From contig CM120643.1 in the NCBI GenBank assembly GCA_051362555.1, positions 7,192,001 through 7,256,000 of the forward strand: 64,000 bases of DNA, read 5' to 3'. Source of the stretch: Lingula anatina. Lineage: Eukaryota; Animalia; Brachiopoda. Shown here in pieces: positions 1-64,000 of the stretch. The notes below the pieces were generated by a model, which did not search any database, had not been told where the DNA came from, and saw nothing but the letters and a program-made list of their open reading frames with translations. The stretch's first letter is position 1. The number at the start of each line of letters is the position of its first letter. The position numbers were made by a program, and so were the translations under genes.

Positions 1-69
1 CATTCAAAATGTTAAACAATATTTACTGCTCTCAAACTTTCATGTATATTGTTGGTTCAAAATTCATAA

Positions 70-310
70 GAAACTGTCTTTTTTAGACCACCAATAAGAA
101 TGCAACTCATGCATTTTAGATGTTCAGTGTTTATTGACATTTATCTTTCACCAATCTTGTAGGTTCAGTTTCATCAGACACATTGTCTATAATACATGCA
201 GATCATCAATAAGAAAAGAATTGTACCTAGTCAAATACATGATATTACAAAAAAATTATTCATTTCTTTTATCTTTAAATTTGCAAATGGAAATTTGATA
301 AAGTGCCCTA
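70..310 (+). repeat. Paralogue of the 3' flank of the zinc-finger ORF (matches ~5990-6260)
   Basis: Shared blocks 'tcatcagacacatt' and 'agatcatcaataagaaaagaattgt.c.tagtcaaatacat' occur at ~170-240 and ~6120-6186. Confidence 0.75.
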
Positions 311-1422
311 TAAGTCAATAGTAATGACATATCTCTTTGGTACAGTTAGTATGATAAACACCTTAACAAAGAGTTTGTGTCAGAAAATGTGTTTTGTAGT
401 GCACAGTCTGTCACTCATGCAGTGAATGGGTTTATGAATTATGTAGCATCTCCTACGTACTTTGTCATAGTGGAAAACATACTGGAAAAGGAGACATTTT
501 ACATCTGCCACTCGAGTTGTCCATCCTGCAGAATCCAGCTGATGCAACAATAACATAGCACTGTCTTGGGTATCTCCCCATGGGCAGAGATATCAATAAT
601 CATGTCCAAAACTCAATACACCTTGATATATAGGTTACATATAACCGTATTCTCCCACATTTACTTAGAGCCATAAAGCTTGTATATAAACGTTTTGGTT
701 CAAACACGCTAGCTGTTTGCAGAACAGGGCATGAGTGACTGTTCAATATTTGAGTATTGCTGATACATACCTGGGGATTTTATGTGACCGTGGTGATATG
801 ATGATCACTGTCCATGAAGCCTCCTTTTATTACAGTTGCCAGTCTTGTCCTTTGCCTCCCCCCCCCCCTCCCCCCTAAAGTTCTAGTCTGGTGGCTGAAC
901 ATCACCTGGGGATTTGCTGGTATCCATGGCAACCTTCCTTGAATTTCTGGAAATCAGAATTACCATTACAATAAAAAAGTTTGGGTATTCTTTGGAGAGA
1001 CTTAACATAAAAATATAAAATTAAGTTAATTTAATTTACCCGAGGATAAAAAGCGAGATTTTTTTAAAACCATGTTAAGTAATAAGAAAAGAAATTTCAT
1101 TACATTAATTGCAGAAGTGGTAAAAGTGCTTTCTACCATTACAGAACAATTTAGCACAGAATTTTACCAGATGCGTTATGAACTGAGGATAGATTTATAT
1201 CATTTACTGATTTAGTAATAGTGGAATCAGTTATGGGTACTAGCTGTTACACAGAAGTTAAGCTGTCATTTGGATCTTTTTCGTTAACTATGAAAACAAC
1301 TTGAAGTCTGTCAATGAAGTAGCCATTTTAAAGCAGGAATTCATAACTAATTTAAGTGATACAAAAGAGGGCAATGCTTATTGTTTTTTTACAAACTCAT
1401 GACTCACCTGCATAAACACCTT

Positions 1423-1708
1423 TCCAATGATAACATATCATCTAGGTCTTGGAACTCAGTGCTAAAGAGGATCACCACACAGCTTTTCTTTATATCCAAT
1501 GATGACATCATCTAGATCTTTGAACTCAGTGCTAAAGAGGATCACCACACAGCTTTTCTTTATATCCAATGATGACATCATCTAGATCTTTGAACTCAGT
1601 GCTAAAGAGGATCACCACACAGCTTTTCTTTATATCCAATGATGACATCATCTAGATCTTTGAACTCTGTGCTAAAGAGGATCACCACACAGCTTTTCTT
1701 TATATCCA
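1423..1708. repeat. 70-bp tandem repeat, ~4 copies
   Basis: 'tatatccaat' recurs at 1491, 1561 and 1631; unit gatgacatcatctagatctttgaactcagtgctaaagaggatcaccacacagcttttctttatatccaat. Confidence 0.95.
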
Positions 1709-2283
1709 CATAATGATACCTACAGATTTTATACAATTTTTGAAATTAATCATTATTTTCATTCAAATAAGTAATAAATTGGGGAAAATTAAATCCAACA
1801 GTTTACTTAATATACATTTTTACAAAATTAATCATTATCAACTGCCACAATCAATAAATGGAATAACTTATTCACAATGTTTCTGAAAGATCTCACTTCT
1901 ATACAGTGCTTTTGAAAAATGTTTAGCTAACAGTGAGAAGTTACTAGTATTTGTCTTAAAGAGACGTTATGCAATTTTGTATTGGCCAATAGCTTTTATT
2001 TTTTCTGTTCTGTTATTGATCACAGCTCTCTTTCATCCTACCTCCCCTTTTTATTGAATATCAAAGAATTTTTCAAATACAGATGGAAAGCAGTTACACT
2101 CCAGAAGCCTTCTTGGCTACCACTGACCAATCACAGGGAATATCTTCTTTATCATGGACTTATGAAACAATATAACCTGAAAATATATAAATTTTCATTT
2201 AAAAAATTAAAAGAAAAAGAAATATATTTTAATTTTTCAGAATTTGAAAAGCTTACTAAAGGTATCTGTTAGAATGTTGCAAT

Positions 2284-2316
<33 letters not shown>

Positions 2317-2737
2317 ATGTACATGCACATGTGTGGACCATGGTAGCCTTAGGGCCATGGAAACCCAAGGACTTTCTGATAGCCAATCTTTGACCTTATC
2401 CAACATAATAATGACAATTAACATGCCTAATTTTTTTCTCAAATATATATTTGAAGTTATAAATATTCACTTAATAAATAAAGAAGAGATCTTATCCATT
2501 AAAAAGACATTAAAGGGCACATCCCTCAATACTTACTCATTACATTACATTACATTACATTACATTTGTCTTTATCTGGGTTGGCTAGACCTAAAATATG
2601 AAGAAAGGACACAATTTGAGAATAGAAAAATATGGTTGCATGTAAATATAACTGAAAAAAGAAATGAAATACTCATCACTAACAACAGTCATATTATCCT
2701 TTACTATTTCTCAGGTCTTCTGCTATTTTTGTGAACT

Positions 2738-2975
2738 AGTGGTGGATTTGGGGGGGGGGGGTGTCAAGGGGGTCCTGACCCCTGCTTCCATTTCTGAAAA
2801 AAATCACACCAATGATCCCCTCTTGAAATTAGAAATTTGACTAGCTGAATCATAGTTCTAAACTATTTGCCCTCCAAAATACCTCCAAAATTTTTCTGGG
2901 GCCCTTGTCCTTGACCCCAAGGCGAGAAGGGGGGGGGGGGGTGAGGGTTGGCTTAGCATCCAGCACCCCCCCCCC
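2738..2975. mobile_element. G/C-run-rich MITE (hAT-like), related to the copy at ~32825-33083
   Basis: Both copies share 'ttgaaatt.....tttgactagctgaatcatagtt' plus poly-G/poly-C tracts. Confidence 0.5.
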
Positions 2976-4518
2976 TTCATAATTTATCAATTAATTAGTC
3001 ACAACCAAACAAATAACTCCATTTTTTGCCTATCAGGCAAATTTCATCAAAATCTTTGTGTAACTTTTTGCAAACTTTTTGCTCTATTAATTATCTCATT
3101 AATTAAGATATTGGTCACAACCAAAATCTAGTTATTTGTTTCTTGGTGCCCTCTGTTCCTGAAAATGTCATTAAAATCTGTCCATAACCTTTTGCATGTT
3201 TTAAGGGACTCCCACTGTCTTCCATATTCTGTTGGTTGGCAGGGTAAGTTAGCACATGTTTATAGTTCTGTAGCTCTCCTCCTCTCTCTTTCTCTCTCTT
3301 TCTCTCTCTCTCTCTCTCACACACACACACTAAAAGTTACAGGATACAAGCACGGTCAAATCCAAGCTTGAAACCAGACCTCTCTCCTCCTAGTCTCTCT
3401 CCATCAAGATTTAAGTTTACAGATTTTAATGCTAAACTTTATCAATTAAAATGTCAATCACATAACTTATAAACTGATTAGTTACTTCAGACAAAAGTCC
3501 ACCCTGTCATGGTGGGCAAAAACCAGTAATTCCATGTAATCAAAATCTAACAGATTACTTGCTTGAAACAAAGGACATTTAAATTTTAACTGTTACAGGT
3601 AGGTGTAAATTTTGAAATATTATCTAAAGCTACTTATGCATCTTAGCTTCCCATGTGTGAATTTTATCAGACCAAAAAAAAATTATGAATTTAAAACATA
3701 TCATGTATGAAAGGTTTAAAAAATTGGTACAATCCTTTCAATTCACACACTCACTCACTCCACACACACACACACTCTCTCTCTGTCTCTCCATCTCTCT
3801 CTTTCTGATGAATTTCATTAAAATCCTTATGTACATTGTGACATAATATGCTGCTTGCACTGACAAACATTTAACTAATTATCTTATTATTAAGAAATAA
3901 ATTGCAAACAAAATCTTTTTTTTTTAATCTTGTTTCTTGGTCCCTTCAGTTTTTGAAAATGTCATCAAACTTTATCCATAATTAACTTTTTGCATTATAT
4001 TTTAAAGAGGCAGATAAACAGAGCAAAAAGTACAACCAGCGATTTGTGGAGAAAATGAATTAAGTTTTTTAAGTCTATCACTGGAATAATATTATTTCTC
4101 AATCTTAATTACTAAAAAATAACTGCATGTCAAATAATAGAATTGAAACATAAATCATTATTCATATTTTACTATTAACTGTAAAATGTTTGATATCCTT
4201 GTTAATCCCACCTGGTGAATTTCTACAATTCCTCTTCCCTCCCTATATTCAAAGAGTGTCATTTGGTAAAGATCAAGTAAACTTCTTTGAGGAAAATGTC
4301 ACCAAAACTCTATTTTGTGACATTTCTATAAACAATTGCTTTACAAAATTACTTATCACATCATCTACAGAACCAGCCTGGCATGTGTGACAAATACAAA
4401 CTGACTGATAAAATCACTTGTTGTCTTTTATCTGGCTAGGTGTAAATTGATGGAATGCCATGTTACCTGTTAAAACTGGGATCCAATATAATTATTTGGA
4501 TCTTAGCTGTTAATCAAT

Positions 4519-4771
4519 GCTTAAACCACGGCTAGCGCATAGAACAAAAGACTCGGTCGTACTGTATTCGACATACAAGCACGTCATGTACGAGTGCGTT
4601 CCACGGTCTGTTGCATTACTAGTGTAGTAGCCAATCAGAGGCCGTGGTTTAAGCCAGATACAACACTCGTCGCCGAGCTGTACGTGAAAATTACTCGTGT
4701 ATTGTCTCGCCTGCGGCTCGCCAATACACTCGTAATATTTCACGTACAGCTCGGCGACTCGTATTGTATCT
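4519..4771. mobile_element. CpG-rich double-hairpin non-autonomous element
   Basis: Inverted repeat gcttaaaccacggc (4519-4532) / gccgtggtttaagc (4641-4654); a second hairpin with ~50-bp arms spans 4656-4771 around the loop tctcgcctgcggctcgc. Confidence 0.6.
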
Positions 4772-5230
4772 ATCACTTATTGAAGTGATGACAGACAATT
4801 ATATACAGTGTAGATAACATCTTTAAAACATGACATCTGAAGTATTGAAGACAAATGACTTCTACCAATCAGATATGTACACTGTAACTGACAGTTAACA
4901 CTGTTCAATAGAATATCTGTATTCAAGATTTTATGTAGCAGTAGCCAAATACAACTATATACATATTGCTTACATGTAGCATAAAAACTGGGTCTATTGA
5001 TTACAAGATCAAACAGACTCCAAGCCTGGATAAACAGTAATCAGAGATTGTGTTGCTGAATTTTAGTATTGGACAGGAGCTTTCAAGCCAAAATAATTCT
5101 TACTGATTTTCCACGTGACTGGCTGCATGATGCATAGCAAGTTTACTGCACTGGCATAGCAAAGTTTATGAAACTAGTATACAGCTGAGAAATTGTCAGG
5201 AAAAAGGACAACAAACAGGAAATAATATCT

Positions 5231-5959
5231 GTGACAAGACTATCACAACTAAGTTCTTGTACCATTCATGCAAAAATGCAGACTGGAGTTAAACTTCACA
5301 AGTGTAGATACTGCGAGAAAACTTTTACACACAAAGTCTATCGCAGCTTCCATGAAAGAATTCACACAGGAGAGAAACCTTACAAGTGTAGATTCTGTGT
5401 CGAAGCTTTTAACTGCAAACTTTCTTGCATAATTCATGAGAGAATTCACACAAGAGAGAGACTATTCCAGTGTAGTTTCTTTGACCAAACTTTCACACAA
5501 CAAGGGCATTGCACATATCATGAAAGGATTCACACAAGAGAGGAGCCATGTAAATGCAGATTTTGTGACAAAACCTTTAACAGCCAAGTTTCTTGCAACA
5601 TTCATGCTAGAATGCACACTGAAGAGATAACAAAATCAGCCCCTATTACACATAAAAAAATTCACACTAGTAAAAATTCATACAAATGCACATTTTGTGG
5701 AGTAGAATTCGTTCAAGGGCATAGCTGCAAAACACATGGAATAACCCACACCACAGGAAATCATGGCACCAACATTATACAAGAAACTTGTGGCACTGAA
5801 AGTGGACAAAGCATTGTTCAAGATGATGACATTTTTACCACAGAGAATATCACCATCATTACTGACAATGATGTCTATGAAATGCTTACTGGTATAAAAA
5901 GTACCACACCAGGTGTCATCACAACAATTATGAAAAATCCTTTCTACAACTCAAAATGA
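5231..5959 (+). CDS. C2H2 (Kruppel-type) zinc-finger array; terminal exon or decaying gene
   Basis: Repeated CxxC..F..H.RIH fingers with TGEKPY-type linkers; one finger has lost a Cys (CSFFDQTF) and one is truncated; the ORF opens on a non-ATG codon. Confidence 0.75.
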   Translation: MTRLSQLSSCTIHAKMQTGVKLHKCRYCEKTFTHKVYRSFHERIHTGEKPYKCRFCVEAFNCKLSCIIHERIHTRERLFQCSFFDQTFTQQGHCTYHERIHTREEPCKCRFCDKTFNSQVSCNIHARMHTEEITKSAPITHKKIHTSKNSYKCTFCGVEFVQGHSCKTHGITHTTGNHGTNIIQETCGTESGQSIVQDDDIFTTENITIITDNDVYEMLTGIKSTTPGVITTIMKNPFYNSK

Positions 5960-6647
5960 TACGTTCAGATGACAGAAACAGAAAACTATTAACTGAGCTA
6001 TTTTTGGACAATCAATTTAAGAACAATCTAATTTTTTAACTCATACATTTGATTTTAACAATTTGTGTTGATCAATTTATTATTGCTCTCAAATGTACCG
6101 GGTACATTGTGGATTCAATATTCATCAGACACATTAGTTATTATAGATCATCAATAAGAAAAGAATTGTCCTTAGTCAAATACATACCAATACAGCAAAA
6201 TATCCATATCTCCTCTCTTTAAATTTGAAAATTTGCAAATTTGGATATGCAAGTGTTTCATTAAGGAATTCTGTGTCTACTAGATGAAAACCATTTAAAG
6301 CATTTCGAAGTTTTTTAATGTATTAAATTTATATATCCAGTGACTTAGAGACAGAATAAACAGTTGAAAAAGAAACATCTTTATTTTTATTTAGATATAT
6401 TACAATAAGATATATTATTATATATTACAATAAGATTTGTCTAAAAAAGTAAATGTTTTCTCACTGTTCCCTTGTTTTTTTTGACCAACTATCTACAAGT
6501 CACTGCTGTGTCAGCACAATTTCAATATTTTAAGTTATCAACTGAACACAACAGTCCACCTGACACTGGCAACATTCTATATCAGTTAACCATAAGGAAT
6601 CCTGAGCTGTAGTCAAAAAAATGAAATTCTAGCATAATATATAATAA

Positions 6648-6871
6648 CTAGAAAAGCACTCTGAGAGCGCAGACCTCCACCAAGGCAGCATTATTGTTTA
6701 TTGATTGATAATTGATCTGGATCACCACCAAAAACTAATCACTTCTAAGTTAACCCCTTTCCCATCTACCCTGAAAATTTCATCAAAATCGGTCCATAAC
6801 TTTTTTGAGTTATGTTGATAACAAACAAACAGACAGACAAACAGGGGTGAAAACATAACCTCCTTGGCGGA

Positions 6872-6876
<5 letters not shown>
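6648..6876 (-). mobile_element. HINE/DINE-1-like (Helentron-associated) element
   Basis: Subterminal IR ctccaccaagg / ccttggcggag, (caaa/caga)n microsatellite and core 'aaatttcatcaaaatcggtccataacttttt'; followed by (aat)n. Confidence 0.75.
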
Positions 6877-6920
<44 letters not shown>

Positions 6921-7579
6921 TATCAACATATACCATAACAGATCACAACGTCAAAACAAGGAAAAATTTAGTGGTTAATAAAAGAGGCTGATCTATCCCT
7001 CAGACTCTGTTCTCACTGGTTTTTACATGGGATCTGCACAAAACTCAAATACTGGCTTTTCTAGCTTCAAAAATCTGTTGACAGAAACTTCTGATCACAG
7101 GTAATTATACATGTAGATATCATATAATATTAAATATAGAAACTTAGTACTGTAGATTACTTATATATATATATATTTTGCATCCATTTTCCTTTTTATG
7201 AATTAACGATTCCTATTATTGAGGTGCTTATTAAAAGTAATTGCTATATATCTTTATTGAGGGACTGATAATAAAATACACTGGGGGAGGGGGGGGGCGG
7301 AAACAGCAGGGGTGGGTCACATTTTTTTGTCTACTAAAAGCTTGGGGTGAGCCCCAAAAATTGAGCCATGCATTTAAGGTAGGCCACAAGCTAACTAGGA
7401 TAATTTTGGCAATTTTTGAGAACCACTATACTACACTTGAAGTAAAACAACCTGAAAAGGTCTGTTTCTGGTTCTTCTTTTTTACAGGCATTTTTTTACA
7501 ACAAACAACAAAAGTTGCATGTAGCTATTAGAGAACAGTTATAAAAGCGTATCATTGACAAAGCCTGCCACCCAGTAAT

Positions 7580-7770
7580 TCATTTAGAAACATGTCCATA
7601 GCTTCTACCCAGGAAACTCTCCAACGCAAAGAATACGTATCTAAAGACGGGATTAATGCACAGCATTTTTCTCCAAATAGTTGTCCGTTTAACAGATTTT
7701 GTATTGGTTAGGAATCAAACCCAGACTGCCCGCGTGGCAGGTGAGCATTACTCCACTGAACCTGATAGAC
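7580..7770 (-). mobile_element. tRNA-Gly(GCC)-derived SINE or tRNA pseudogene (tRNA-like head 7700-7770)
   Basis: Minus strand reads ggttcagtggagtaatgctcacctGCCacgcgggcagtctgggtttgattcctaaccaataca, close to eukaryotic tRNA-Gly-GCC but with a broken acceptor stem and altered B box. The extent of the body is a guess. Confidence 0.65.
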
Positions 7771-10767
7771 ATCTAGTTTGTAGGGATGGCCTTCGCCCTC
7801 TCCCCTCCCCAATAAATCCTTCCGTGATGCTCGCAAACTTCTGTGCAAGTTTGAGTGATATGTTCCGTATTTTGAATAACTTACCAACACCAATTTCATT
7901 TAAAGTGGCAATCTACACCTCCGTATGTCGCACGGTATTGTAATTTACATTATTAGATATACCTGTATCTTCTGCAACTCATACATGTGTGATGAGTTTC
8001 ATAACTGACACAGTAGTAGTTTAGATATGTGTATTCTACATAAGAAACATATTAAATGTTAAAACAAAATTTAAGTTCTTCAAAATTAAATTTCGTTTAA
8101 GATTTCTTATTTTATTGATTTTAAAAAATTAAATGCATCAGACTTTCCCAAGACTGCCCTCCGTGGCCCAACTAATGTGTACATACATGTATTAAGACAA
8201 GAAAGGGTGTCTGTTACTGGACTCCTGTCATTAGATCTCCTTTTGTGTAAGCTTACGTGTATTTCAAGTGCTTATGCAAATTAAATGACCATAATTAAAA
8301 ATGTATAAAATATTTACATCCATTTTGATTCAAAAACTGACATACAGTAGCAGGTTCGAATGTTAACTTGATTGCCAGAAATATTTTCATTCGGTACTTT
8401 TTATTACTATTCATTCAAACCAATGGCTATAATCGGGTGTTCTGCATGAAAGGAATTAAATTCAAATACCAGATTTTGACCGTCAGTTCTGAACTCTCGA
8501 AATGCGGCAGAGTCTGTATATGATTCTGAAAACAGGGTATTGTGGAGTGGGGGGGAGGGGCATGTCTTGGAGACGGCTTTCTCTCTGTGCTCCAGATCTC
8601 GCTTTCGTGAACTCGAATGATTCACGATTTCTTTTGTATATTATTGAGTCACTGTACATTCATCTTTGTCTTTGTTATCTTGTTATAACCAATAGGAGAA
8701 TAACGATATGAAAGGCAAATAAAGACTTAAATAATATAGCGTCAACACAGATTATGCAAAAAATACATTTTTCACAAGGAGAAACCTTAATGCACATTTA
8801 CAGTATAATGTTAATGTAAAAATAGCATCTCTCTCTCTCTCTTTCTCTCTACGGAGTAGTATTCTGACATCAGAAGATACAAAGAAAAATGTAAGCACGA
8901 CGAATGCTTAAGGTCATTTGTCTTCATCTTGATTCAAGGACCTTCATCTCCCCCGGAATCACATTAATCTTCAAAAGTTTGTTCAGTTTTGATAATTATT
9001 TGTAACCCATTTCACACTTTATTTAATTTGGGTCCTTTCATTTTCTTAGTACATCTTTAGGTTTACTATTTGGAAAATGATTTCCTATCACGTTTGATCT
9101 GACGTTTCTACCTGTAGTGAAAAAAAGAAAGTTGAGAAGCAGTTTTTTTGGTGCACAGAGAATTTTTAGTGTACTGTGGATAAAAGAGACGAAATGTTTA
9201 CAACTACTTAGTTTACCTTTTCAATATACTTTTAGCTTGAAAATGGTTTTTATATTGTTGTTTTTGCTGAATTTGAGCAACTTTATACAACTCCGATGAA
9301 TATACATTATAGGTCAGTCATCATTTACTGTGAAGGAATGAAATATTTCTAATAATATTTTTAATATCTTTTATTTCCAGACAACATAAAAAGGTGTATA
9401 ATGCTTTACACCTCTAACAATTCAATTAGTGAGATAACAAATCTTACATCAGAACATTCAACATAACTCATCATAAACATTTCCCTTCTGCAAGCATTTG
9501 CCTCATTTTCAATTTCCATATTACTGTGATTACAGGACCAACCTGGAAGGGGGTGATTAAGACACCCCTGCACACCTCTTAAACAATCTTAATGTGCCCC
9601 AATACTGTAGCTTTAACACTGTCTTCACACCAAATGTCTGTCACTATGTCAGTGCTCAAAGACAACATAAGAAAACAGAATTCATTATTTTTTAAAGTCA
9701 CATGTGAAGATCTTCTTCAACTATGCATATGCACTATTATGATATGTCCTTTTTATATTACTAGCAAGACCAAGAATAAAAAGGCCTAGTTTACAGCTTG
9801 TGAACTTGGTTTCAGATTATTGTTCAACATTCATTGGCTCCATTCTTTTTTTTTATGTCAGTGGAGAGTTATCCAATCCTCTTCAATGCTGTCAGGAAGC
9901 ACTCCAAAGGTCTCCTAATTATTGGGTAACCTGTAAAAAAGCAAATGAAAAACTTCAATATTTCACAATGACACACTACAGCTATGTTAATAAACAAGGC
10001 AGAAAAGCTGCCAAATGTACAGACAAAAAGCAGAAAATGAATATGCAGAAAATAAGTCATTTTGTCAATTTTGATGCAATAATAAATAATGCTTATGACA
10101 GCACAGTCAATCAACACTTAAGTTTAATCATGCACAACAAGTAATATGGTCAATAAGATTATAGTTTCAGGATCATGGGAGTTCAAATTCACATAATAAA
10201 AATCCCAATATGTGAAAAATGATGACAGTGCATACAATAATATTATATATATAATGTTTGAAGACATAAATACCAATACTACTGCTTATGTGGAAATACA
10301 GAAAATGTACAGAGCTTCAGGTGGATGAGAGTTAAAAGTCATATCTTGAAGATGCCAGTGTTTAAAAAAAAAATTAAAACATAACAAAAAATATTCCAAT
10401 AAAGCTGCTATTCAAACTTTCAATCTAGTTATATTAGCACAATATGAATAATCCCAGTGAGCATGAGGATAATAAGGCACTGTTATTCATCTATAGCATT
10501 AATGTTAGCATTACACATAATTTTTTTTTTCTTTTGTAAAATTATTTGCAATATTAAGCATAATTCTCACTCATTCCTAATCATGTGACACTGTTAATTT
10601 AGATTTTTACAAACTGTATCTGGCAGAGAGCTAAACATTTGGGAGTTTACAGGGAAATCTCAAAATATGTGTTTTATGTAATCTCATTTAATGGCCAGAT
10701 AAATCAACCAATAAGACTTGTTTTCCAGCTAAAGCAGTATTTAAGTCCCGTTTCTTTCCTGTAAGTT

Positions 10768-12234
10768 CAGACATGCTGAAACTGTAGGTTCAATCAGTAA
10801 TGACCGGAAAAATTTGTCTGGATCGGTAAAAAATTGAACTCTGGCGGTCCAAAGGACCAGCAAGAGTTTTAAGTGCCACCATTTTGAATTTACAGTCCTC
10901 ATTTGACATACTTCACTAATAAAATTATATAAAACCCACAGGGTTTTCCCCTGCAGTTACTTATCATGCAAGAAATAAAAAATGATAACATTCACAGACA
11001 AAGTAAGCTGGCCAATCATAGTATCTGTCTCAGAAGAATAGAGTAATTTTCCTATGGGGAAGCCTCCTGCTCTGGATATTATACACTCAGTCATTGGTCT
11101 ATTAATTGGGACATACAGACAGCTATTACAAGAGTGGTCCATGCTGCCTAGCAAGGCAAATGCACAGCAAGGCATGTGTTTACTGCACAGCAAGGCAAAT
11201 GTTTACTGATAAACTTTGACACCCAACTCTTTTCTCAAGAACAGTTATTCGTACAGAAGGCCAGGATAGTGACACCTGACCTTAAAAGGTATGCAGACAT
11301 CCTTTAATGTATTTATCTTTTAAAATTTTATTATTACTATTATTATTATAATTTTTTTGAAAATAACATTGTTAGCATAGAAATGGGTCACCTGATTTAC
11401 TCAGCTTGATTTCCCAATGTTATCAGTGGTAATGTTTATAAGTCTTTTGGATACTTCTGTTTATATTCAGCCTGTTGCGTATTGCTGTTTTATGTAAAGA
11501 TAGTTTTAAAGTTTGGTTACTTCTTCGAAAGTGATCCGTGGTGAATGAACATTATTTAAATGTCCAATCAGCAATTACATATTGAATACACTAGGGGAAG
11601 TTGTCATTACAAGTTTAAGTATTGATATCATCATTTTTTTTATTTTAGAATATGATATCACTGAGCCCTGACCAGGAAGCCATTCATTTCCACAGTGAAG
11701 TGGCTAACATGTATCATGTATTAACATTTCCATTTGGTCTACAATCACAAATATGTCCTATTTGTGTAGTATCAAATTTGCAAATGATTTTTGTTGATAA
11801 ACTCAGGAAAAAGGAATACTGATTTAGTTATTTGCAAACTGGCATGAATGAGAAAGGCCAAAGATTGCTATGTTCAATGGTGCATTTTATTTAAAGGACA
11901 AAGTGTGGAATTTCAGGACATTCAAAGGAAGAAACAAATTCAAGCACTTCTTAAGGCCTATATGAACCCTGGAACTTGTGAAATGAGAACCACAATAAAG
12001 CAGTGCTTCGAGTGTCAATTTTTCTTTTTAAATATGCAACATGTCTAAATTATTGATACTATTTATATTGAATATACACGTACATAAGTTCTTCTATTAA
12101 AACTACCACGTGAATGAAATGCCACCAAATTAAATGAAAATATTTGGTCCTGCAAAAATCCATTCGATTTGGCAAATTTTTCATTACTGTCAGTCCGAAT
12201 GTCTGGCTATTCTGAAAAGTTTTGAGCATGTCTG
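10768..12234. mobile_element. Non-autonomous hAT-like element
   Basis: TIRs cagacatgctgaaact / agttttgagcatgtctg; absent from the paralogous site at ~63068. No matching 8-bp TSD seen. Confidence 0.5.
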
Positions 12235-12699
12235 ACTTAAGATTTGATTATAGTAAAATATTATTATAGTATGCTATTATAGTGTGCTGTTGTAAATGAG
12301 AAAAACGCGATGGAGGCAGTACATATTCCTATTCGTAGTGGATTTGAACACCACATTTGTTACTGAATGCAAAAATTGCACCTTTAACGACAAAATTGCT
12401 TTCTTTTCATAGTTTTACAACAGTGTCGACAATTTTATGACCTTTTTTTCTATGGTTACACTGTGAGGTATCATTTAATTAAATCGTGCTTACATCTTTT
12501 AGATTAAGAAATACAAGAGACCTAATACATATTATATGAGCCTTAAATTGTTGATATTCTAAGCTTACGTCTCTATGTTTATATATATATATATACAGAC
12601 GGAAGTTTTGAGTAAGAAACAAACAAATAACAACCCACATTTTCTACATTAACTGTGATAATTGTCAACAAACACTAACTGTGCCAGCCTAGCCATAGT

Positions 12700-12889
12700 G
12701 GAAAACGAGCTACGACCGACTTACTCCACCTAGCTAGCAGCCGTAAATTTACGACTAAGTTAAGACCGACGTAAATACTATTCCAGTTTGGTGCAACTGG
12801 CTTTTCTCGGGCGTAGCATTTTGCGCCCGGTTTACGCCAGCGCAACTGCTATGCCTCACTTACTACCGGTTGGTGCAACCGGGCCCAGG
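12700..12889. mobile_element. CpG-rich MITE fragment (Harbinger-like end)
   Basis: Ends in ttggtgcaaccgggcccag with an internal repeat ttggtgcaac; absent from the paralogous block. Confidence 0.4.
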
Positions 12890-13147
12890 GCGGCAGTGCC
12901 CAAAATAGGGTTTTCTTCAATTCTGATGCAATATTACATAATGCTTAACTGCAAAGTCACCACCAATCTTAAACAATGCACTGCAAGAAACATGGATATC
13001 TAAAAAAATGTGACTAGCAAAGGTTTTCAAGCCCATGAAATTTCGAAGCTACACAATTTCTAAGCTATGCTAGATAGATATATCTGATATAACTGCACTG
13101 AAATAAGTTTCTTTCCATTTTCAACACTTTTTTTACATAAAACAAAA

Positions 13148-13485
13148 ACTAGAAAAGCACTCTGAGACTACAGACATCTGCCAAAGTCGCAATTTTTTAT
13201 TATTATTGATTATTGATCTGGATCAAAACCAAAAACTAATCACTTCTAAGTTAACCCATTTCTGACCTACCCTGAAAATTTCATCAAAATCGGTCCATAA
13301 CTTTTTGAGTTATGTTGATGATTGATTATTGATTGATTGATTATTGATCCGGATCACCACCCAAAACTGATCACTCCTAAGTTAATCCATTTCTGATCTA
13401 CTCTGAAAATTTCATCAAAATCGGTCCATAACTTTCTGAGTTATGTTGATGACAAACAAACAGACAAACAGGGGTGAAAACATAA
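13148..13485 (-). mobile_element. Second HINE/DINE-1-like copy with a duplicated core
   Basis: Near-identical to 6648-6860 with two ~120-bp core repeats; absent from the paralogous site at ~63360. Confidence 0.75.
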
Positions 13486-13938
13486 TATCAACAGAACAAT
13501 TTTAAATGTCATTTTTAATTCATTCTGAGATTCTGAATGAGGCGAATGATTGAATTTGACAAAATGCAATGATATGAGTTTACTTCTATTTTTAACACTT
13601 TATTACACAATACAAGATAACAGGTTTACCATCATTTTTATATATTAAACTTACAAAATATTTTAGGTGGAGAAAATGCCAAAAGATAACTTTTACATGA
13701 CTGTCTAATTAGTTCAATAATGAGACTGTTATCATGCCTAAGAATCAAATCCGAGGTGGATAAAATATGCTAAAAAAAAAGCAAAAACAGCACAGATTTT
13801 GAAAAAATTGTCTGATTAGACTGATTTTTAAACTTGACCTGTATTTTATGTGTATTCATTAGTTTTGTAAGTTTGAAGACAAAAGGTGAAATGGTTTTCA
13901 GTTTATTTGTATAACCATGGATTGAATATCCTCCCTCC

Positions 13939-13987
<49 letters not shown>

Positions 13988-15365
13988 AGCATAACTTTTT
14001 GAAAAATGGTCTGAAAAGGCTGATTTTCAAACTTGACCTGTATTTTATGAATATTCATCAGTTCTGACAAAAGGTAAAAGAGTTTTATATATTTTATTTG
14101 TATAAGGGTGGATAAAAAAATTGGAATGATCTGGTCAGGCTGATTTTCTCATTTCACTTGTGTTTTTATGAATATTTATCAGTTCTATGTGCTAAATGAT
14201 AAAAGGTAAAACAATTTTCATATTAGTTTACTGGTTTATAACAATGAAAGTGCATATGGCTATATGTACAGACACATCTGTGTCTGTATAGAAAAAAAAT
14301 GGTTAGATCATGCTGATTTTTTAATTCGACCTGCATTTTACGAATATTCATCAGTTTGAAGAGAATAGGTCAATGTGTCTGTACATAAAAACTGACACCA
14401 CTTCCAGTGTTGGGCTTGACAAGCTCTACAAAATGCAATAAACAAGACGTCTCTAGCATTTTCTCTAGTTCCAAAATAGGTGTAAGAGAGTTTTCAGTTT
14501 TGGCACCAAATGGCTACTTCTCCCATGGAAATGCACCGATTGACCTCAAACTTAAGAAGATGAAAAAAGACCGTAAAAGTAACTCTTCATTATAATATGA
14601 CAGCTTAGGTCTGTGTAGTTTCTGAAAAAAGGCAAAAACAATTTTTTTTTTTTGCAGAAAATTCCCATTTTTACAAAAATTTGGCCGGTTTGACATTGAA
14701 AAGATCATTTGCAACAATTGCTACTGGAATGAAAGCTACTAGTAAATAAGAAATGTTTGAAAAGAAGACTAAGAACAACATACATGGACAACATAAAATA
14801 ATAAACAGGTCAAAAAAAAGTATAGTTCAAGTATTTGAGAGATGTGGTGATCCATGACAGCCAACCTGTTATGAGTGGATGGCACCCAGTGATGATGAAG
14901 TACACTCAATTTATAGAGCAATTTTGGGTAAATAGTTTTAAGGCCCAGATCTCAAAACAAGGATGACTTTTATTGTCAGTTATCAATTTCTGTATTCTTA
15001 TCTTAGTTATGCCAAAAGATTTTACTTTGTGCAAAACAGGCAGCAACCAGCACCCCCCCCCAAACAAGGAAAAAGTACAAATAGCAATAAGATTATATCA
15101 CAAAGTGTTACGTCTACCTCTTTCACAATATTTTTAAAGAATTACTCTGTTCAGAAAAATTATAGTGTTACTTCCTTACCTTATGTGAGGGATTTTTTTC
15201 AATTCCTCCTTCAAAAACTTGTGCAAACTTGCAGATTTCCCTTTCACCATACTAAAAGGCACCTTGAGAACCTCTGTGTATCCTGCTTGATATAGGAATT
15301 TTTTGTCAGCCTTTGCTTCACCTGGTGAATAAAGAAAACCAAATCAATGTTAACATTAACAAGCC

Positions 15366-15511
15366 AGAACACTAACAAGCCAGTGAATTTCTTTGCCTCC
15401 AAGTTCTTTCCTCTCTAGCTCTGCCTCATTCATCAACTGCTTCAAGAAAATCCTTATCTGCTCTTCAAAGTACTTCCGCTGGTGTAGTAAAGACAGATGT
15501 AACCATCCGTG
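15366..15511 (-). pseudogene. 146-bp duplicate of FASTKD5-like coding sequence (matches 16954-17099)
   Basis: WLHLSLLHQRKYFEEQIRIFLKQLMNEAELERKELGGKEIHWLVSVL versus WLHLSVLHKQNYLEEQIRIFLKHLMSEVKLERKKLGGKEIHWLVSVL. Confidence 0.9.
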
Positions 15512-15650
15512 AGAGGCCTCTTTCCTAGACTTAAACATATTTCAATGGCCTCTTTCCTAGACTTAAACATATTTCAATGTCTTACTGAAAGGAAATGTGT
15601 GCCTGAATATACTGAAAAATTAACATTTACACAAAGAAAACCTATTCATG

Positions 15651-17780
15651 TCAAAACTTTATCACATAGACGTATAACACATTCAAATTTAGATGGCCTC
15701 TGTTTAAAGCGTGAAATAATGTACTGTTACCTGGGAAATATATACCACAACATGTTGAGATTAAGACTCTGTTCACAGCCGTCTCTACATACAACAACCA
15801 CATTTTTAACTCACCAGTTAACACTGGCTTGTTGATAAAAAAATCTTCATCATGAAGAATCCACACTGCTATTCTTCTCCATCTTTCTGGCAAGGCAGAC
15901 ATGTTTTCCATTTTGAGGAATCCATTTTCATCAAAGACCCTGGGCACCAGCTTCATGTCTACAGGCTCATTTAATTCATTCAAACAGAACTCCACAATAG
16001 GACGATATATGGGAAGTACTGGCGTGACTCTTGCCATGTGGGGACCACCAAGAATCGTCTGTACAGCCTCTAAAACAGCCTTCTTTGAGGAATGCTGACA
16101 TATATTTTTCAATTTCTCTGCAAAGTATTGAATACCATCTGCTTTGTAAAGGCTTGGTGGAATCTTCTTAACATACTTGTCAATTTGCTCTATTTCTAAC
16201 CTTCCACACAACTCCACAATCCTTATACATGCATTCCCTTTTGGCTTCATGACATTTAATGATTCCTCCTTCATCAGACCAGACTGGAAACAACTATCAA
16301 GTATTCCACTGAAGACTTCATAATAGCCATGACGGCACATCAAACCACAAGAAATGGAAAGCAATTTGAAAGGGGGGATATTTCTCCCTTGGTTTTGCAC
16401 TAAATCAACCACTTTTTTTAAAAAAGCAATATTTGTATTGCAATCCATTCGTAGGTAAGCATGAACTAATCTATAACCATCCTCCCCATCGATATCTTGT
16501 GCATTAGCCACAAAGTTCTCAGCAACTTTCAACAGCATTTCATGATCAGAATAATTCATTACACTAAATTCCCATGTAATACCAATTTGCTGTCTTAATG
16601 GCAACAAAGACGCGTGCTTCTTAAATATCTCAGCAAGTTCTGTAACATATTGTACATCCATGAAACCTTTATTCAACTTCTGCTTTTTGGCTAAGCCCAA
16701 CATCCACTTAATGCACAGAAATGCACGTCTCTTGTATTCTTCAGTTCCATCACAAAGCAGAATCTCCAACACCTTCCAAAAAATGTCAGAGGGCACCAAA
16801 TATTCAACACTGCTACAGAGGCTGACATACCTGTCCACTTCTTTCGGCTCAGAGAATTCACTGTCGAATTTCAGCTCCTGTAAAAAATATCTTACATCAC
16901 TTTCATCCACCCATTTTCCTCCCAGTTCACAAGAATAGTATATTGCAGATTGTAGAACACTAACAAGCCAGTGAATTTCTTTGCCTCCAAGTTTTTTCCT
17001 CTCTAGCTTTACCTCACTCATCAAGTGCTTCAAGAAAATCCTTATCTGCTCTTCAAGGTAATTCTGCTTGTGTAGTACAGACAGATGTAACCATCGGTGG
17101 CAGGCATCTATCCTAATCTTAACATGCCATTCAGACCATACCTGTGACATGTGTCTCTCCAGTTCCTTATAAAACTGAAGGATTTCTGGAGATGGCTGAA
17201 TTAAAACCCCACTTAACAACAATCTGTTTAACTGACGTGGAACACTTCCCTCCATCAAACCTTTGTTCATGATGGTTAGCAGGGCTGATGATAACCTGTC
17301 ATCTTGTAAAAGATGAGTGTTTTGATATCTTGGCGAATCCCTCAAACATTTAAGACTAACAGCATATATATACGGAAGCACTCCGTCAAGGTCCTTTTCA
17401 GCTTCCCGAGCTCCGTTCTCGTAATCACTAATAATCTCTCCTTCGCTCCTTCCATCTTGAATGAGGTACCACTTCGCGATTTTTTCAAAACGTATTTTTG
17501 TGTCTCTGATGATGGCGTTACATTCATCTTTCATCTTGATGCCCTCATATTCATTGATTGTTTTTGTAGTAGAGTATGACAGCTCAGTCCCAGTGGTAAC
17601 TCTCCCTAACGACCAACCCCATATCTTGTGAGGGCTTCGCCTTCGTAGTTGAGAGACGGCACATGTAAATCGCAGCGATTGATGGCATTGTGAGGGTTGC
17701 GCCAAACACTGAGCTATTCTACCAACAAAACTGTGTCGACTACAACTTCGGTAGACATATCTCAGTGCCGAATAAAACAT
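15651..17780 (-). CDS. FASTKD5: FAST kinase domain-containing protein 5-like, mitochondrial; intronless, ~709 aa from the first ATG
   Basis: Long helical Leu-rich ORF; Arg/Ser-rich, acid-free N-terminus (MFYSALRYVYRSCSRHS..) resembles a mitochondrial presequence; C-terminal LGGPHMARVTPVLP..VEFCLNELNEPV..RRIAVWI..LTGELKM resembles the FASTKD5 FAST/RAP region. Confidence 0.75.
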   Translation of the reverse strand: MFYSALRYVYRSCSRHSFVGRIAQCLAQPSQCHQSLRFTCAVSQLRRRSPHKIWGWSLGRVTTGTELSYSTTKTINEYEGIKMKDECNAIIRDTKIRFEKIAKWYLIQDGRSEGEIISDYENGAREAEKDLDGVLPYIYAVSLKCLRDSPRYQNTHLLQDDRLSSALLTIMNKGLMEGSVPRQLNRLLLSGVLIQPSPEILQFYKELERHMSQVWSEWHVKIRIDACHRWLHLSVLHKQNYLEEQIRIFLKHLMSEVKLERKKLGGKEIHWLVSVLQSAIYYSCELGGKWVDESDVRYFLQELKFDSEFSEPKEVDRYVSLCSSVEYLVPSDIFWKVLEILLCDGTEEYKRRAFLCIKWMLGLAKKQKLNKGFMDVQYVTELAEIFKKHASLLPLRQQIGITWEFSVMNYSDHEMLLKVAENFVANAQDIDGEDGYRLVHAYLRMDCNTNIAFLKKVVDLVQNQGRNIPPFKLLSISCGLMCRHGYYEVFSGILDSCFQSGLMKEESLNVMKPKGNACIRIVELCGRLEIEQIDKYVKKIPPSLYKADGIQYFAEKLKNICQHSSKKAVLEAVQTILGGPHMARVTPVLPIYRPIVEFCLNELNEPVDMKLVPRVFDENGFLKMENMSALPERWRRIAVWILHDEDFFINKPVLTGELKMWLLYVETAVNRVLISTCCGIYFPGNSTLFHALNRGHLNLNVLYVYVIKF

Positions 17781-17884
17781 GATTACATGATTAAAATGTT
17801 CCCAGTACTGAACACGTCCATGGCCTCCACCACGACCACGAGGCGGTTGAGGCAAGCTCGCATTTGTAGAAACGGCAGGTCAGG

Positions 17885-18000
17885 TCACAAAATGGCGGAA
17901 AACGGCATTTCAGGCTACAAGAAAAAATGACATAAAAAGCGGAACCTTATACTAGGGAATAAACACCCCTTTCAACGCAATTTGACGTGAACAGCCAAGA
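17885..18000 (-). promoter_or_regulatory. Putative proximal promoter of the FASTKD5-like gene
   Basis: YY1-type motif aaaatggcgg (17889-17898), gcggaa and a tgacgt half-site lie ~110-210 bp upstream of the ATG. Confidence 0.35.
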
Positions 18001-18075
18001 CCCGTATCTTTTATATCATGTTACCTTTTCTTGAGCATCTTCCCTGCCTATAAGGACACGAGTTCTTGTAAAAAC

Positions 18076-18427
18076 TTAAAGGGATAAGAACTGTTCATTT
18101 TGGCCAAAAAATGAATTTTGCTGGGGTAAACAACAATTTTCCCAGTCTTACTAATGGTAAATGAATACATTCCGACATTCAAAGTTAGTCCGTGTTTTTT
18201 CCTTAAAAGTTTAGTTTTTTTTAATATTCTCTTAAGCATAAGAGATTATTACAGAGTTTAGCCTTCTATGGAGGTCACTTGGTGTGATGGCAAGCACAAA
18301 TCCCAGAATAATTGCGTTAACTGCCGTTTTTTTGTGGTAAAAAAGAATTTATTACATTTCTATGAGTTGTTTACAATGTATTTATTATGAAATATAGATA
18401 TCATGCGAACAGTTGTTATCCCTTTAA
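18076..18427. mobile_element. Kolobok-like MITE with TTAA TSD
   Basis: ttaa|agggataa ... ttatccct|ttaa; a reverse-oriented homologue lies at 50866-51205. Confidence 0.75.
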
Positions 18428-18603
18428 AGTAGGTCCTACATGCTGACGCCACAAGATAATAATGAATATGACTCTTGTTAATTACATGTATGTGGACTTT
18501 TCTTTTAACGGCAACAATTTCTACATAGAATTGACGTCATCTCTCAGCTGGCCTATGGTAGAAATTAAAAATAAATATATATATATAGAATTGACGTAGA
18601 AAT

Positions 18604-18605
<2 letters not shown>

Positions 18606-18690
<85 letters not shown>
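18606..18690. repeat. Compound (TA)n(GA)n microsatellite flanked by duplicated gaattgacgtcatc.ctcagctggc
   Basis: Read directly; the flanking duplicates are at ~18528 and ~18690. Confidence 0.9.
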
Positions 18691-18694
<4 letters not shown>

Positions 18695-21600
18695 GACGTC
18701 ATCACTCAGCTGGCTCTGGTACAAAGTAATGTTGTAAAGGCACTATCAATTGACGAAAAATGTCTCTTTTAGTTGGAAAGGCATCCTTTAAAAAAGAATT
18801 TGTCAGTGGAGATTTTGGGGGGTAGTGAAGAAACAATTAAAACTGACAGCTCATCAAAGGGATTCCTCGATAAATGAGATTATCTGTTATCAATATCTCT
18901 ACCTGGTGAACATTTTGATCTAAGGCAGGCATTTATAATTTTTCTTAGTGTCACACTGTTTATTCTTAGTATTATATTCATTACAGGGGGAATTGTCCGG
19001 GTGTCGGTTGTCCAGGGGGTAATACCCAGAGGTGGAGGATTGTCCCGGGGGGGGGGGGGGGGGGTCCCTGATACCTGCGACCACGACGGAGGGTGTCTTG
19101 GGGAATGCGAATATTCTATAACTTTTGGTATAATAAATGATTTGGTTTATGATCTTCCATACATGCTCTTCCATACACATACATACATACACACATGAAT
19201 ATTTAACTACTTAAATCATTGCTCTGTTTTGCACAGGAATGGAATTTGTCTCTTTAGGGCCGGGGTTAACTGGGTGTTTGGATACAGTATCTTAAATACG
19301 TAGTGATACATATAGGTAGGACACAAAAAGTTCTAGTAGAAAACAAAATAATTCTCATTTATTGCAATTAATATAACAAAAAATCCACATTTGTATGTTT
19401 ATGTCAGACGAAATGTCACAGTTACAATCTACACGTGTTTGCAAGGACACTCTTGTTTTTAGTCAATTCCTTTTCCATTAAAAGGAAGTTTTTTTACCCA
19501 CTAATCTCCAAGACTCCGAAGTTAAACATTGTATTCGGCTGACATAAATTGAAATACAGAGTGTCCCAGTATAAACGTAACCCAAAAATGTGAACGCCGT
19601 TTATTTTCTGTTTACAAATTATATACAATTCATATATATTTGAAAACTGCAGAAGTTAGCAAATCTACTGCTACAAACAACATGTCACGTGCTCTACTGG
19701 CAAAGATTTTGTCGTCATTTATAGAAAATACTCCAAATATGCTCTGTTATACATTGCACAGTGTCTTTCAATTCAAAATGTAGTTTTATTAAGTAGTAAA
19801 CATCAGAATGACAATTCGAGGACTAGCGAAAACGTTCTTCAAAGTTGTAAAGTGTATTGAACGAAACTAATCTGGGCACTCAGTCGTATGTATGCAGTCA
19901 CAGACTACATATTCCTCCGTTTAAATCGCACCGCACGCACAGTCTGTTCTCACGTGGTCTTCTGACCCACCTGTCCATCAATCATCACTGTACTAAATAT
20001 AAACATATCAATCATACACTGTAAATCTACAAAGTTCATTAAGTTTCCTGTTATAACCTCTCAGCAAAATTGAACTAAATGTAACGTACACCATCCCACC
20101 AAGGAAAATTTCAAAATTTATATTAAAAGAAAAAAAACAATAAAAAAACAAGGGCAAATAGAAAAGATCTCACGTTGAGCGATCTTTCAATATTTGATTT
20201 AAGCTTTCAAGTAAGACAATATTTTTTATCAGTGATAAGACAAAAAGAAGATATCCTCCAACAGAAGTAAATATTACTGCAAATAAAAGTACTAAGGACT
20301 AAGTCGGTTATAAAAACTTTATTTAATTGGGGCCTACCAAAAGTCGCATGCTTTGTATACATGTATGTGTGGATATAGCTGTAGAAGTAAAGCTATCGCC
20401 TGCGTCTGTCGTCGTCGCCCTGCATATTTCACTGTTATAGCAATAAATTGATAGTCGTGTGGCTTTTTTTTTTTTTTTTAATACTCAAACTTACTGGAGT
20501 AATTCACGTTAAAATGGCAGATATAGTGGGTCTTTTTTCCTTAAATTATCCCGCTTTTTTTTTTACTTTTCTGTTATAGGCCTATATTGTAATGTAAGAT
20601 TTGTTAACGCAATAAAAGGAAAACCCCGTGACTTACTGTATCATACTGAAATTTACAGAATCACTTTTTATATGAGTATTAAAATACAGGCCAAGGGCAA
20701 ATGTCAACTTTATCGGACCATTTTTGGCGAAGGTTATCACATGTCCCTCTTTCCTTCGAATGGAATGTGTCGTCTCTCCTGGTCGACGCTCTGCTTTCCG
20801 TAGTTGTTATAACTACAGCTTGCTAGAGTCCGTCTTAACACTTTCTTGCAAAAATAATTTGTAATTGGATATACATAAATATTCTGTCGTTAAAGAGTCT
20901 AGATTTATGATTTTAGTCGCTACGAGAGAAAATAATAAAGCTTGATAAAAGTATTGATCAAATAGGCCCATGATCATTAATATAAAGCATGTTATTATAA
21001 ATAGGTAATAATTTACAAATAATTAGCTTCACTTGTTTCGGCTTCTTGATCCTAGACAACGTCTCGACATGCATTCCCAGAGAAAAAAATGTATCGCCTG
21101 CAGGGCCTCAAGTACGGTTACCACTGTTACATGGCACTCTTTTTTCATATAAATGAAATTCATGACATTTGGACACTCTTGAAATATGTGCATTCAGTAT
21201 AAAAAGTTTTGAGTATTTAAAAAAATTATTATGATACTTCGGAGAAATTATATGAAAATGATCATATCAGCGTCCTCTGTCATTTATCGCTGTCTTCAAG
21301 ACATATTAGACGAGTATGTAAGCTTCACTTTAATTCATTGGGACAACATTTCAGAGGAAGAATTTGATAGAGTAAATCAGCGCTTAATTATAATGTCACG
21401 ATGATTTTCTAGCATAACGTCAGCATAACATTTGCTGGAACTTATTTTAATTTTAGTTCCTTTCGTAGCGTTGACGCTTTGCCAGTTAATTTTCTAGCGC
21501 TGCGTTTTTAGTAATGACGCTCTTTCTCAATAGACGTCATCTTTGAATTCGAAGTCCATCTTTGTGAATTACTATACTTGAAACATACGGTAGTTATATA

Positions 21601-24311
21601 AGTAGAAAAGATAAATCTGAACAGGTTTTTTTAGAAGCAAAAGTTGTAAAAGTTTGTATAACCTGGTGTGTTAGAGTTAAAGGACAACAAGTAAACACCC
21701 GAACGCACTCAAAACTCAATTTCCCCCGACTCTCCCAAACCTTTTATACCATCATCATACCCTCCCCCCCCCCCCCCATAATATTTGTGTCGTTTTATTT
21801 CAACATATTTCTCTATTGAATGGTTCGTCGAAATCTAATTTAAACTAAAATATCATATTGTCATTTTCAATGGCTTATTAGGTAATTTCTTTCTGAACTT
21901 TTTATCCCCCCTCCCCGCCTCGCGTTATGTCTTAACTAACACAATGGGGGGATATTTTGTGGAGTCCGTCACAATCATGGTTGAGACAGCATCAGAATCA
22001 AAACACCGCAGTCTCTATCGTAAGGTCTACTTGGTCAAACATAGCAAAAACTGCTCAGATATTTAAATCAGTGAACCTTATTGAGTCATATCAAGAAAGC
22101 CAGTGACCTACATAATGTCGTTTCAATTTGGGGTTGATAAGGATCTGAAGTTAATTTTCGTCTGGCATTTTTTTAAATATACTGAACACAAACGTCGTCC
22201 AATGTATTTTTAATGTTGTAAAGTACAAATGAAGTTTCATCCGTAAAATATTGGTGAGAGTTGAAAAGGAAAGGCGGTCACTTCAGCCTGCCACCTCCCC
22301 CTACCATGAATGTAATGGGATGGACAGCCTGGAAGGAGACGTCACTGCCTCAGTGCTGAGTGATAAGGAAGTGGATCGAAGGCGGCTTAGATATTAAGTA
22401 TACGATTATCGTAATTTCAGCCATATCAGTATAACGTTTTAAGAAATCAATGTTAGGTATTTGGTGATAAGTTACTTGTGATTTATTTTTCAAAAGTATT
22501 TTGACACCCGTTTGCTTAAAAGTAGTTTTGATCATTTCCCAACATTGCACTTCATGCTCAGTATTTTGAACTTCGGTAGAAATAGTAGTGGCAGTGGAAG
22601 TTTACCGTGAGAAATGGCCAAGGAGGGGAAAATGCTGTGAAATGTCTTGTGAGAGTCTGGCTATTGGCATGTTGATATTTAGTGAGCGGTTGGTAGTGGA
22701 ATTATAGATATATGACATAGGTATAGTAATAAACGTCCGTTTCGGAAGTAAAGAACATAATTCAAGTGTTAAGGGTGTATATTAATATACGTCTATTTCG
22801 AATATTTGCAAGATTTGACAAATTAATATTTAATATTTCATTTCATTTCATTACAATGTGTGAGCTAAATTGAAGTTATATTGATTTCTGCGTGACATAT
22901 TATAAGATCAACCTTGCAAGACATAGAGGGCGAACTGATAGCCCGAAATGCTGTTTGAAACGGATTTGAAAAAGCTCTGTCCAAAGGTGTCTTTTACGTG
23001 TTTTTTTTTTTTCAATATAACATCACGAATTTGAGGTCTTTGCATGTAACATATTTAAAACGTAATGATATATCAGATTGCATGGTCATCAGTTAGAAAA
23101 CTTGCTCTATTGTATTGAAATATGTTCTATACTCCCGTAGTTTCAAGTTTGTCACACGCAACATTTGTGAAATGGTACAATGTACTATATTTGTGGTATT
23201 CTTCAGCAAGACAGCAAGGGGTGACTTTCTAGTTTAGATGCGAATTAAGTACGCAAAAATATACAAATTTTATGTTGGTTTAAAGCCATATATTTTTCTG
23301 TAATATCCAGCAATTTCACCTAAATCACCAAGGAACCGTTGATAAATTCGTCAAAGCCCGCTGTCGAATTCTTAATTTAATTTCTGTTTTTACCGGCGTG
23401 ACTATATTCTTCAGCCTCATTCTCCAAATGGATTGAAATCTAGAATGACGCTCATTGTGTGTCTTTCTTTTAAAGTTCAGATGAGAAAAAAGGCATGTCG
23501 TCTCTTAAAATTTGAACATTTGCTGTCTTGTTGAGTAAGAGATGTAATTTTACGAACCAAGATCGGTTATTTTGTTTTTCTTGTGAAGTATGTAGAATTT
23601 ACAAATTTCAATTTCCATTTGCAAAAATTCCCTTCTTGAAAAGCTGATTTTGTTCATGTAAGTACCATTCATAGGAGCGAAAAGAAACTTCTTTCGCTTT
23701 TTAGTATTTTTATCTGAATGTAGTTCTTACAATATAAGATATGACATGATTTATTCTGAAATATAAAAAATTGCAATTAATCTGTTGAACAAATACAGGT
23801 TCTGGGTAAAGATGATGGGACCATTTATGTAAATGAAAATTTGTTTATTTTTTTAAATTTAACTGTTTTCGGAAATTCACTCTTACCAGCATCTTTCCTT
23901 CTATAGACCAGATGATGCAGAAATAAGGGATATTATATCGTATTAAGAACATTTTATGTTCAGAAGGCTGCAAAACATTTATTACAAATCTTTTCAAATT
24001 GACAATGGATGTAGGAAATATGAGAAATACCGTGATCTGCCCATTGGATTTTAACCCAGATTTCATGTAAATGTAGTTTATTTTCTAATTGAAAATGGGT
24101 GTAGGAATTATAAGAAATATCGTGACCTGTCCCTTGGATTTTAACCCAGATTCCATAAGTGAACATGTAGTTTGTACTTTTCTATAGCTACAGAAAGTAG
24201 TTTTTGTAAGGTTCATATTACTTTTAAAATCTAATGTTCATTATTATTTTAATTTTGTCAAAAGCTGGGTAAACGCTGTATTTGTTTTTACGTATTTTGA
24301 CACTTTTTTGC

Positions 24312-24522
24312 TTAAACCCCCTCTACACTGGACGGCGTCCTTTCTGCGTCCCGTGGTACGGCCCCGTTTGAGAGTTAAAAAATACTTTACGTGCCGACAT
24401 CTGGCCGATCATTGAGCATTCATTCTGCAATCAAAGCGATGCTTGTTCCTCCTTTCTATTTCAGTTTTATTGTCGCACAAAGGACGCAGAAAGGACGCCC
24501 TCCAGTGTAAAGGGGGTTTTAA
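24312..24522. mobile_element. PIF/Harbinger-like MITE with ~40-bp TIRs
   Basis: aaaccccctctacactggacggcgtcctttctgcgtcc ... ggacgcagaaaggacgccctccagtgtaaagggggttt, flanked by T/A triplets. Confidence 0.7.
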
Positions 24523-24640
24523 CAACGAAAGTATGTCCGTTTTGTCTTCCTAACGATACGTGTCCGACTTAAAAAGCGTTCAATTTTAAAGATCATTTAA
24601 GAAAAATCTCATAATTGTCATTATTATATAGAAAAAAAAA

Positions 24641-24776
24641 CAATGGCGGATCCAGGACATTTTAAAGGGGTCAGATGTTGACATTTGGGGCGAGATGGAA
24701 TATTTTGAGAACTTGATCATGTGAGTCCAGAATGGGTCTCTCTCCTCGGGGAGGGCGGAGACTAGATCCACCATTG
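24641..24776. mobile_element. Small hAT-like MITE
   Basis: TIRs caatggcggatc / gatccaccattg. Confidence 0.55.
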
Positions 24777-25129
24777 TTTTTTTTTTTAATTTTAATGAAG
24801 TTGAAATATATTGTTTTTGTCATTAAGAACAAACATAAGACCATTAATGTGATAGATAGTTTATTCGTCAAGTCGAATATATAAGAATGTTATATTTTTA
24901 CACCTGCAAGTGAATTTAAATGCAGGCATCATAATATTATACTAAAATATCATAATATTCTTTAAGATACTCAATGCTTTTTAACTTGTAGTAATAAAAA
25001 GACTGAAGACGATGATATTTTATAGATATATGTTTTATAAATAATTGAGTACATAAAAGCAATTTGTATTGCTTATTGCTCTTAATAAAAAACTTATTGA
25101 ATATACAAAATGTCTTAGTGTTTTTACTG

Positions 25130-25500
25130 ATGGCTATATTGCTCAGTGGTAGTGTGGGGTTGGGGTTCGATTCCTGGCTCGGGCACTTTGGAATTACAAT
25201 GAGGTGGCATTTGAAATTGTCTTTGGTTACTATAAGAAGAAAGTCTACCCGGGGAGGGTGGGTAACGCGCTTGCCTCTGAGACAGAAGGTCCCCAGTTCG
25301 ATTCCTGGCGCTTCTAGGTCCTAGCAAATTACCTTTTGCAAAAATAAACCCAAATAAACAATTCAAACTACTATAAGAGGATCATACGAATGAGGAAAAA
25401 CGCGAACTGAGACAGTGGCTCAGTAGGTAAGGCAACAGACTAAGAAGTAGACAAGGGTAATCTTGGAGATGAAAACCTAAGGTTCAAGTCGAGCTGAAGA
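25130..25500 (+). other. Three tandem degenerate tRNA-like (Pol III A/B box) units
   Basis: ttgctcagtggtag..ggttcgattcc (25139-25174); gggtaacgcg..cagttcgattcc (25260-25305); tggctcagtaggta..ggttcaagtc (25416-25490). Confidence 0.5.
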
Positions 25501-27934
25501 AAATAAAGTCAAGAATAAACATGTGACATTTTGCACATCATCTATTACAACTTTTATGTACGTTTATTATAACAAATACAAGCAACTACACCATACAGAT
25601 GTATGCAAAATCCAAACATTACGTTTTGGCTCTACATAAAAAGTAATTTTCATAACGACTGCGCAATTTAAGATATAAATTAATCTTAAATACAACTATC
25701 TACAACTAAATGTGTGGGAGATTCTATGCATTTTGAATATTGTCGCTCAAGATCAATCATTTTGGTTCTAAAAAAGTGCTCAAGAACACTGCATACAAGA
25801 CGACATAATACTGACCAGAACATGAAATTCTCAGGTTTTTGCCCAGAGTAAAAAGAGAAAGTTGAAGATTTGACGATGTATTTTACAGCAATCGTTCAAA
25901 GTTGAAATTGGAGTATTTGTCTTGTGACTGATCCAATATTTCACCGAGGGACATTTTTATCCAAATTCAAGGGTGGTAACGATTCCGAAAATTCAAAATG
26001 CATATGATCTCATGTAAGCGTTCCCCCCGCACGCGGGTACACACTCATGACCCTACAACTAACTGTATGTCACCATGCTGATGATTACACAAAACACCAA
26101 ACAGCAGTCAAACATTATTCAATTTTGTTAATTTGATGAGAGCTTTCTCATAGATAAATAAATATGTTTTTCTTCTCTTTAAATCGTAAAATAGGAACAA
26201 ATATATGCGCCGTGCGAATCAAGAACAGCATGAAGACATGGTCAGTTTACAACCTTATCCCAGTCAATAGTCATTTTAAGAACAATATTACGTAAAAAAA
26301 AATTAAAAAGATTATGCAAAAACAAGTTTACTTAAAATAACTCTACGGTCACTTGTGCTTAGTGATTCAGAAACACTCAGCAAAAATAACTCAACAGCAC
26401 GTGCAGGACTGGCACCTAATCAGGCCTTTTGTTCTCAATCACTCCTTGATCCCGACCGAAATATAGAATAAAGAAAGTACCAAGTACAAGATCAGCATTA
26501 AATAAAAAACTGAACTTCCTATTTTTTTTATTAAACTTTTAGCCTTACCAATCAAAGTTTCATCTTTCTGATGAAATTTTGATTTTTCACATTTGATTAG
26601 ACAAATGCCACAAAACAAAGGATTTTAAACAATAAGTCAGTAAATTGGCAATTAACTGGCCATATCATACACTAAACTACAATGTACCAAATATAAAAAC
26701 AGATACGTATGCAGATTTTATGTTAATTCAATAAAGATTTTATTTTGTTTTTAGAGGATTGGCAAAAGTTGACAGTCTACAAAAGTTCGTCCAATTACTA
26801 GGAAATACCGATACCCCCATTCCCCCCGAAAAAGCTTTGCGACAACTGTGGTTAACGATAAGAATATGATAAGGATTTTCAAGTTATTAAAGGATACGAT
26901 AAATGGCAGTCCTGCACGTACACTTTAATTGTCAAAGGATGCCAAAATAAAACACTTTGTTTCTCTTAACAATTCCGCTTTGTAACGAAGGCAAAAAGCC
27001 AATTTTCCTTCTTAAATAACAAAAACATATAAATTTCGAAAACAAAAAAAACGACCCAACCCCTGGTTTGATTTTCTGAAAACAAAAACATTTCTACCCC
27101 CTCCCAGCAATAAAACTATGGGTCTATCACAGATCAGACACACTACTCGCATATCAAAACAGCGGGAAACAATAACCGCATATCTATAATTTTAGAAAGG
27201 CCTGTTTTAATACGTGTAGGCAATTCTGTAATAACTTGACTATGAGCACATTTTACAATTTCATACTTCCGATAATTCATAAATGTCATAATTTGGATTA
27301 CAGCGTTAACAGCTTATTGTTCTTTTATATCTCAGTCATTTCTTCCAATAAAAGATTCTTGTAAAAGATTCTTCCAGGAAAAGATTCTCGTATACATTTT
27401 ACGCACGACTCTACGTATTTTTAACTCTACGTATTTTTAACTTCATTAAAATCAATATTTGTATCTATATCCAATTTAAAAATGTATTTTCGAGTGCATA
27501 ACAAAGCGACTTATTACATATTTGCCCACACATATAATTTTACAATCAAACATTGAACCGGTCGTACTAGCACAGCGCTCTACCTGCACATCACTTAATA
27601 ATAAATTTAAAACCATTTATTTTATTTTCATAGATCACTTAAGCAAGGCACTTTTTTGTTTTAGGACTTAACTGGTTCGAGAACTGGTGGGTATGAAGAA
27701 AAAATTTAAATTGTGATAAAAACATCGTGTGCGGATAGAGTACTGTACTACAACTTATTTACACATGTATTATGATATACCAGTGACGTGCAGAGTTGAC
27801 GCTTGGATTTAGTCCATTTTATCAGAAGTTTCACGAATAAAACACTCGTTATACGCTGCACTTCATTTGATACACGTTTTGATGCAGAATATTACAAACC
27901 AAAGCAAATATTACATTTCAAACCAAATCATATG

Positions 27935-29086
27935 TCAACCCTGCAAGATGACTATACGACAAACTTCGGCACACAAGACAACGTTGACATGGGTGCGGGC
28001 GCTGGCGAACACGAATCTGATGTCTTTGCTGGGAGTGCGTCCAATCTCATAGTAGACGGTTGTTTCGAGGCACTGAAATTAAATGAAAAATTAAACAAAT
28101 TAAACTAAATCCATAATAATATCTAAGGAATTGACAAAGTGAAATACATAATATTAATAATAATCTTTATTGGTTTTTTACTTTCTTAGTTAAACATTAT
28201 TTTACGTATTTTGTGGGTAGAGTGATATAAATTCAGGATTTCATTGCTACACGTGCTTATTATCTTCAGAATGATTTTACCAAATACTTTATACCAATAC
28301 ATCCATACTTAAATAAATTCGTAATCCGAATGCTGGCACTTTAGCTCATCTTTTTTTTTAAATCAAATAGTTTATGCAAGCATTTTAATTCAGATTATAA
28401 TATCAAAGACGGTATGTAATCGAAATTGCCAACAGGAAAAAATGAAGTCAAGGGGGTCCACAATGCCTAGCTAATATACGTTTGCTTTCCTGGTCGAGGC
28501 TATTTCTCTATAAAATAATTTGTTTATTGTCAGTTAGCTTTAATAAATAGGATATATTTGTACAGGTCACTGTCAAAAAATAAAAAAGGCACCCATTGGG
28601 AGCAGAGAATGTTACAGTAGTTACCTGCTTTGTCGTCTTGCAGAATAACGCGTTCAGACCTTTGGACGGCTGGAATAATCTTCTCACTTCTTTATGAGTA
28701 AATGCTTTCCTTCTGGAAAAAGCAATATAAAAAGTTATTAAACTTTCCAAGCTCATTTCAGCATTCATGTCAATGAAATATATCGAAGAGCCATTACGTC
28801 TAAAGTGGGAAATACATACTTTTGGATAAAATATCGTCAACATAAACCGACCAGTGTTGTCTTATATCATCTATACAGTACTTACAACAAACTACATCAG
28901 TTCTCAGTAACAAAATTTCAGTCTACGTGTGGAAATTGTGGCAATGTGGCACGTGAAGCTTCTTCCTCTTCCTTCTGACCTTGGTCCTATCTGAATACCT
29001 CTCACCAAAATGCTCACCTGGTTTACATAATAATAGCACTGACTGTGGGATTGTGTTAGAGAAGACACGATGCGGCTTAACGCAAT
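27935..29086 (-). other. Possible three-exon gene fragment of unknown function
   Basis: Phase-compatible segments 29086-28927, 28712-28625 and 28072-27935 (stop) with AG/GT boundaries; no recognisable domain, and the first segment's splice sites are weak. Confidence 0.25.
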
Positions 29087-29374
29087 CTAAACGTTATCAT
29101 CAGGTTATTGCACAAACAAACCATTTTGTTTTGTCCATCTATAGACCTTCATCCCAAATAAATGAGGTTTTTATTATTAACGCATCCCAATTGAAACATG
29201 ATGTCGCCTATTGCTCTAGCACTGTAAATATTTAACACTAGAGTTGTGCCGACTAAGGTTTGTATATGTATATCTAACATTTTTATTTTTATGCAGCAGT
29301 ACATATGAACTCAAATATGCGTCTTAGAAAAAACAAATCACATAAGAATCAGTTTACTGAGTTACGCATCATTC

Positions 29375-30560
29375 GTGAAGGTATTGTTTTCTGATTTCAT
29401 TGTTTGTTCTCTGTTGTCGCGACTCTGTGGTTGCGTGCGACGTTGTATATGTGCGCACGCTTGTTTTTACGTCGCTTATTCTTCTTTGTTACGCTAAAAT
29501 GATACATACGTTACCGATACATACGTTACCATGAAGCGTGTAAATATTTATTCTAATTTCATTGGTTTTCTTTCGCTTTGTGGGCCAACTCTTATGTCTT
29601 TTATTTGTGTTTCATTAAAATAGTGTTGGCGCACAAAAGGAGAGACAACCAATGAAAATAGAATAAAAAATATTTACACGCTTTATGGTAACGTATGTAT
29701 CATTTTAACGTAACAAAGAAGAATGAGCGACGTAATAACATGCGTGCGCACATATACAACGTCGCACGCAACCACAGAGTCGCGACAACAGAAAACAAAC
29801 AATGAAATTAGAAAACAATACCTTCACATTATTTGGTAACGTATGTATCGGTGACGTATGTATCATATAAAGAATTTCAACAAACGGTTTCAAGACAAGT
29901 AATCTTTACTTGCCCTGCTTTTCCTTCTTATTCTAATGTTGTATACCGTAAGAATAAGGCGTTTGCTCACAAGACGGACAACAAACAATTAAAAAATAAA
30001 AGTATTTACAAGCCACATGGTAACTATTTTCATTGGTTGTCTTTCGTTTTGTGCGCCAACACTTATGTCTTAATGTTACATAAAAATGAAAGAAAACGAG
30101 ACAAATAAGATTTCTTGCCTTCAACTATCTTTGAAAATTGTTCATATGATACATACGTTACCGATATATACATGGCCAAATAATATGAAGGTGTTGTTTT
30201 CTGATTCCATTGATTGTTTTCTGTTGTCACGGCCTTGTTAGTGCGTGCGACTTTGTACACGTATATGTGCGCACTTTTGTACGTCGTTCATTCTGTTTGT
30301 TACGTCAATATGAAAAATATGTTACCGATACATACATGTACGTTACCATAAAGCGTGTAAATATTTATTTATTCTATTTTCATTGGTTGTCTTTCGTTTT
30401 GTGGGCCAGCTCCTATGTCTTAATGCTACATTAAAATGAAAGAAAACGAGACAAATAAGATTCCCTGCCTTCAACTATCTGTGAAAATTGTCCATTTGAT
30501 TCGTAAGTTACCGATATGTACGTGACCAAATGATAAGGTGTTGTTTTCTGATTCCATTGA
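29375..30560. repeat. Complex foldback repeat (direct and inverted ~250-bp modules), continuing at 33760-34262
   Basis: 29377-29560 is inverted at 29650-29860; 29377-29752 is repeated almost exactly at 33885-34262; further modules at 30000-30560. Confidence 0.85.
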
Positions 30561-31699
30561 TAGTCTAGTGGGATATCCACAAAAGATGAATAGTAGGGGC
30601 ATTTTGGGGTAAAAGTTGGGAACCAGGCTTATTAGCATAATTTTGGGATGCTGAATCCGATTTACTCGGTTCCCAAGCGAAATTTTGTGTTTTTAACGGC
30701 CTAATTTGCAAAAAAACAAAATGGCCGCCAGATTTCCTATTTTCTGCAATATCTCTGGGACTAGACAGGTGAACATGACAAATGAAGTGTCTTTGCCCAT
30801 GTTTTCAGGGTCGAGGAACATTATTAAGATCTTTCTGTTAGAACTAGATTTACGCAATTTTCCTAAATATGCAAATTAGGATCGCCATTACTGAAAAACT
30901 GTTTTACTTCTGTATCTCTGTAACTAGGCAAGCAAAAATGACAAATGAAGTGTCTACACCTATGTTCTCAGGGTCAGGGAATGTGATAAATCAGATGTCT
31001 TGTCTTATGGGTAGCACTGACTTTGTGAATCGTGTCCGAGTAGCATCTTTTATTGTTTCTGCTGATAGTTAGAATCTGCCTTCAGAACTGCTTTTACGTT
31101 AACTAGGCAAGCAAACATGACATATGAAGTGCCCACACCCATGTTTTCAGCGGGAAAGTGATTAAGACATTTTCACTATAATCAAATCAGCAATGAGTGC
31201 TACACTGTCACACTGTAGCAATTATTCGAATCTGAATTGAATTTTGCAATTAAATACTGCGCTGCCATTGGGATGTAAACATATTGGATCACAAAATGGT
31301 CCCTTTCACCTAGATTTAAAAAAGATTACCTTATTAATGCAATGGAGGGATTTGCTGAATCAAGTAATTCATGTGATGCAATGTACAGACTTCACATTTA
31401 AAATGGATTTTTTTCAAACATATTTTCTTTGAATTTTTCCCATATATTAGTAATGGATGAAAAAACACTTGTTATCTTGTTCGATATGGCTTTAATAAAT
31501 CAACCCGTGTGAATACATCATCAAAAATTTAATTTAAATAATAATTTAATATTCAAATCAGCGTTATAAACAGCGCATGGATAATTTTATAGCTGATAAC
31601 GAGGTATTACATTCTTATGAACTCGATATTATCAAGAATATCAGTTGGTAAGGATTGTCTCTGACACAAAAGAATCATCAATACAAATGTGAAAAATGG

Positions 31700-32690
31700 A
31701 AACTGATAACAATGCGTGCAGCCTCTTCTAGCTGCAACCAGATCCCTCATTCCATGCAGAGAGGTTTCTGAGAGTATGATCCAGTATTGTGTTACACGCA
31801 TTAGCCAGAGCTTGCCTAAGCTTGTGCCGATTTGTAGGGTGGACGGGTAAGCTCTTGATTCTGCAAGCGATTTATGCCCACATGTTTTCTATAGAATTCA
31901 TGTCAGGGGAATTTCGTCGGCCAAGGCAACTGGTTTACCTCTTGGTTTTGCAGAAAAGCAGTTATTGCATGGGCATGGTGTGGTCGGGCAGTGTCATCTT
32001 GCAGGATGAAGTTGTCCTGGAAGTACCTTCTTGCAAATTGCAATCAAGTATTCTCTAAAATGTCCCTGTATTTTATCTGGTTGAGGTTTCCGTCAATTGC
32101 CACCAATAGTGTTTTGGCTCCAGAGTGGAAACCGGCCCATACACAGATACTGCCACGGCCACAAGTCACTGTAGTGTGACACAATCTTCGTGCAGTAACT
32201 CGTCTGGAAACCTACTGACTCTGATTCAGCCATCGCTGTGGTGGAACTCAAACCCTGCCTCATCTGTAAAAATCTACATGAGCCCAGTGCTGTGCCTGGA
32301 AACGCAAATGGCGTCTATCCCACCATGTTGCTCTGTTCATAGAGTTAACCAGCTAAAAGTAGCCTTGCATTCACTAGAGTTCTAGAAACATGCTTTTGAA
32401 TGGTAATTTGCCACTCATTTTGTACAGCAAGAGTTGTCTTTGTCCGGTTGTTGCGACATAACCGCAGAAGCAAGCGGTCTTCCCTTCAGGTGGTTACTTT
32501 AGGACATCCTGGCCGTGGTCTCTGTGTTAATGCACCAGTCTGGGCGTGTTTCTGTAAGACGTTAGAAACTGCTCCCTGGGACACATTCAGCTGTCTGGCA
32601 ATAGCAGTTTGCTTCTGTCCATTCTGGCATAATGCAACAATAGTGTGGCATGTTGCTGCCGTTAGTTCACATACCGTAAGGTCAGCTAAG
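31700..32690 (-). pseudogene. Tc1-type transposase remnant nested in the Academ element
   Basis: HTH region IVALCQNGQKQTAIARQLNVSQGAVS..RPGCPKVTT; catalytic region FILQDDTARPHHA and PDMNSIENMW; C-terminal LVAARRGCTH; stops and frameshifts present. Confidence 0.85.
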
Positions 32691-32993
32691 AGTCTGCAAA
32701 ATATCAAACTCTTCTGACTGGACGTTGTCGAAATATAGAGACTTATTCTGCAGAACTGCTGCCCTTTTATACGCATTCTGTAACCAGCCGAAGAGGACTG
32801 CTCAGAGAAACTGCCACATATTACGTAAGGCGGGCCCTGACCCCCCCCCCCCCTTCGAATTCTGGTCCCCCCTTGAAATTATAATTTTGACTAGCTGAAT
32901 CATAGTTGTAAACCATACCAAATGGCACCGTTCGCCCTCTTAAATACCAAATTTTGTGTGGCCCTTCAACAGGCCCCTAACCCGTTGCCAAGT

Positions 32994-33036
<43 letters not shown>

Positions 33037-33091
33037 CTTTGCATCCCCGGACTCCCCCTTCAAATAATCCTGGATCCGCCTCTGCTCACCT

Positions 33092-33312
33092 TGCCTTATA
33101 ATTGATGGGCAAGCACTGACAATTTCACTGGGAAAGCCTGACAATGCAGTGACCTTTGGTAGTTTGGCTGACACGTACGTAAGAGCAGTTCTGAAGGCAG
33201 GTTCTAACTATCAGCAGATTGACTTGTGTTTGACAGATACAGGGAAGAAACAATAAAAGGTGATACTTGGACACGATTCGCAAAGTCAGTGCTACCCATA
33301 AGACAAGACATC
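33092..33312 (+). pseudogene. Academ transposase (XPG-like region) fragment
   Basis: LIIDGQALTISLGKPDNAVTFGSLADTYVRAVLKAGSNYQQID/(frameshift)/VFDRYREETIK matches the Academ IIDG..TF..D.VFDRY..IK pattern. Confidence 0.7.
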
Positions 33313-35305
33313 TGATTTATCACATTCCCTGACCCTGAGAACATAGGTGTAGACACTTCATTTGTCATGTTTGCTTGCCTAGTTACAGAGATACAGAAGT
33401 AAAACAGTTTTTCAGTAATGGCGATCCTAATTTGCATATTTAGGAAAATTGCGTAAATCTAGTTCTAACAGAAACATCTTAATAATGTTCCTCGACCCTG
33501 AAAATATAGGTTAAGACACTTCGTTTGTCATATTTGCCTGTCTAGTTCCAGAGGTATTGCAGAAAATAGGAAATCTGGCGGCCATTTTGTTTTTTTTTGC
33601 AAATTAGACCGTTAAAAGCGCAAAATTTCGCTTGGGAACCGGGTAAATCGGATTCAGCATCCCAAAATTGTGCTAATAAGCCTGGTTCCCAACTTTTACC
33701 CCAAAATGCCCCTTGTCTCTTATGCAGAGCCTTTTTTCAAAAATCTCACTAGACTATGACTGTTTTTCTGTTGTCACGACTTTGTGAGTGGATGTGACTT
33801 TGTATATGTGCGCTTTTCGTTTTACGGTCCTCATTCTGATTTTTTACGTTAATATGATACATATATATACGTTACAAAATGATGTGAAGGTATTGTTTTC
33901 TGATTTCATTGTTTGTTCTCTGTTGTCGCGACTCTGTGGTTGCGTGCGACGTTGTATATGTGCGCACGCTTGTTTTTACGTCGCTTATTCTTCTTTGTTA
34001 CGCTAAAATGATACATACGTTACCGATACATACGTTACCATGAAGCGTGTAAATATTTATTCTATTTTCATTGGTTTTCTTTCGCTTTGTGGGCCAACAC
34101 TTATGTCTTTTATTTGTGTTTCATTAAAATAGTGTTGGCGCACAAAAGGAGAGACAACCAATGAAAATAGAATAAAAAATATTTACACGCTTTATGGTAA
34201 CGTATGTATCATTTTAACGTAACAAAGAAGAATGAGCGACGTAATAACATGCGTGCGCACATAAATACATCGTCGCTGACTTGATATCTGTAAGATTCTG
34301 CAGGGAGAAATGGGAGACATGGCCTAGTTTTGTACCTCTCAAAAAGTTTGCAAAATACTTTGTCTTTCAGTGGTCCCCGATTCTTTAATATTACCAATGG
34401 TATCACTTTGAATCGCATGAAACACTTTTGGAAGTAGAAGAATCACATTAGAAACTATCACTACACTTTCTTTTTATCATTTTATTTTTATTCATCTTAG
34501 TATTGCCACTGACATATCTACTAGTGCCTCAATTTAGGTCTCATTCCCAATGACACTATTGGTCTATGTAAATCGATCCAACTCCACAGGGACTCTTGCT
34601 GAATGCAATTGGATTGGCGCACCTCCTTTTGTTTATAACATGCTTGTTTTCCATTTTCTACTCAAAGCTAGGGGGTGGTATGCTAATCTCTTAAACTGAT
34701 TACATTCAGCAAGAGTCCCCCTGAATTGATCTACCTAGACAGATAAAGCACTGAATGCACTCTTATTTTTATTGGGACTGAGTTCTTAGACCTAAATATT
34801 CTTACACAGTCATATAAATAAAACAACAACAATATATAATAATATTTAATATTTATTTATAATTAAAAGTTGGTTGGTACATTTATAATGTTGAAATGAT
34901 AATTCTAAGAAAAACAAAGGCCAAATACATTTTCAAGAAGTGCATTAAAGCTGAAAGTTATGAATACAGTTTATAAAATCATATAATTACCTAAAGTAAT
35001 ACAAGTATGATAAATAATGACATTAACTGCATTGCAGACCTTCAATTAAGTTTTCAAAGACATAAAAACTGTATTTACCGGTATAAACATCTGTACAGTG
35101 CTTTCTATTTACATTTGTGCATTAAAATGTTCCCATATTAATTTATAAGTACATATTTCATAAGGAAACAAATTCACTGCAAAGAGATATGACTTTGGAT
35201 ATTTAAAACAAAAATAACCTTGTCTTTTGATTAAATTTCACTACAGAAAAAACTAACAAAAAATTACATAGTAAGCAGCAAAAGTAATAATAAGTACTCA
35301 TCTTT

Positions 35306-36415
35306 TATAAAGACTAGTACAATGGGATGACAACTGTAGTGTACATACTAGTATAAAGACTAGTACAATGACATCACAACAGTGGTTTACATACTAGTAT
35401 AAAGACTAGTACAATGACATCACAACAGTAGTGTACATACTAGTATAAAGACTAGTACAATGACATCACAACAGTAGTGTACATACTAGTATAAAGACTA
35501 GTACAATGGGATCACAACAGTAGTGTACATACTAGTATAAAGACTAGTACAATGGGATCACAACAGTAGTGTACATACTAGTATAAAGACTAGTACAATG
35601 GGATCACAACAGTAGTGTACATACTAGTATAAAGACTAGTACAATGGGATCACAACAGTAGTGTACATACTAGTATAAAGACTAGTACAATGACATCACA
35701 ACAGTAGTGTACATACTAGTATAAAGACTAGTACAATGGGATCACAACAGTAGTGTACATACTAGTATAAAGACTAGTACAATGACATCACAACAGTAGT
35801 GTACATACTAGTATAAAGACTAGTACAATGGGATCACAACAGTAGTGTACATACTAGTATAAAGACTAGTACAATGGGATCACAACAGTAGTGTACATAC
35901 TAGTATAAAGACTAGTACAATGGGATCACAACAGTAGTGTACATACTAGTATAAAGACTAGTACAATGACATCACAACAGTAGTGTACATACTAGTATAA
36001 AGACTAGTACAATGGGATCACAACAGTAGTGTACATACTAGTATAAAGACTAGTACAATGACATCACAACAGTAGTGTACATACTAGTATAAAGACTAGT
36101 ACAATGACATCACAACAGTAGTGTACATACTAGTATAAAGACTAGTACAATGACATCACAACAGTAGTGTACATACTAGTATAAAGACTAGTACAATGGG
36201 ATCACAACAGTAGTGTACATACTAGTATAAAGACTAGTACAATGACATCACAACAGTAGTGTACATACTAGTATAAAGACTAGTACAATGGGATCACAAC
36301 AGTAGTGTACATACTAGTATAAAGACTAGTACAATGGGATCACAACAGTAGTGTACATACTAGTATAAAGACTAGTACAATGGGATCACAACAGTAGTGT
36401 ACAGACTAGTATAAA
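35306..36415. repeat. 46-bp minisatellite, 24 copies, two interspersed variants
   Basis: Unit tataaagactagtacaatg(gg|ac)atcacaacagtagtgtacatactag. Confidence 0.97.
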
Positions 36416-37019
36416 AGCTTCAGTATACTAACAGTTACTGCAAAAAGTTGTTGAACTCTTTATTTAAAAGAAATAATAATGAAATGATTATCTGCATATT
36501 ACTTATACAGAATTGCTGCAGACATCTTCTATACCTAAATATCTTTGTGTAAAACCATAAGATGAGCACTAACATAAGAAAAGGCAGCAAAGCCGCCAAA
36601 ATATACAGACACAAAACATAAGACATGTAGCAACAAAATAGTTTAATAATTTTTTCTGTGACAGCACCAAATATATACAAATATGGGCCAAGGCCTATAG
36701 GTTTACAACTTCACCAGTTTTACCATTAGTTACCGTATATAATAGCTTCTTTCATAAAACTGTTTCATTTTATAAAACTGTACATGTTAAGTATTTGTAA
36801 AAATAATCAAATCCTGCTAATTTTTAATTCAAGCAGCTTTTTACTAAACAAAGCCTCTCTGCATATTTGATTTGATTTAAAAAAAAAACATGGTTTGGTA
36901 TCTATAGTAAGACAGTCACCAAAATACATGCAAAAGTAAAATTAATAAATAAATACTGTTTTTTATTTTTTACTCAGTCAAAGTGGGGGGGGTGGGGGTG
37001 GGGGGGGGGGGGGGGGGGC

Positions 37020-37640
37020 ATGCACCATGTTCAGAATGAATACCAGTGAATGTCTGGGGATGGCTACAGGAACATGGACCCTATCGCCTGATATCAGGGA
37101 GGAAAAAGAAATGGTTGGAGCCTGGTACACAAACCTTGACTGCATTGAGACAAATCATCTCCAACAAAAGATTTCAGAAGGACATTATGTCAGGAACAAG
37201 TATTTTCCCCAAAATAAAGGCAGGGAGATGATATAATATATGCAACATGACTGCATTAAAGGGAATGTTTTTAATAAAAAGGGGGAAACAATGGCCATAG
37301 TACCAGGAGGATACACATCAAAGGCACAGCCACTTGATGTCTGCCTCAACAAGCCTTTTAAGGACCAATTAAGAAAGCTGTGGACTGACTTCAAGAGGGG
37401 CAGTGGACATGACTGACAGGAGACTTGGCCAAATCTCCAAGGCATCCCAAGGCCACAGTGGTGCAAGGGATTGCCACTGCATGGTCTGAGGTGCTGGCAG
37501 AGATGGTGGCGAAGTCCTTCCATGTAACTGGCATTACCAGACAGACACAGACAGACAGAGGGGGCAATGGCGACAATGGCAAGGACTTCCTAGGTTTTCA
37601 CACAGTGGACCAACTGGACAAATCCACACAGCAATAAACT
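37020..37640 (+). pseudogene. pogo/Tigger DDE_1 transposase remnant
   Basis: AIVPGGYTSKAQPLDVCLNKPFKDQLRKLW (~37294-37383) and KSFHVTGI; frame-disrupted. Confidence 0.85.
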
Positions 37641-37848
37641 ACTCCAATAAACTAAGTTTAAGATTAGATAATATCATAATATAATCTCTCATAATAAAAT
37701 CTCTCTTGAAACAAGGTGCCTAGATGTTTCCGAGATGGAAGCTGCTTAAATTCAGAAATGTAGTAAATGGTCTTGATATGATATTTTGTAATAAAACGAT
37801 AAAACATTATAGTTTTTATTGATTTCGTAACGTACCCCATAAATTATC

Positions 37849-37881
<33 letters not shown>

Positions 37882-37915
37882 GTATTACCCACAATTACCT
37901 AAAGATCCAAAAACA

Positions 37916-39030
37916 ATGAAAAAAACAAAAACCCATTATAAGATTATAGAAAAATGTGGTGGCCAATATTTTTATTTTGGCATTGTAAACAGCATTTCAA
38001 ATCTAATTCAGGGTGACTGCATTTCCGATGATTTTATATTTAACTTGCAGTTGCAGTTTAATATTGATTGGCTTCCATTATTTCAGAGCACAAACCAGAA
38101 TTTCTGGCCCATATGTAACTGCAGCCAGTAATAATAGTGTAGTGATTGTGATAGATGCTCTCAAGATTGCGACGGAAGTATGCATTTTTTGTTTGCGTTT
38201 GCTTTACTACGCGGGAAATAAGTCCTGCTCACAGATAGCTTATTTTACTTACCTTTTTATGCTTTGTGATTGTGTTTCATTAAATTATTGTTGTTTTTTG
38301 GTGTTCATATGTTACATTTTGCAGTTAAACATATATATATTTTTTACATTGTTAAAACGCAGTCATTTTTGTTCTTCCGGTACTATTTTTTGTTGTAAGA
38401 TGTCCGAAACCATGTGGTTTCATGAATAAGAGCGCTTCACATTTAACAGATATTTCTTTAATGTCAAGGTAAATTATTCTCTCTTTTTTATTATATAACA
38501 TTAGTTAAAGGCTAATAGTTTGAATTGCAAAGGTAAAACAATAATGGGCAAACTAGAAGTAGGTCTTATAACTTAAGTGTGTAAGCAAAAGCCCTCATTA
38601 GAGAACCTGTAACACAAGTTAATGAGTATACTTAGATCATAACGCAACGAAAGGTAAAATAATAACGAACGCAGTCTAAGTACTTTTATTTGTTTATTGC
38701 AGGATTACAGTAGAGGGTATAGACGTCAACGTTTTCACTGACAATCTAATGGAGAATCATGACTTGTATTTAAAGGAAGAATAAAGATAATACAACTGCA
38801 ATATGAGCCTCCGTTATACCATAGTAGGAAAAATAGTAAACCTGACAAAGAGCCTTTTCTCATTGCTTTATTCTCTGGGGTATCTAAGCCCGATAATTTA
38901 GACAAATAGTTACAGGATTTTTTTGACGAGTGCCAACAAATACAAGGTGGATTTATCTGCCATTGTAAACATGTATTCATATCCATTTATTCATTCATCT
39001 GTGACACACCTGCCCAGGCCTTTATTAAAA
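37916..39030 (+). pseudogene. EnSpm/CACTA-like transposase remnant in two pieces
   Basis: GGQYFYFGI..LQFNIDWLPLFQSTNQNFWPI (37955-38115) and EPFLIALFSGVSKPDNL..FICDTPAQAFIK (38850-39030). Confidence 0.7.
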
Positions 39031-40469
39031 TCATTTTATTTTTAACTTTGATTTTTGTATCTACAGAGGCCTCCGCACAACTCAAAATTACCAGTGAGTT
39101 GTGGCAAATTTATTCAGCTTTCTGTCAATGTTATCATGTAAAGAACTTTGCCTTAAGCTAGGAATGGCACAAATCAATTCACAGTCATGTGCATAAAAAA
39201 AATGCACGCTTGCTGTTTCCGCATTTCAGCCTTGTTTTGGCTTCACATACCTCCGTTTCCCTGACCCTTGAAAAGTGACTTTCACATGTTCACAGATTCT
39301 TACGATATTAACATCAATTTTCCTTTTACAGATCTTACTCATTAGTTAATGTTTCTGTTTATTTGTTCATTCTTGTTGCTTTCATTTAATGGGTCTTGCT
39401 TTTAATGTTTTGATATTCTTTATTTGTCTCTTTTGCCGTTTTCACTTGTCAATTTTATCTAATTTTCTACTGTCTCTACTGTGGTGCCTTTGCCAGTCTT
39501 TTGTGTTGTTTGATATTAATACTTCTTTGTCTGCCTGCCTTACTGTCCAGCCGTCAGTTCTGTCCGTATCTGTCATTGTGAGCTTTTTAACTCCATTTTC
39601 CAGTGTGGTGCCTTTGCCAGTCTTTTGGCCTGCTTGCTATTCATACTTGTTTGTCTTCCTGTCAGTGAGTGCTTGAGGCAGATAAAATGCTTGGGGAAAA
39701 TGAAACAGATTTTTCATCAAATGAACAATGGCTTCCTTTTTTCTGATGGAAATTCATCTGTGTAGTTGTAGGTGTTCTGGGACTCCACAAAATATTGACA
39801 AAAACTCTTCAGTCAAGCAAATGTGAAATGTGGTCACTCACTCATGCAATGCATAAATAAAAAAGACCACACCTACTGAGATCACACGCACACACCGACT
39901 TTACTTGAGAAGGACAGGAGAAGGACATGACTCTCTTTATAAGATATAGACTCCACAATTTATGTAAGTGTATTTGTTTTAAGTTTATGAGAATCATTGT
40001 TTTACATTATACTTTTGAATATATTATATTATATTGTATTTTTATTTTAGTGACCAGCTATCGGCTATCAACTATCAGCTTATCAGCAATTTTGAATAAA
40101 CTGAAAATAAAGCCAACCGTGTACAAAAAGGAGTTCTGTTCTTTCTAACCCAAAACAGTAGGATATGATTCAAGTATTAAACTTTTCAATTTCTACCATG
40201 TGAATAAGGCCCTGAAGAGGTGTAAGTATCCCAGCTGGGCTCTAAGGAAGGTACTGAACAATGTTGGAGCTGAAAAGGAGTCAACACCTGAGGATGACGA
40301 GAGAAGACAAGATAAGCCCAAAACCAGTATAGTGATCCCATACATGAAAGGGAGATCAGAACAGCTGAAACGAATTTATACAAAACACAAAGCAAATGTT
40401 TGCTTTAGACCTCAAAGAATACTCAAACAGATTCTTTGTCATCCTAAAGATAAGGCTGACCAAAAGGGA

Positions 40470-41210
40470 AGTTTGGCGTAGTCAAACGTTTATTTATGGC
40501 GACGGTCTGATTCTTCACAAGTTTGCAAGTAGCCTCGGATTCAATGCTACACAAGTTGTTAACATTTTTGCTCTAGTCTCGGATTCAATGCTGCATCTAT
40601 CGCGATCAGACATTATCTTGCCTGCCTTACTGTCCAGCCGTTTATTATGGCATAACTTGCCGAAAATTCGCATAAGCCTCGGATTCAACGCTGCATCTTT
40701 TGATCAGACACCCTGTCCAATCACGGACGGGGGTTTCACTTAGGTTCGCGCCTCAGCGTTTAACCAAATGAGCGTTACTATTCCTTCCCACTCTGCTTTA
40801 TACAAGGTTCTATAGTGTATGCAATTGTAAGAATAATTTTACGTTCGCCATCTTCAATTTAAACTGTATTAACAGTTACGGATTCACAGATATTTCAAGT
40901 CAGGACTTTTGGCGAACCTGCTGATAGATCGACGCATCTCAGGCTTTCCCACGAACAGAACTCCAATTTGCTACAAGTAAGTTTTTTCTTTATTTGAGTT
41001 ATTGATTTTGCGAATTATAGTAGCATGGCTGTTCTTGTCATTGGGCATTCTTTTGTACACAGGCTCCAATCTTACCTCGACCAAGGTCAGGACAACCGCA
41101 CGGCGAAAGACTTTGGATTCCCCGAATCAGTACACTGGCACGGAATAGGTGGCCATACGGTCCCTAAACTGGTCAGATACGATTTGGGCATCCTTCGCCG
41201 GGTCCGCCCG
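40470..41210 (+). mobile_element. Inserted fragment carrying the 5' part of an SGNH-hydrolase-like ORF (DIRS/Ngaro-like)
   Basis: MAVLVIGHSFVHRL..VHWHGIGG..DL..VRP motif; internal repeats of ctcggattcaa.gct; it splits the Penelope sequence between PKDK and SGAIY. Confidence 0.6.
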
Positions 41211-41574
41211 GTTAGTGGCGCAATTTACCATATAAGGTGCCAGGGTAACAAGAACTGTGAATGTGAGAAAGACTACATCGGGGAAACGGAAAGAACTTTA
41301 AAATCTAGAGTGATGGAACATAAAAGATGGAGCCTCACCACCACGGAGGTTTCTAGGCACATTCATGTAGATTATCCAGGACATGAAATTCCGTGGGAGA
41401 CAGCAAAGATCTTGGACAGGGACCCTTCTTGGTGTGAAAGGGGGGTAAAGGAGGTCATTTACATCAGGGCACATATTAACCCAAGCTTGAACAGAGATGG
41501 GGGGAGGCACCAATTGTCACATATTTGAGACAACGCAATCACCAAAGCACTGGTGAGCAGTGATCGTCCCATAT

Positions 41575-41620
41575 GACATCACACTGAAGAAGATCATAAA
41601 TGTGATCAAAAGCTCTGTTA
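41575..41620 (+). ncRNA. Minimal hammerhead ribozyme of the Penelope pseudo-LTR, probably inactivated
   Basis: CTGAAGA (41584-41590), stem gatca/tgatc, then AAAAGCTC where GAAA is expected. Confidence 0.6.
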
Positions 41621-42349
41621 GATATAGCTCTATTTTTAGTGTAGAAATTGAAAAGTTTAATACTTGAATCATGACTTCCTTTTTTGCCTATTTGCTTCAA
41701 ATAATGTTAACGCAGTTATTTGAGAATGTTGGTATAACCACATATCCTTATCATCATACCAAGTATAGCTGATCAAGAGATAAGATCCTGCACAACCATC
41801 TTTCATAAAATTAGAATTTTCTTTTGTGATTGATTTTATAGCATTTGACTATTTTTGTTCTTGGCTTTGGCTCTATTCTGGCATATGAGAAAAACCACAA
41901 TTAGATCAGCATGACAACAAATGAAACAGTGTAAATACACGACTAACAGCAATTAGTTTACCATGTTAGAGCAAAGGATACACATTAAGTCTAAATCGAA
42001 ACTATTAATTATCCTAATTTCTTCTTTTCTTTTTAACCCTTTCTAATGCCATGATGTGATTTCATGTTGGTGCTCATATCTGCAGATTTGTTTGTGAACT
42101 TTTTAACATGTGGAAAGATTTGGACATGTGAGTTGGTTCAGAAAGGTATATTCATACATTTTACCAAAAGGCTATAACTTAATATAATATATACAATAAT
42201 GCTGTGCTGATCTATTATATACAGAATAAATACAGTATTTAAAGAAATATTATACAGCTGGTAGACATATATACTTTGAACATTTTAGACTGCCAGACAT
42301 AGAGAATTGAAAGGTGTAAATGCTGATCAAGATAATGTCCAGCTGAGCA

Positions 42350-43900
42350 GACAAGGTATCTACTGACAAGATGGAAGGATGGAGAAGGATTACATGACCA
42401 CATCAGATCAGGAAAGCCCACTAAGTTCACAGACCTTCATAAGACGGTCATTGATGACAAGATGACCAGGAATAAGGAGCTGGTTGCCAAAGACTTGAAA
42501 GAAATTATCAAAGAACATACAGGTGAAAACAACACCACTTTCAAATAAATTTGTATATATCAAGAAAAAATTTTATAAACTGAAAGTTCATATAACTCCA
42601 GCGCTGTACGGATATTAAGAAAAAAATGTTGGCTGGGTGAAGAGTAGCAAAGACTACTGCCAGCTTGTGAGGATTGTCAGCCGTCTGAAAAGAGTAAACT
42701 AGTGTTGGGAGGCCCTGGCAGTTGAAGACAAATTTGAGGACATTGTGTTTCCTGGTAATTAATAACAAAAATCTACAGATCTGCATTCAAAATACAACAT
42801 GTGTTGTTGATTACGTGCATACGTTTCAGATCTTTTGTTCTGCTCACTTTGTAAATCCATATATATATATATAAGCATCGTTGTTGAAAAGATATATGTA
42901 CAAACATTTAGAATAAGTGCTCTTGTATTATATTGTTTTAATTATACTATTTGCTCATTTACTTCAGATGAGTGTACAGTGGAAATGGACTGAAACTGCT
43001 GACATATTTTCCAGAAAGTGATAAGAGATGAAAACTGAAACAACATTAGCCTGCCACGCCCACTGCACAGCAGACCTGAGCACCCGTACAAGAACCATGT
43101 ATGGGCAGGTTAGACACTACAGTGGAATATTTAATACTGATGTGAAAAATATGTTAACTTCACTTGGAGAAATGTGATGAATTAAAATTTACCGAGTGTT
43201 TTAATAGTATGAAATCCAAATAGCCAGGACTGTGAGAACTAGGCCTTTAATATAAGAGTACATGTACATCTAAACTAATGGACTGATATTATATTATCTA
43301 TTTCAAGCATTCCGCAAAAAGGGGCAACACTAATAGTTACATTCACTGGCACAATGAACAGCAAAGTGCACCAGGGCATTCTTCATGATTGAAGATTCCA
43401 CTTCTGCAAGAAAGGTAATTAAGCAGCAATCAGCAATTTAAAAAAAAAGAGTCAATCAGTATTATCGTATATAAATACGTACATTGTCAATGTTTGTTCA
43501 TCAACTGTAAGTACGTACTGAAAATAGTTAAACTTAGGTATCTCTTCTGAATTAACTACAGCTATTCTCTTGGGGCACAGGTTCCAACATTTTTTTAACA
43601 ACACAACAACTGGTTTCAGACGCCCCCCGAGAGCCCTGATTTGAACCCTATCAAGCTGCTGTGGGCTGAACTGAAGTATTTCATCAGGAACTGGGCAAAA
43701 CCAAGAACGAAGATCAATTGGTGGCTGCCATTGAAGAATTTTGGACAAACGTGGATCAGGCTAAGTGTGTTAAGTACATTTACCACATTCAGAAGGTAAT
43801 GCCTGAAGTAATGTACTTTTTTGTTTTGTTTTGTTAAATATACTTATATTCTGCTCAGAGATGGTAAAATAAAAATCTACATCTTATTCACGTTGAAGGC
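42350..43900 (+). pseudogene. Intron-containing Tc1/IS630-like transposase remnant
   Basis: RSGKPTKF..; DECTVEM; HPYKNHVWAG; [27 protein letters not shown]; segments are separated by GT-AG introns and contain stops. Confidence 0.75.
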
Positions 43901-44864
43901 AGAGCCACAGGTTATTAAATATAAGTTACTGCCGTGGTATTTTTAGGCTTTAACTTTGTAAATATGTACAATATCGTAAATATGTTTTTTTTAAACAGCC
44001 CTGTACTTTTTATACAGATTAATTTATATCTATTTTAATTTGTATAATACTTTGCTTTGTATATATTTGTATAACCAATGCTGTATATATATGTTTATAT
44101 ACAGGGCATTTGATGTAAAAATTGCAAAATTAACAATTTGGAAGTGGTTATAGAATAAACCTTGTAAAAACCATAATTGCTACATATGATGATTGATATG
44201 TTTAGAGAAGATTTGGATTTTTAAAAAGATTGCATTAAAGATTGAGTTTCCCTAAGACATACATGCTTATTTTTTAGTTTAGAGAAAAGCAGAGTGGTTG
44301 GTTTGGCCAACTGGGCAAGAACTCCAGGCATGTGACTGTGGTGATCTTCTGAAACGATTCTAATGAAGTATGTGTTAGTATACAGTTAAGTAATAATTTC
44401 ATTGTTAACTGTTATTATATTGCTAATATGAAACCTGCTATTTCTTTGTATTTGTATAGCAGACAAAACATATATTTACATGTATTTGACCTTAATTTTA
44501 TTTTATTTCAGCATCGAACACTTACAATTTGCAACATGTGAAACAGGAGTAGTTTGCAGTTGCCTCCATTTTGGAGAACACACTTGAAAATGTTGCTAAA
44601 GGGGTTCCTCAGATTAAACAAGCCAGAATCAGGTACCTGTCCATTTTATTTACAAATGCTTAAATGAAAACAAATAGTATGTTTTTCATTCTGTTGTGTG
44701 GGAATAAGGATCAATGCATTTCCACTCAAGGTAGATGTTTACAAAAGATAGTTACTTTGACATATGTATTACTAAATTCATTTCTGTAAGTGTACAAGTC
44801 ATGCATTACCATTGCCTTTTAAATATATGAGGAAGCTGACTTCTGTCAAAATCATATACATGAC

Positions 44865-45235
44865 TATGGGCGGCCAAAAGGGCAAAAAATCCTGTCGTCG
44901 ATTCAGTTATGTTTCGTTGATTCACTGCCTTCCCATCGATTCAGTTTCAAGTTTAAACGATCCTGTCATAAATTCAACATCTACTTTCGTCAATTCAATT
45001 GTCAAACATTTCTCATCTATGGTGTATTAAAACCAATGCTGTCACTATTCTCGTCGATCGTGTAACTATTCTCGTCGATCGTCAAACTATTTTCGTCAAT
45101 CGTGTAACTATTCTCGTCGATCGTCTAATCTCGTCGATCGTGTTACTATTCTCATCGATCGTCCAACTAATCTCGTCGATCGTGTAACTATTCTCGTCGA
45201 TTGTCCCATCGATCGATCGTCAGAGGGCGCTGCGG
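44865..45235 (+). repeat. Left TIR with an internal array of ~21-bp tcgtcgatcg repeats
   Basis: Reverse complement of 54232-54595, apart from a ~55-bp left-only insert at ~44986-45040 and small differences in the repeat array. Confidence 0.95.
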
Positions 45236-45275
45236 GGCTATCCACAGCCACATGACTATCATGTGACATTTCAAA

Positions 45276-47903
45276 ATGGCAGGCAACGAGATCGATTACG
45301 GAATACAGTTTGTAAGGGAAATCATAACACTTTCTCAACAATTGGAAAACGCAAGTCGGCTCGACGATGCTTTATTATATAGACTAGAACATTTATACCG
45401 TCGCATACTTGATGTTACCGAACTTGAAAATGCAGCATTTCCACTGGCCAGGGCAGCTGAGATGCTTAGAGAATATTTTCAACAACAACAGCAAAATGAT
45501 GATAGCAGACGATCATCTTCCACAAGAGGAAGGCCTACTACGACAACGACTGGAAATCCTGGGAGACCCAAGTTTGAAATCAGTCGTAGGCAACTTAAAT
45601 TCTTCATTGGTAAGTTAGATAGGCCTCTAATCTTCTATTTATACATGTACATGTAATATTTGTAGTCTCTAGTTATTATTATTTTTCATTATATAGTTTT
45701 TAGCCTATTAAGTATTATAATAGGCCATCTATCTATCTTCTAGCCTAGGCCTATAGAGTCCGTGTACCCAGGCCAAATGATATCTTTTTTGAATGCTTCA
45801 AAATTAAAAAATTAAAAATAATGGGTTCTTCAAGATCATTAGACATTGTCAACATATTTTCAAGAATGTATTACCATTATGGTAATACATTCTTGGAGAA
45901 ATATAGAATAAGAATTTTTAGAAATATTTTGAAATTCACTTTTTCCAGATGTTTTATTAGAATGAGAGAAGAACTACAGTGCATAATAAGAAACCAAGGG
46001 CTATCCACAGCCACTTTTCAGCTTGCTGAAATCACATTTTCATTTATCCTTCAAAACTCTTTTCAGGAAAATTCTATGAATTTTTTCTAGAACATGTAGC
46101 TTTCTCTGTCATTGATAGAAATTATATCATTTTTATTTATTCTTTCAGACAATGGTTTTACTATGAAGGAAGTAGCTGGTTTGTTATGTGTGTCTCTCCG
46201 GACTGTTAAGTACAGGCTTAATGAGTATGGATTGAAAGTCAGTCAGAAATTCACTGACATAGAAGATGTTGACCTTGACAGTAAAGTGCTTCATTTTCTT
46301 CAGAACTTCCCAAATGCTGGTAGGTTGGTTGGTTAATCAAGAAAAACTGAATAGCAATCAATAACAAATTTATGTTGATGAACCATTGAAACTTTTTGTG
46401 CTGTTGTAGGTTACAAGTCAGTTCATGGACACCTAACTTCTGAGGGGATAAATGTTCAGAGGTGTCGGGTACGAGAGGCAATGTTAAGGGTGGATCCAGA
46501 GGGAAGACAGTTGAATGCCCTCCGTCGTTGCATTAGACGAAGAAGTTATAGTGTTCATTCCCCTATGACCTTATGGCATATTGACGGGAATCATAAACTT
46601 ATAAGGTGAAATAAGAAATAGGTTTGAGGTATTACTTTGCTATTAAGTTGACTCTATCCTAAACCGGTATACCTGCAAGCTTGGTACATAAGTAAAGGAG
46701 AGAGAAAGTTTGAGGCACGCAGACTGCAGGCAAACAACCGATAAAAATGAGTTTATGTAATTTTATGAAGCTTATTATTTTCAGATAATATTATTCTTTA
46801 CACATCTTATTTTAATTGATAAAATCTATGTTAATTTTTTACTATGTTCTAATGCATTTTTAGGTGGCGCATTGTTATACATGGTGGCATAGATGGCTAC
46901 AGTAGACTAATAGTCTATCTCCATAGTAGTAACAACAATCTGTCCGAGACTGTTTTGACAGTATTTAAAGAAGCTGTTGATAAGTGGGGACTCCCTTTAC
47001 GTGTACGTGCTGATAAGGGGGTTGAAAACAGAGGTGTTGCTAGTTACATGCTCTCACATCCATCACGTGGTCCAGATCAAGGCGCCTTCATTACTGGAAG
47101 ATCGGTCCACAACTCGCGTATTGAAAGGCTGTGGAGGGACGTGCACGAAGCTGTCGTTTGCCAATACCAGGACTTATTCTATCATTTAGAGGAGACTGGT
47201 TACCTCAAACCTGATGATGAAATGGCTCTTTATGCCCTTCATTTGGTATATCTGCCACGGATAAACAAAAGGCTGAATCAGTTTGTGCGTATGTGGAACA
47301 ATCATAAAATTAGGACTGCTGGAAATAAAAGTCCCCTGGATCTCTTCCTCCGCGGCATGAATGCCATTGCAGGAGAGGAAGGTGTGATTACCCACGAGTA
47401 CTTCCACGAGGCAAGTACAACCAGCATTGTATTTTGAACAGGTCTTCTTTCAGATTTAACAGTCATACATTGGCAATTCTTTCTAGATTGTCAAAAAATG
47501 TGCCATAAGAAATTTGGTCTCTTAGCCTGGGCGAGGCATACAATTTTTTTTATCTAAAAACTACCTTGACTTCAAAAAGAAATGTTGGCCCTAGCATGGT
47601 CCAACATGATGTTATTACCAGTTATCAACCCTGATCAGTAACAAAGCACATTATATATCACTAGGATTTCTTAATCTGATGCTTCCTTTTCAGCAATCAA
47701 ACTATGGCTTTGACCCTGACGCTCCCATTCCAATGGAGGAAGTTGACGAGGGTGTGATTGTTCCAGCAATTCAAGTGAATTTTGGTCCTGGAGTTGTTGA
47801 GAACATTGATTTACCAAGTGAAGAACAGGATCGATTTGGCATTGAAAGTTACAAAGTAGTTTTAAGGCACTTGAGTGAAAGCCAGAATCAAAATGTTAAC
47901 TAA
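45276..47903 (+). CDS. DDE integrase-like transposase, 5 exons, ~485 aa
   Basis: Exons 45276-45609, 46149-46319, 46410-46605, 46864-47410 (GC donor) and 47694-47903 join in frame. HTH-like FTMKEVAGLLCVSLRTVKYRL; catalytic WHIDGNHKL, RADKGVEN and HNSRIERLWRDV. Confidence 0.9.
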
Positions 47904-48152
47904 TCAAAGACTATCTGGCATATTTGACAAAGCATCAGCACTGCATTTATTGCATTATCAAAGTGTAGAACATTTAAATAGTATAACAATGTTTGAGTTT
48001 TTGAGGTTAACTTCAAAGGGTAATTTTTTAATAACTATATCTAATTTTGCTACTTTAAACTACATGTTTGCATGATTGTACTTTATATTGATAAAAGTAA
48101 CCATATATTGTAGACCTGGTGCAATGTCTCTTACTTGTCTCTTATCTTTAGC

Positions 48153-51100
48153 TCAGTTCAGACCGAAGTAAGTTGATGAAAATGCTATATCAAATTTTTT
48201 GAAAACATGGCTTTTAAATTCCTCACTGCCCTGATTATCTGCTCTATTGAGCCTTGGCAAAATCAGTCTATTGAGGCAAGTTTGTGAGGTAGGGAGACCA
48301 CCTGGACTTTCATTGAAGATGATGCTTGGTCTAGGGTTGAATCCTGCAGCTGGAATTGTTGACAATCCTGTAGCAAAGGCAAGAATATTGCCAAGATTGA
48401 CCTCCACATTATCAACCTTTCTTGGTGAATCTGAATTAAAAGTAATGAATCAGACTGATTTTGTCAGAGAAAATTGTGGCAATGTTGCCTGGTATAATGA
48501 CTAAATATTGCTATTTTCTGCACCAAATCCCTCTAAAAAAGTAAGATGCTGAGTATCCTTTATTATAGATACTCGATCTATCTAATTTCAGAGAAGAGAT
48601 AAAAATTTCTTGTAGCAGTTGTTTAAGGCACTCTACCCTTCTGAAGGAAATGCAACAATAAATACCAAATAAATCTATTAAAATGATATGCCTCTTTCGA
48701 ACAATAGACAGCATAGAAGTTTTTGGGCATCTGAGTTTATTTTTATCAATTTACTTAGAAGATTATACTTACGTTGAAGTGACAACAGGTAATGTGTAAA
48801 ATAACGCAAAACTTCAATTTCATTACGTTTCTGGTCTTCATTAGTAGACATTTCTGGTTTGAAGAGTTGAACAACATTTCCAGCTGTCAAGTTTGTCTTT
48901 TTTGAGGTGAGCAGATGGCGAATGCATGGCCGAATTGCTATAAGCTGAAAATAATTGACAGAAGCAAAACATCAAGAGATTGCAGATTTATCCTATTAGT
49001 TTAAGCACTTGTGACAAATTAGAGTTAAATAACTGTTGAAGGCCAACAGATATGTCACCTCTAGTTGTATTAACAACAAGGTGTGGTATATTTCAGATTT
49101 GGCCAACTTGGTTGGATGAAACCTACTAAGCATTTTCAAATCATTGTGAATCACAAATTAGTCAACCTTATTATGGGGAACAAAACCAGATCACTAACCA
49201 GCATATGAAATGGAAAAATACCTGTATAAATCCACACATCTTCAGACCCTGCAACATATACTGGAGCTCGGGAGAATCACTCGTGTCCTCAGTTGCCAAC
49301 TTGAATGCTGTGTCTTCATTTAAAAAAGAAGGTGAGGGTCCTCCTTGGATAATTGATAGTGCTTTAAAGGAGAAAGTATGGTTTAGAACTAAAGATTATA
49401 GTGGAAGATGTGGCAAACTGTTTGTGCCAGGAGTCAATGATTGGGGTCAACATCTTATTGGCAGTAAATTGACATGTTATCCTTATGCTAGACATGGGAT
49501 GCTAAATAGTGGCATTCTAAACAAATATGAACATGCTCTCCTAAAAACCATATAATATTATGTTGTTTCTATACTGTAACATTTACCTATGAGCACACCC
49601 ACTCCGCGATAGCTTTTGGGCTCAAAACCACTGGTTGGTTTGCCATCTGTAAAATAATGATCTCCAACTTCCTTCATCATAATTCGAAAAAATTCTCTCC
49701 TTGGACCACCAAAGTCGGCTGCATCTTCACCAAGGAAGAATACAGCAAGAGGTAACCTAGGATTGAAGTCAGGCAGGGATAGAGTCTGCAGACCATCTTT
49801 CAAGAGACCAGTGTCACGGGCAACAAATATTTCAGTTGTTTCACCTTCCAGTACTTGGTCGTCCCTGAACAGATCTAATGCTCGACCAAGCATGAAGTGC
49901 TCCCTAAATGCTGTCAGAATTTCCTTATGATTCTCATTATCAGGACTGAAATAAAAATTAAAACCTTTTATCCATCAGCTATTTGCTGGGACTGCAGGTT
50001 CTCCTGCTAACCAACAAGCAAAAGTGATTAGTCAATTTTATTACAATTAGAAGTTTTTGATATTATCAAACTTTGAAGTGTTTGATTAAATCTGCTTTAA
50101 ATATTTAGATGCAGGTTGTTTTGTGAACTCTGCTCTGCTCTGTCTCACAACATATCAAGCTCACTTGCTCATAGTGAAGGTGAAGAATTTACGTGAGTCC
50201 TCTTCAATGAAAATTTCATCGCCGAGATACTTACATCAGGTCATTGATAGTTTGAACTATTTGAGAACTACTATGGATTGTTTGCATAACACTCTCAGGT
50301 ATACACTCTGGTATGAGGTCTGGTAGACCATCATTATCATCATCCTGGAAAAGTTGATAACTGAGTAAAATTCATTTCATAAAATAATCTTGAATATTTA
50401 ATGGTGTTAGGCTTTGATTCACTTATTTTTCCAGTCTTGATTGCTAACAACTATATACACCCTCTGGGGATATTTCCTAAAATAGCTGTTAAAGAAAGGT
50501 ACTATAATTTCAGTGTACAGAATGAATAAAGTGGCAACTACCTTGTTAAAATGTCGCCGATTGACAAATGGCAAAGGAAGATGATGTATACCTATACGGG
50601 GGGAGGGAGGATTCTATAGAGAACTAGATGTGAGATCACCGAGTTACTGATATATCAGAATTATTCCACTTGAAAACAGGCTTACCTCTATCTCAATCAA
50701 GTCCTGGATCTTGATCTCTGCTCTGTTTTCCTCATTGCTGGTCTGGTTGGGTATTCTACCTGGAACGGGCTCATCACTGGATTTCTCCACAACATTTTCA
50801 GTGAAAACATGGAATGGAGGGGAAACCTGAAGGAGGAATTATGGTTTAGTTCATCAGTGTTTCATTTAAAGGGATAACTCTTCGTATGAGATCTATATTT
50901 CACAATAAAAACATTGTGAACAACTCATAGAAATATAATATATTGTTTTATGACAAAAACAGCAGTTATAGCTATTATTCTGATATCTGAGATTGTCTTT
51001 AGACCACGTGACATCCATTGATGGCTATACTCTGTTATAATCTCTTAAGAGATTATAACAAAAACAAACTTTTTAGAAAAACAAAACAGGGACTAACTTT

Positions 51101-54100
51101 GAATGTAAAAATGGATTCATTAACCATTGTTAAGTATGGAAAAATTGTTGTTTACTCCAGGAAAATTCATTTTTTGGCCAAAATGAAGAGTTATTATCCC
51201 TTTAACTAAACCAAAATGCAATCTTTCTCGCAGATTTAAATTTGCTGAAATATCTTTCCCAGATCATCTAATTTTCAACTGAGGCCTATTCTCAATTCCT
51301 GAGCCTCAGAGTTTTGCTTTCAGTTTTAATGAACTTTTCTAAAGTTCAGAATAAAAAGATTGCTTACTGAATTATCATCTGAATCACCACTTTGGCCATC
51401 ATTAGACCCACCATTCTCCTGTAAATAAAAATAAAAATACTACAGGACACCATTTATAATATTGAAATTAGCATTACAGATTTGTTTCCTATTAGGTCAC
51501 ACCAAAATAAAAAAGAGACTCTTATCTATTTTTGCATACACCTTAAACACAGATAAAATACAAATTGGTTCAAACACAAGCGAACATGAGCATGGCTGGT
51601 ACTCACACATATTTCCAAGTGATCCCGTAGTTCACTGAGCTCTAGTTTTTTGCCACAACTGTCGCATGAAGTAGTTTGCACTTGGTCCTCTATAGCAGAT
51701 GTCACAATGAGGCTTTTTTGGATTGGTCTAATGTATATTTTGGCACTTACGGTGCTGGTCATTATTTTTATCTGTTCTGCACTGCAGAAGCCAACATTAC
51801 AAACAACAAGTTTGTTTCGAGCACTTTTATCTGTAACCATGAATTCCACATCGTTGTTGCACTCCGCCAATCTTGGATAAGCTCTGCAAAATGTTAATAC
51901 GTATTGTAGCAACTTAATAAGATTTCATTTAGAGACCTTCGTTAATTCCCCCAATTGAATTTAATCTATGATTATCTATGATTGAACCAATCCTTAGATA
52001 GTATATCAAAAATTCCAGATTTTCAAAAATGCAACTGGTAATAACAGAGAACCCAAGTTAATTATTTTCATACTCATTGTGATTAGGCCTACTTACTTTT
52101 GAAGGACATTTCTCACTGCATCTACAGTTCCTTGTGCTGGTAAAACAATCTTTTTTTCCCCTAAACCATTCTCTAAGAGAAGATTTTTCTCCACAAATGA
52201 TACAGGAGGCGAGTCACTATTTCTATCACTCAATACAACAAAAGTTTTTGTAAATGGGCGTCCACAAGCTGAAAGATGCAATATTGAATTGACACATGAG
52301 AGTGGACCATTATATGCTGAACCCATTGGATATTAAAAATGAACATCTGCTTTAAGGCAGAGATCAAATAAAAAAGTTACATGATCAGACAGGGTTGAAA
52401 ATTTCTATTCATTGGGATTTTCATCTACAGAGTAAATAAATTGAGCATACTCACTAGCATTTGATGAGGTGGACCTGCTTCTTCTAGAAGTTGAGTAGGG
52501 CTGATATCTTGAGAATGACCTGTCTACTTGAGCTGGACGGCTCTGGAGATAAAAAATAATTTTCATTCCAGGTGGCTGAAGTATTCATCATCCTCATACC
52601 CAGTACATAGAAAAGTTGGAGACAATCAATTTGATTGAAGGGCACTTGCTACAATCAACAACAAATACTGACAAAGATGTATAGCATTGTAAGCCAGTTA
52701 TGATCACGAGAACACAAGTAGGAAATGAGGATGCCATATTGAATGAAACACAAAAATATTCCTACAAGGTTAGATTCAGTTTCTTGAGACAAATGATTTA
52801 CATAGTATTTTAAAATTTGGATTTGGGGACATATCAATATGATTCATTACCTGCAGAGATCTAGGCCTAAAAAGGTTCCTATGTTCCTCTTTTATTCTAG
52901 TCTCCCTACTAGTTTCCCTACTTTGCCTTTGATTTGGAACAGGTCTTTGAGTTATTTCAGGGATATCAACCTGTAAAATGAGTTAGGTACACACTTATAA
53001 ATATGATATGTAACTACATTGTAGACTAAATAGCTGGCCTTATTTTTCAACAAAACATATAAAAAGACCGATTGTGCAGGCCTATTCTTTTTGTTAAATG
53101 TCTTATATTATTCATTCATTTATTTTCTTGATTATTTTTAGGCGTAGCTAATTCACTTTAAATCAAAATCAGGCAGTTGACAGTGTGGCAGCAGAGCCAG
53201 AGAGGGCTTTTCATTGATTAGGTCTATTACCATTTTGGTAATAATAGGTTTTACGGGTCCCTATTTAATTGTTAATTACTCGACCAATTTTGGCCCAATT
53301 TTCATAAATTTGGTATCGTTAGACTCTACAAACCATTTTCTTGACATAGAATATAATTATTATGTCTTTAATATGTTTTTAATGACATTTTAATGAGTTA
53401 TTACAGGTACTCTACCAATAGAAGAAATGCCAGCGCGTCATCTATCGGCCACATATTGTAGCACGAGGCTCCCAATGGGGGTGCGTCAAAGTGAAATTGC
53501 ACAATTTTTAGTAGTCGGGGAAATGAAAAGACAAGAAATTAAGATAAAATAGGCAAATTAAAAGAAACACTTGCTTTTTGCCTATTTTTTCTTAATTTTG
53601 TCTTTTCCTTTTCTTTTTATTTCCCCCGAGTACTAAAAATTGTGCAATTTCAGTTGACTCACCCCCATTTGGAGCCTCGTGCTACAATATGTGGCCGTGG
53701 CCTTTCGTAGAGTACCTGTAATAACTAATTAAAAACGTCATTAAAAACATATTAAAGACATAATAATTATATTCCATGTCAAGAGAAAGGTTTGCAAAGT
53801 CTAATGATTCCAAATTTGTGAAAGTCGGGCCAATATTGGTCGAGTATTTAACAATTAAATAGGGACCGTAAAACCGACTATTACCTCAATTTTTTGAAAG
53901 TTTCTTGCAAAACACAATGAGGAAGATTTTAATAAATCTAACCCAGCCTACCTCCTCTCTCTCGTTTTCCTGGTCACGAGAAGTAGAAGTTGTGGATCTG
54001 GACCTGTCAACAACACCATTAATAAGTGTCACCGCTTGATTGAGCAGTCCTCCAATAGAGTGAAGTAAGGTTCTGTCGATTGACTCTGTTCGGTTGCGGG

Positions 54101-54104
54101 ACAT
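48153..54104 (-). CDS. Zinc-finger + HECT-domain E3 ubiquitin ligase (G2E3-like HECT), 12 exons, ~686 aa
   Basis: Exons 54104-53952, 52970-52851, 52542-52455, 52268-52097, 51883-51607, 51418-51368, 50826-50686, 50344-50235, 49945-49587, 49361-49222, 48944-48773 and 48430-48153 are all GT-AG and phase-compatible. Motifs GEDAADFGGPRREFF, ILAFATG, LPTSQTCLNRLILP (catalytic Cys) and a terminal -4 Phe (FGLN*). Confidence 0.85.
50866..51205. mobile_element. Kolobok-like MITE (TTAA TSD) in an intron of the HECT gene
   Basis: ttaa|agggataa ... ttatccct|ttaa; inverted homologue of 18076-18427. Confidence 0.75.
53237..53885. mobile_element. ~650-bp palindromic (foldback) element in intron 1 of the HECT gene
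   Basis: Arms ggtaata..ggttttacgg.tccctatttaattgtta and taacaattaaatagggaccgtaaaacc..tattacc pair along nearly the whole length; centre at ~53570. Confidence 0.8.
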
Positions 54105-54231
54105 TTTATGTATTCTAGTTGCATAAAAAGGTGTAACTCGAGTAATCGATAACTATGGAAATGTATTCACCTCTGATGGCAGCCAACTTAAAAATTACCG
54201 CGCGACAGACAGACAGAAACACGTGTTACTA

Positions 54232-54595
54232 CCGCAGCGCCCTCTGACGATCGATCGATGGGACGATCGACGAGAATAGTTACACGATCGACGAGATTAG
54301 TTGGACGATCGATGAGAATAGTAACACGATCGACGAGATTAGACGATCGACGAGAATAGTTACACGATCGATGAAAATAGTTTGACGATCGACGAGAATA
54401 GTTACACGATCGATGAAAATAGTTTGACGATCGACGAGAATAGTTAGGCCTACACGATCGACGAGAATAGTGACAGTAGATGTTGAATTTATGACAGGAT
54501 CGTTTAAACTTGAAACTGAATCGATGGGAAGGCAGTGAATCGACGAAACATAACTGAATCGACGACAGGATTTTTTGCCCTTTTGGCCGCCCATA
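54232..54595 (-). repeat. Right TIR of the IS3EU-type element
   Basis: Reverse complement of 44865-45235. Confidence 0.95.
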
Positions 54596-55003
54596 CATGA
54601 CATATGTTATTTGTATACTAACAATCATCCTATTATAATTACTTGTAGGGGTCGATGTCTGCAGTGAGCAGAGAAGAGTTGGAAGATATTATAGTGGAGG
54701 TGTGTGATTGGTCCTCTGCAAATGGCATGGATATAAGAACACTCCCTGAAGAAGAGTGGAGATGTCCCCCCAAGATCCCTAGCCATCTATCTATAAGTGA
54801 TCAGCCAATGAGGTGTGTGTGCGAGCATTGTTGTGGGAATGCCCAGTGAGGCTGAAAGGATTTGTTGCAATCAACAGCATAGTTTCAGGAGTGTAGATCC
54901 AGTAAGCATAAAATTCATCTGTTGCTTTTATTTTTAGATGGACACAGAAGACAACAGGTTTCTTTGCAAATCTTATTCTGCCATGTACTAAGGTCTGGAT
55001 GTT

Positions 55004-55380
55004 TTGCCACATAATTTATCAAACATTTACTTAAAATTTGACTCCCTTTCTTTTGGTTCAGACTACTTTACATCAAAGTTTAATAGAGAAGACAAGAACT
55101 GTACCGTTGTGGCGTCGTGGGCCGGTGATGATGGTGAGATTACAGATTACAGAGATCTCAGGCCTGGGTTGATTTCTTATTTCATAAAGCACATACTTTT
55201 CATCAATGGTAGGAATATTCCACATATATTTGCAGTTGTGAAGTGGTACAAATGCATTGATAGGCAAGACATTCCTCCCCCCTTTTTCGCCATGGCTCAG
55301 AAACAGTTTTATCATGCCAGGTGCTGCCTCTTTCATTCCCAAGCAAAGAATTCTAGAGAAATGTGCCCATGATTAGCTGA
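55004..55380 (+). pseudogene. C-terminal fragment of an EnSpm/CACTA-like transposase
   Basis: ..VVASWAGDDGEI..LRPGLISYFIKH..HIFAVVKWY pattern, which I associate with animal EnSpm-like proteins. Confidence 0.55.
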
Positions 55381-56884
55381 CTCCATCATTACAAGTTACT
55401 TAACCTTTAAAACATTCAAGTATTTTATGAATCCATTAATCTACTATTTAATCATATTTTTAATTTTTATTTGAGTTTGAAATATTATTTTGTTTCTTCT
55501 TCCAACAGCCTGTCTGTATCCAGTTTTATGGCAGAAACATTTGTTGGTTCTGGTGCCATTGTGGCCGTGGTTGGTTATGATCTAATGGTGTGAAACACTT
55601 GGTAATATGCCTTTTATATAGACACATGTATATGATGTGTTAAGGGTTGCCATTCCTTGTGACATTGTCCTGTTTTTCCTCATTAGGAAAGTGCTATTTC
55701 TGATATTGGTTAGTCGCCTCTATGATGTTTTAAAGTATTGTAGGCGCATAGATTTTTTAAGTCTGTCCAGATATATATATCACATTCACTCATTAGGAAA
55801 TTCTGTGAAAAGGACATGAAGTTCAATTTCAATTGTGATTACATGGCCTCCAATGAAATATTTGTTGTGCCCCATAATTTTTAGATTCCTTTTTAAACAG
55901 ATTCCAAAATTAATAGAACTTGAGTCCATAGAGAGCGGAGAGAAACAGGACGAGGGAGAGGAGGAAGATAAGGTGACTATGTCAAAGAAAAGACAGAGGA
56001 GAGAGGACAAAGGAGCAAGAGGGAATAGAAACAAACGATTCAAAAAGGTGAGAACTCTGAAATTGTCATAACACGTAGCCAATTAATTTTTAATTGATTG
56101 GACATTAAGGTCAGAAATTTATTTATGTTATCATACTGCAAAAAATAAATGGATAAAATAAATAAATAAATAGAAAACTATGTATGCTATTTTTCATTTT
56201 GGTTGTCATCTGTTAGAAGAACAGGAACCCACAGACAGAGGAAGAAAGAGGTGAGAAATACCACAATAATATTATAAAACGTGGATGACCTGTTCAAAAC
56301 TAACTTATAAGTGCAATTTTGGAACAAATATTATAAGTTTGTAGCCTAGAAATGTTGCACAATAGCTTTATTGCAATGTTCCTTCATTGTTCTTTCTGTT
56401 CTTTTTTTGTGTGTAATTATCAAAGTTTTTCAAAACATTACAATTTAAAATTCATGCATTCTGTAATAATTGAAGCTACAATATATCAAAAAGTAAAACT
56501 CTTCTCAAATTATGTTATTCATTTCAGGTACCAATGCTTTGGAAGTCCGCAAAAAACAAAGCAAAAGAACAAAAGACGAAGGAGGTGAGCAGTATAAATA
56601 ACATTTTTCACATGCCATTCTTTCTTCGTTAACACTTTAACTAGTCCAAAAAATGTAAATATCTGTATTACTACCCCATACACAATGAAGCTTTGAGGTG
56701 TTTAACTCCTGAGGCAGAAAGTAGTACGTGTATGTATAATTTTATGAATATTTGAATTACATGCTCCTGAAATACTTGCAGCACGAGACCCGAGGGAATA
56801 TGAACCCCTCCCAGTGTCTGATATTAAACACCAGCAACTGCCTGGATGCCATAGCAAGACTGAGGGCGGAATTAATGGAAAAAA

Positions 56885-57307
56885 ATGGACACTGTTATGG
56901 AAATGCTAAAGACAGTTCAGTCACAGACTGCGACCCCACTGTCCTCAACACGACTCATCCATGCCATCCATGGAAGAGTTACTAGAACTCAAAGTACGAT
57001 CCTCCAGCCCCGGAAACTTCTGTGTCGGTTAATGGGAAAGATTTTCTCCAAAGATGAGAGGTCCGATCCCGGGTACAATGTATATGATTCCCAGGATAGA
57101 AACAAGAACAATAAAAAGGCAATGTACCCAAATCATATAAAATTCATTAAGGAAAACTTAACTGAGATATACCTGCAACATGCAAAACAAACTGGATTAA
57201 TGAAGCAATTAGTTCCAGATTCAGAAATTGAGACATTCTATTTGAAATTAGCAAAGAAAACATTACCTCACAACAGTCACTGCTATTTGAACACAGATAT
57301 GCAGTAG
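56885..57307 (+). pseudogene. BEN-domain-like ORF; a degenerate paralogue lies at ~58090-58320
   Basis: PRKLLCRLMGKIFSKDER..MYPNHIKFIKENL; the second copy reads NFCVLLMGRIYSKEER. Confidence 0.4.
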
Positions 57308-58962
57308 GGCATTTTGTCAGCTGTAATCTTTTGGATGGAACTAGAGAACTTATAGAAAATATTTGTTTCCCAATCAAAAAGGTACAACAATTTTGCCGTC
57401 TTCTCATGAATGGCATTACTTTTCAATCTCTTTCATACAGGAACTGTGCAGACCGCAGAAAATTTCTGATACGTGTAATTATTTTTAATAAAGCCGCGGG
57501 CATGGGCACGTAAGTAGTTATGTAATTGTTCCTATCACTTTAATTGATCCCAGTCAACTTTAATTTTATCTCACTTTATTATCCTTTATCGAAAGTTACA
57601 ATAATTTGCAGCCGTGCGGTCTGTCACGCCAATATATAAGGTATAAAACCAGGCAGCCACCTAGAAATAAATAGTTATAGATTTTATAACTAAGCTGTGG
57701 TGTGGCATTGCTTTTCTCTCCTGGCATAACCCAAGTCAGGAATCGTGGACTGAACCTTGAATATTCAGCAGACGGATTAGAGACCTTTGAGTAAAATATA
57801 CCCTGCAGTATCTGTAAGAACTCAGTACAGATCTGGCACGACAGCTCGCACACAATTCCATTTTTGTTATCATGGAAGAGAACCAGCACTCTGTGAAGAT
57901 GGCAGAAGGACACAACAATCATGGACAAGACTCAGTTATCCCGCCAGGTATGGACAGGTTAGTGTATACTTTGGACATTTTGGCTCAAGATTTACAAGGT
58001 TAGCAACACAGAGCAATTAGACAAAGTAGGATAGATAACGCATCATCAGGCAATAAGACCGTGTGATGGAAACATCCCTTCGGAGGTCTGGTCTTACATA
58101 GACGAGTTAGACGTCTTAAAAGTGAAATCTAGGGGGCCAAGTAACTTTTGCGTTCTGTTAATGGGCAGGATATATTCTAAAGAAGAACGCCTTGACCCAA
58201 CGAGGAACATGGGGGCTTAAGAACAGCGCAATATAACAAAAGACCAATCTGCTCACCACAAAGACTAGACTATACATATATCAAAAACAGCATTCAGAAA
58301 TTGTATCCATCTGTAATGAACGAGGAGCTATGGTGACGATGTATCTCAGCGATGAACACTGCCAATCGAAATTTAAGGTGTTCACAAAAGATCAACGTAT
58401 AGGAAAGCCAACACGTGTTTCCTTACAATACGCCAAAGGCTTAGTTTGTCCGCAGATAAATCACATTCTTGGCTGATTGAGGCAATGTTTGAAAGAGCAA
58501 CCAATTAACTTACAGACCATGGCGCACTGTGGTAGAAAATGAAGAAGAAAAGCAAACAATTATCAAACATATGCACAGTGACAGTGACTGAAATTTACAG
58601 ATATTACTATTCTTTTACAATCTTTGGATTTATATTACTGTGAATGGAGTGTTAGTGATATGCATATACTGATATTACAATGTACTACCAGGTGCTACCA
58701 GGCTGTGTATTTTCATAAAACACTTCCCAACAAGAAAGCACAAAGCAAAGCCCTTACTATTTAATGTTTAACATGTAAGTAAATGATAAAGAAAGTAGAC
58801 CCCATGTTAAAGTAACATCAAGTAAACTATTGTCCTCACTCTCTGAAATACAAGTGGTGTTTAATTCTGAAGTCCCATATTATAATATTGCCCTATTGGA
58901 ATGGTTCGTATGATAATCATGTTTTTGGTTGGTTTTAATGCGATTTCATTTTGAATTGTCAG

Positions 58963-59275
58963 GTGGCGAGCGCCAAAAAGGCTCCTGTCAGACCAAGGAA
59001 GACAGTTTGTGGCTGAAATAAATACAGAGGTTTGCCGCTCCCTCAGCATAGAGAGGTCTGTGACAAGTGCCTATCATCCTCAGACCAATGGTCTGGATGA
59101 GAAGACAAACCAGACACTGAACACTCCATTGAGCAAGCTAATTAATGAACACCAGAACAACTGGGATATTTATTTGGAGGATGTGGCATATTCAATCAGG
59201 ACACAAAAGCAAGCGTCCACAAAGTTCACCCCTTTTTTTCTAATGTTTGGGAGGCACCTTAGGTCTCTGAGAGAG
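58963..59275 (+). pseudogene. Ginger/GIN-type (Gypsy-integrase-like) transposase exon
   Basis: APKRLLSDQGRQF..TSAYHPQTNGLDEKTNQTL..WDIYL..TPFFLMFGR bounded by AG/GT; a further exon-like piece starts at 59746; no RT or LTRs seen. Confidence 0.8.
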
Positions 59276-59959
59276 GTAATTCTAGATTTAAAATTTTAAT
59301 GATTAAGTAGACAACATAAATTTTGGAACATTTTTATTATTATTTTCTGACATCTCAGTAATAGATTTGTTACATCACTGAAATTGTGTTTGAAAAGCAG
59401 TCTATGTGTAGTCAAAATGTGTATTAGATATGATATGCTTTGGTCTTGGCATTTATATCAAACCTATTTAATCTTTTAAATCATGCAGACCTCTTTTAGA
59501 TTGTCAGTTATTTCTATATACGCTTAAATGGCCGCACTACAAATATTTTATTTACCTACTTATTTTTTCATTCTTCTGATTATTTTACTTAACAGGCTGG
59601 CTGCTAGTCATGCTACTGATCTTGTCTTTACCTTAAATGAAGTAGGAAGCATGAAACATCCCGTGTTCAAGCTCCCGTGTTCAAAAAAATAACATGATGA
59701 ATTTTAAAGAGGTTTTCTAATTTCAATTGTGATTTCCATTTTTAGATGAATGCCAAAGATGGTGAAAGTATTGAAGACATTTCTGTAAAAGATGAAGACA
59801 TGGTCAACCATAGAGAGGCACTGCTAGATGTCACCAAGAAAGTTTACAAAGTTCATCTAGTTAATTTACATTACAGCCACCATGCAATCATTCAACTGAC
59901 ATCATGTAAAAGGGCAAGGCATTTAATTATATTAAATTATGATATTTTAGGCACAAAGA

Positions 59960-60320
59960 AAAACTGCAGGACCTAACATGGAGAGAGGTGTTTGCCATCT
60001 GCAGGAAAGATTATAGTAAGGCTTTGGCAATTATTGAACTGGTCCTCAGTCTACCAGCCAGTAGTGCGGAGAATGAGAGGGCATTCAACAGAATGAAGCT
60101 GATCAAAACAGCCCACAGGTCAAGCTTATCCACCAGCTCACTGGACAGCTTGATGACAGTACGTCTGTTATCCAAACCTATAAGGCAGTTCAATCCTGAT
60201 GCAGCAATTGATGATTGGTTTTCTGCGACCAGCATGCAACCTACATTCAAGGATGGCTTAACTAAGAAAAGCAGAAAACTGCAGGCCATTGCTACCTCTA
60301 GTACCAGTCAGGCACATGAA
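59960..60320 (+). pseudogene. hAT C-terminal dimerisation domain remnant (ZNF862-like)
   Basis: LVLSLPASSAENERAFNRMKLIKTAHRSSL..LM..FNPDAAIDDW. Confidence 0.85.
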
Positions 60321-61062
60321 ACAGACTTCTTGTCACTACTTCACCTACTGTCTTCAGGAGTGTTGGATTGTACCAGGATCTGTTTTACAGACTTCTTGTC
60401 ACTACTTCACCTACCGTCTTCAGGAGTGTTGGATTGTACCAGGATCTGTTTTACAGACTTCTTGTCACTACTTCACCTACTGTCATCAGGAGTGTTGGAT
60501 TGTACCAGGATCTGTTTTACAGACTTCTTGTCACTACTTCACCTACTGTCTTCAGGAGTGTTGGATTGTACCAGGATCTGTTTTACAGACTTCTTGTCAC
60601 TACTTCACCTACTGTCTTCAGGAGTGTTGGATTGTACCAGGATCTGTTTACAGACTTCTTGTCACTACTTCACCTACTGTCTTCAGGAGTGTTGGATTGT
60701 ACCAGGATCTGTTTACAGACTTCTTGTCACTACTTCACCTACTGTCTTCAGGAGTGTTGGATTGTACCAGGATCTGTTTAACAGACTTCTTGTCACTACT
60801 TCACCTACTGTCTTCAGGAGTGTTGGATTGTACCAGGATCTGTTTTACAGACTTCTTGTCACTACTTCACCTACTGTCTTCAGGAGTGTTGGATTGTACC
60901 AGGATCTGTTTACAGACTTCTTGTCACTACTTCACCTACTGTCTTCAGGAGTGTTGGATTGTACCAGGATCTGTTTTACAGACTTCTTGTCACTACTTCA
61001 CCTACTGTCTTCAGGAGTGTTGGATTGTACCAGGATCTGTTTTACAGACTTCTTGTCACTAC
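60321..61062. repeat. 66-bp minisatellite, 11 full copies plus a partial (three copies are 65 bp)
   Basis: Unit acagacttcttgtcactacttcacctactgtcttcaggagtgttggattgtaccaggatctgtttt. Confidence 0.97.
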
Positions 61063-61539
61063 TTATATTAATTCAGTCAAGGCAGCGTGCAGTTTGGTCA
61101 ACCTAGAGGATGTGTCTTGAATCAGTACCTGCAGGAAGGGAAAGGGGATGCTGGTTGGAGTGCAAATCACAAGGCGTCAGTTAGGAGAATGGCAAAAAAC
61201 TCTCTATGGATTCGCTAATGGATGTGGAAGAAGAAGGTTTGTAATTTGAAGCTTTTCTTTTGAGATTATAGGTGATAATGCAGTAACAGAGATGTGTACT
61301 GCAGACAAGGGCTTTATCACACAGTACCATAATGAGTTTTCTCTGCAGGCCTTTCTAGGTTCTTTCACAAATATGTTGTGTTTAAGTAGTCATGTGAGTT
61401 TACCTAAAAACATAATATTTTTGGGTATTATATAACATTGTCTACACTTTGTGCTATTACTCGATATGCATAGTAGAAGTTCATTAGAAATACAGCATGT
61501 ATATCAGATTGTTAGTTAAATTGTGTTTATCTATAGATC

Positions 61540-62760
61540 AGCATGAGCAACAGCTGGAAGTTGATAGGAAGAACAAATTCCATTGTCGCTTTTGCAGCAA
61601 AGGCTACAAGTCGAAGGGGTCCCTGACCAAACACACTTACAGAGATGGGAAAGAAAATGTTGGTAAGTTTGTCATGAAGAAAAATAATTGATTTAATTAC
61701 TTTATTTCTACTTTTTCTTGAGTAACATTTCATTCTTTAAGATATATTGTTCATGCTTATTTTGTACAACATTCATGTCACAGAATCCATTTTTGGGCAG
61801 CTACATTCTAAAAATTTAATTCATAGTTATTCAAGTTGTATTATAACACCTTTCAGATACAACCGAGCAGAAAGAAAAGAAGGGCACCAGGTCCCCTCAG
61901 TGCACAGTGGAGATGTTGGATGGCAGTTCCATTTTACAAGGATGTCTTAAAGACATTGTGGAGGACCCAATTAATACCCTCAGTGAATGTGGTGAGATGG
62001 TGCCAGAGACAGCCAAGCAACTGCTACACATGAAAGAAACAGAAGAATTTTCAATTTTTTTTATCCTATTTGGTTAGTGAACTATGGCAGGTTTTGGTAT
62101 CAGGCGACACAAAGTCCATGCTGTCCTCAGCCAGGGTGGCCATGCTTAGTAACTTTCATTCATTTAGATTAAGTGACAATGTTAAACAGAAATTCAGGGG
62201 CTTTTTATCTATGTTTAACATAGACTTTAACTGAGGAGCTACTATTACAGAACATTACTATATTACCAAATTTCTAGAGAGTATGTCATCCTACAGAGAT
62301 GCCATTGATGCACCAGTGTACTTTGAACTCAGAAGAGAGGAAAACTTTGAGATATGTGGCTGGTTATATTCCCTTAACTCCAAAAGTGATACCAAATTTA
62401 AGGGCATCCATACCTGTCATTTTTGTGATGGGACTGATGGTGCACTGAGTGTTGAAATGCATTTTCAACAGAGACAAGTTGGTGGTCAGGATTGTGGCCT
62501 ATTTTGCCATTGCAACAGCTGTGTGGTTAGCTATAACAAGGTTGACCTGTATGACATTTAAGGGCTCAATTGTTGAGTTTGTATTCTAATTTTTGTAATG
62601 GGTCGATGGTAAAATGATTGTTGAAATGCATTCTCCACAGAGACAAGATGGTGGTCAGGATTGTAACCTATTTGCTATTGCAACAGCTGTGTGTTTAGCT
62701 ATAACAAGGTTGACCTGTATGACATTGTTTTCAGTCAAGAGCAGATGAGAAGACACTTGT
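61540..62760 (+). pseudogene. Degraded TE accessory gene: C2H2 finger exon plus duplicated Ulp1-like protease fragment
   Basis: FHCRFCSKGYKSKGSLTKH (61578-61635); QRQVGGQDCGLF (~62468) and QRQDGGQDCNLFAIATAV..FSQEQMRRHL (62638-62760). Confidence 0.55.
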
Positions 62761-62889
62761 ATGTAATCATACGCATACAGTGATGATAATAAACTACTAC
62801 TACTGCTACTATGAGAGTTTTTGTAGGGGGAAACTGGTAATGTTTCCATGTGAGGTTAAGACCCAATCAGTAAAGGTGACATATATTAC

Positions 62890-64000
62890 TATATCAAACA
62901 AGGCAGCAAAGCTGTCAAATGTACAGACAAAAAACAGAAAATAAAGATGCAAATAAGTGAAAAATCAAATTTTCACAAAAAACTGTTAAATTGCCAGAAA
63001 AATTTACCAAACAAACTGCATTGCCTACTGAAGCTGTATTTTAGTCCCATGTTTTTTTCCTGTAAGTTTGAGAACAGTAAGTGACATGATTTTCCTTAAA
63101 TGGTCATCATGGAAGCAGTGCCCAAAATAGGGGTTTCTTCAAATTTTGATGCAATATTACATGTTTAACAGCTTAATGACCATCAATTTTTAATTATAAA
63201 ATATTTGTATCACAGATATTCAGAAAATGTGACTAGCAAAGGTCTTCAGGCCCATGGAACTTCAAAGTCACACCTTGAAAATGCCATAATGTAAACAAGA
63301 CAGCACTGTTCTGAAATGGGTTTATTTCCATTTTTAGCACTTTTTTAACATAAAACAAAATAAACATTTTACTGCCATTTTTATATGACCAACTAAGAAA
63401 ATTGATGAGATGGGAAAAGTATCAATAGAACAGTGTTAAATGTCCAATTTCCTCCATTCTGAGATTCTGAACATAGTGGACGATTGAATCTGACAAACTG
63501 CAATGATAGTTTCTTTCCATTTTTGACACTTTATTACACAATACATGATAACAAGTTTACCATGTTTTTTACATAATCAACTAACAATGTTGTAAAGATG
63601 CAGGAAATATCAAACAAACACTTTTAGGCATCTTATTAGTTAAATAATGAGACTGTTAACATGCCTAATAATTGAATCTGAGGAAATGTGAAAAAACAGT
63701 ATAACTTCTAAAATAATGGCCCGATTATGCTGATTTTCGAACTCATCCTGCGTTTTAGTAAAATTGACCACTCCTGTGAGTATAATTACAATTGGCCAAT
63801 CCGTTTTTCTTATATTGTGTTATCAGTGTTGCATTTATATTGAAAATAGTGAAAAAAACAGCATAAATTCCCTAAAAATGGCCCAATCATGCTGATTTTC
63901 GAACTTGACCTGCGTATTATGAATATTCATCAGTTCTGTAAGTTTCAAGTCAAAAGGTAAAATGGTTTTCTACTTATCGTGTTATCGGTGCTGCATATAT
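62890..64000 (+). repeat. Segmental duplicate of 9985-14350, ending in DINE/Helentron-like core repeats
   Basis: Collinear matches as listed for 9985-14350; the core 'gctgattttc.aacttgacctg..tattatgaatattcatcagttct' is shared with 13780-14350. Confidence 0.8.

Follow-up and report, generated by a model that had tools for sequence, protein, structure and literature searches.

An IS3EU/GingerRoot-like transposon of Lingula anatina carries a recurring partner gene for a shortened HECT-type protein

A complete 9.7-kb transposon of the brachiopod Lingula anatina, which probably belongs to IS3EU/GingerRoot, carries an open transposase gene (gene A) and, opposite it, an open gene for a HECT-type protein (gene B). 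The same pair of genes recurs in related elements, and the HECT-type protein keeps the catalytic Cys and the C-terminal Phe of its kind but lacks the stretch in which the E2-binding subdomain normally lies. We consider it about evenly balanced whether this mini-HECT is charged with ubiquitin at its Cys in a non-standard way and passes it to the transposition machinery of the element. The transposon lies in a stretch of 64,000 nucleotides (contig CM120643.1, positions 7,192,001 to 7,256,000; hereafter the window), in which we placed the following features:

44859..44864, no strand: left target site duplication (TSD) CATGAC, direct sequence match
44865..45235, + strand: left terminal inverted repeat (TIR), 371 bp, TATGG end, 10 subrepeats
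45276..47903, + strand: gene A, IS3EU transposase, 485 aa, by gene model and homology; 5 exons, 45276-45609, 46149-46319, 46410-46605, 46864-47410, 47694-47903
48153..54104, - strand: gene B, Ubl-C2HC-mini-HECT protein, 686 aa, by gene model and homology; 12 exons, 54104-53952, 52970-52851, 52542-52455, 52268-52097, 51883-51607, 51418-51368, 50826-50686, 50344-50235, 49945-49587, 49361-49222, 48944-48773, 48430-48153
48156..50263, - strand: mini-HECT domain of gene B, catalytic Cys646 codon at 48278-48276
50870..51201, no strand: high-copy MITE with TTAA duplication, nested in gene B intron 6
51607..51675, - strand: C2HC zinc finger of gene B, UBZ-like, by Pfam
51712..52260, - strand: ubiquitin-like (Ubl, beta-grasp) domain of gene B, exons 4-5, fold predicted on the relative L066
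53237..53885, no strand: hairpin-like inverted-repeat element nested in gene B intron 1
54232..54595, - strand: right TIR, 364 bp, 12 subrepeats
54596..54601, no strand: right TSD CATGAC, direct sequence match

The element occupies 44865-54595 and its termini read TATGG..CCATA. A perfect match between two 6-bp TSDs is expected by chance with p about 4e-4, and the window contains exactly two occurrences of the terminal 28-mer, against none in 100 shuffles. The TIRs differ by one mismatch in their outer 121 bp and are 97% complementary over the inner 192 bp, with a middle part of ~50 bp that differs between the left and right copies; each contains 10-12 subrepeats, spaced mostly 21 bp apart. The long TIRs, TAT..ATA ends and CATGAC duplication reported in the first-pass annotation are thus confirmed. 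Its description of the other transposon remnants as fragmentary fits the open reading frames at 40-60 kb, the part of the window examined. No second copy of the element was found within the 64 kb.

Gene A proved to be uninterrupted over five exons with an intact D-D-E, as had been claimed: the modelled spliced frame, backed by homology, contains no internal stops and the catalytic triad is D227-D284-E321 (codons starting at 46583, 47012 and 47123). Its domain order is a helical N-domain, an HTH and the DDE core; Pfam rva_4 matches it with E 2e-65, the HTH lies upstream of the core, and the Pfam search gave no zinc finger. Exon 5 is backed by homologues, and intron 4 is GC-AG, with a GC donor that the first-pass annotation did not mention. 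Genes A and B are convergent, with stop codons 249 bp apart, in agreement with the earlier estimate of ~250 bp. As in the IS3EU/GingerRoot elements described earlier (PMC10045372, PMC6839031, PMC12730594), there are TA..TA termini (TAYGG..CCRTA), a 6-bp TSD, TIRs longer than 30 bp and a DDE core that, judged by Pfam and by its motifs, is integrase-like, of the IS3EU type and without the HHCC finger. By eye, the core motifs match those of Repbase IS3EU-1_CVi, IS3EU-4_DR and IS3EU-1_SK. The ends, the TSD and the transposase motifs therefore point to IS3EU/GingerRoot, the assignment proposed in the first-pass annotation; the superfamily is catalogued but barely studied (PMC11934779).

Gene B has GT-AG introns throughout, and its product is 30% identical to a Lingula protein over residues 123-686; word-based homologue searches with gene B were weak, giving 1 and 5 matches. 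The HECT C-lobe, with Cys646, was matched by Pfam with E 2e-8, and the finger by zf_C2HC_14 with E 3e-5 (24.2 bits, cutoff 25) and by zf_UBZ with E 0.07. Pfam offered no name for the Ubl domain. The fold predicted on L066 best matched the ubiquitin-like domain of TBK1 (Z 8.1, rmsd 2.4, 81 aligned); it also resembles the chromatin-linked SAP18, RAWUL and USP7 domains, no better than it does other beta-grasp folds, and since the matches are tied among beta-grasp families we claim no specific one. Neither the eight exons scanned nor the full-length relatives gave a Pfam match to a PHD or RING. Both inverted-repeat elements nested in the introns are younger than the host transposon; the MITE is presumably Kolobok-like, by the TTAA rule, and no TSD was found flanking the hairpin-like element.

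RNA support for the gene models is thin. In raw runs labelled as the same species, with 6-25% of each run used, sense-strand depth over gene A was low and gene B appeared only at trace level: its depth peaked at 1.3 in X12 and at 0.7 in X14 and was near zero in X9 and X15. The high-copy MITE filled the joints listed, and none of these was a splice junction of either gene. The word shares in X18 (0.03) and X19 (0.05) were low and were not counted as evidence.

The first-pass annotation was right that gene B is open over 12 exons, with its catalytic Cys intact (686 aa, Cys646, in a homology-backed model). The HECT domain itself is not complete. The mini-HECT lacks ~73 residues (about 70-75) of the N-lobe, at the position of the E2-binding small subdomain. 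The gap begins after the residue aligned with E6AP chain position 127 and lies inside exon 10, at about 49320-49252; the interval measures 14-19 residues in mini-HECTs versus 89-92 in full-size relatives, and in the comparison with E6AP, 93 profile positions stand against 162 E6AP residues. Since the E2 site is located in the HECT small subdomain (PMC3077247), the position of the gap suggests that this subdomain is what was lost. With the E2-docking region missing, the mini-HECT fails one defining feature of HECTs and a conventional E3 is not to be assumed, a point the first-pass annotation missed. A missed exon as the cause of the short domain was ruled out, because the gap falls within a single exon, exon 10, and is shared by 32 of 35 measurable relatives. 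That ratio is not a family frequency, as a mini-type exon served as query in retrieving these relatives. A pseudo-ligase would likewise be expected to have lost its E2 site, which counts against the ligase reading.

The rest of the domain is recognizably HECT. The model of a Lingula relative (P0125; 317 residues spanning 383), to which gene B aligns throughout, matched HUWE1 with Z 22.6 and rmsd 3.1 over 278 aligned residues. Cys646 of 686, which fits the HECT spacing of about 35-40 residues between catalytic Cys and C-terminus, and the Phe at -4 of the terminal FGLN are both conserved; the T-C motif is invariant in 30/30 mini-HECTs, the C-terminal FG motif is kept, and 37 of the 39 linked cargo C-lobes have the catalytic Cys. 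A GRxL..EGxT loop is specific to the mini-HECTs and absent from the five full-size relatives checked. Their C-lobes form one clade (support 97/96), with members in molluscs, echinoderms, a brachiopod, corals and a tunicate.

Gene B is the element's own gene and not a one-off capture. A convergent HECT gene lies beside the transposase at 42 of 97 loci, and at 28 of the 41 whose downstream sequence extends for 3 kb or more; as a control, 34 upstream flanks of matching length gave 2 minus-strand and 3 plus-strand HECT matches. Nine of ten relatives bounded by their ends carry the HECT gene, against the suspicion of capture, and the tenth is a 1.66-kb deletion derivative; the TSDs of the ten are 6 bp in eight, 5 bp in one and absent in one. 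The convergent HECT also appears in 22 of 33 informative transposase clusters. Six of the others have no cargo, four another orientation and one only a Ubl domain, upstream; the two genes are thus not strictly paired. The proposal of a two-gene mobile unit with the HECT as stable partner is nonetheless upheld. In Lytechinus pictus, XP_063959776 and XP_063959777 are a consecutive transposase/HECT pair, and Lingula LOC106178413 and LOC106178403 are listed with a scaffold of equal length. Since related transposons in many other genomes have the same gene pair, the HECT gene likely serves the transposon. No relatives were found in viral contigs. Seventeen matches in prokaryote genome records were rejected as prokaryotic elements, given their split intron-like genes and microsatellites, and are probably mis-binned eukaryote contigs.

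The two genes also share some history. Transposase and HECT distances correlate modestly (Mantel r 0.24, p 0.0016, n 28), and the nearest neighbours coincide in 6 of 28 rows, the HECT alignment in this test having only 71 columns. A branch with SH-aLRT 91, a value under the tool's starred level, sets apart the five transposases that could be paired with the mini-HECT clade, an arrangement seen in 0/500 shuffles; full-size HECTs occupy the same slot in sister elements. Against neutral drift of the cargo, dN/dS was 0.32 in the pair L015-L021, and pN was 0.27 versus pS 0.74 in L002-L057; near-identical copies (0.3-1.07) do reach values near 1, most pairs were saturated or too sparse, and the aligned pieces may take in intron edges. 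Physical linkage alone yields co-inheritance, and co-inheritance does not name a target.

In the reading to which we give about even weight, the transposase would bind the TIR subrepeats, cut and paste the element and leave 6-bp duplications. Given the lost E2-docking subdomain, the E2~ubiquitin donor would be held by the C2HC finger, the Ubl domain or the GRxL..EGxT loop; alternatively, a host ligase may hand ubiquitin to the mini-HECT. Because gene B tracks transposase lineages and does not move freely, its target would be either the transposase or chromatin at the element, and the purpose could be to clear the spent complex or to limit transposase levels. We think it only tentatively possible that a marine-invertebrate IS3EU clade carries an active ligase of a new type, a HECT without the E2-docking subdomain that is charged via the Ubl, finger or loop, targets its own transposase and serves as a dedicated second component of transposition; this transposon-borne HECT family would then also be the source of many 'G2E3-like' names and perhaps of the HECT domain in vertebrate G2E3.

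It is somewhat doubtful that gene B encodes an active ligase directed against host defence, degrading or modifying silencing or chromatin factors and so keeping the element expressed. This idea draws on the likeness of the Ubl fold to chromatin-linked domains, on a report that G2E3 is an H3K14 E3 via its RING (PMC13061254), and on fungal IS3EU families whose TET/JBP genes are proposed to counter methylation silencing; that TET/JBP cargo, however, jumps between superfamilies (PMC12730594), whereas the HECT cargo tracks transposase lineages, and no chromatin-reader domain was found in the gene B exons or close relatives. We find it unlikely that the mini-HECT is no ligase but a ubiquitin-binding scaffold, a trap or a hydrolase-like variant that uses its Cys differently and, for example, shields the transposase from degradation. 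The E2-site region is missing throughout the mini-HECT clade and the protein combines a UBZ-like finger with a Ubl domain; yet sister elements have full-size HECTs in that slot, and the C-lobe Cys motif and C-terminal FG motif, both of which ubiquitin transfer requires, are kept. A precedent for shielding comes from Helitron deubiquitinases, whose proposed role is to protect the proteins of transposition (PMC9741609). That gene B is an old passenger from which the element gains nothing, or that host-level selection maintains it, is disfavoured and very unlikely: GingerRoot elements often have captured gene fragments (PMC6839031) and gene B expression is at trace level, but the gene keeps its slot in 22/33 clusters and its Cys, pN is far below pS between diverged families, and deletion derivatives such as L096 exist, so that 6 kb of useless gene would not be expected to persist.

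A conserved ubiquitin-enzyme partner would give a direct way to study ubiquitin control over cut-and-paste transposition. A HECT whose catalytic Cys is kept across several phyla after loss of the E2 site would point either to a new way of being charged or to pseudo-ligases of a new kind. In invertebrates and fish, gene models named 'G2E3-like' or 'HECT-type' may in many cases belong to transposons and so inflate ligase counts.

Among known systems, RAG1/ProtoRAG likewise ties a DDE transposase to E3 activity (the RAG1 RING) and has a convergent two-gene layout, but its RING lies within the transposase chain, its lineage is Transib and its TSD is 5 bp. With E6AP, NEDD4, HUWE1 and AREL1, gene B shares the two-lobed fold, the D-x-G-G-P-R N-lobe motif, the catalytic Cys and the C-terminal Phe; unlike these canonical HECTs it has a shorter N-lobe, an added GRxL..EGxT loop and an N-terminal Ubl and C2HC finger. 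Among named host families, G2E3 comes closest to a mini-HECT model (TM 0.81 versus 0.73-0.76 for canonical HECTs). Gene B is not its orthologue; it and its relatives have a Ubl fold in place of the G2E3 N-terminal PHD/RING region. G2E3 is of late origin and dates from after the split between chordates and echinoderms (PMC2837046). The G2E3 name has been transferred to cargo-type proteins (P0279, P0335 and P0336) with the Ubl and no PHD match, so that the suggestion that 'G2E3-like' annotations are such cargo holds for some names, judged on the proteins alone. Helitrons also bring a ubiquitin-system enzyme to animal DNA transposons, in the form of active VTD/OTU deubiquitinases, but these remove ubiquitin, are fused in the RepHel ORF and belong to a rolling-circle element (PMC9741609). 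The IS3EU/GingerRoot literature searched, insofar as it was accessible, makes no mention of HECT or ubiquitin (the Repbase entries and Kojima 2019 may note them), and the transposase-HECT gene pair was not found in print in the literature searched. Rust-fungal IS3EU families likewise have a second, oppositely oriented gene; their partner is an alpha-kinase plus TET/JBP, in contrast to the HECT-type gene here. What is new in the Lingula element is a transposon-borne protein in which a Ubl domain and a C2HC finger are followed by a mini-HECT without the E2-binding region.

The IS3EU-type transposon begins with TATGG, finishes with CCATA and is flanked on both sides by a CATGAC target site duplication (TSD; the chance of a 6-bp match was computed as p about 4e-4). 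The first-pass annotation had described this TSD, TAT..ATA ends and terminal inverted repeats (TIRs) of ~365 bp, and we measured 371 and 364 bp for the TIRs, which carry 10-12 subrepeats, one mismatch in their outer 121 bp and 97% complementarity in the inner 192 bp. Within the window, the terminal 28 bases are present at the two ends of the element only. The features are as follows:

44865-54595, element, 9,731 bp
45276..47903, plus strand, gene A, DDE transposase model
48153..54104, minus strand, gene B (the cargo) model
50870-51201, younger nested MITE in gene B intron 6, with inverted repeats and a TTAA duplication, high-copy
53237-53885, younger nested hairpin-like inverted-repeat element in gene B intron 1, 650 bp, arms about 300 bp
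40149-42548, retroelement-/Tc1-like pieces (by eye)
54992-55372, transposase-like fragment (by eye)
58955-59299, rve integrase fragment (E 2e-4)
59943-61106, hAT dimerisation domain (E 7e-6)

As first described, the neighbouring transposon remnants between 40149 and 61106 are only fragments and domain pieces. No TSD was found around the hairpin-like element. The MITE has a second copy at 18076-18428 (81% identity), and its RNA is abundant on both strands. A separate TIR element (30595-33713; ~480-bp arms, 94-95% complementarity) is enclosed by a 300-bp direct repeat pair (29375-34263), and a tandem array of a 46-bp unit (about 29 units) occupies 35168-36525.

The IS3EU superfamily is already known. 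Its families have TA..TA ends, usually with 6-bp TSDs, and form a single lineage with GingerRoot (PMC10045372), the rust-fungal members having TAYGG..CCRTA ends (PMC12730594). The gene A core motifs match by eye the Repbase IS3EU cores in the PMC12730594 supplement, and all four IS3EU/GingerRoot characters examined were present; the first-pass assignment to IS3EU agrees in ends, TSD and core motifs. Since the element belongs to a DDE family, it would be expected to transpose by a DDE enzyme.

The 5- and 12-exon frames claimed initially were recovered as predicted proteins of 485 aa (gene A, with D227, D284 and E321) and 686 aa (gene B). Gene A matches Pfam rva_4 at E 2e-65, its intron 4 requires a GC donor and a homologue alignment covers its exon 5. 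Corals, a brachiopod, molluscs, echinoderms, ribbon worms and a hemichordate supply the best named relatives, which points to an animal host. Most exons are higher in G+C (0.37-0.47) than the introns (0.28-0.35). We sampled 6-25% of each read in four RNA runs that are labelled as this species and come from three studies. In X12 and X14, gene A RNA reached a one-strand depth of 0.3-2.8, with zero in the bin wholly within intron 1, and the gene B strand showed traces (up to 1.3 and 0.7, respectively); X9 and X15 had almost no RNA over either gene. These reads, possibly derived from sister copies, lend weak support to gene A expression. Downstream of the gene A stop (interval 47904-48435), the first plus-strand polyA signal is reached at 48435, inside gene B intron 11, and plus-strand RNA of X12 and X14 extends into 47940-48539; the gene A 3' UTR may run antisense to gene B exon 12.

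Gene B has 11 introns, all GT-AG, and encodes in order an N-terminal helix (some relatives have a SAM domain in its place), a beta-grasp/Ubl domain, a C2HC finger scoring just below the Pfam cutoff, an acidic linker and a HECT. The Ubl region of a relative is confidently predicted to adopt a beta-grasp/ubiquitin-like fold (pLDDT 90), and of 19 long mini-HECT relatives, 18 gave a match to the domain at E < 0.05, including 13 at < 1e-5. The proposal of a HECT ligase stood for the catalytic Cys, which is kept, but the HECT is short: a clean gap holds 14-19 residues versus 89-92 in full-size relatives, a profile against E6AP spans 93 positions versus 162 residues, and motif-to-Cys spacing is 198 in gene B versus 261-265 in the full-size HECTs kept by other elements. 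A missed exon was ruled out because the gap is internal to exon 10. The gap starts, judging from its position, at what we take to be the beginning of the small N-lobe subdomain. In HECTs this subdomain houses the E2-binding site (PMC3077247). Mini-HECTs have gained a nearly invariant GRxL..EGxT loop, form one clade from C-lobe sequence alone (support 97/96, on 98 columns, few for 61 rows) and occur in bivalves, a brachiopod, echinoderms, corals and a tunicate.

Is the HECT gene a one-off capture? We analyzed 97 loci with transposase relatives: the best 80 among 483 confirmed stretches of metagenome, and every one of the 17 in genome records. With gene B as query, direct tblastn matched 18 of the 97; profiles iterated on the loci themselves (accepted at E up to 1e-5) placed an oppositely oriented HECT piece downstream in 42, and in 28 of the 41 with at least 3 kb downstream. 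Control upstream flanks of equal length (n=34) gave 2 minus-strand and 3 plus-strand matches. Clustering the transposases at 90% identity gave 76 clusters, 33 informative: 22 with a convergent HECT gene, 4 with another orientation, 1 with a Ubl domain alone upstream and 6 with none. Where matching ends bounded the transposase, 9 of 10 loci carried the HECT gene, the tenth being a 1.66-kb deletion derivative, which argues against a one-off capture. Close HECT and transposase relatives are consecutive accessions in Lytechinus pictus, and ten accessions apart, on scaffolds of equal length, in the annotated Lingula genome. HECT cargoes placed divergently from, or in tandem with, the transposase lie at L087:1993-8938, L089:3007-5071, L090:11014-13566 and L097:10741-13836, where the end search found no element ends. 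Intron-containing eukaryote-type elements within prokaryote genome records (L081-L097) are probably mis-binned host contigs. One cargo exon (L012:6147-6350) resembles by eye what is presumably a CUE/UBA ubiquitin-binding domain, a candidate only.

Pairwise transposase and HECT distances correlated (Mantel r 0.24, p 0.0016; n=28 rows, the window plus 27 cluster representatives, once 7 loci whose C-lobes were split or whose pairing was unsure had been dropped, along with any locus having a short or stop-interrupted core), and nearest neighbours agreed in only 6 of 28 rows; physical linkage alone would also produce such co-inheritance. The transposases that could be matched to the mini-HECT clade (n=5) separate from 10 paired with full-size HECTs (quick tree, SH-aLRT 91). 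Loci whose HECT is full-size, divergent and encoded by a single exon (L020, L039, L053, L062, L037) form a subgroup that clusters in the trees of both genes. The dN/dS check suggested at the outset pointed to constraint between diverged families (pN far below pS) and in the only unsaturated intact pair (transposase 0.11; cargo 0.32, over 75 codons), but near-identical copies ranged from 0.3 to 1.07.

Of 39 linked C-lobes, 37 keep the catalytic Cys; the other 2 look split or frameshifted. That a multi-phylum clade retains this Cys and the C-terminal motif favours chemistry at the residue, whereas absence of the small subdomain, identified by position, would rule out standard E2 docking. With roughly even confidence, we read gene B as an atypical ligase: its finger, Ubl domain or GRxL..EGxT loop would help charge the mini-HECT with ubiquitin, and its target would be either the transposase encoded by the same element or the chromatin there. 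A service in anti-silencing is rather unlikely, a ubiquitin handler that is not a ligase is doubtful, and a mere passenger is highly improbable.

We found no description of an IS3EU transposase-HECT pair in the open literature, although Repbase entries, subscription journals or bioRxiv supplements may hold one, and no mention of HECT within the text of the relevant papers and one supplement that were searched; the suggestion that the architecture may already be catalogued holds for the superfamily. The suspicion that many 'G2E3-like' annotations are such cargo fits three proteins so named, which carry the cargo-type Ubl with no PHD match. Among named host families, G2E3 comes closest by predicted structure, and it is a late arrival in evolution (PMC2837046); its domestication from transposon cargo is a lead only.

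Compared with known systems, the modelled HECT of a Lingula relative matches HUWE1 (Z 22.6) and other solved HECTs, but is shorter. In rust-fungal IS3EU members the partner opposite the transposase is an alpha-kinase (PMC12730594), whereas in this element it is the HECT-type gene B.
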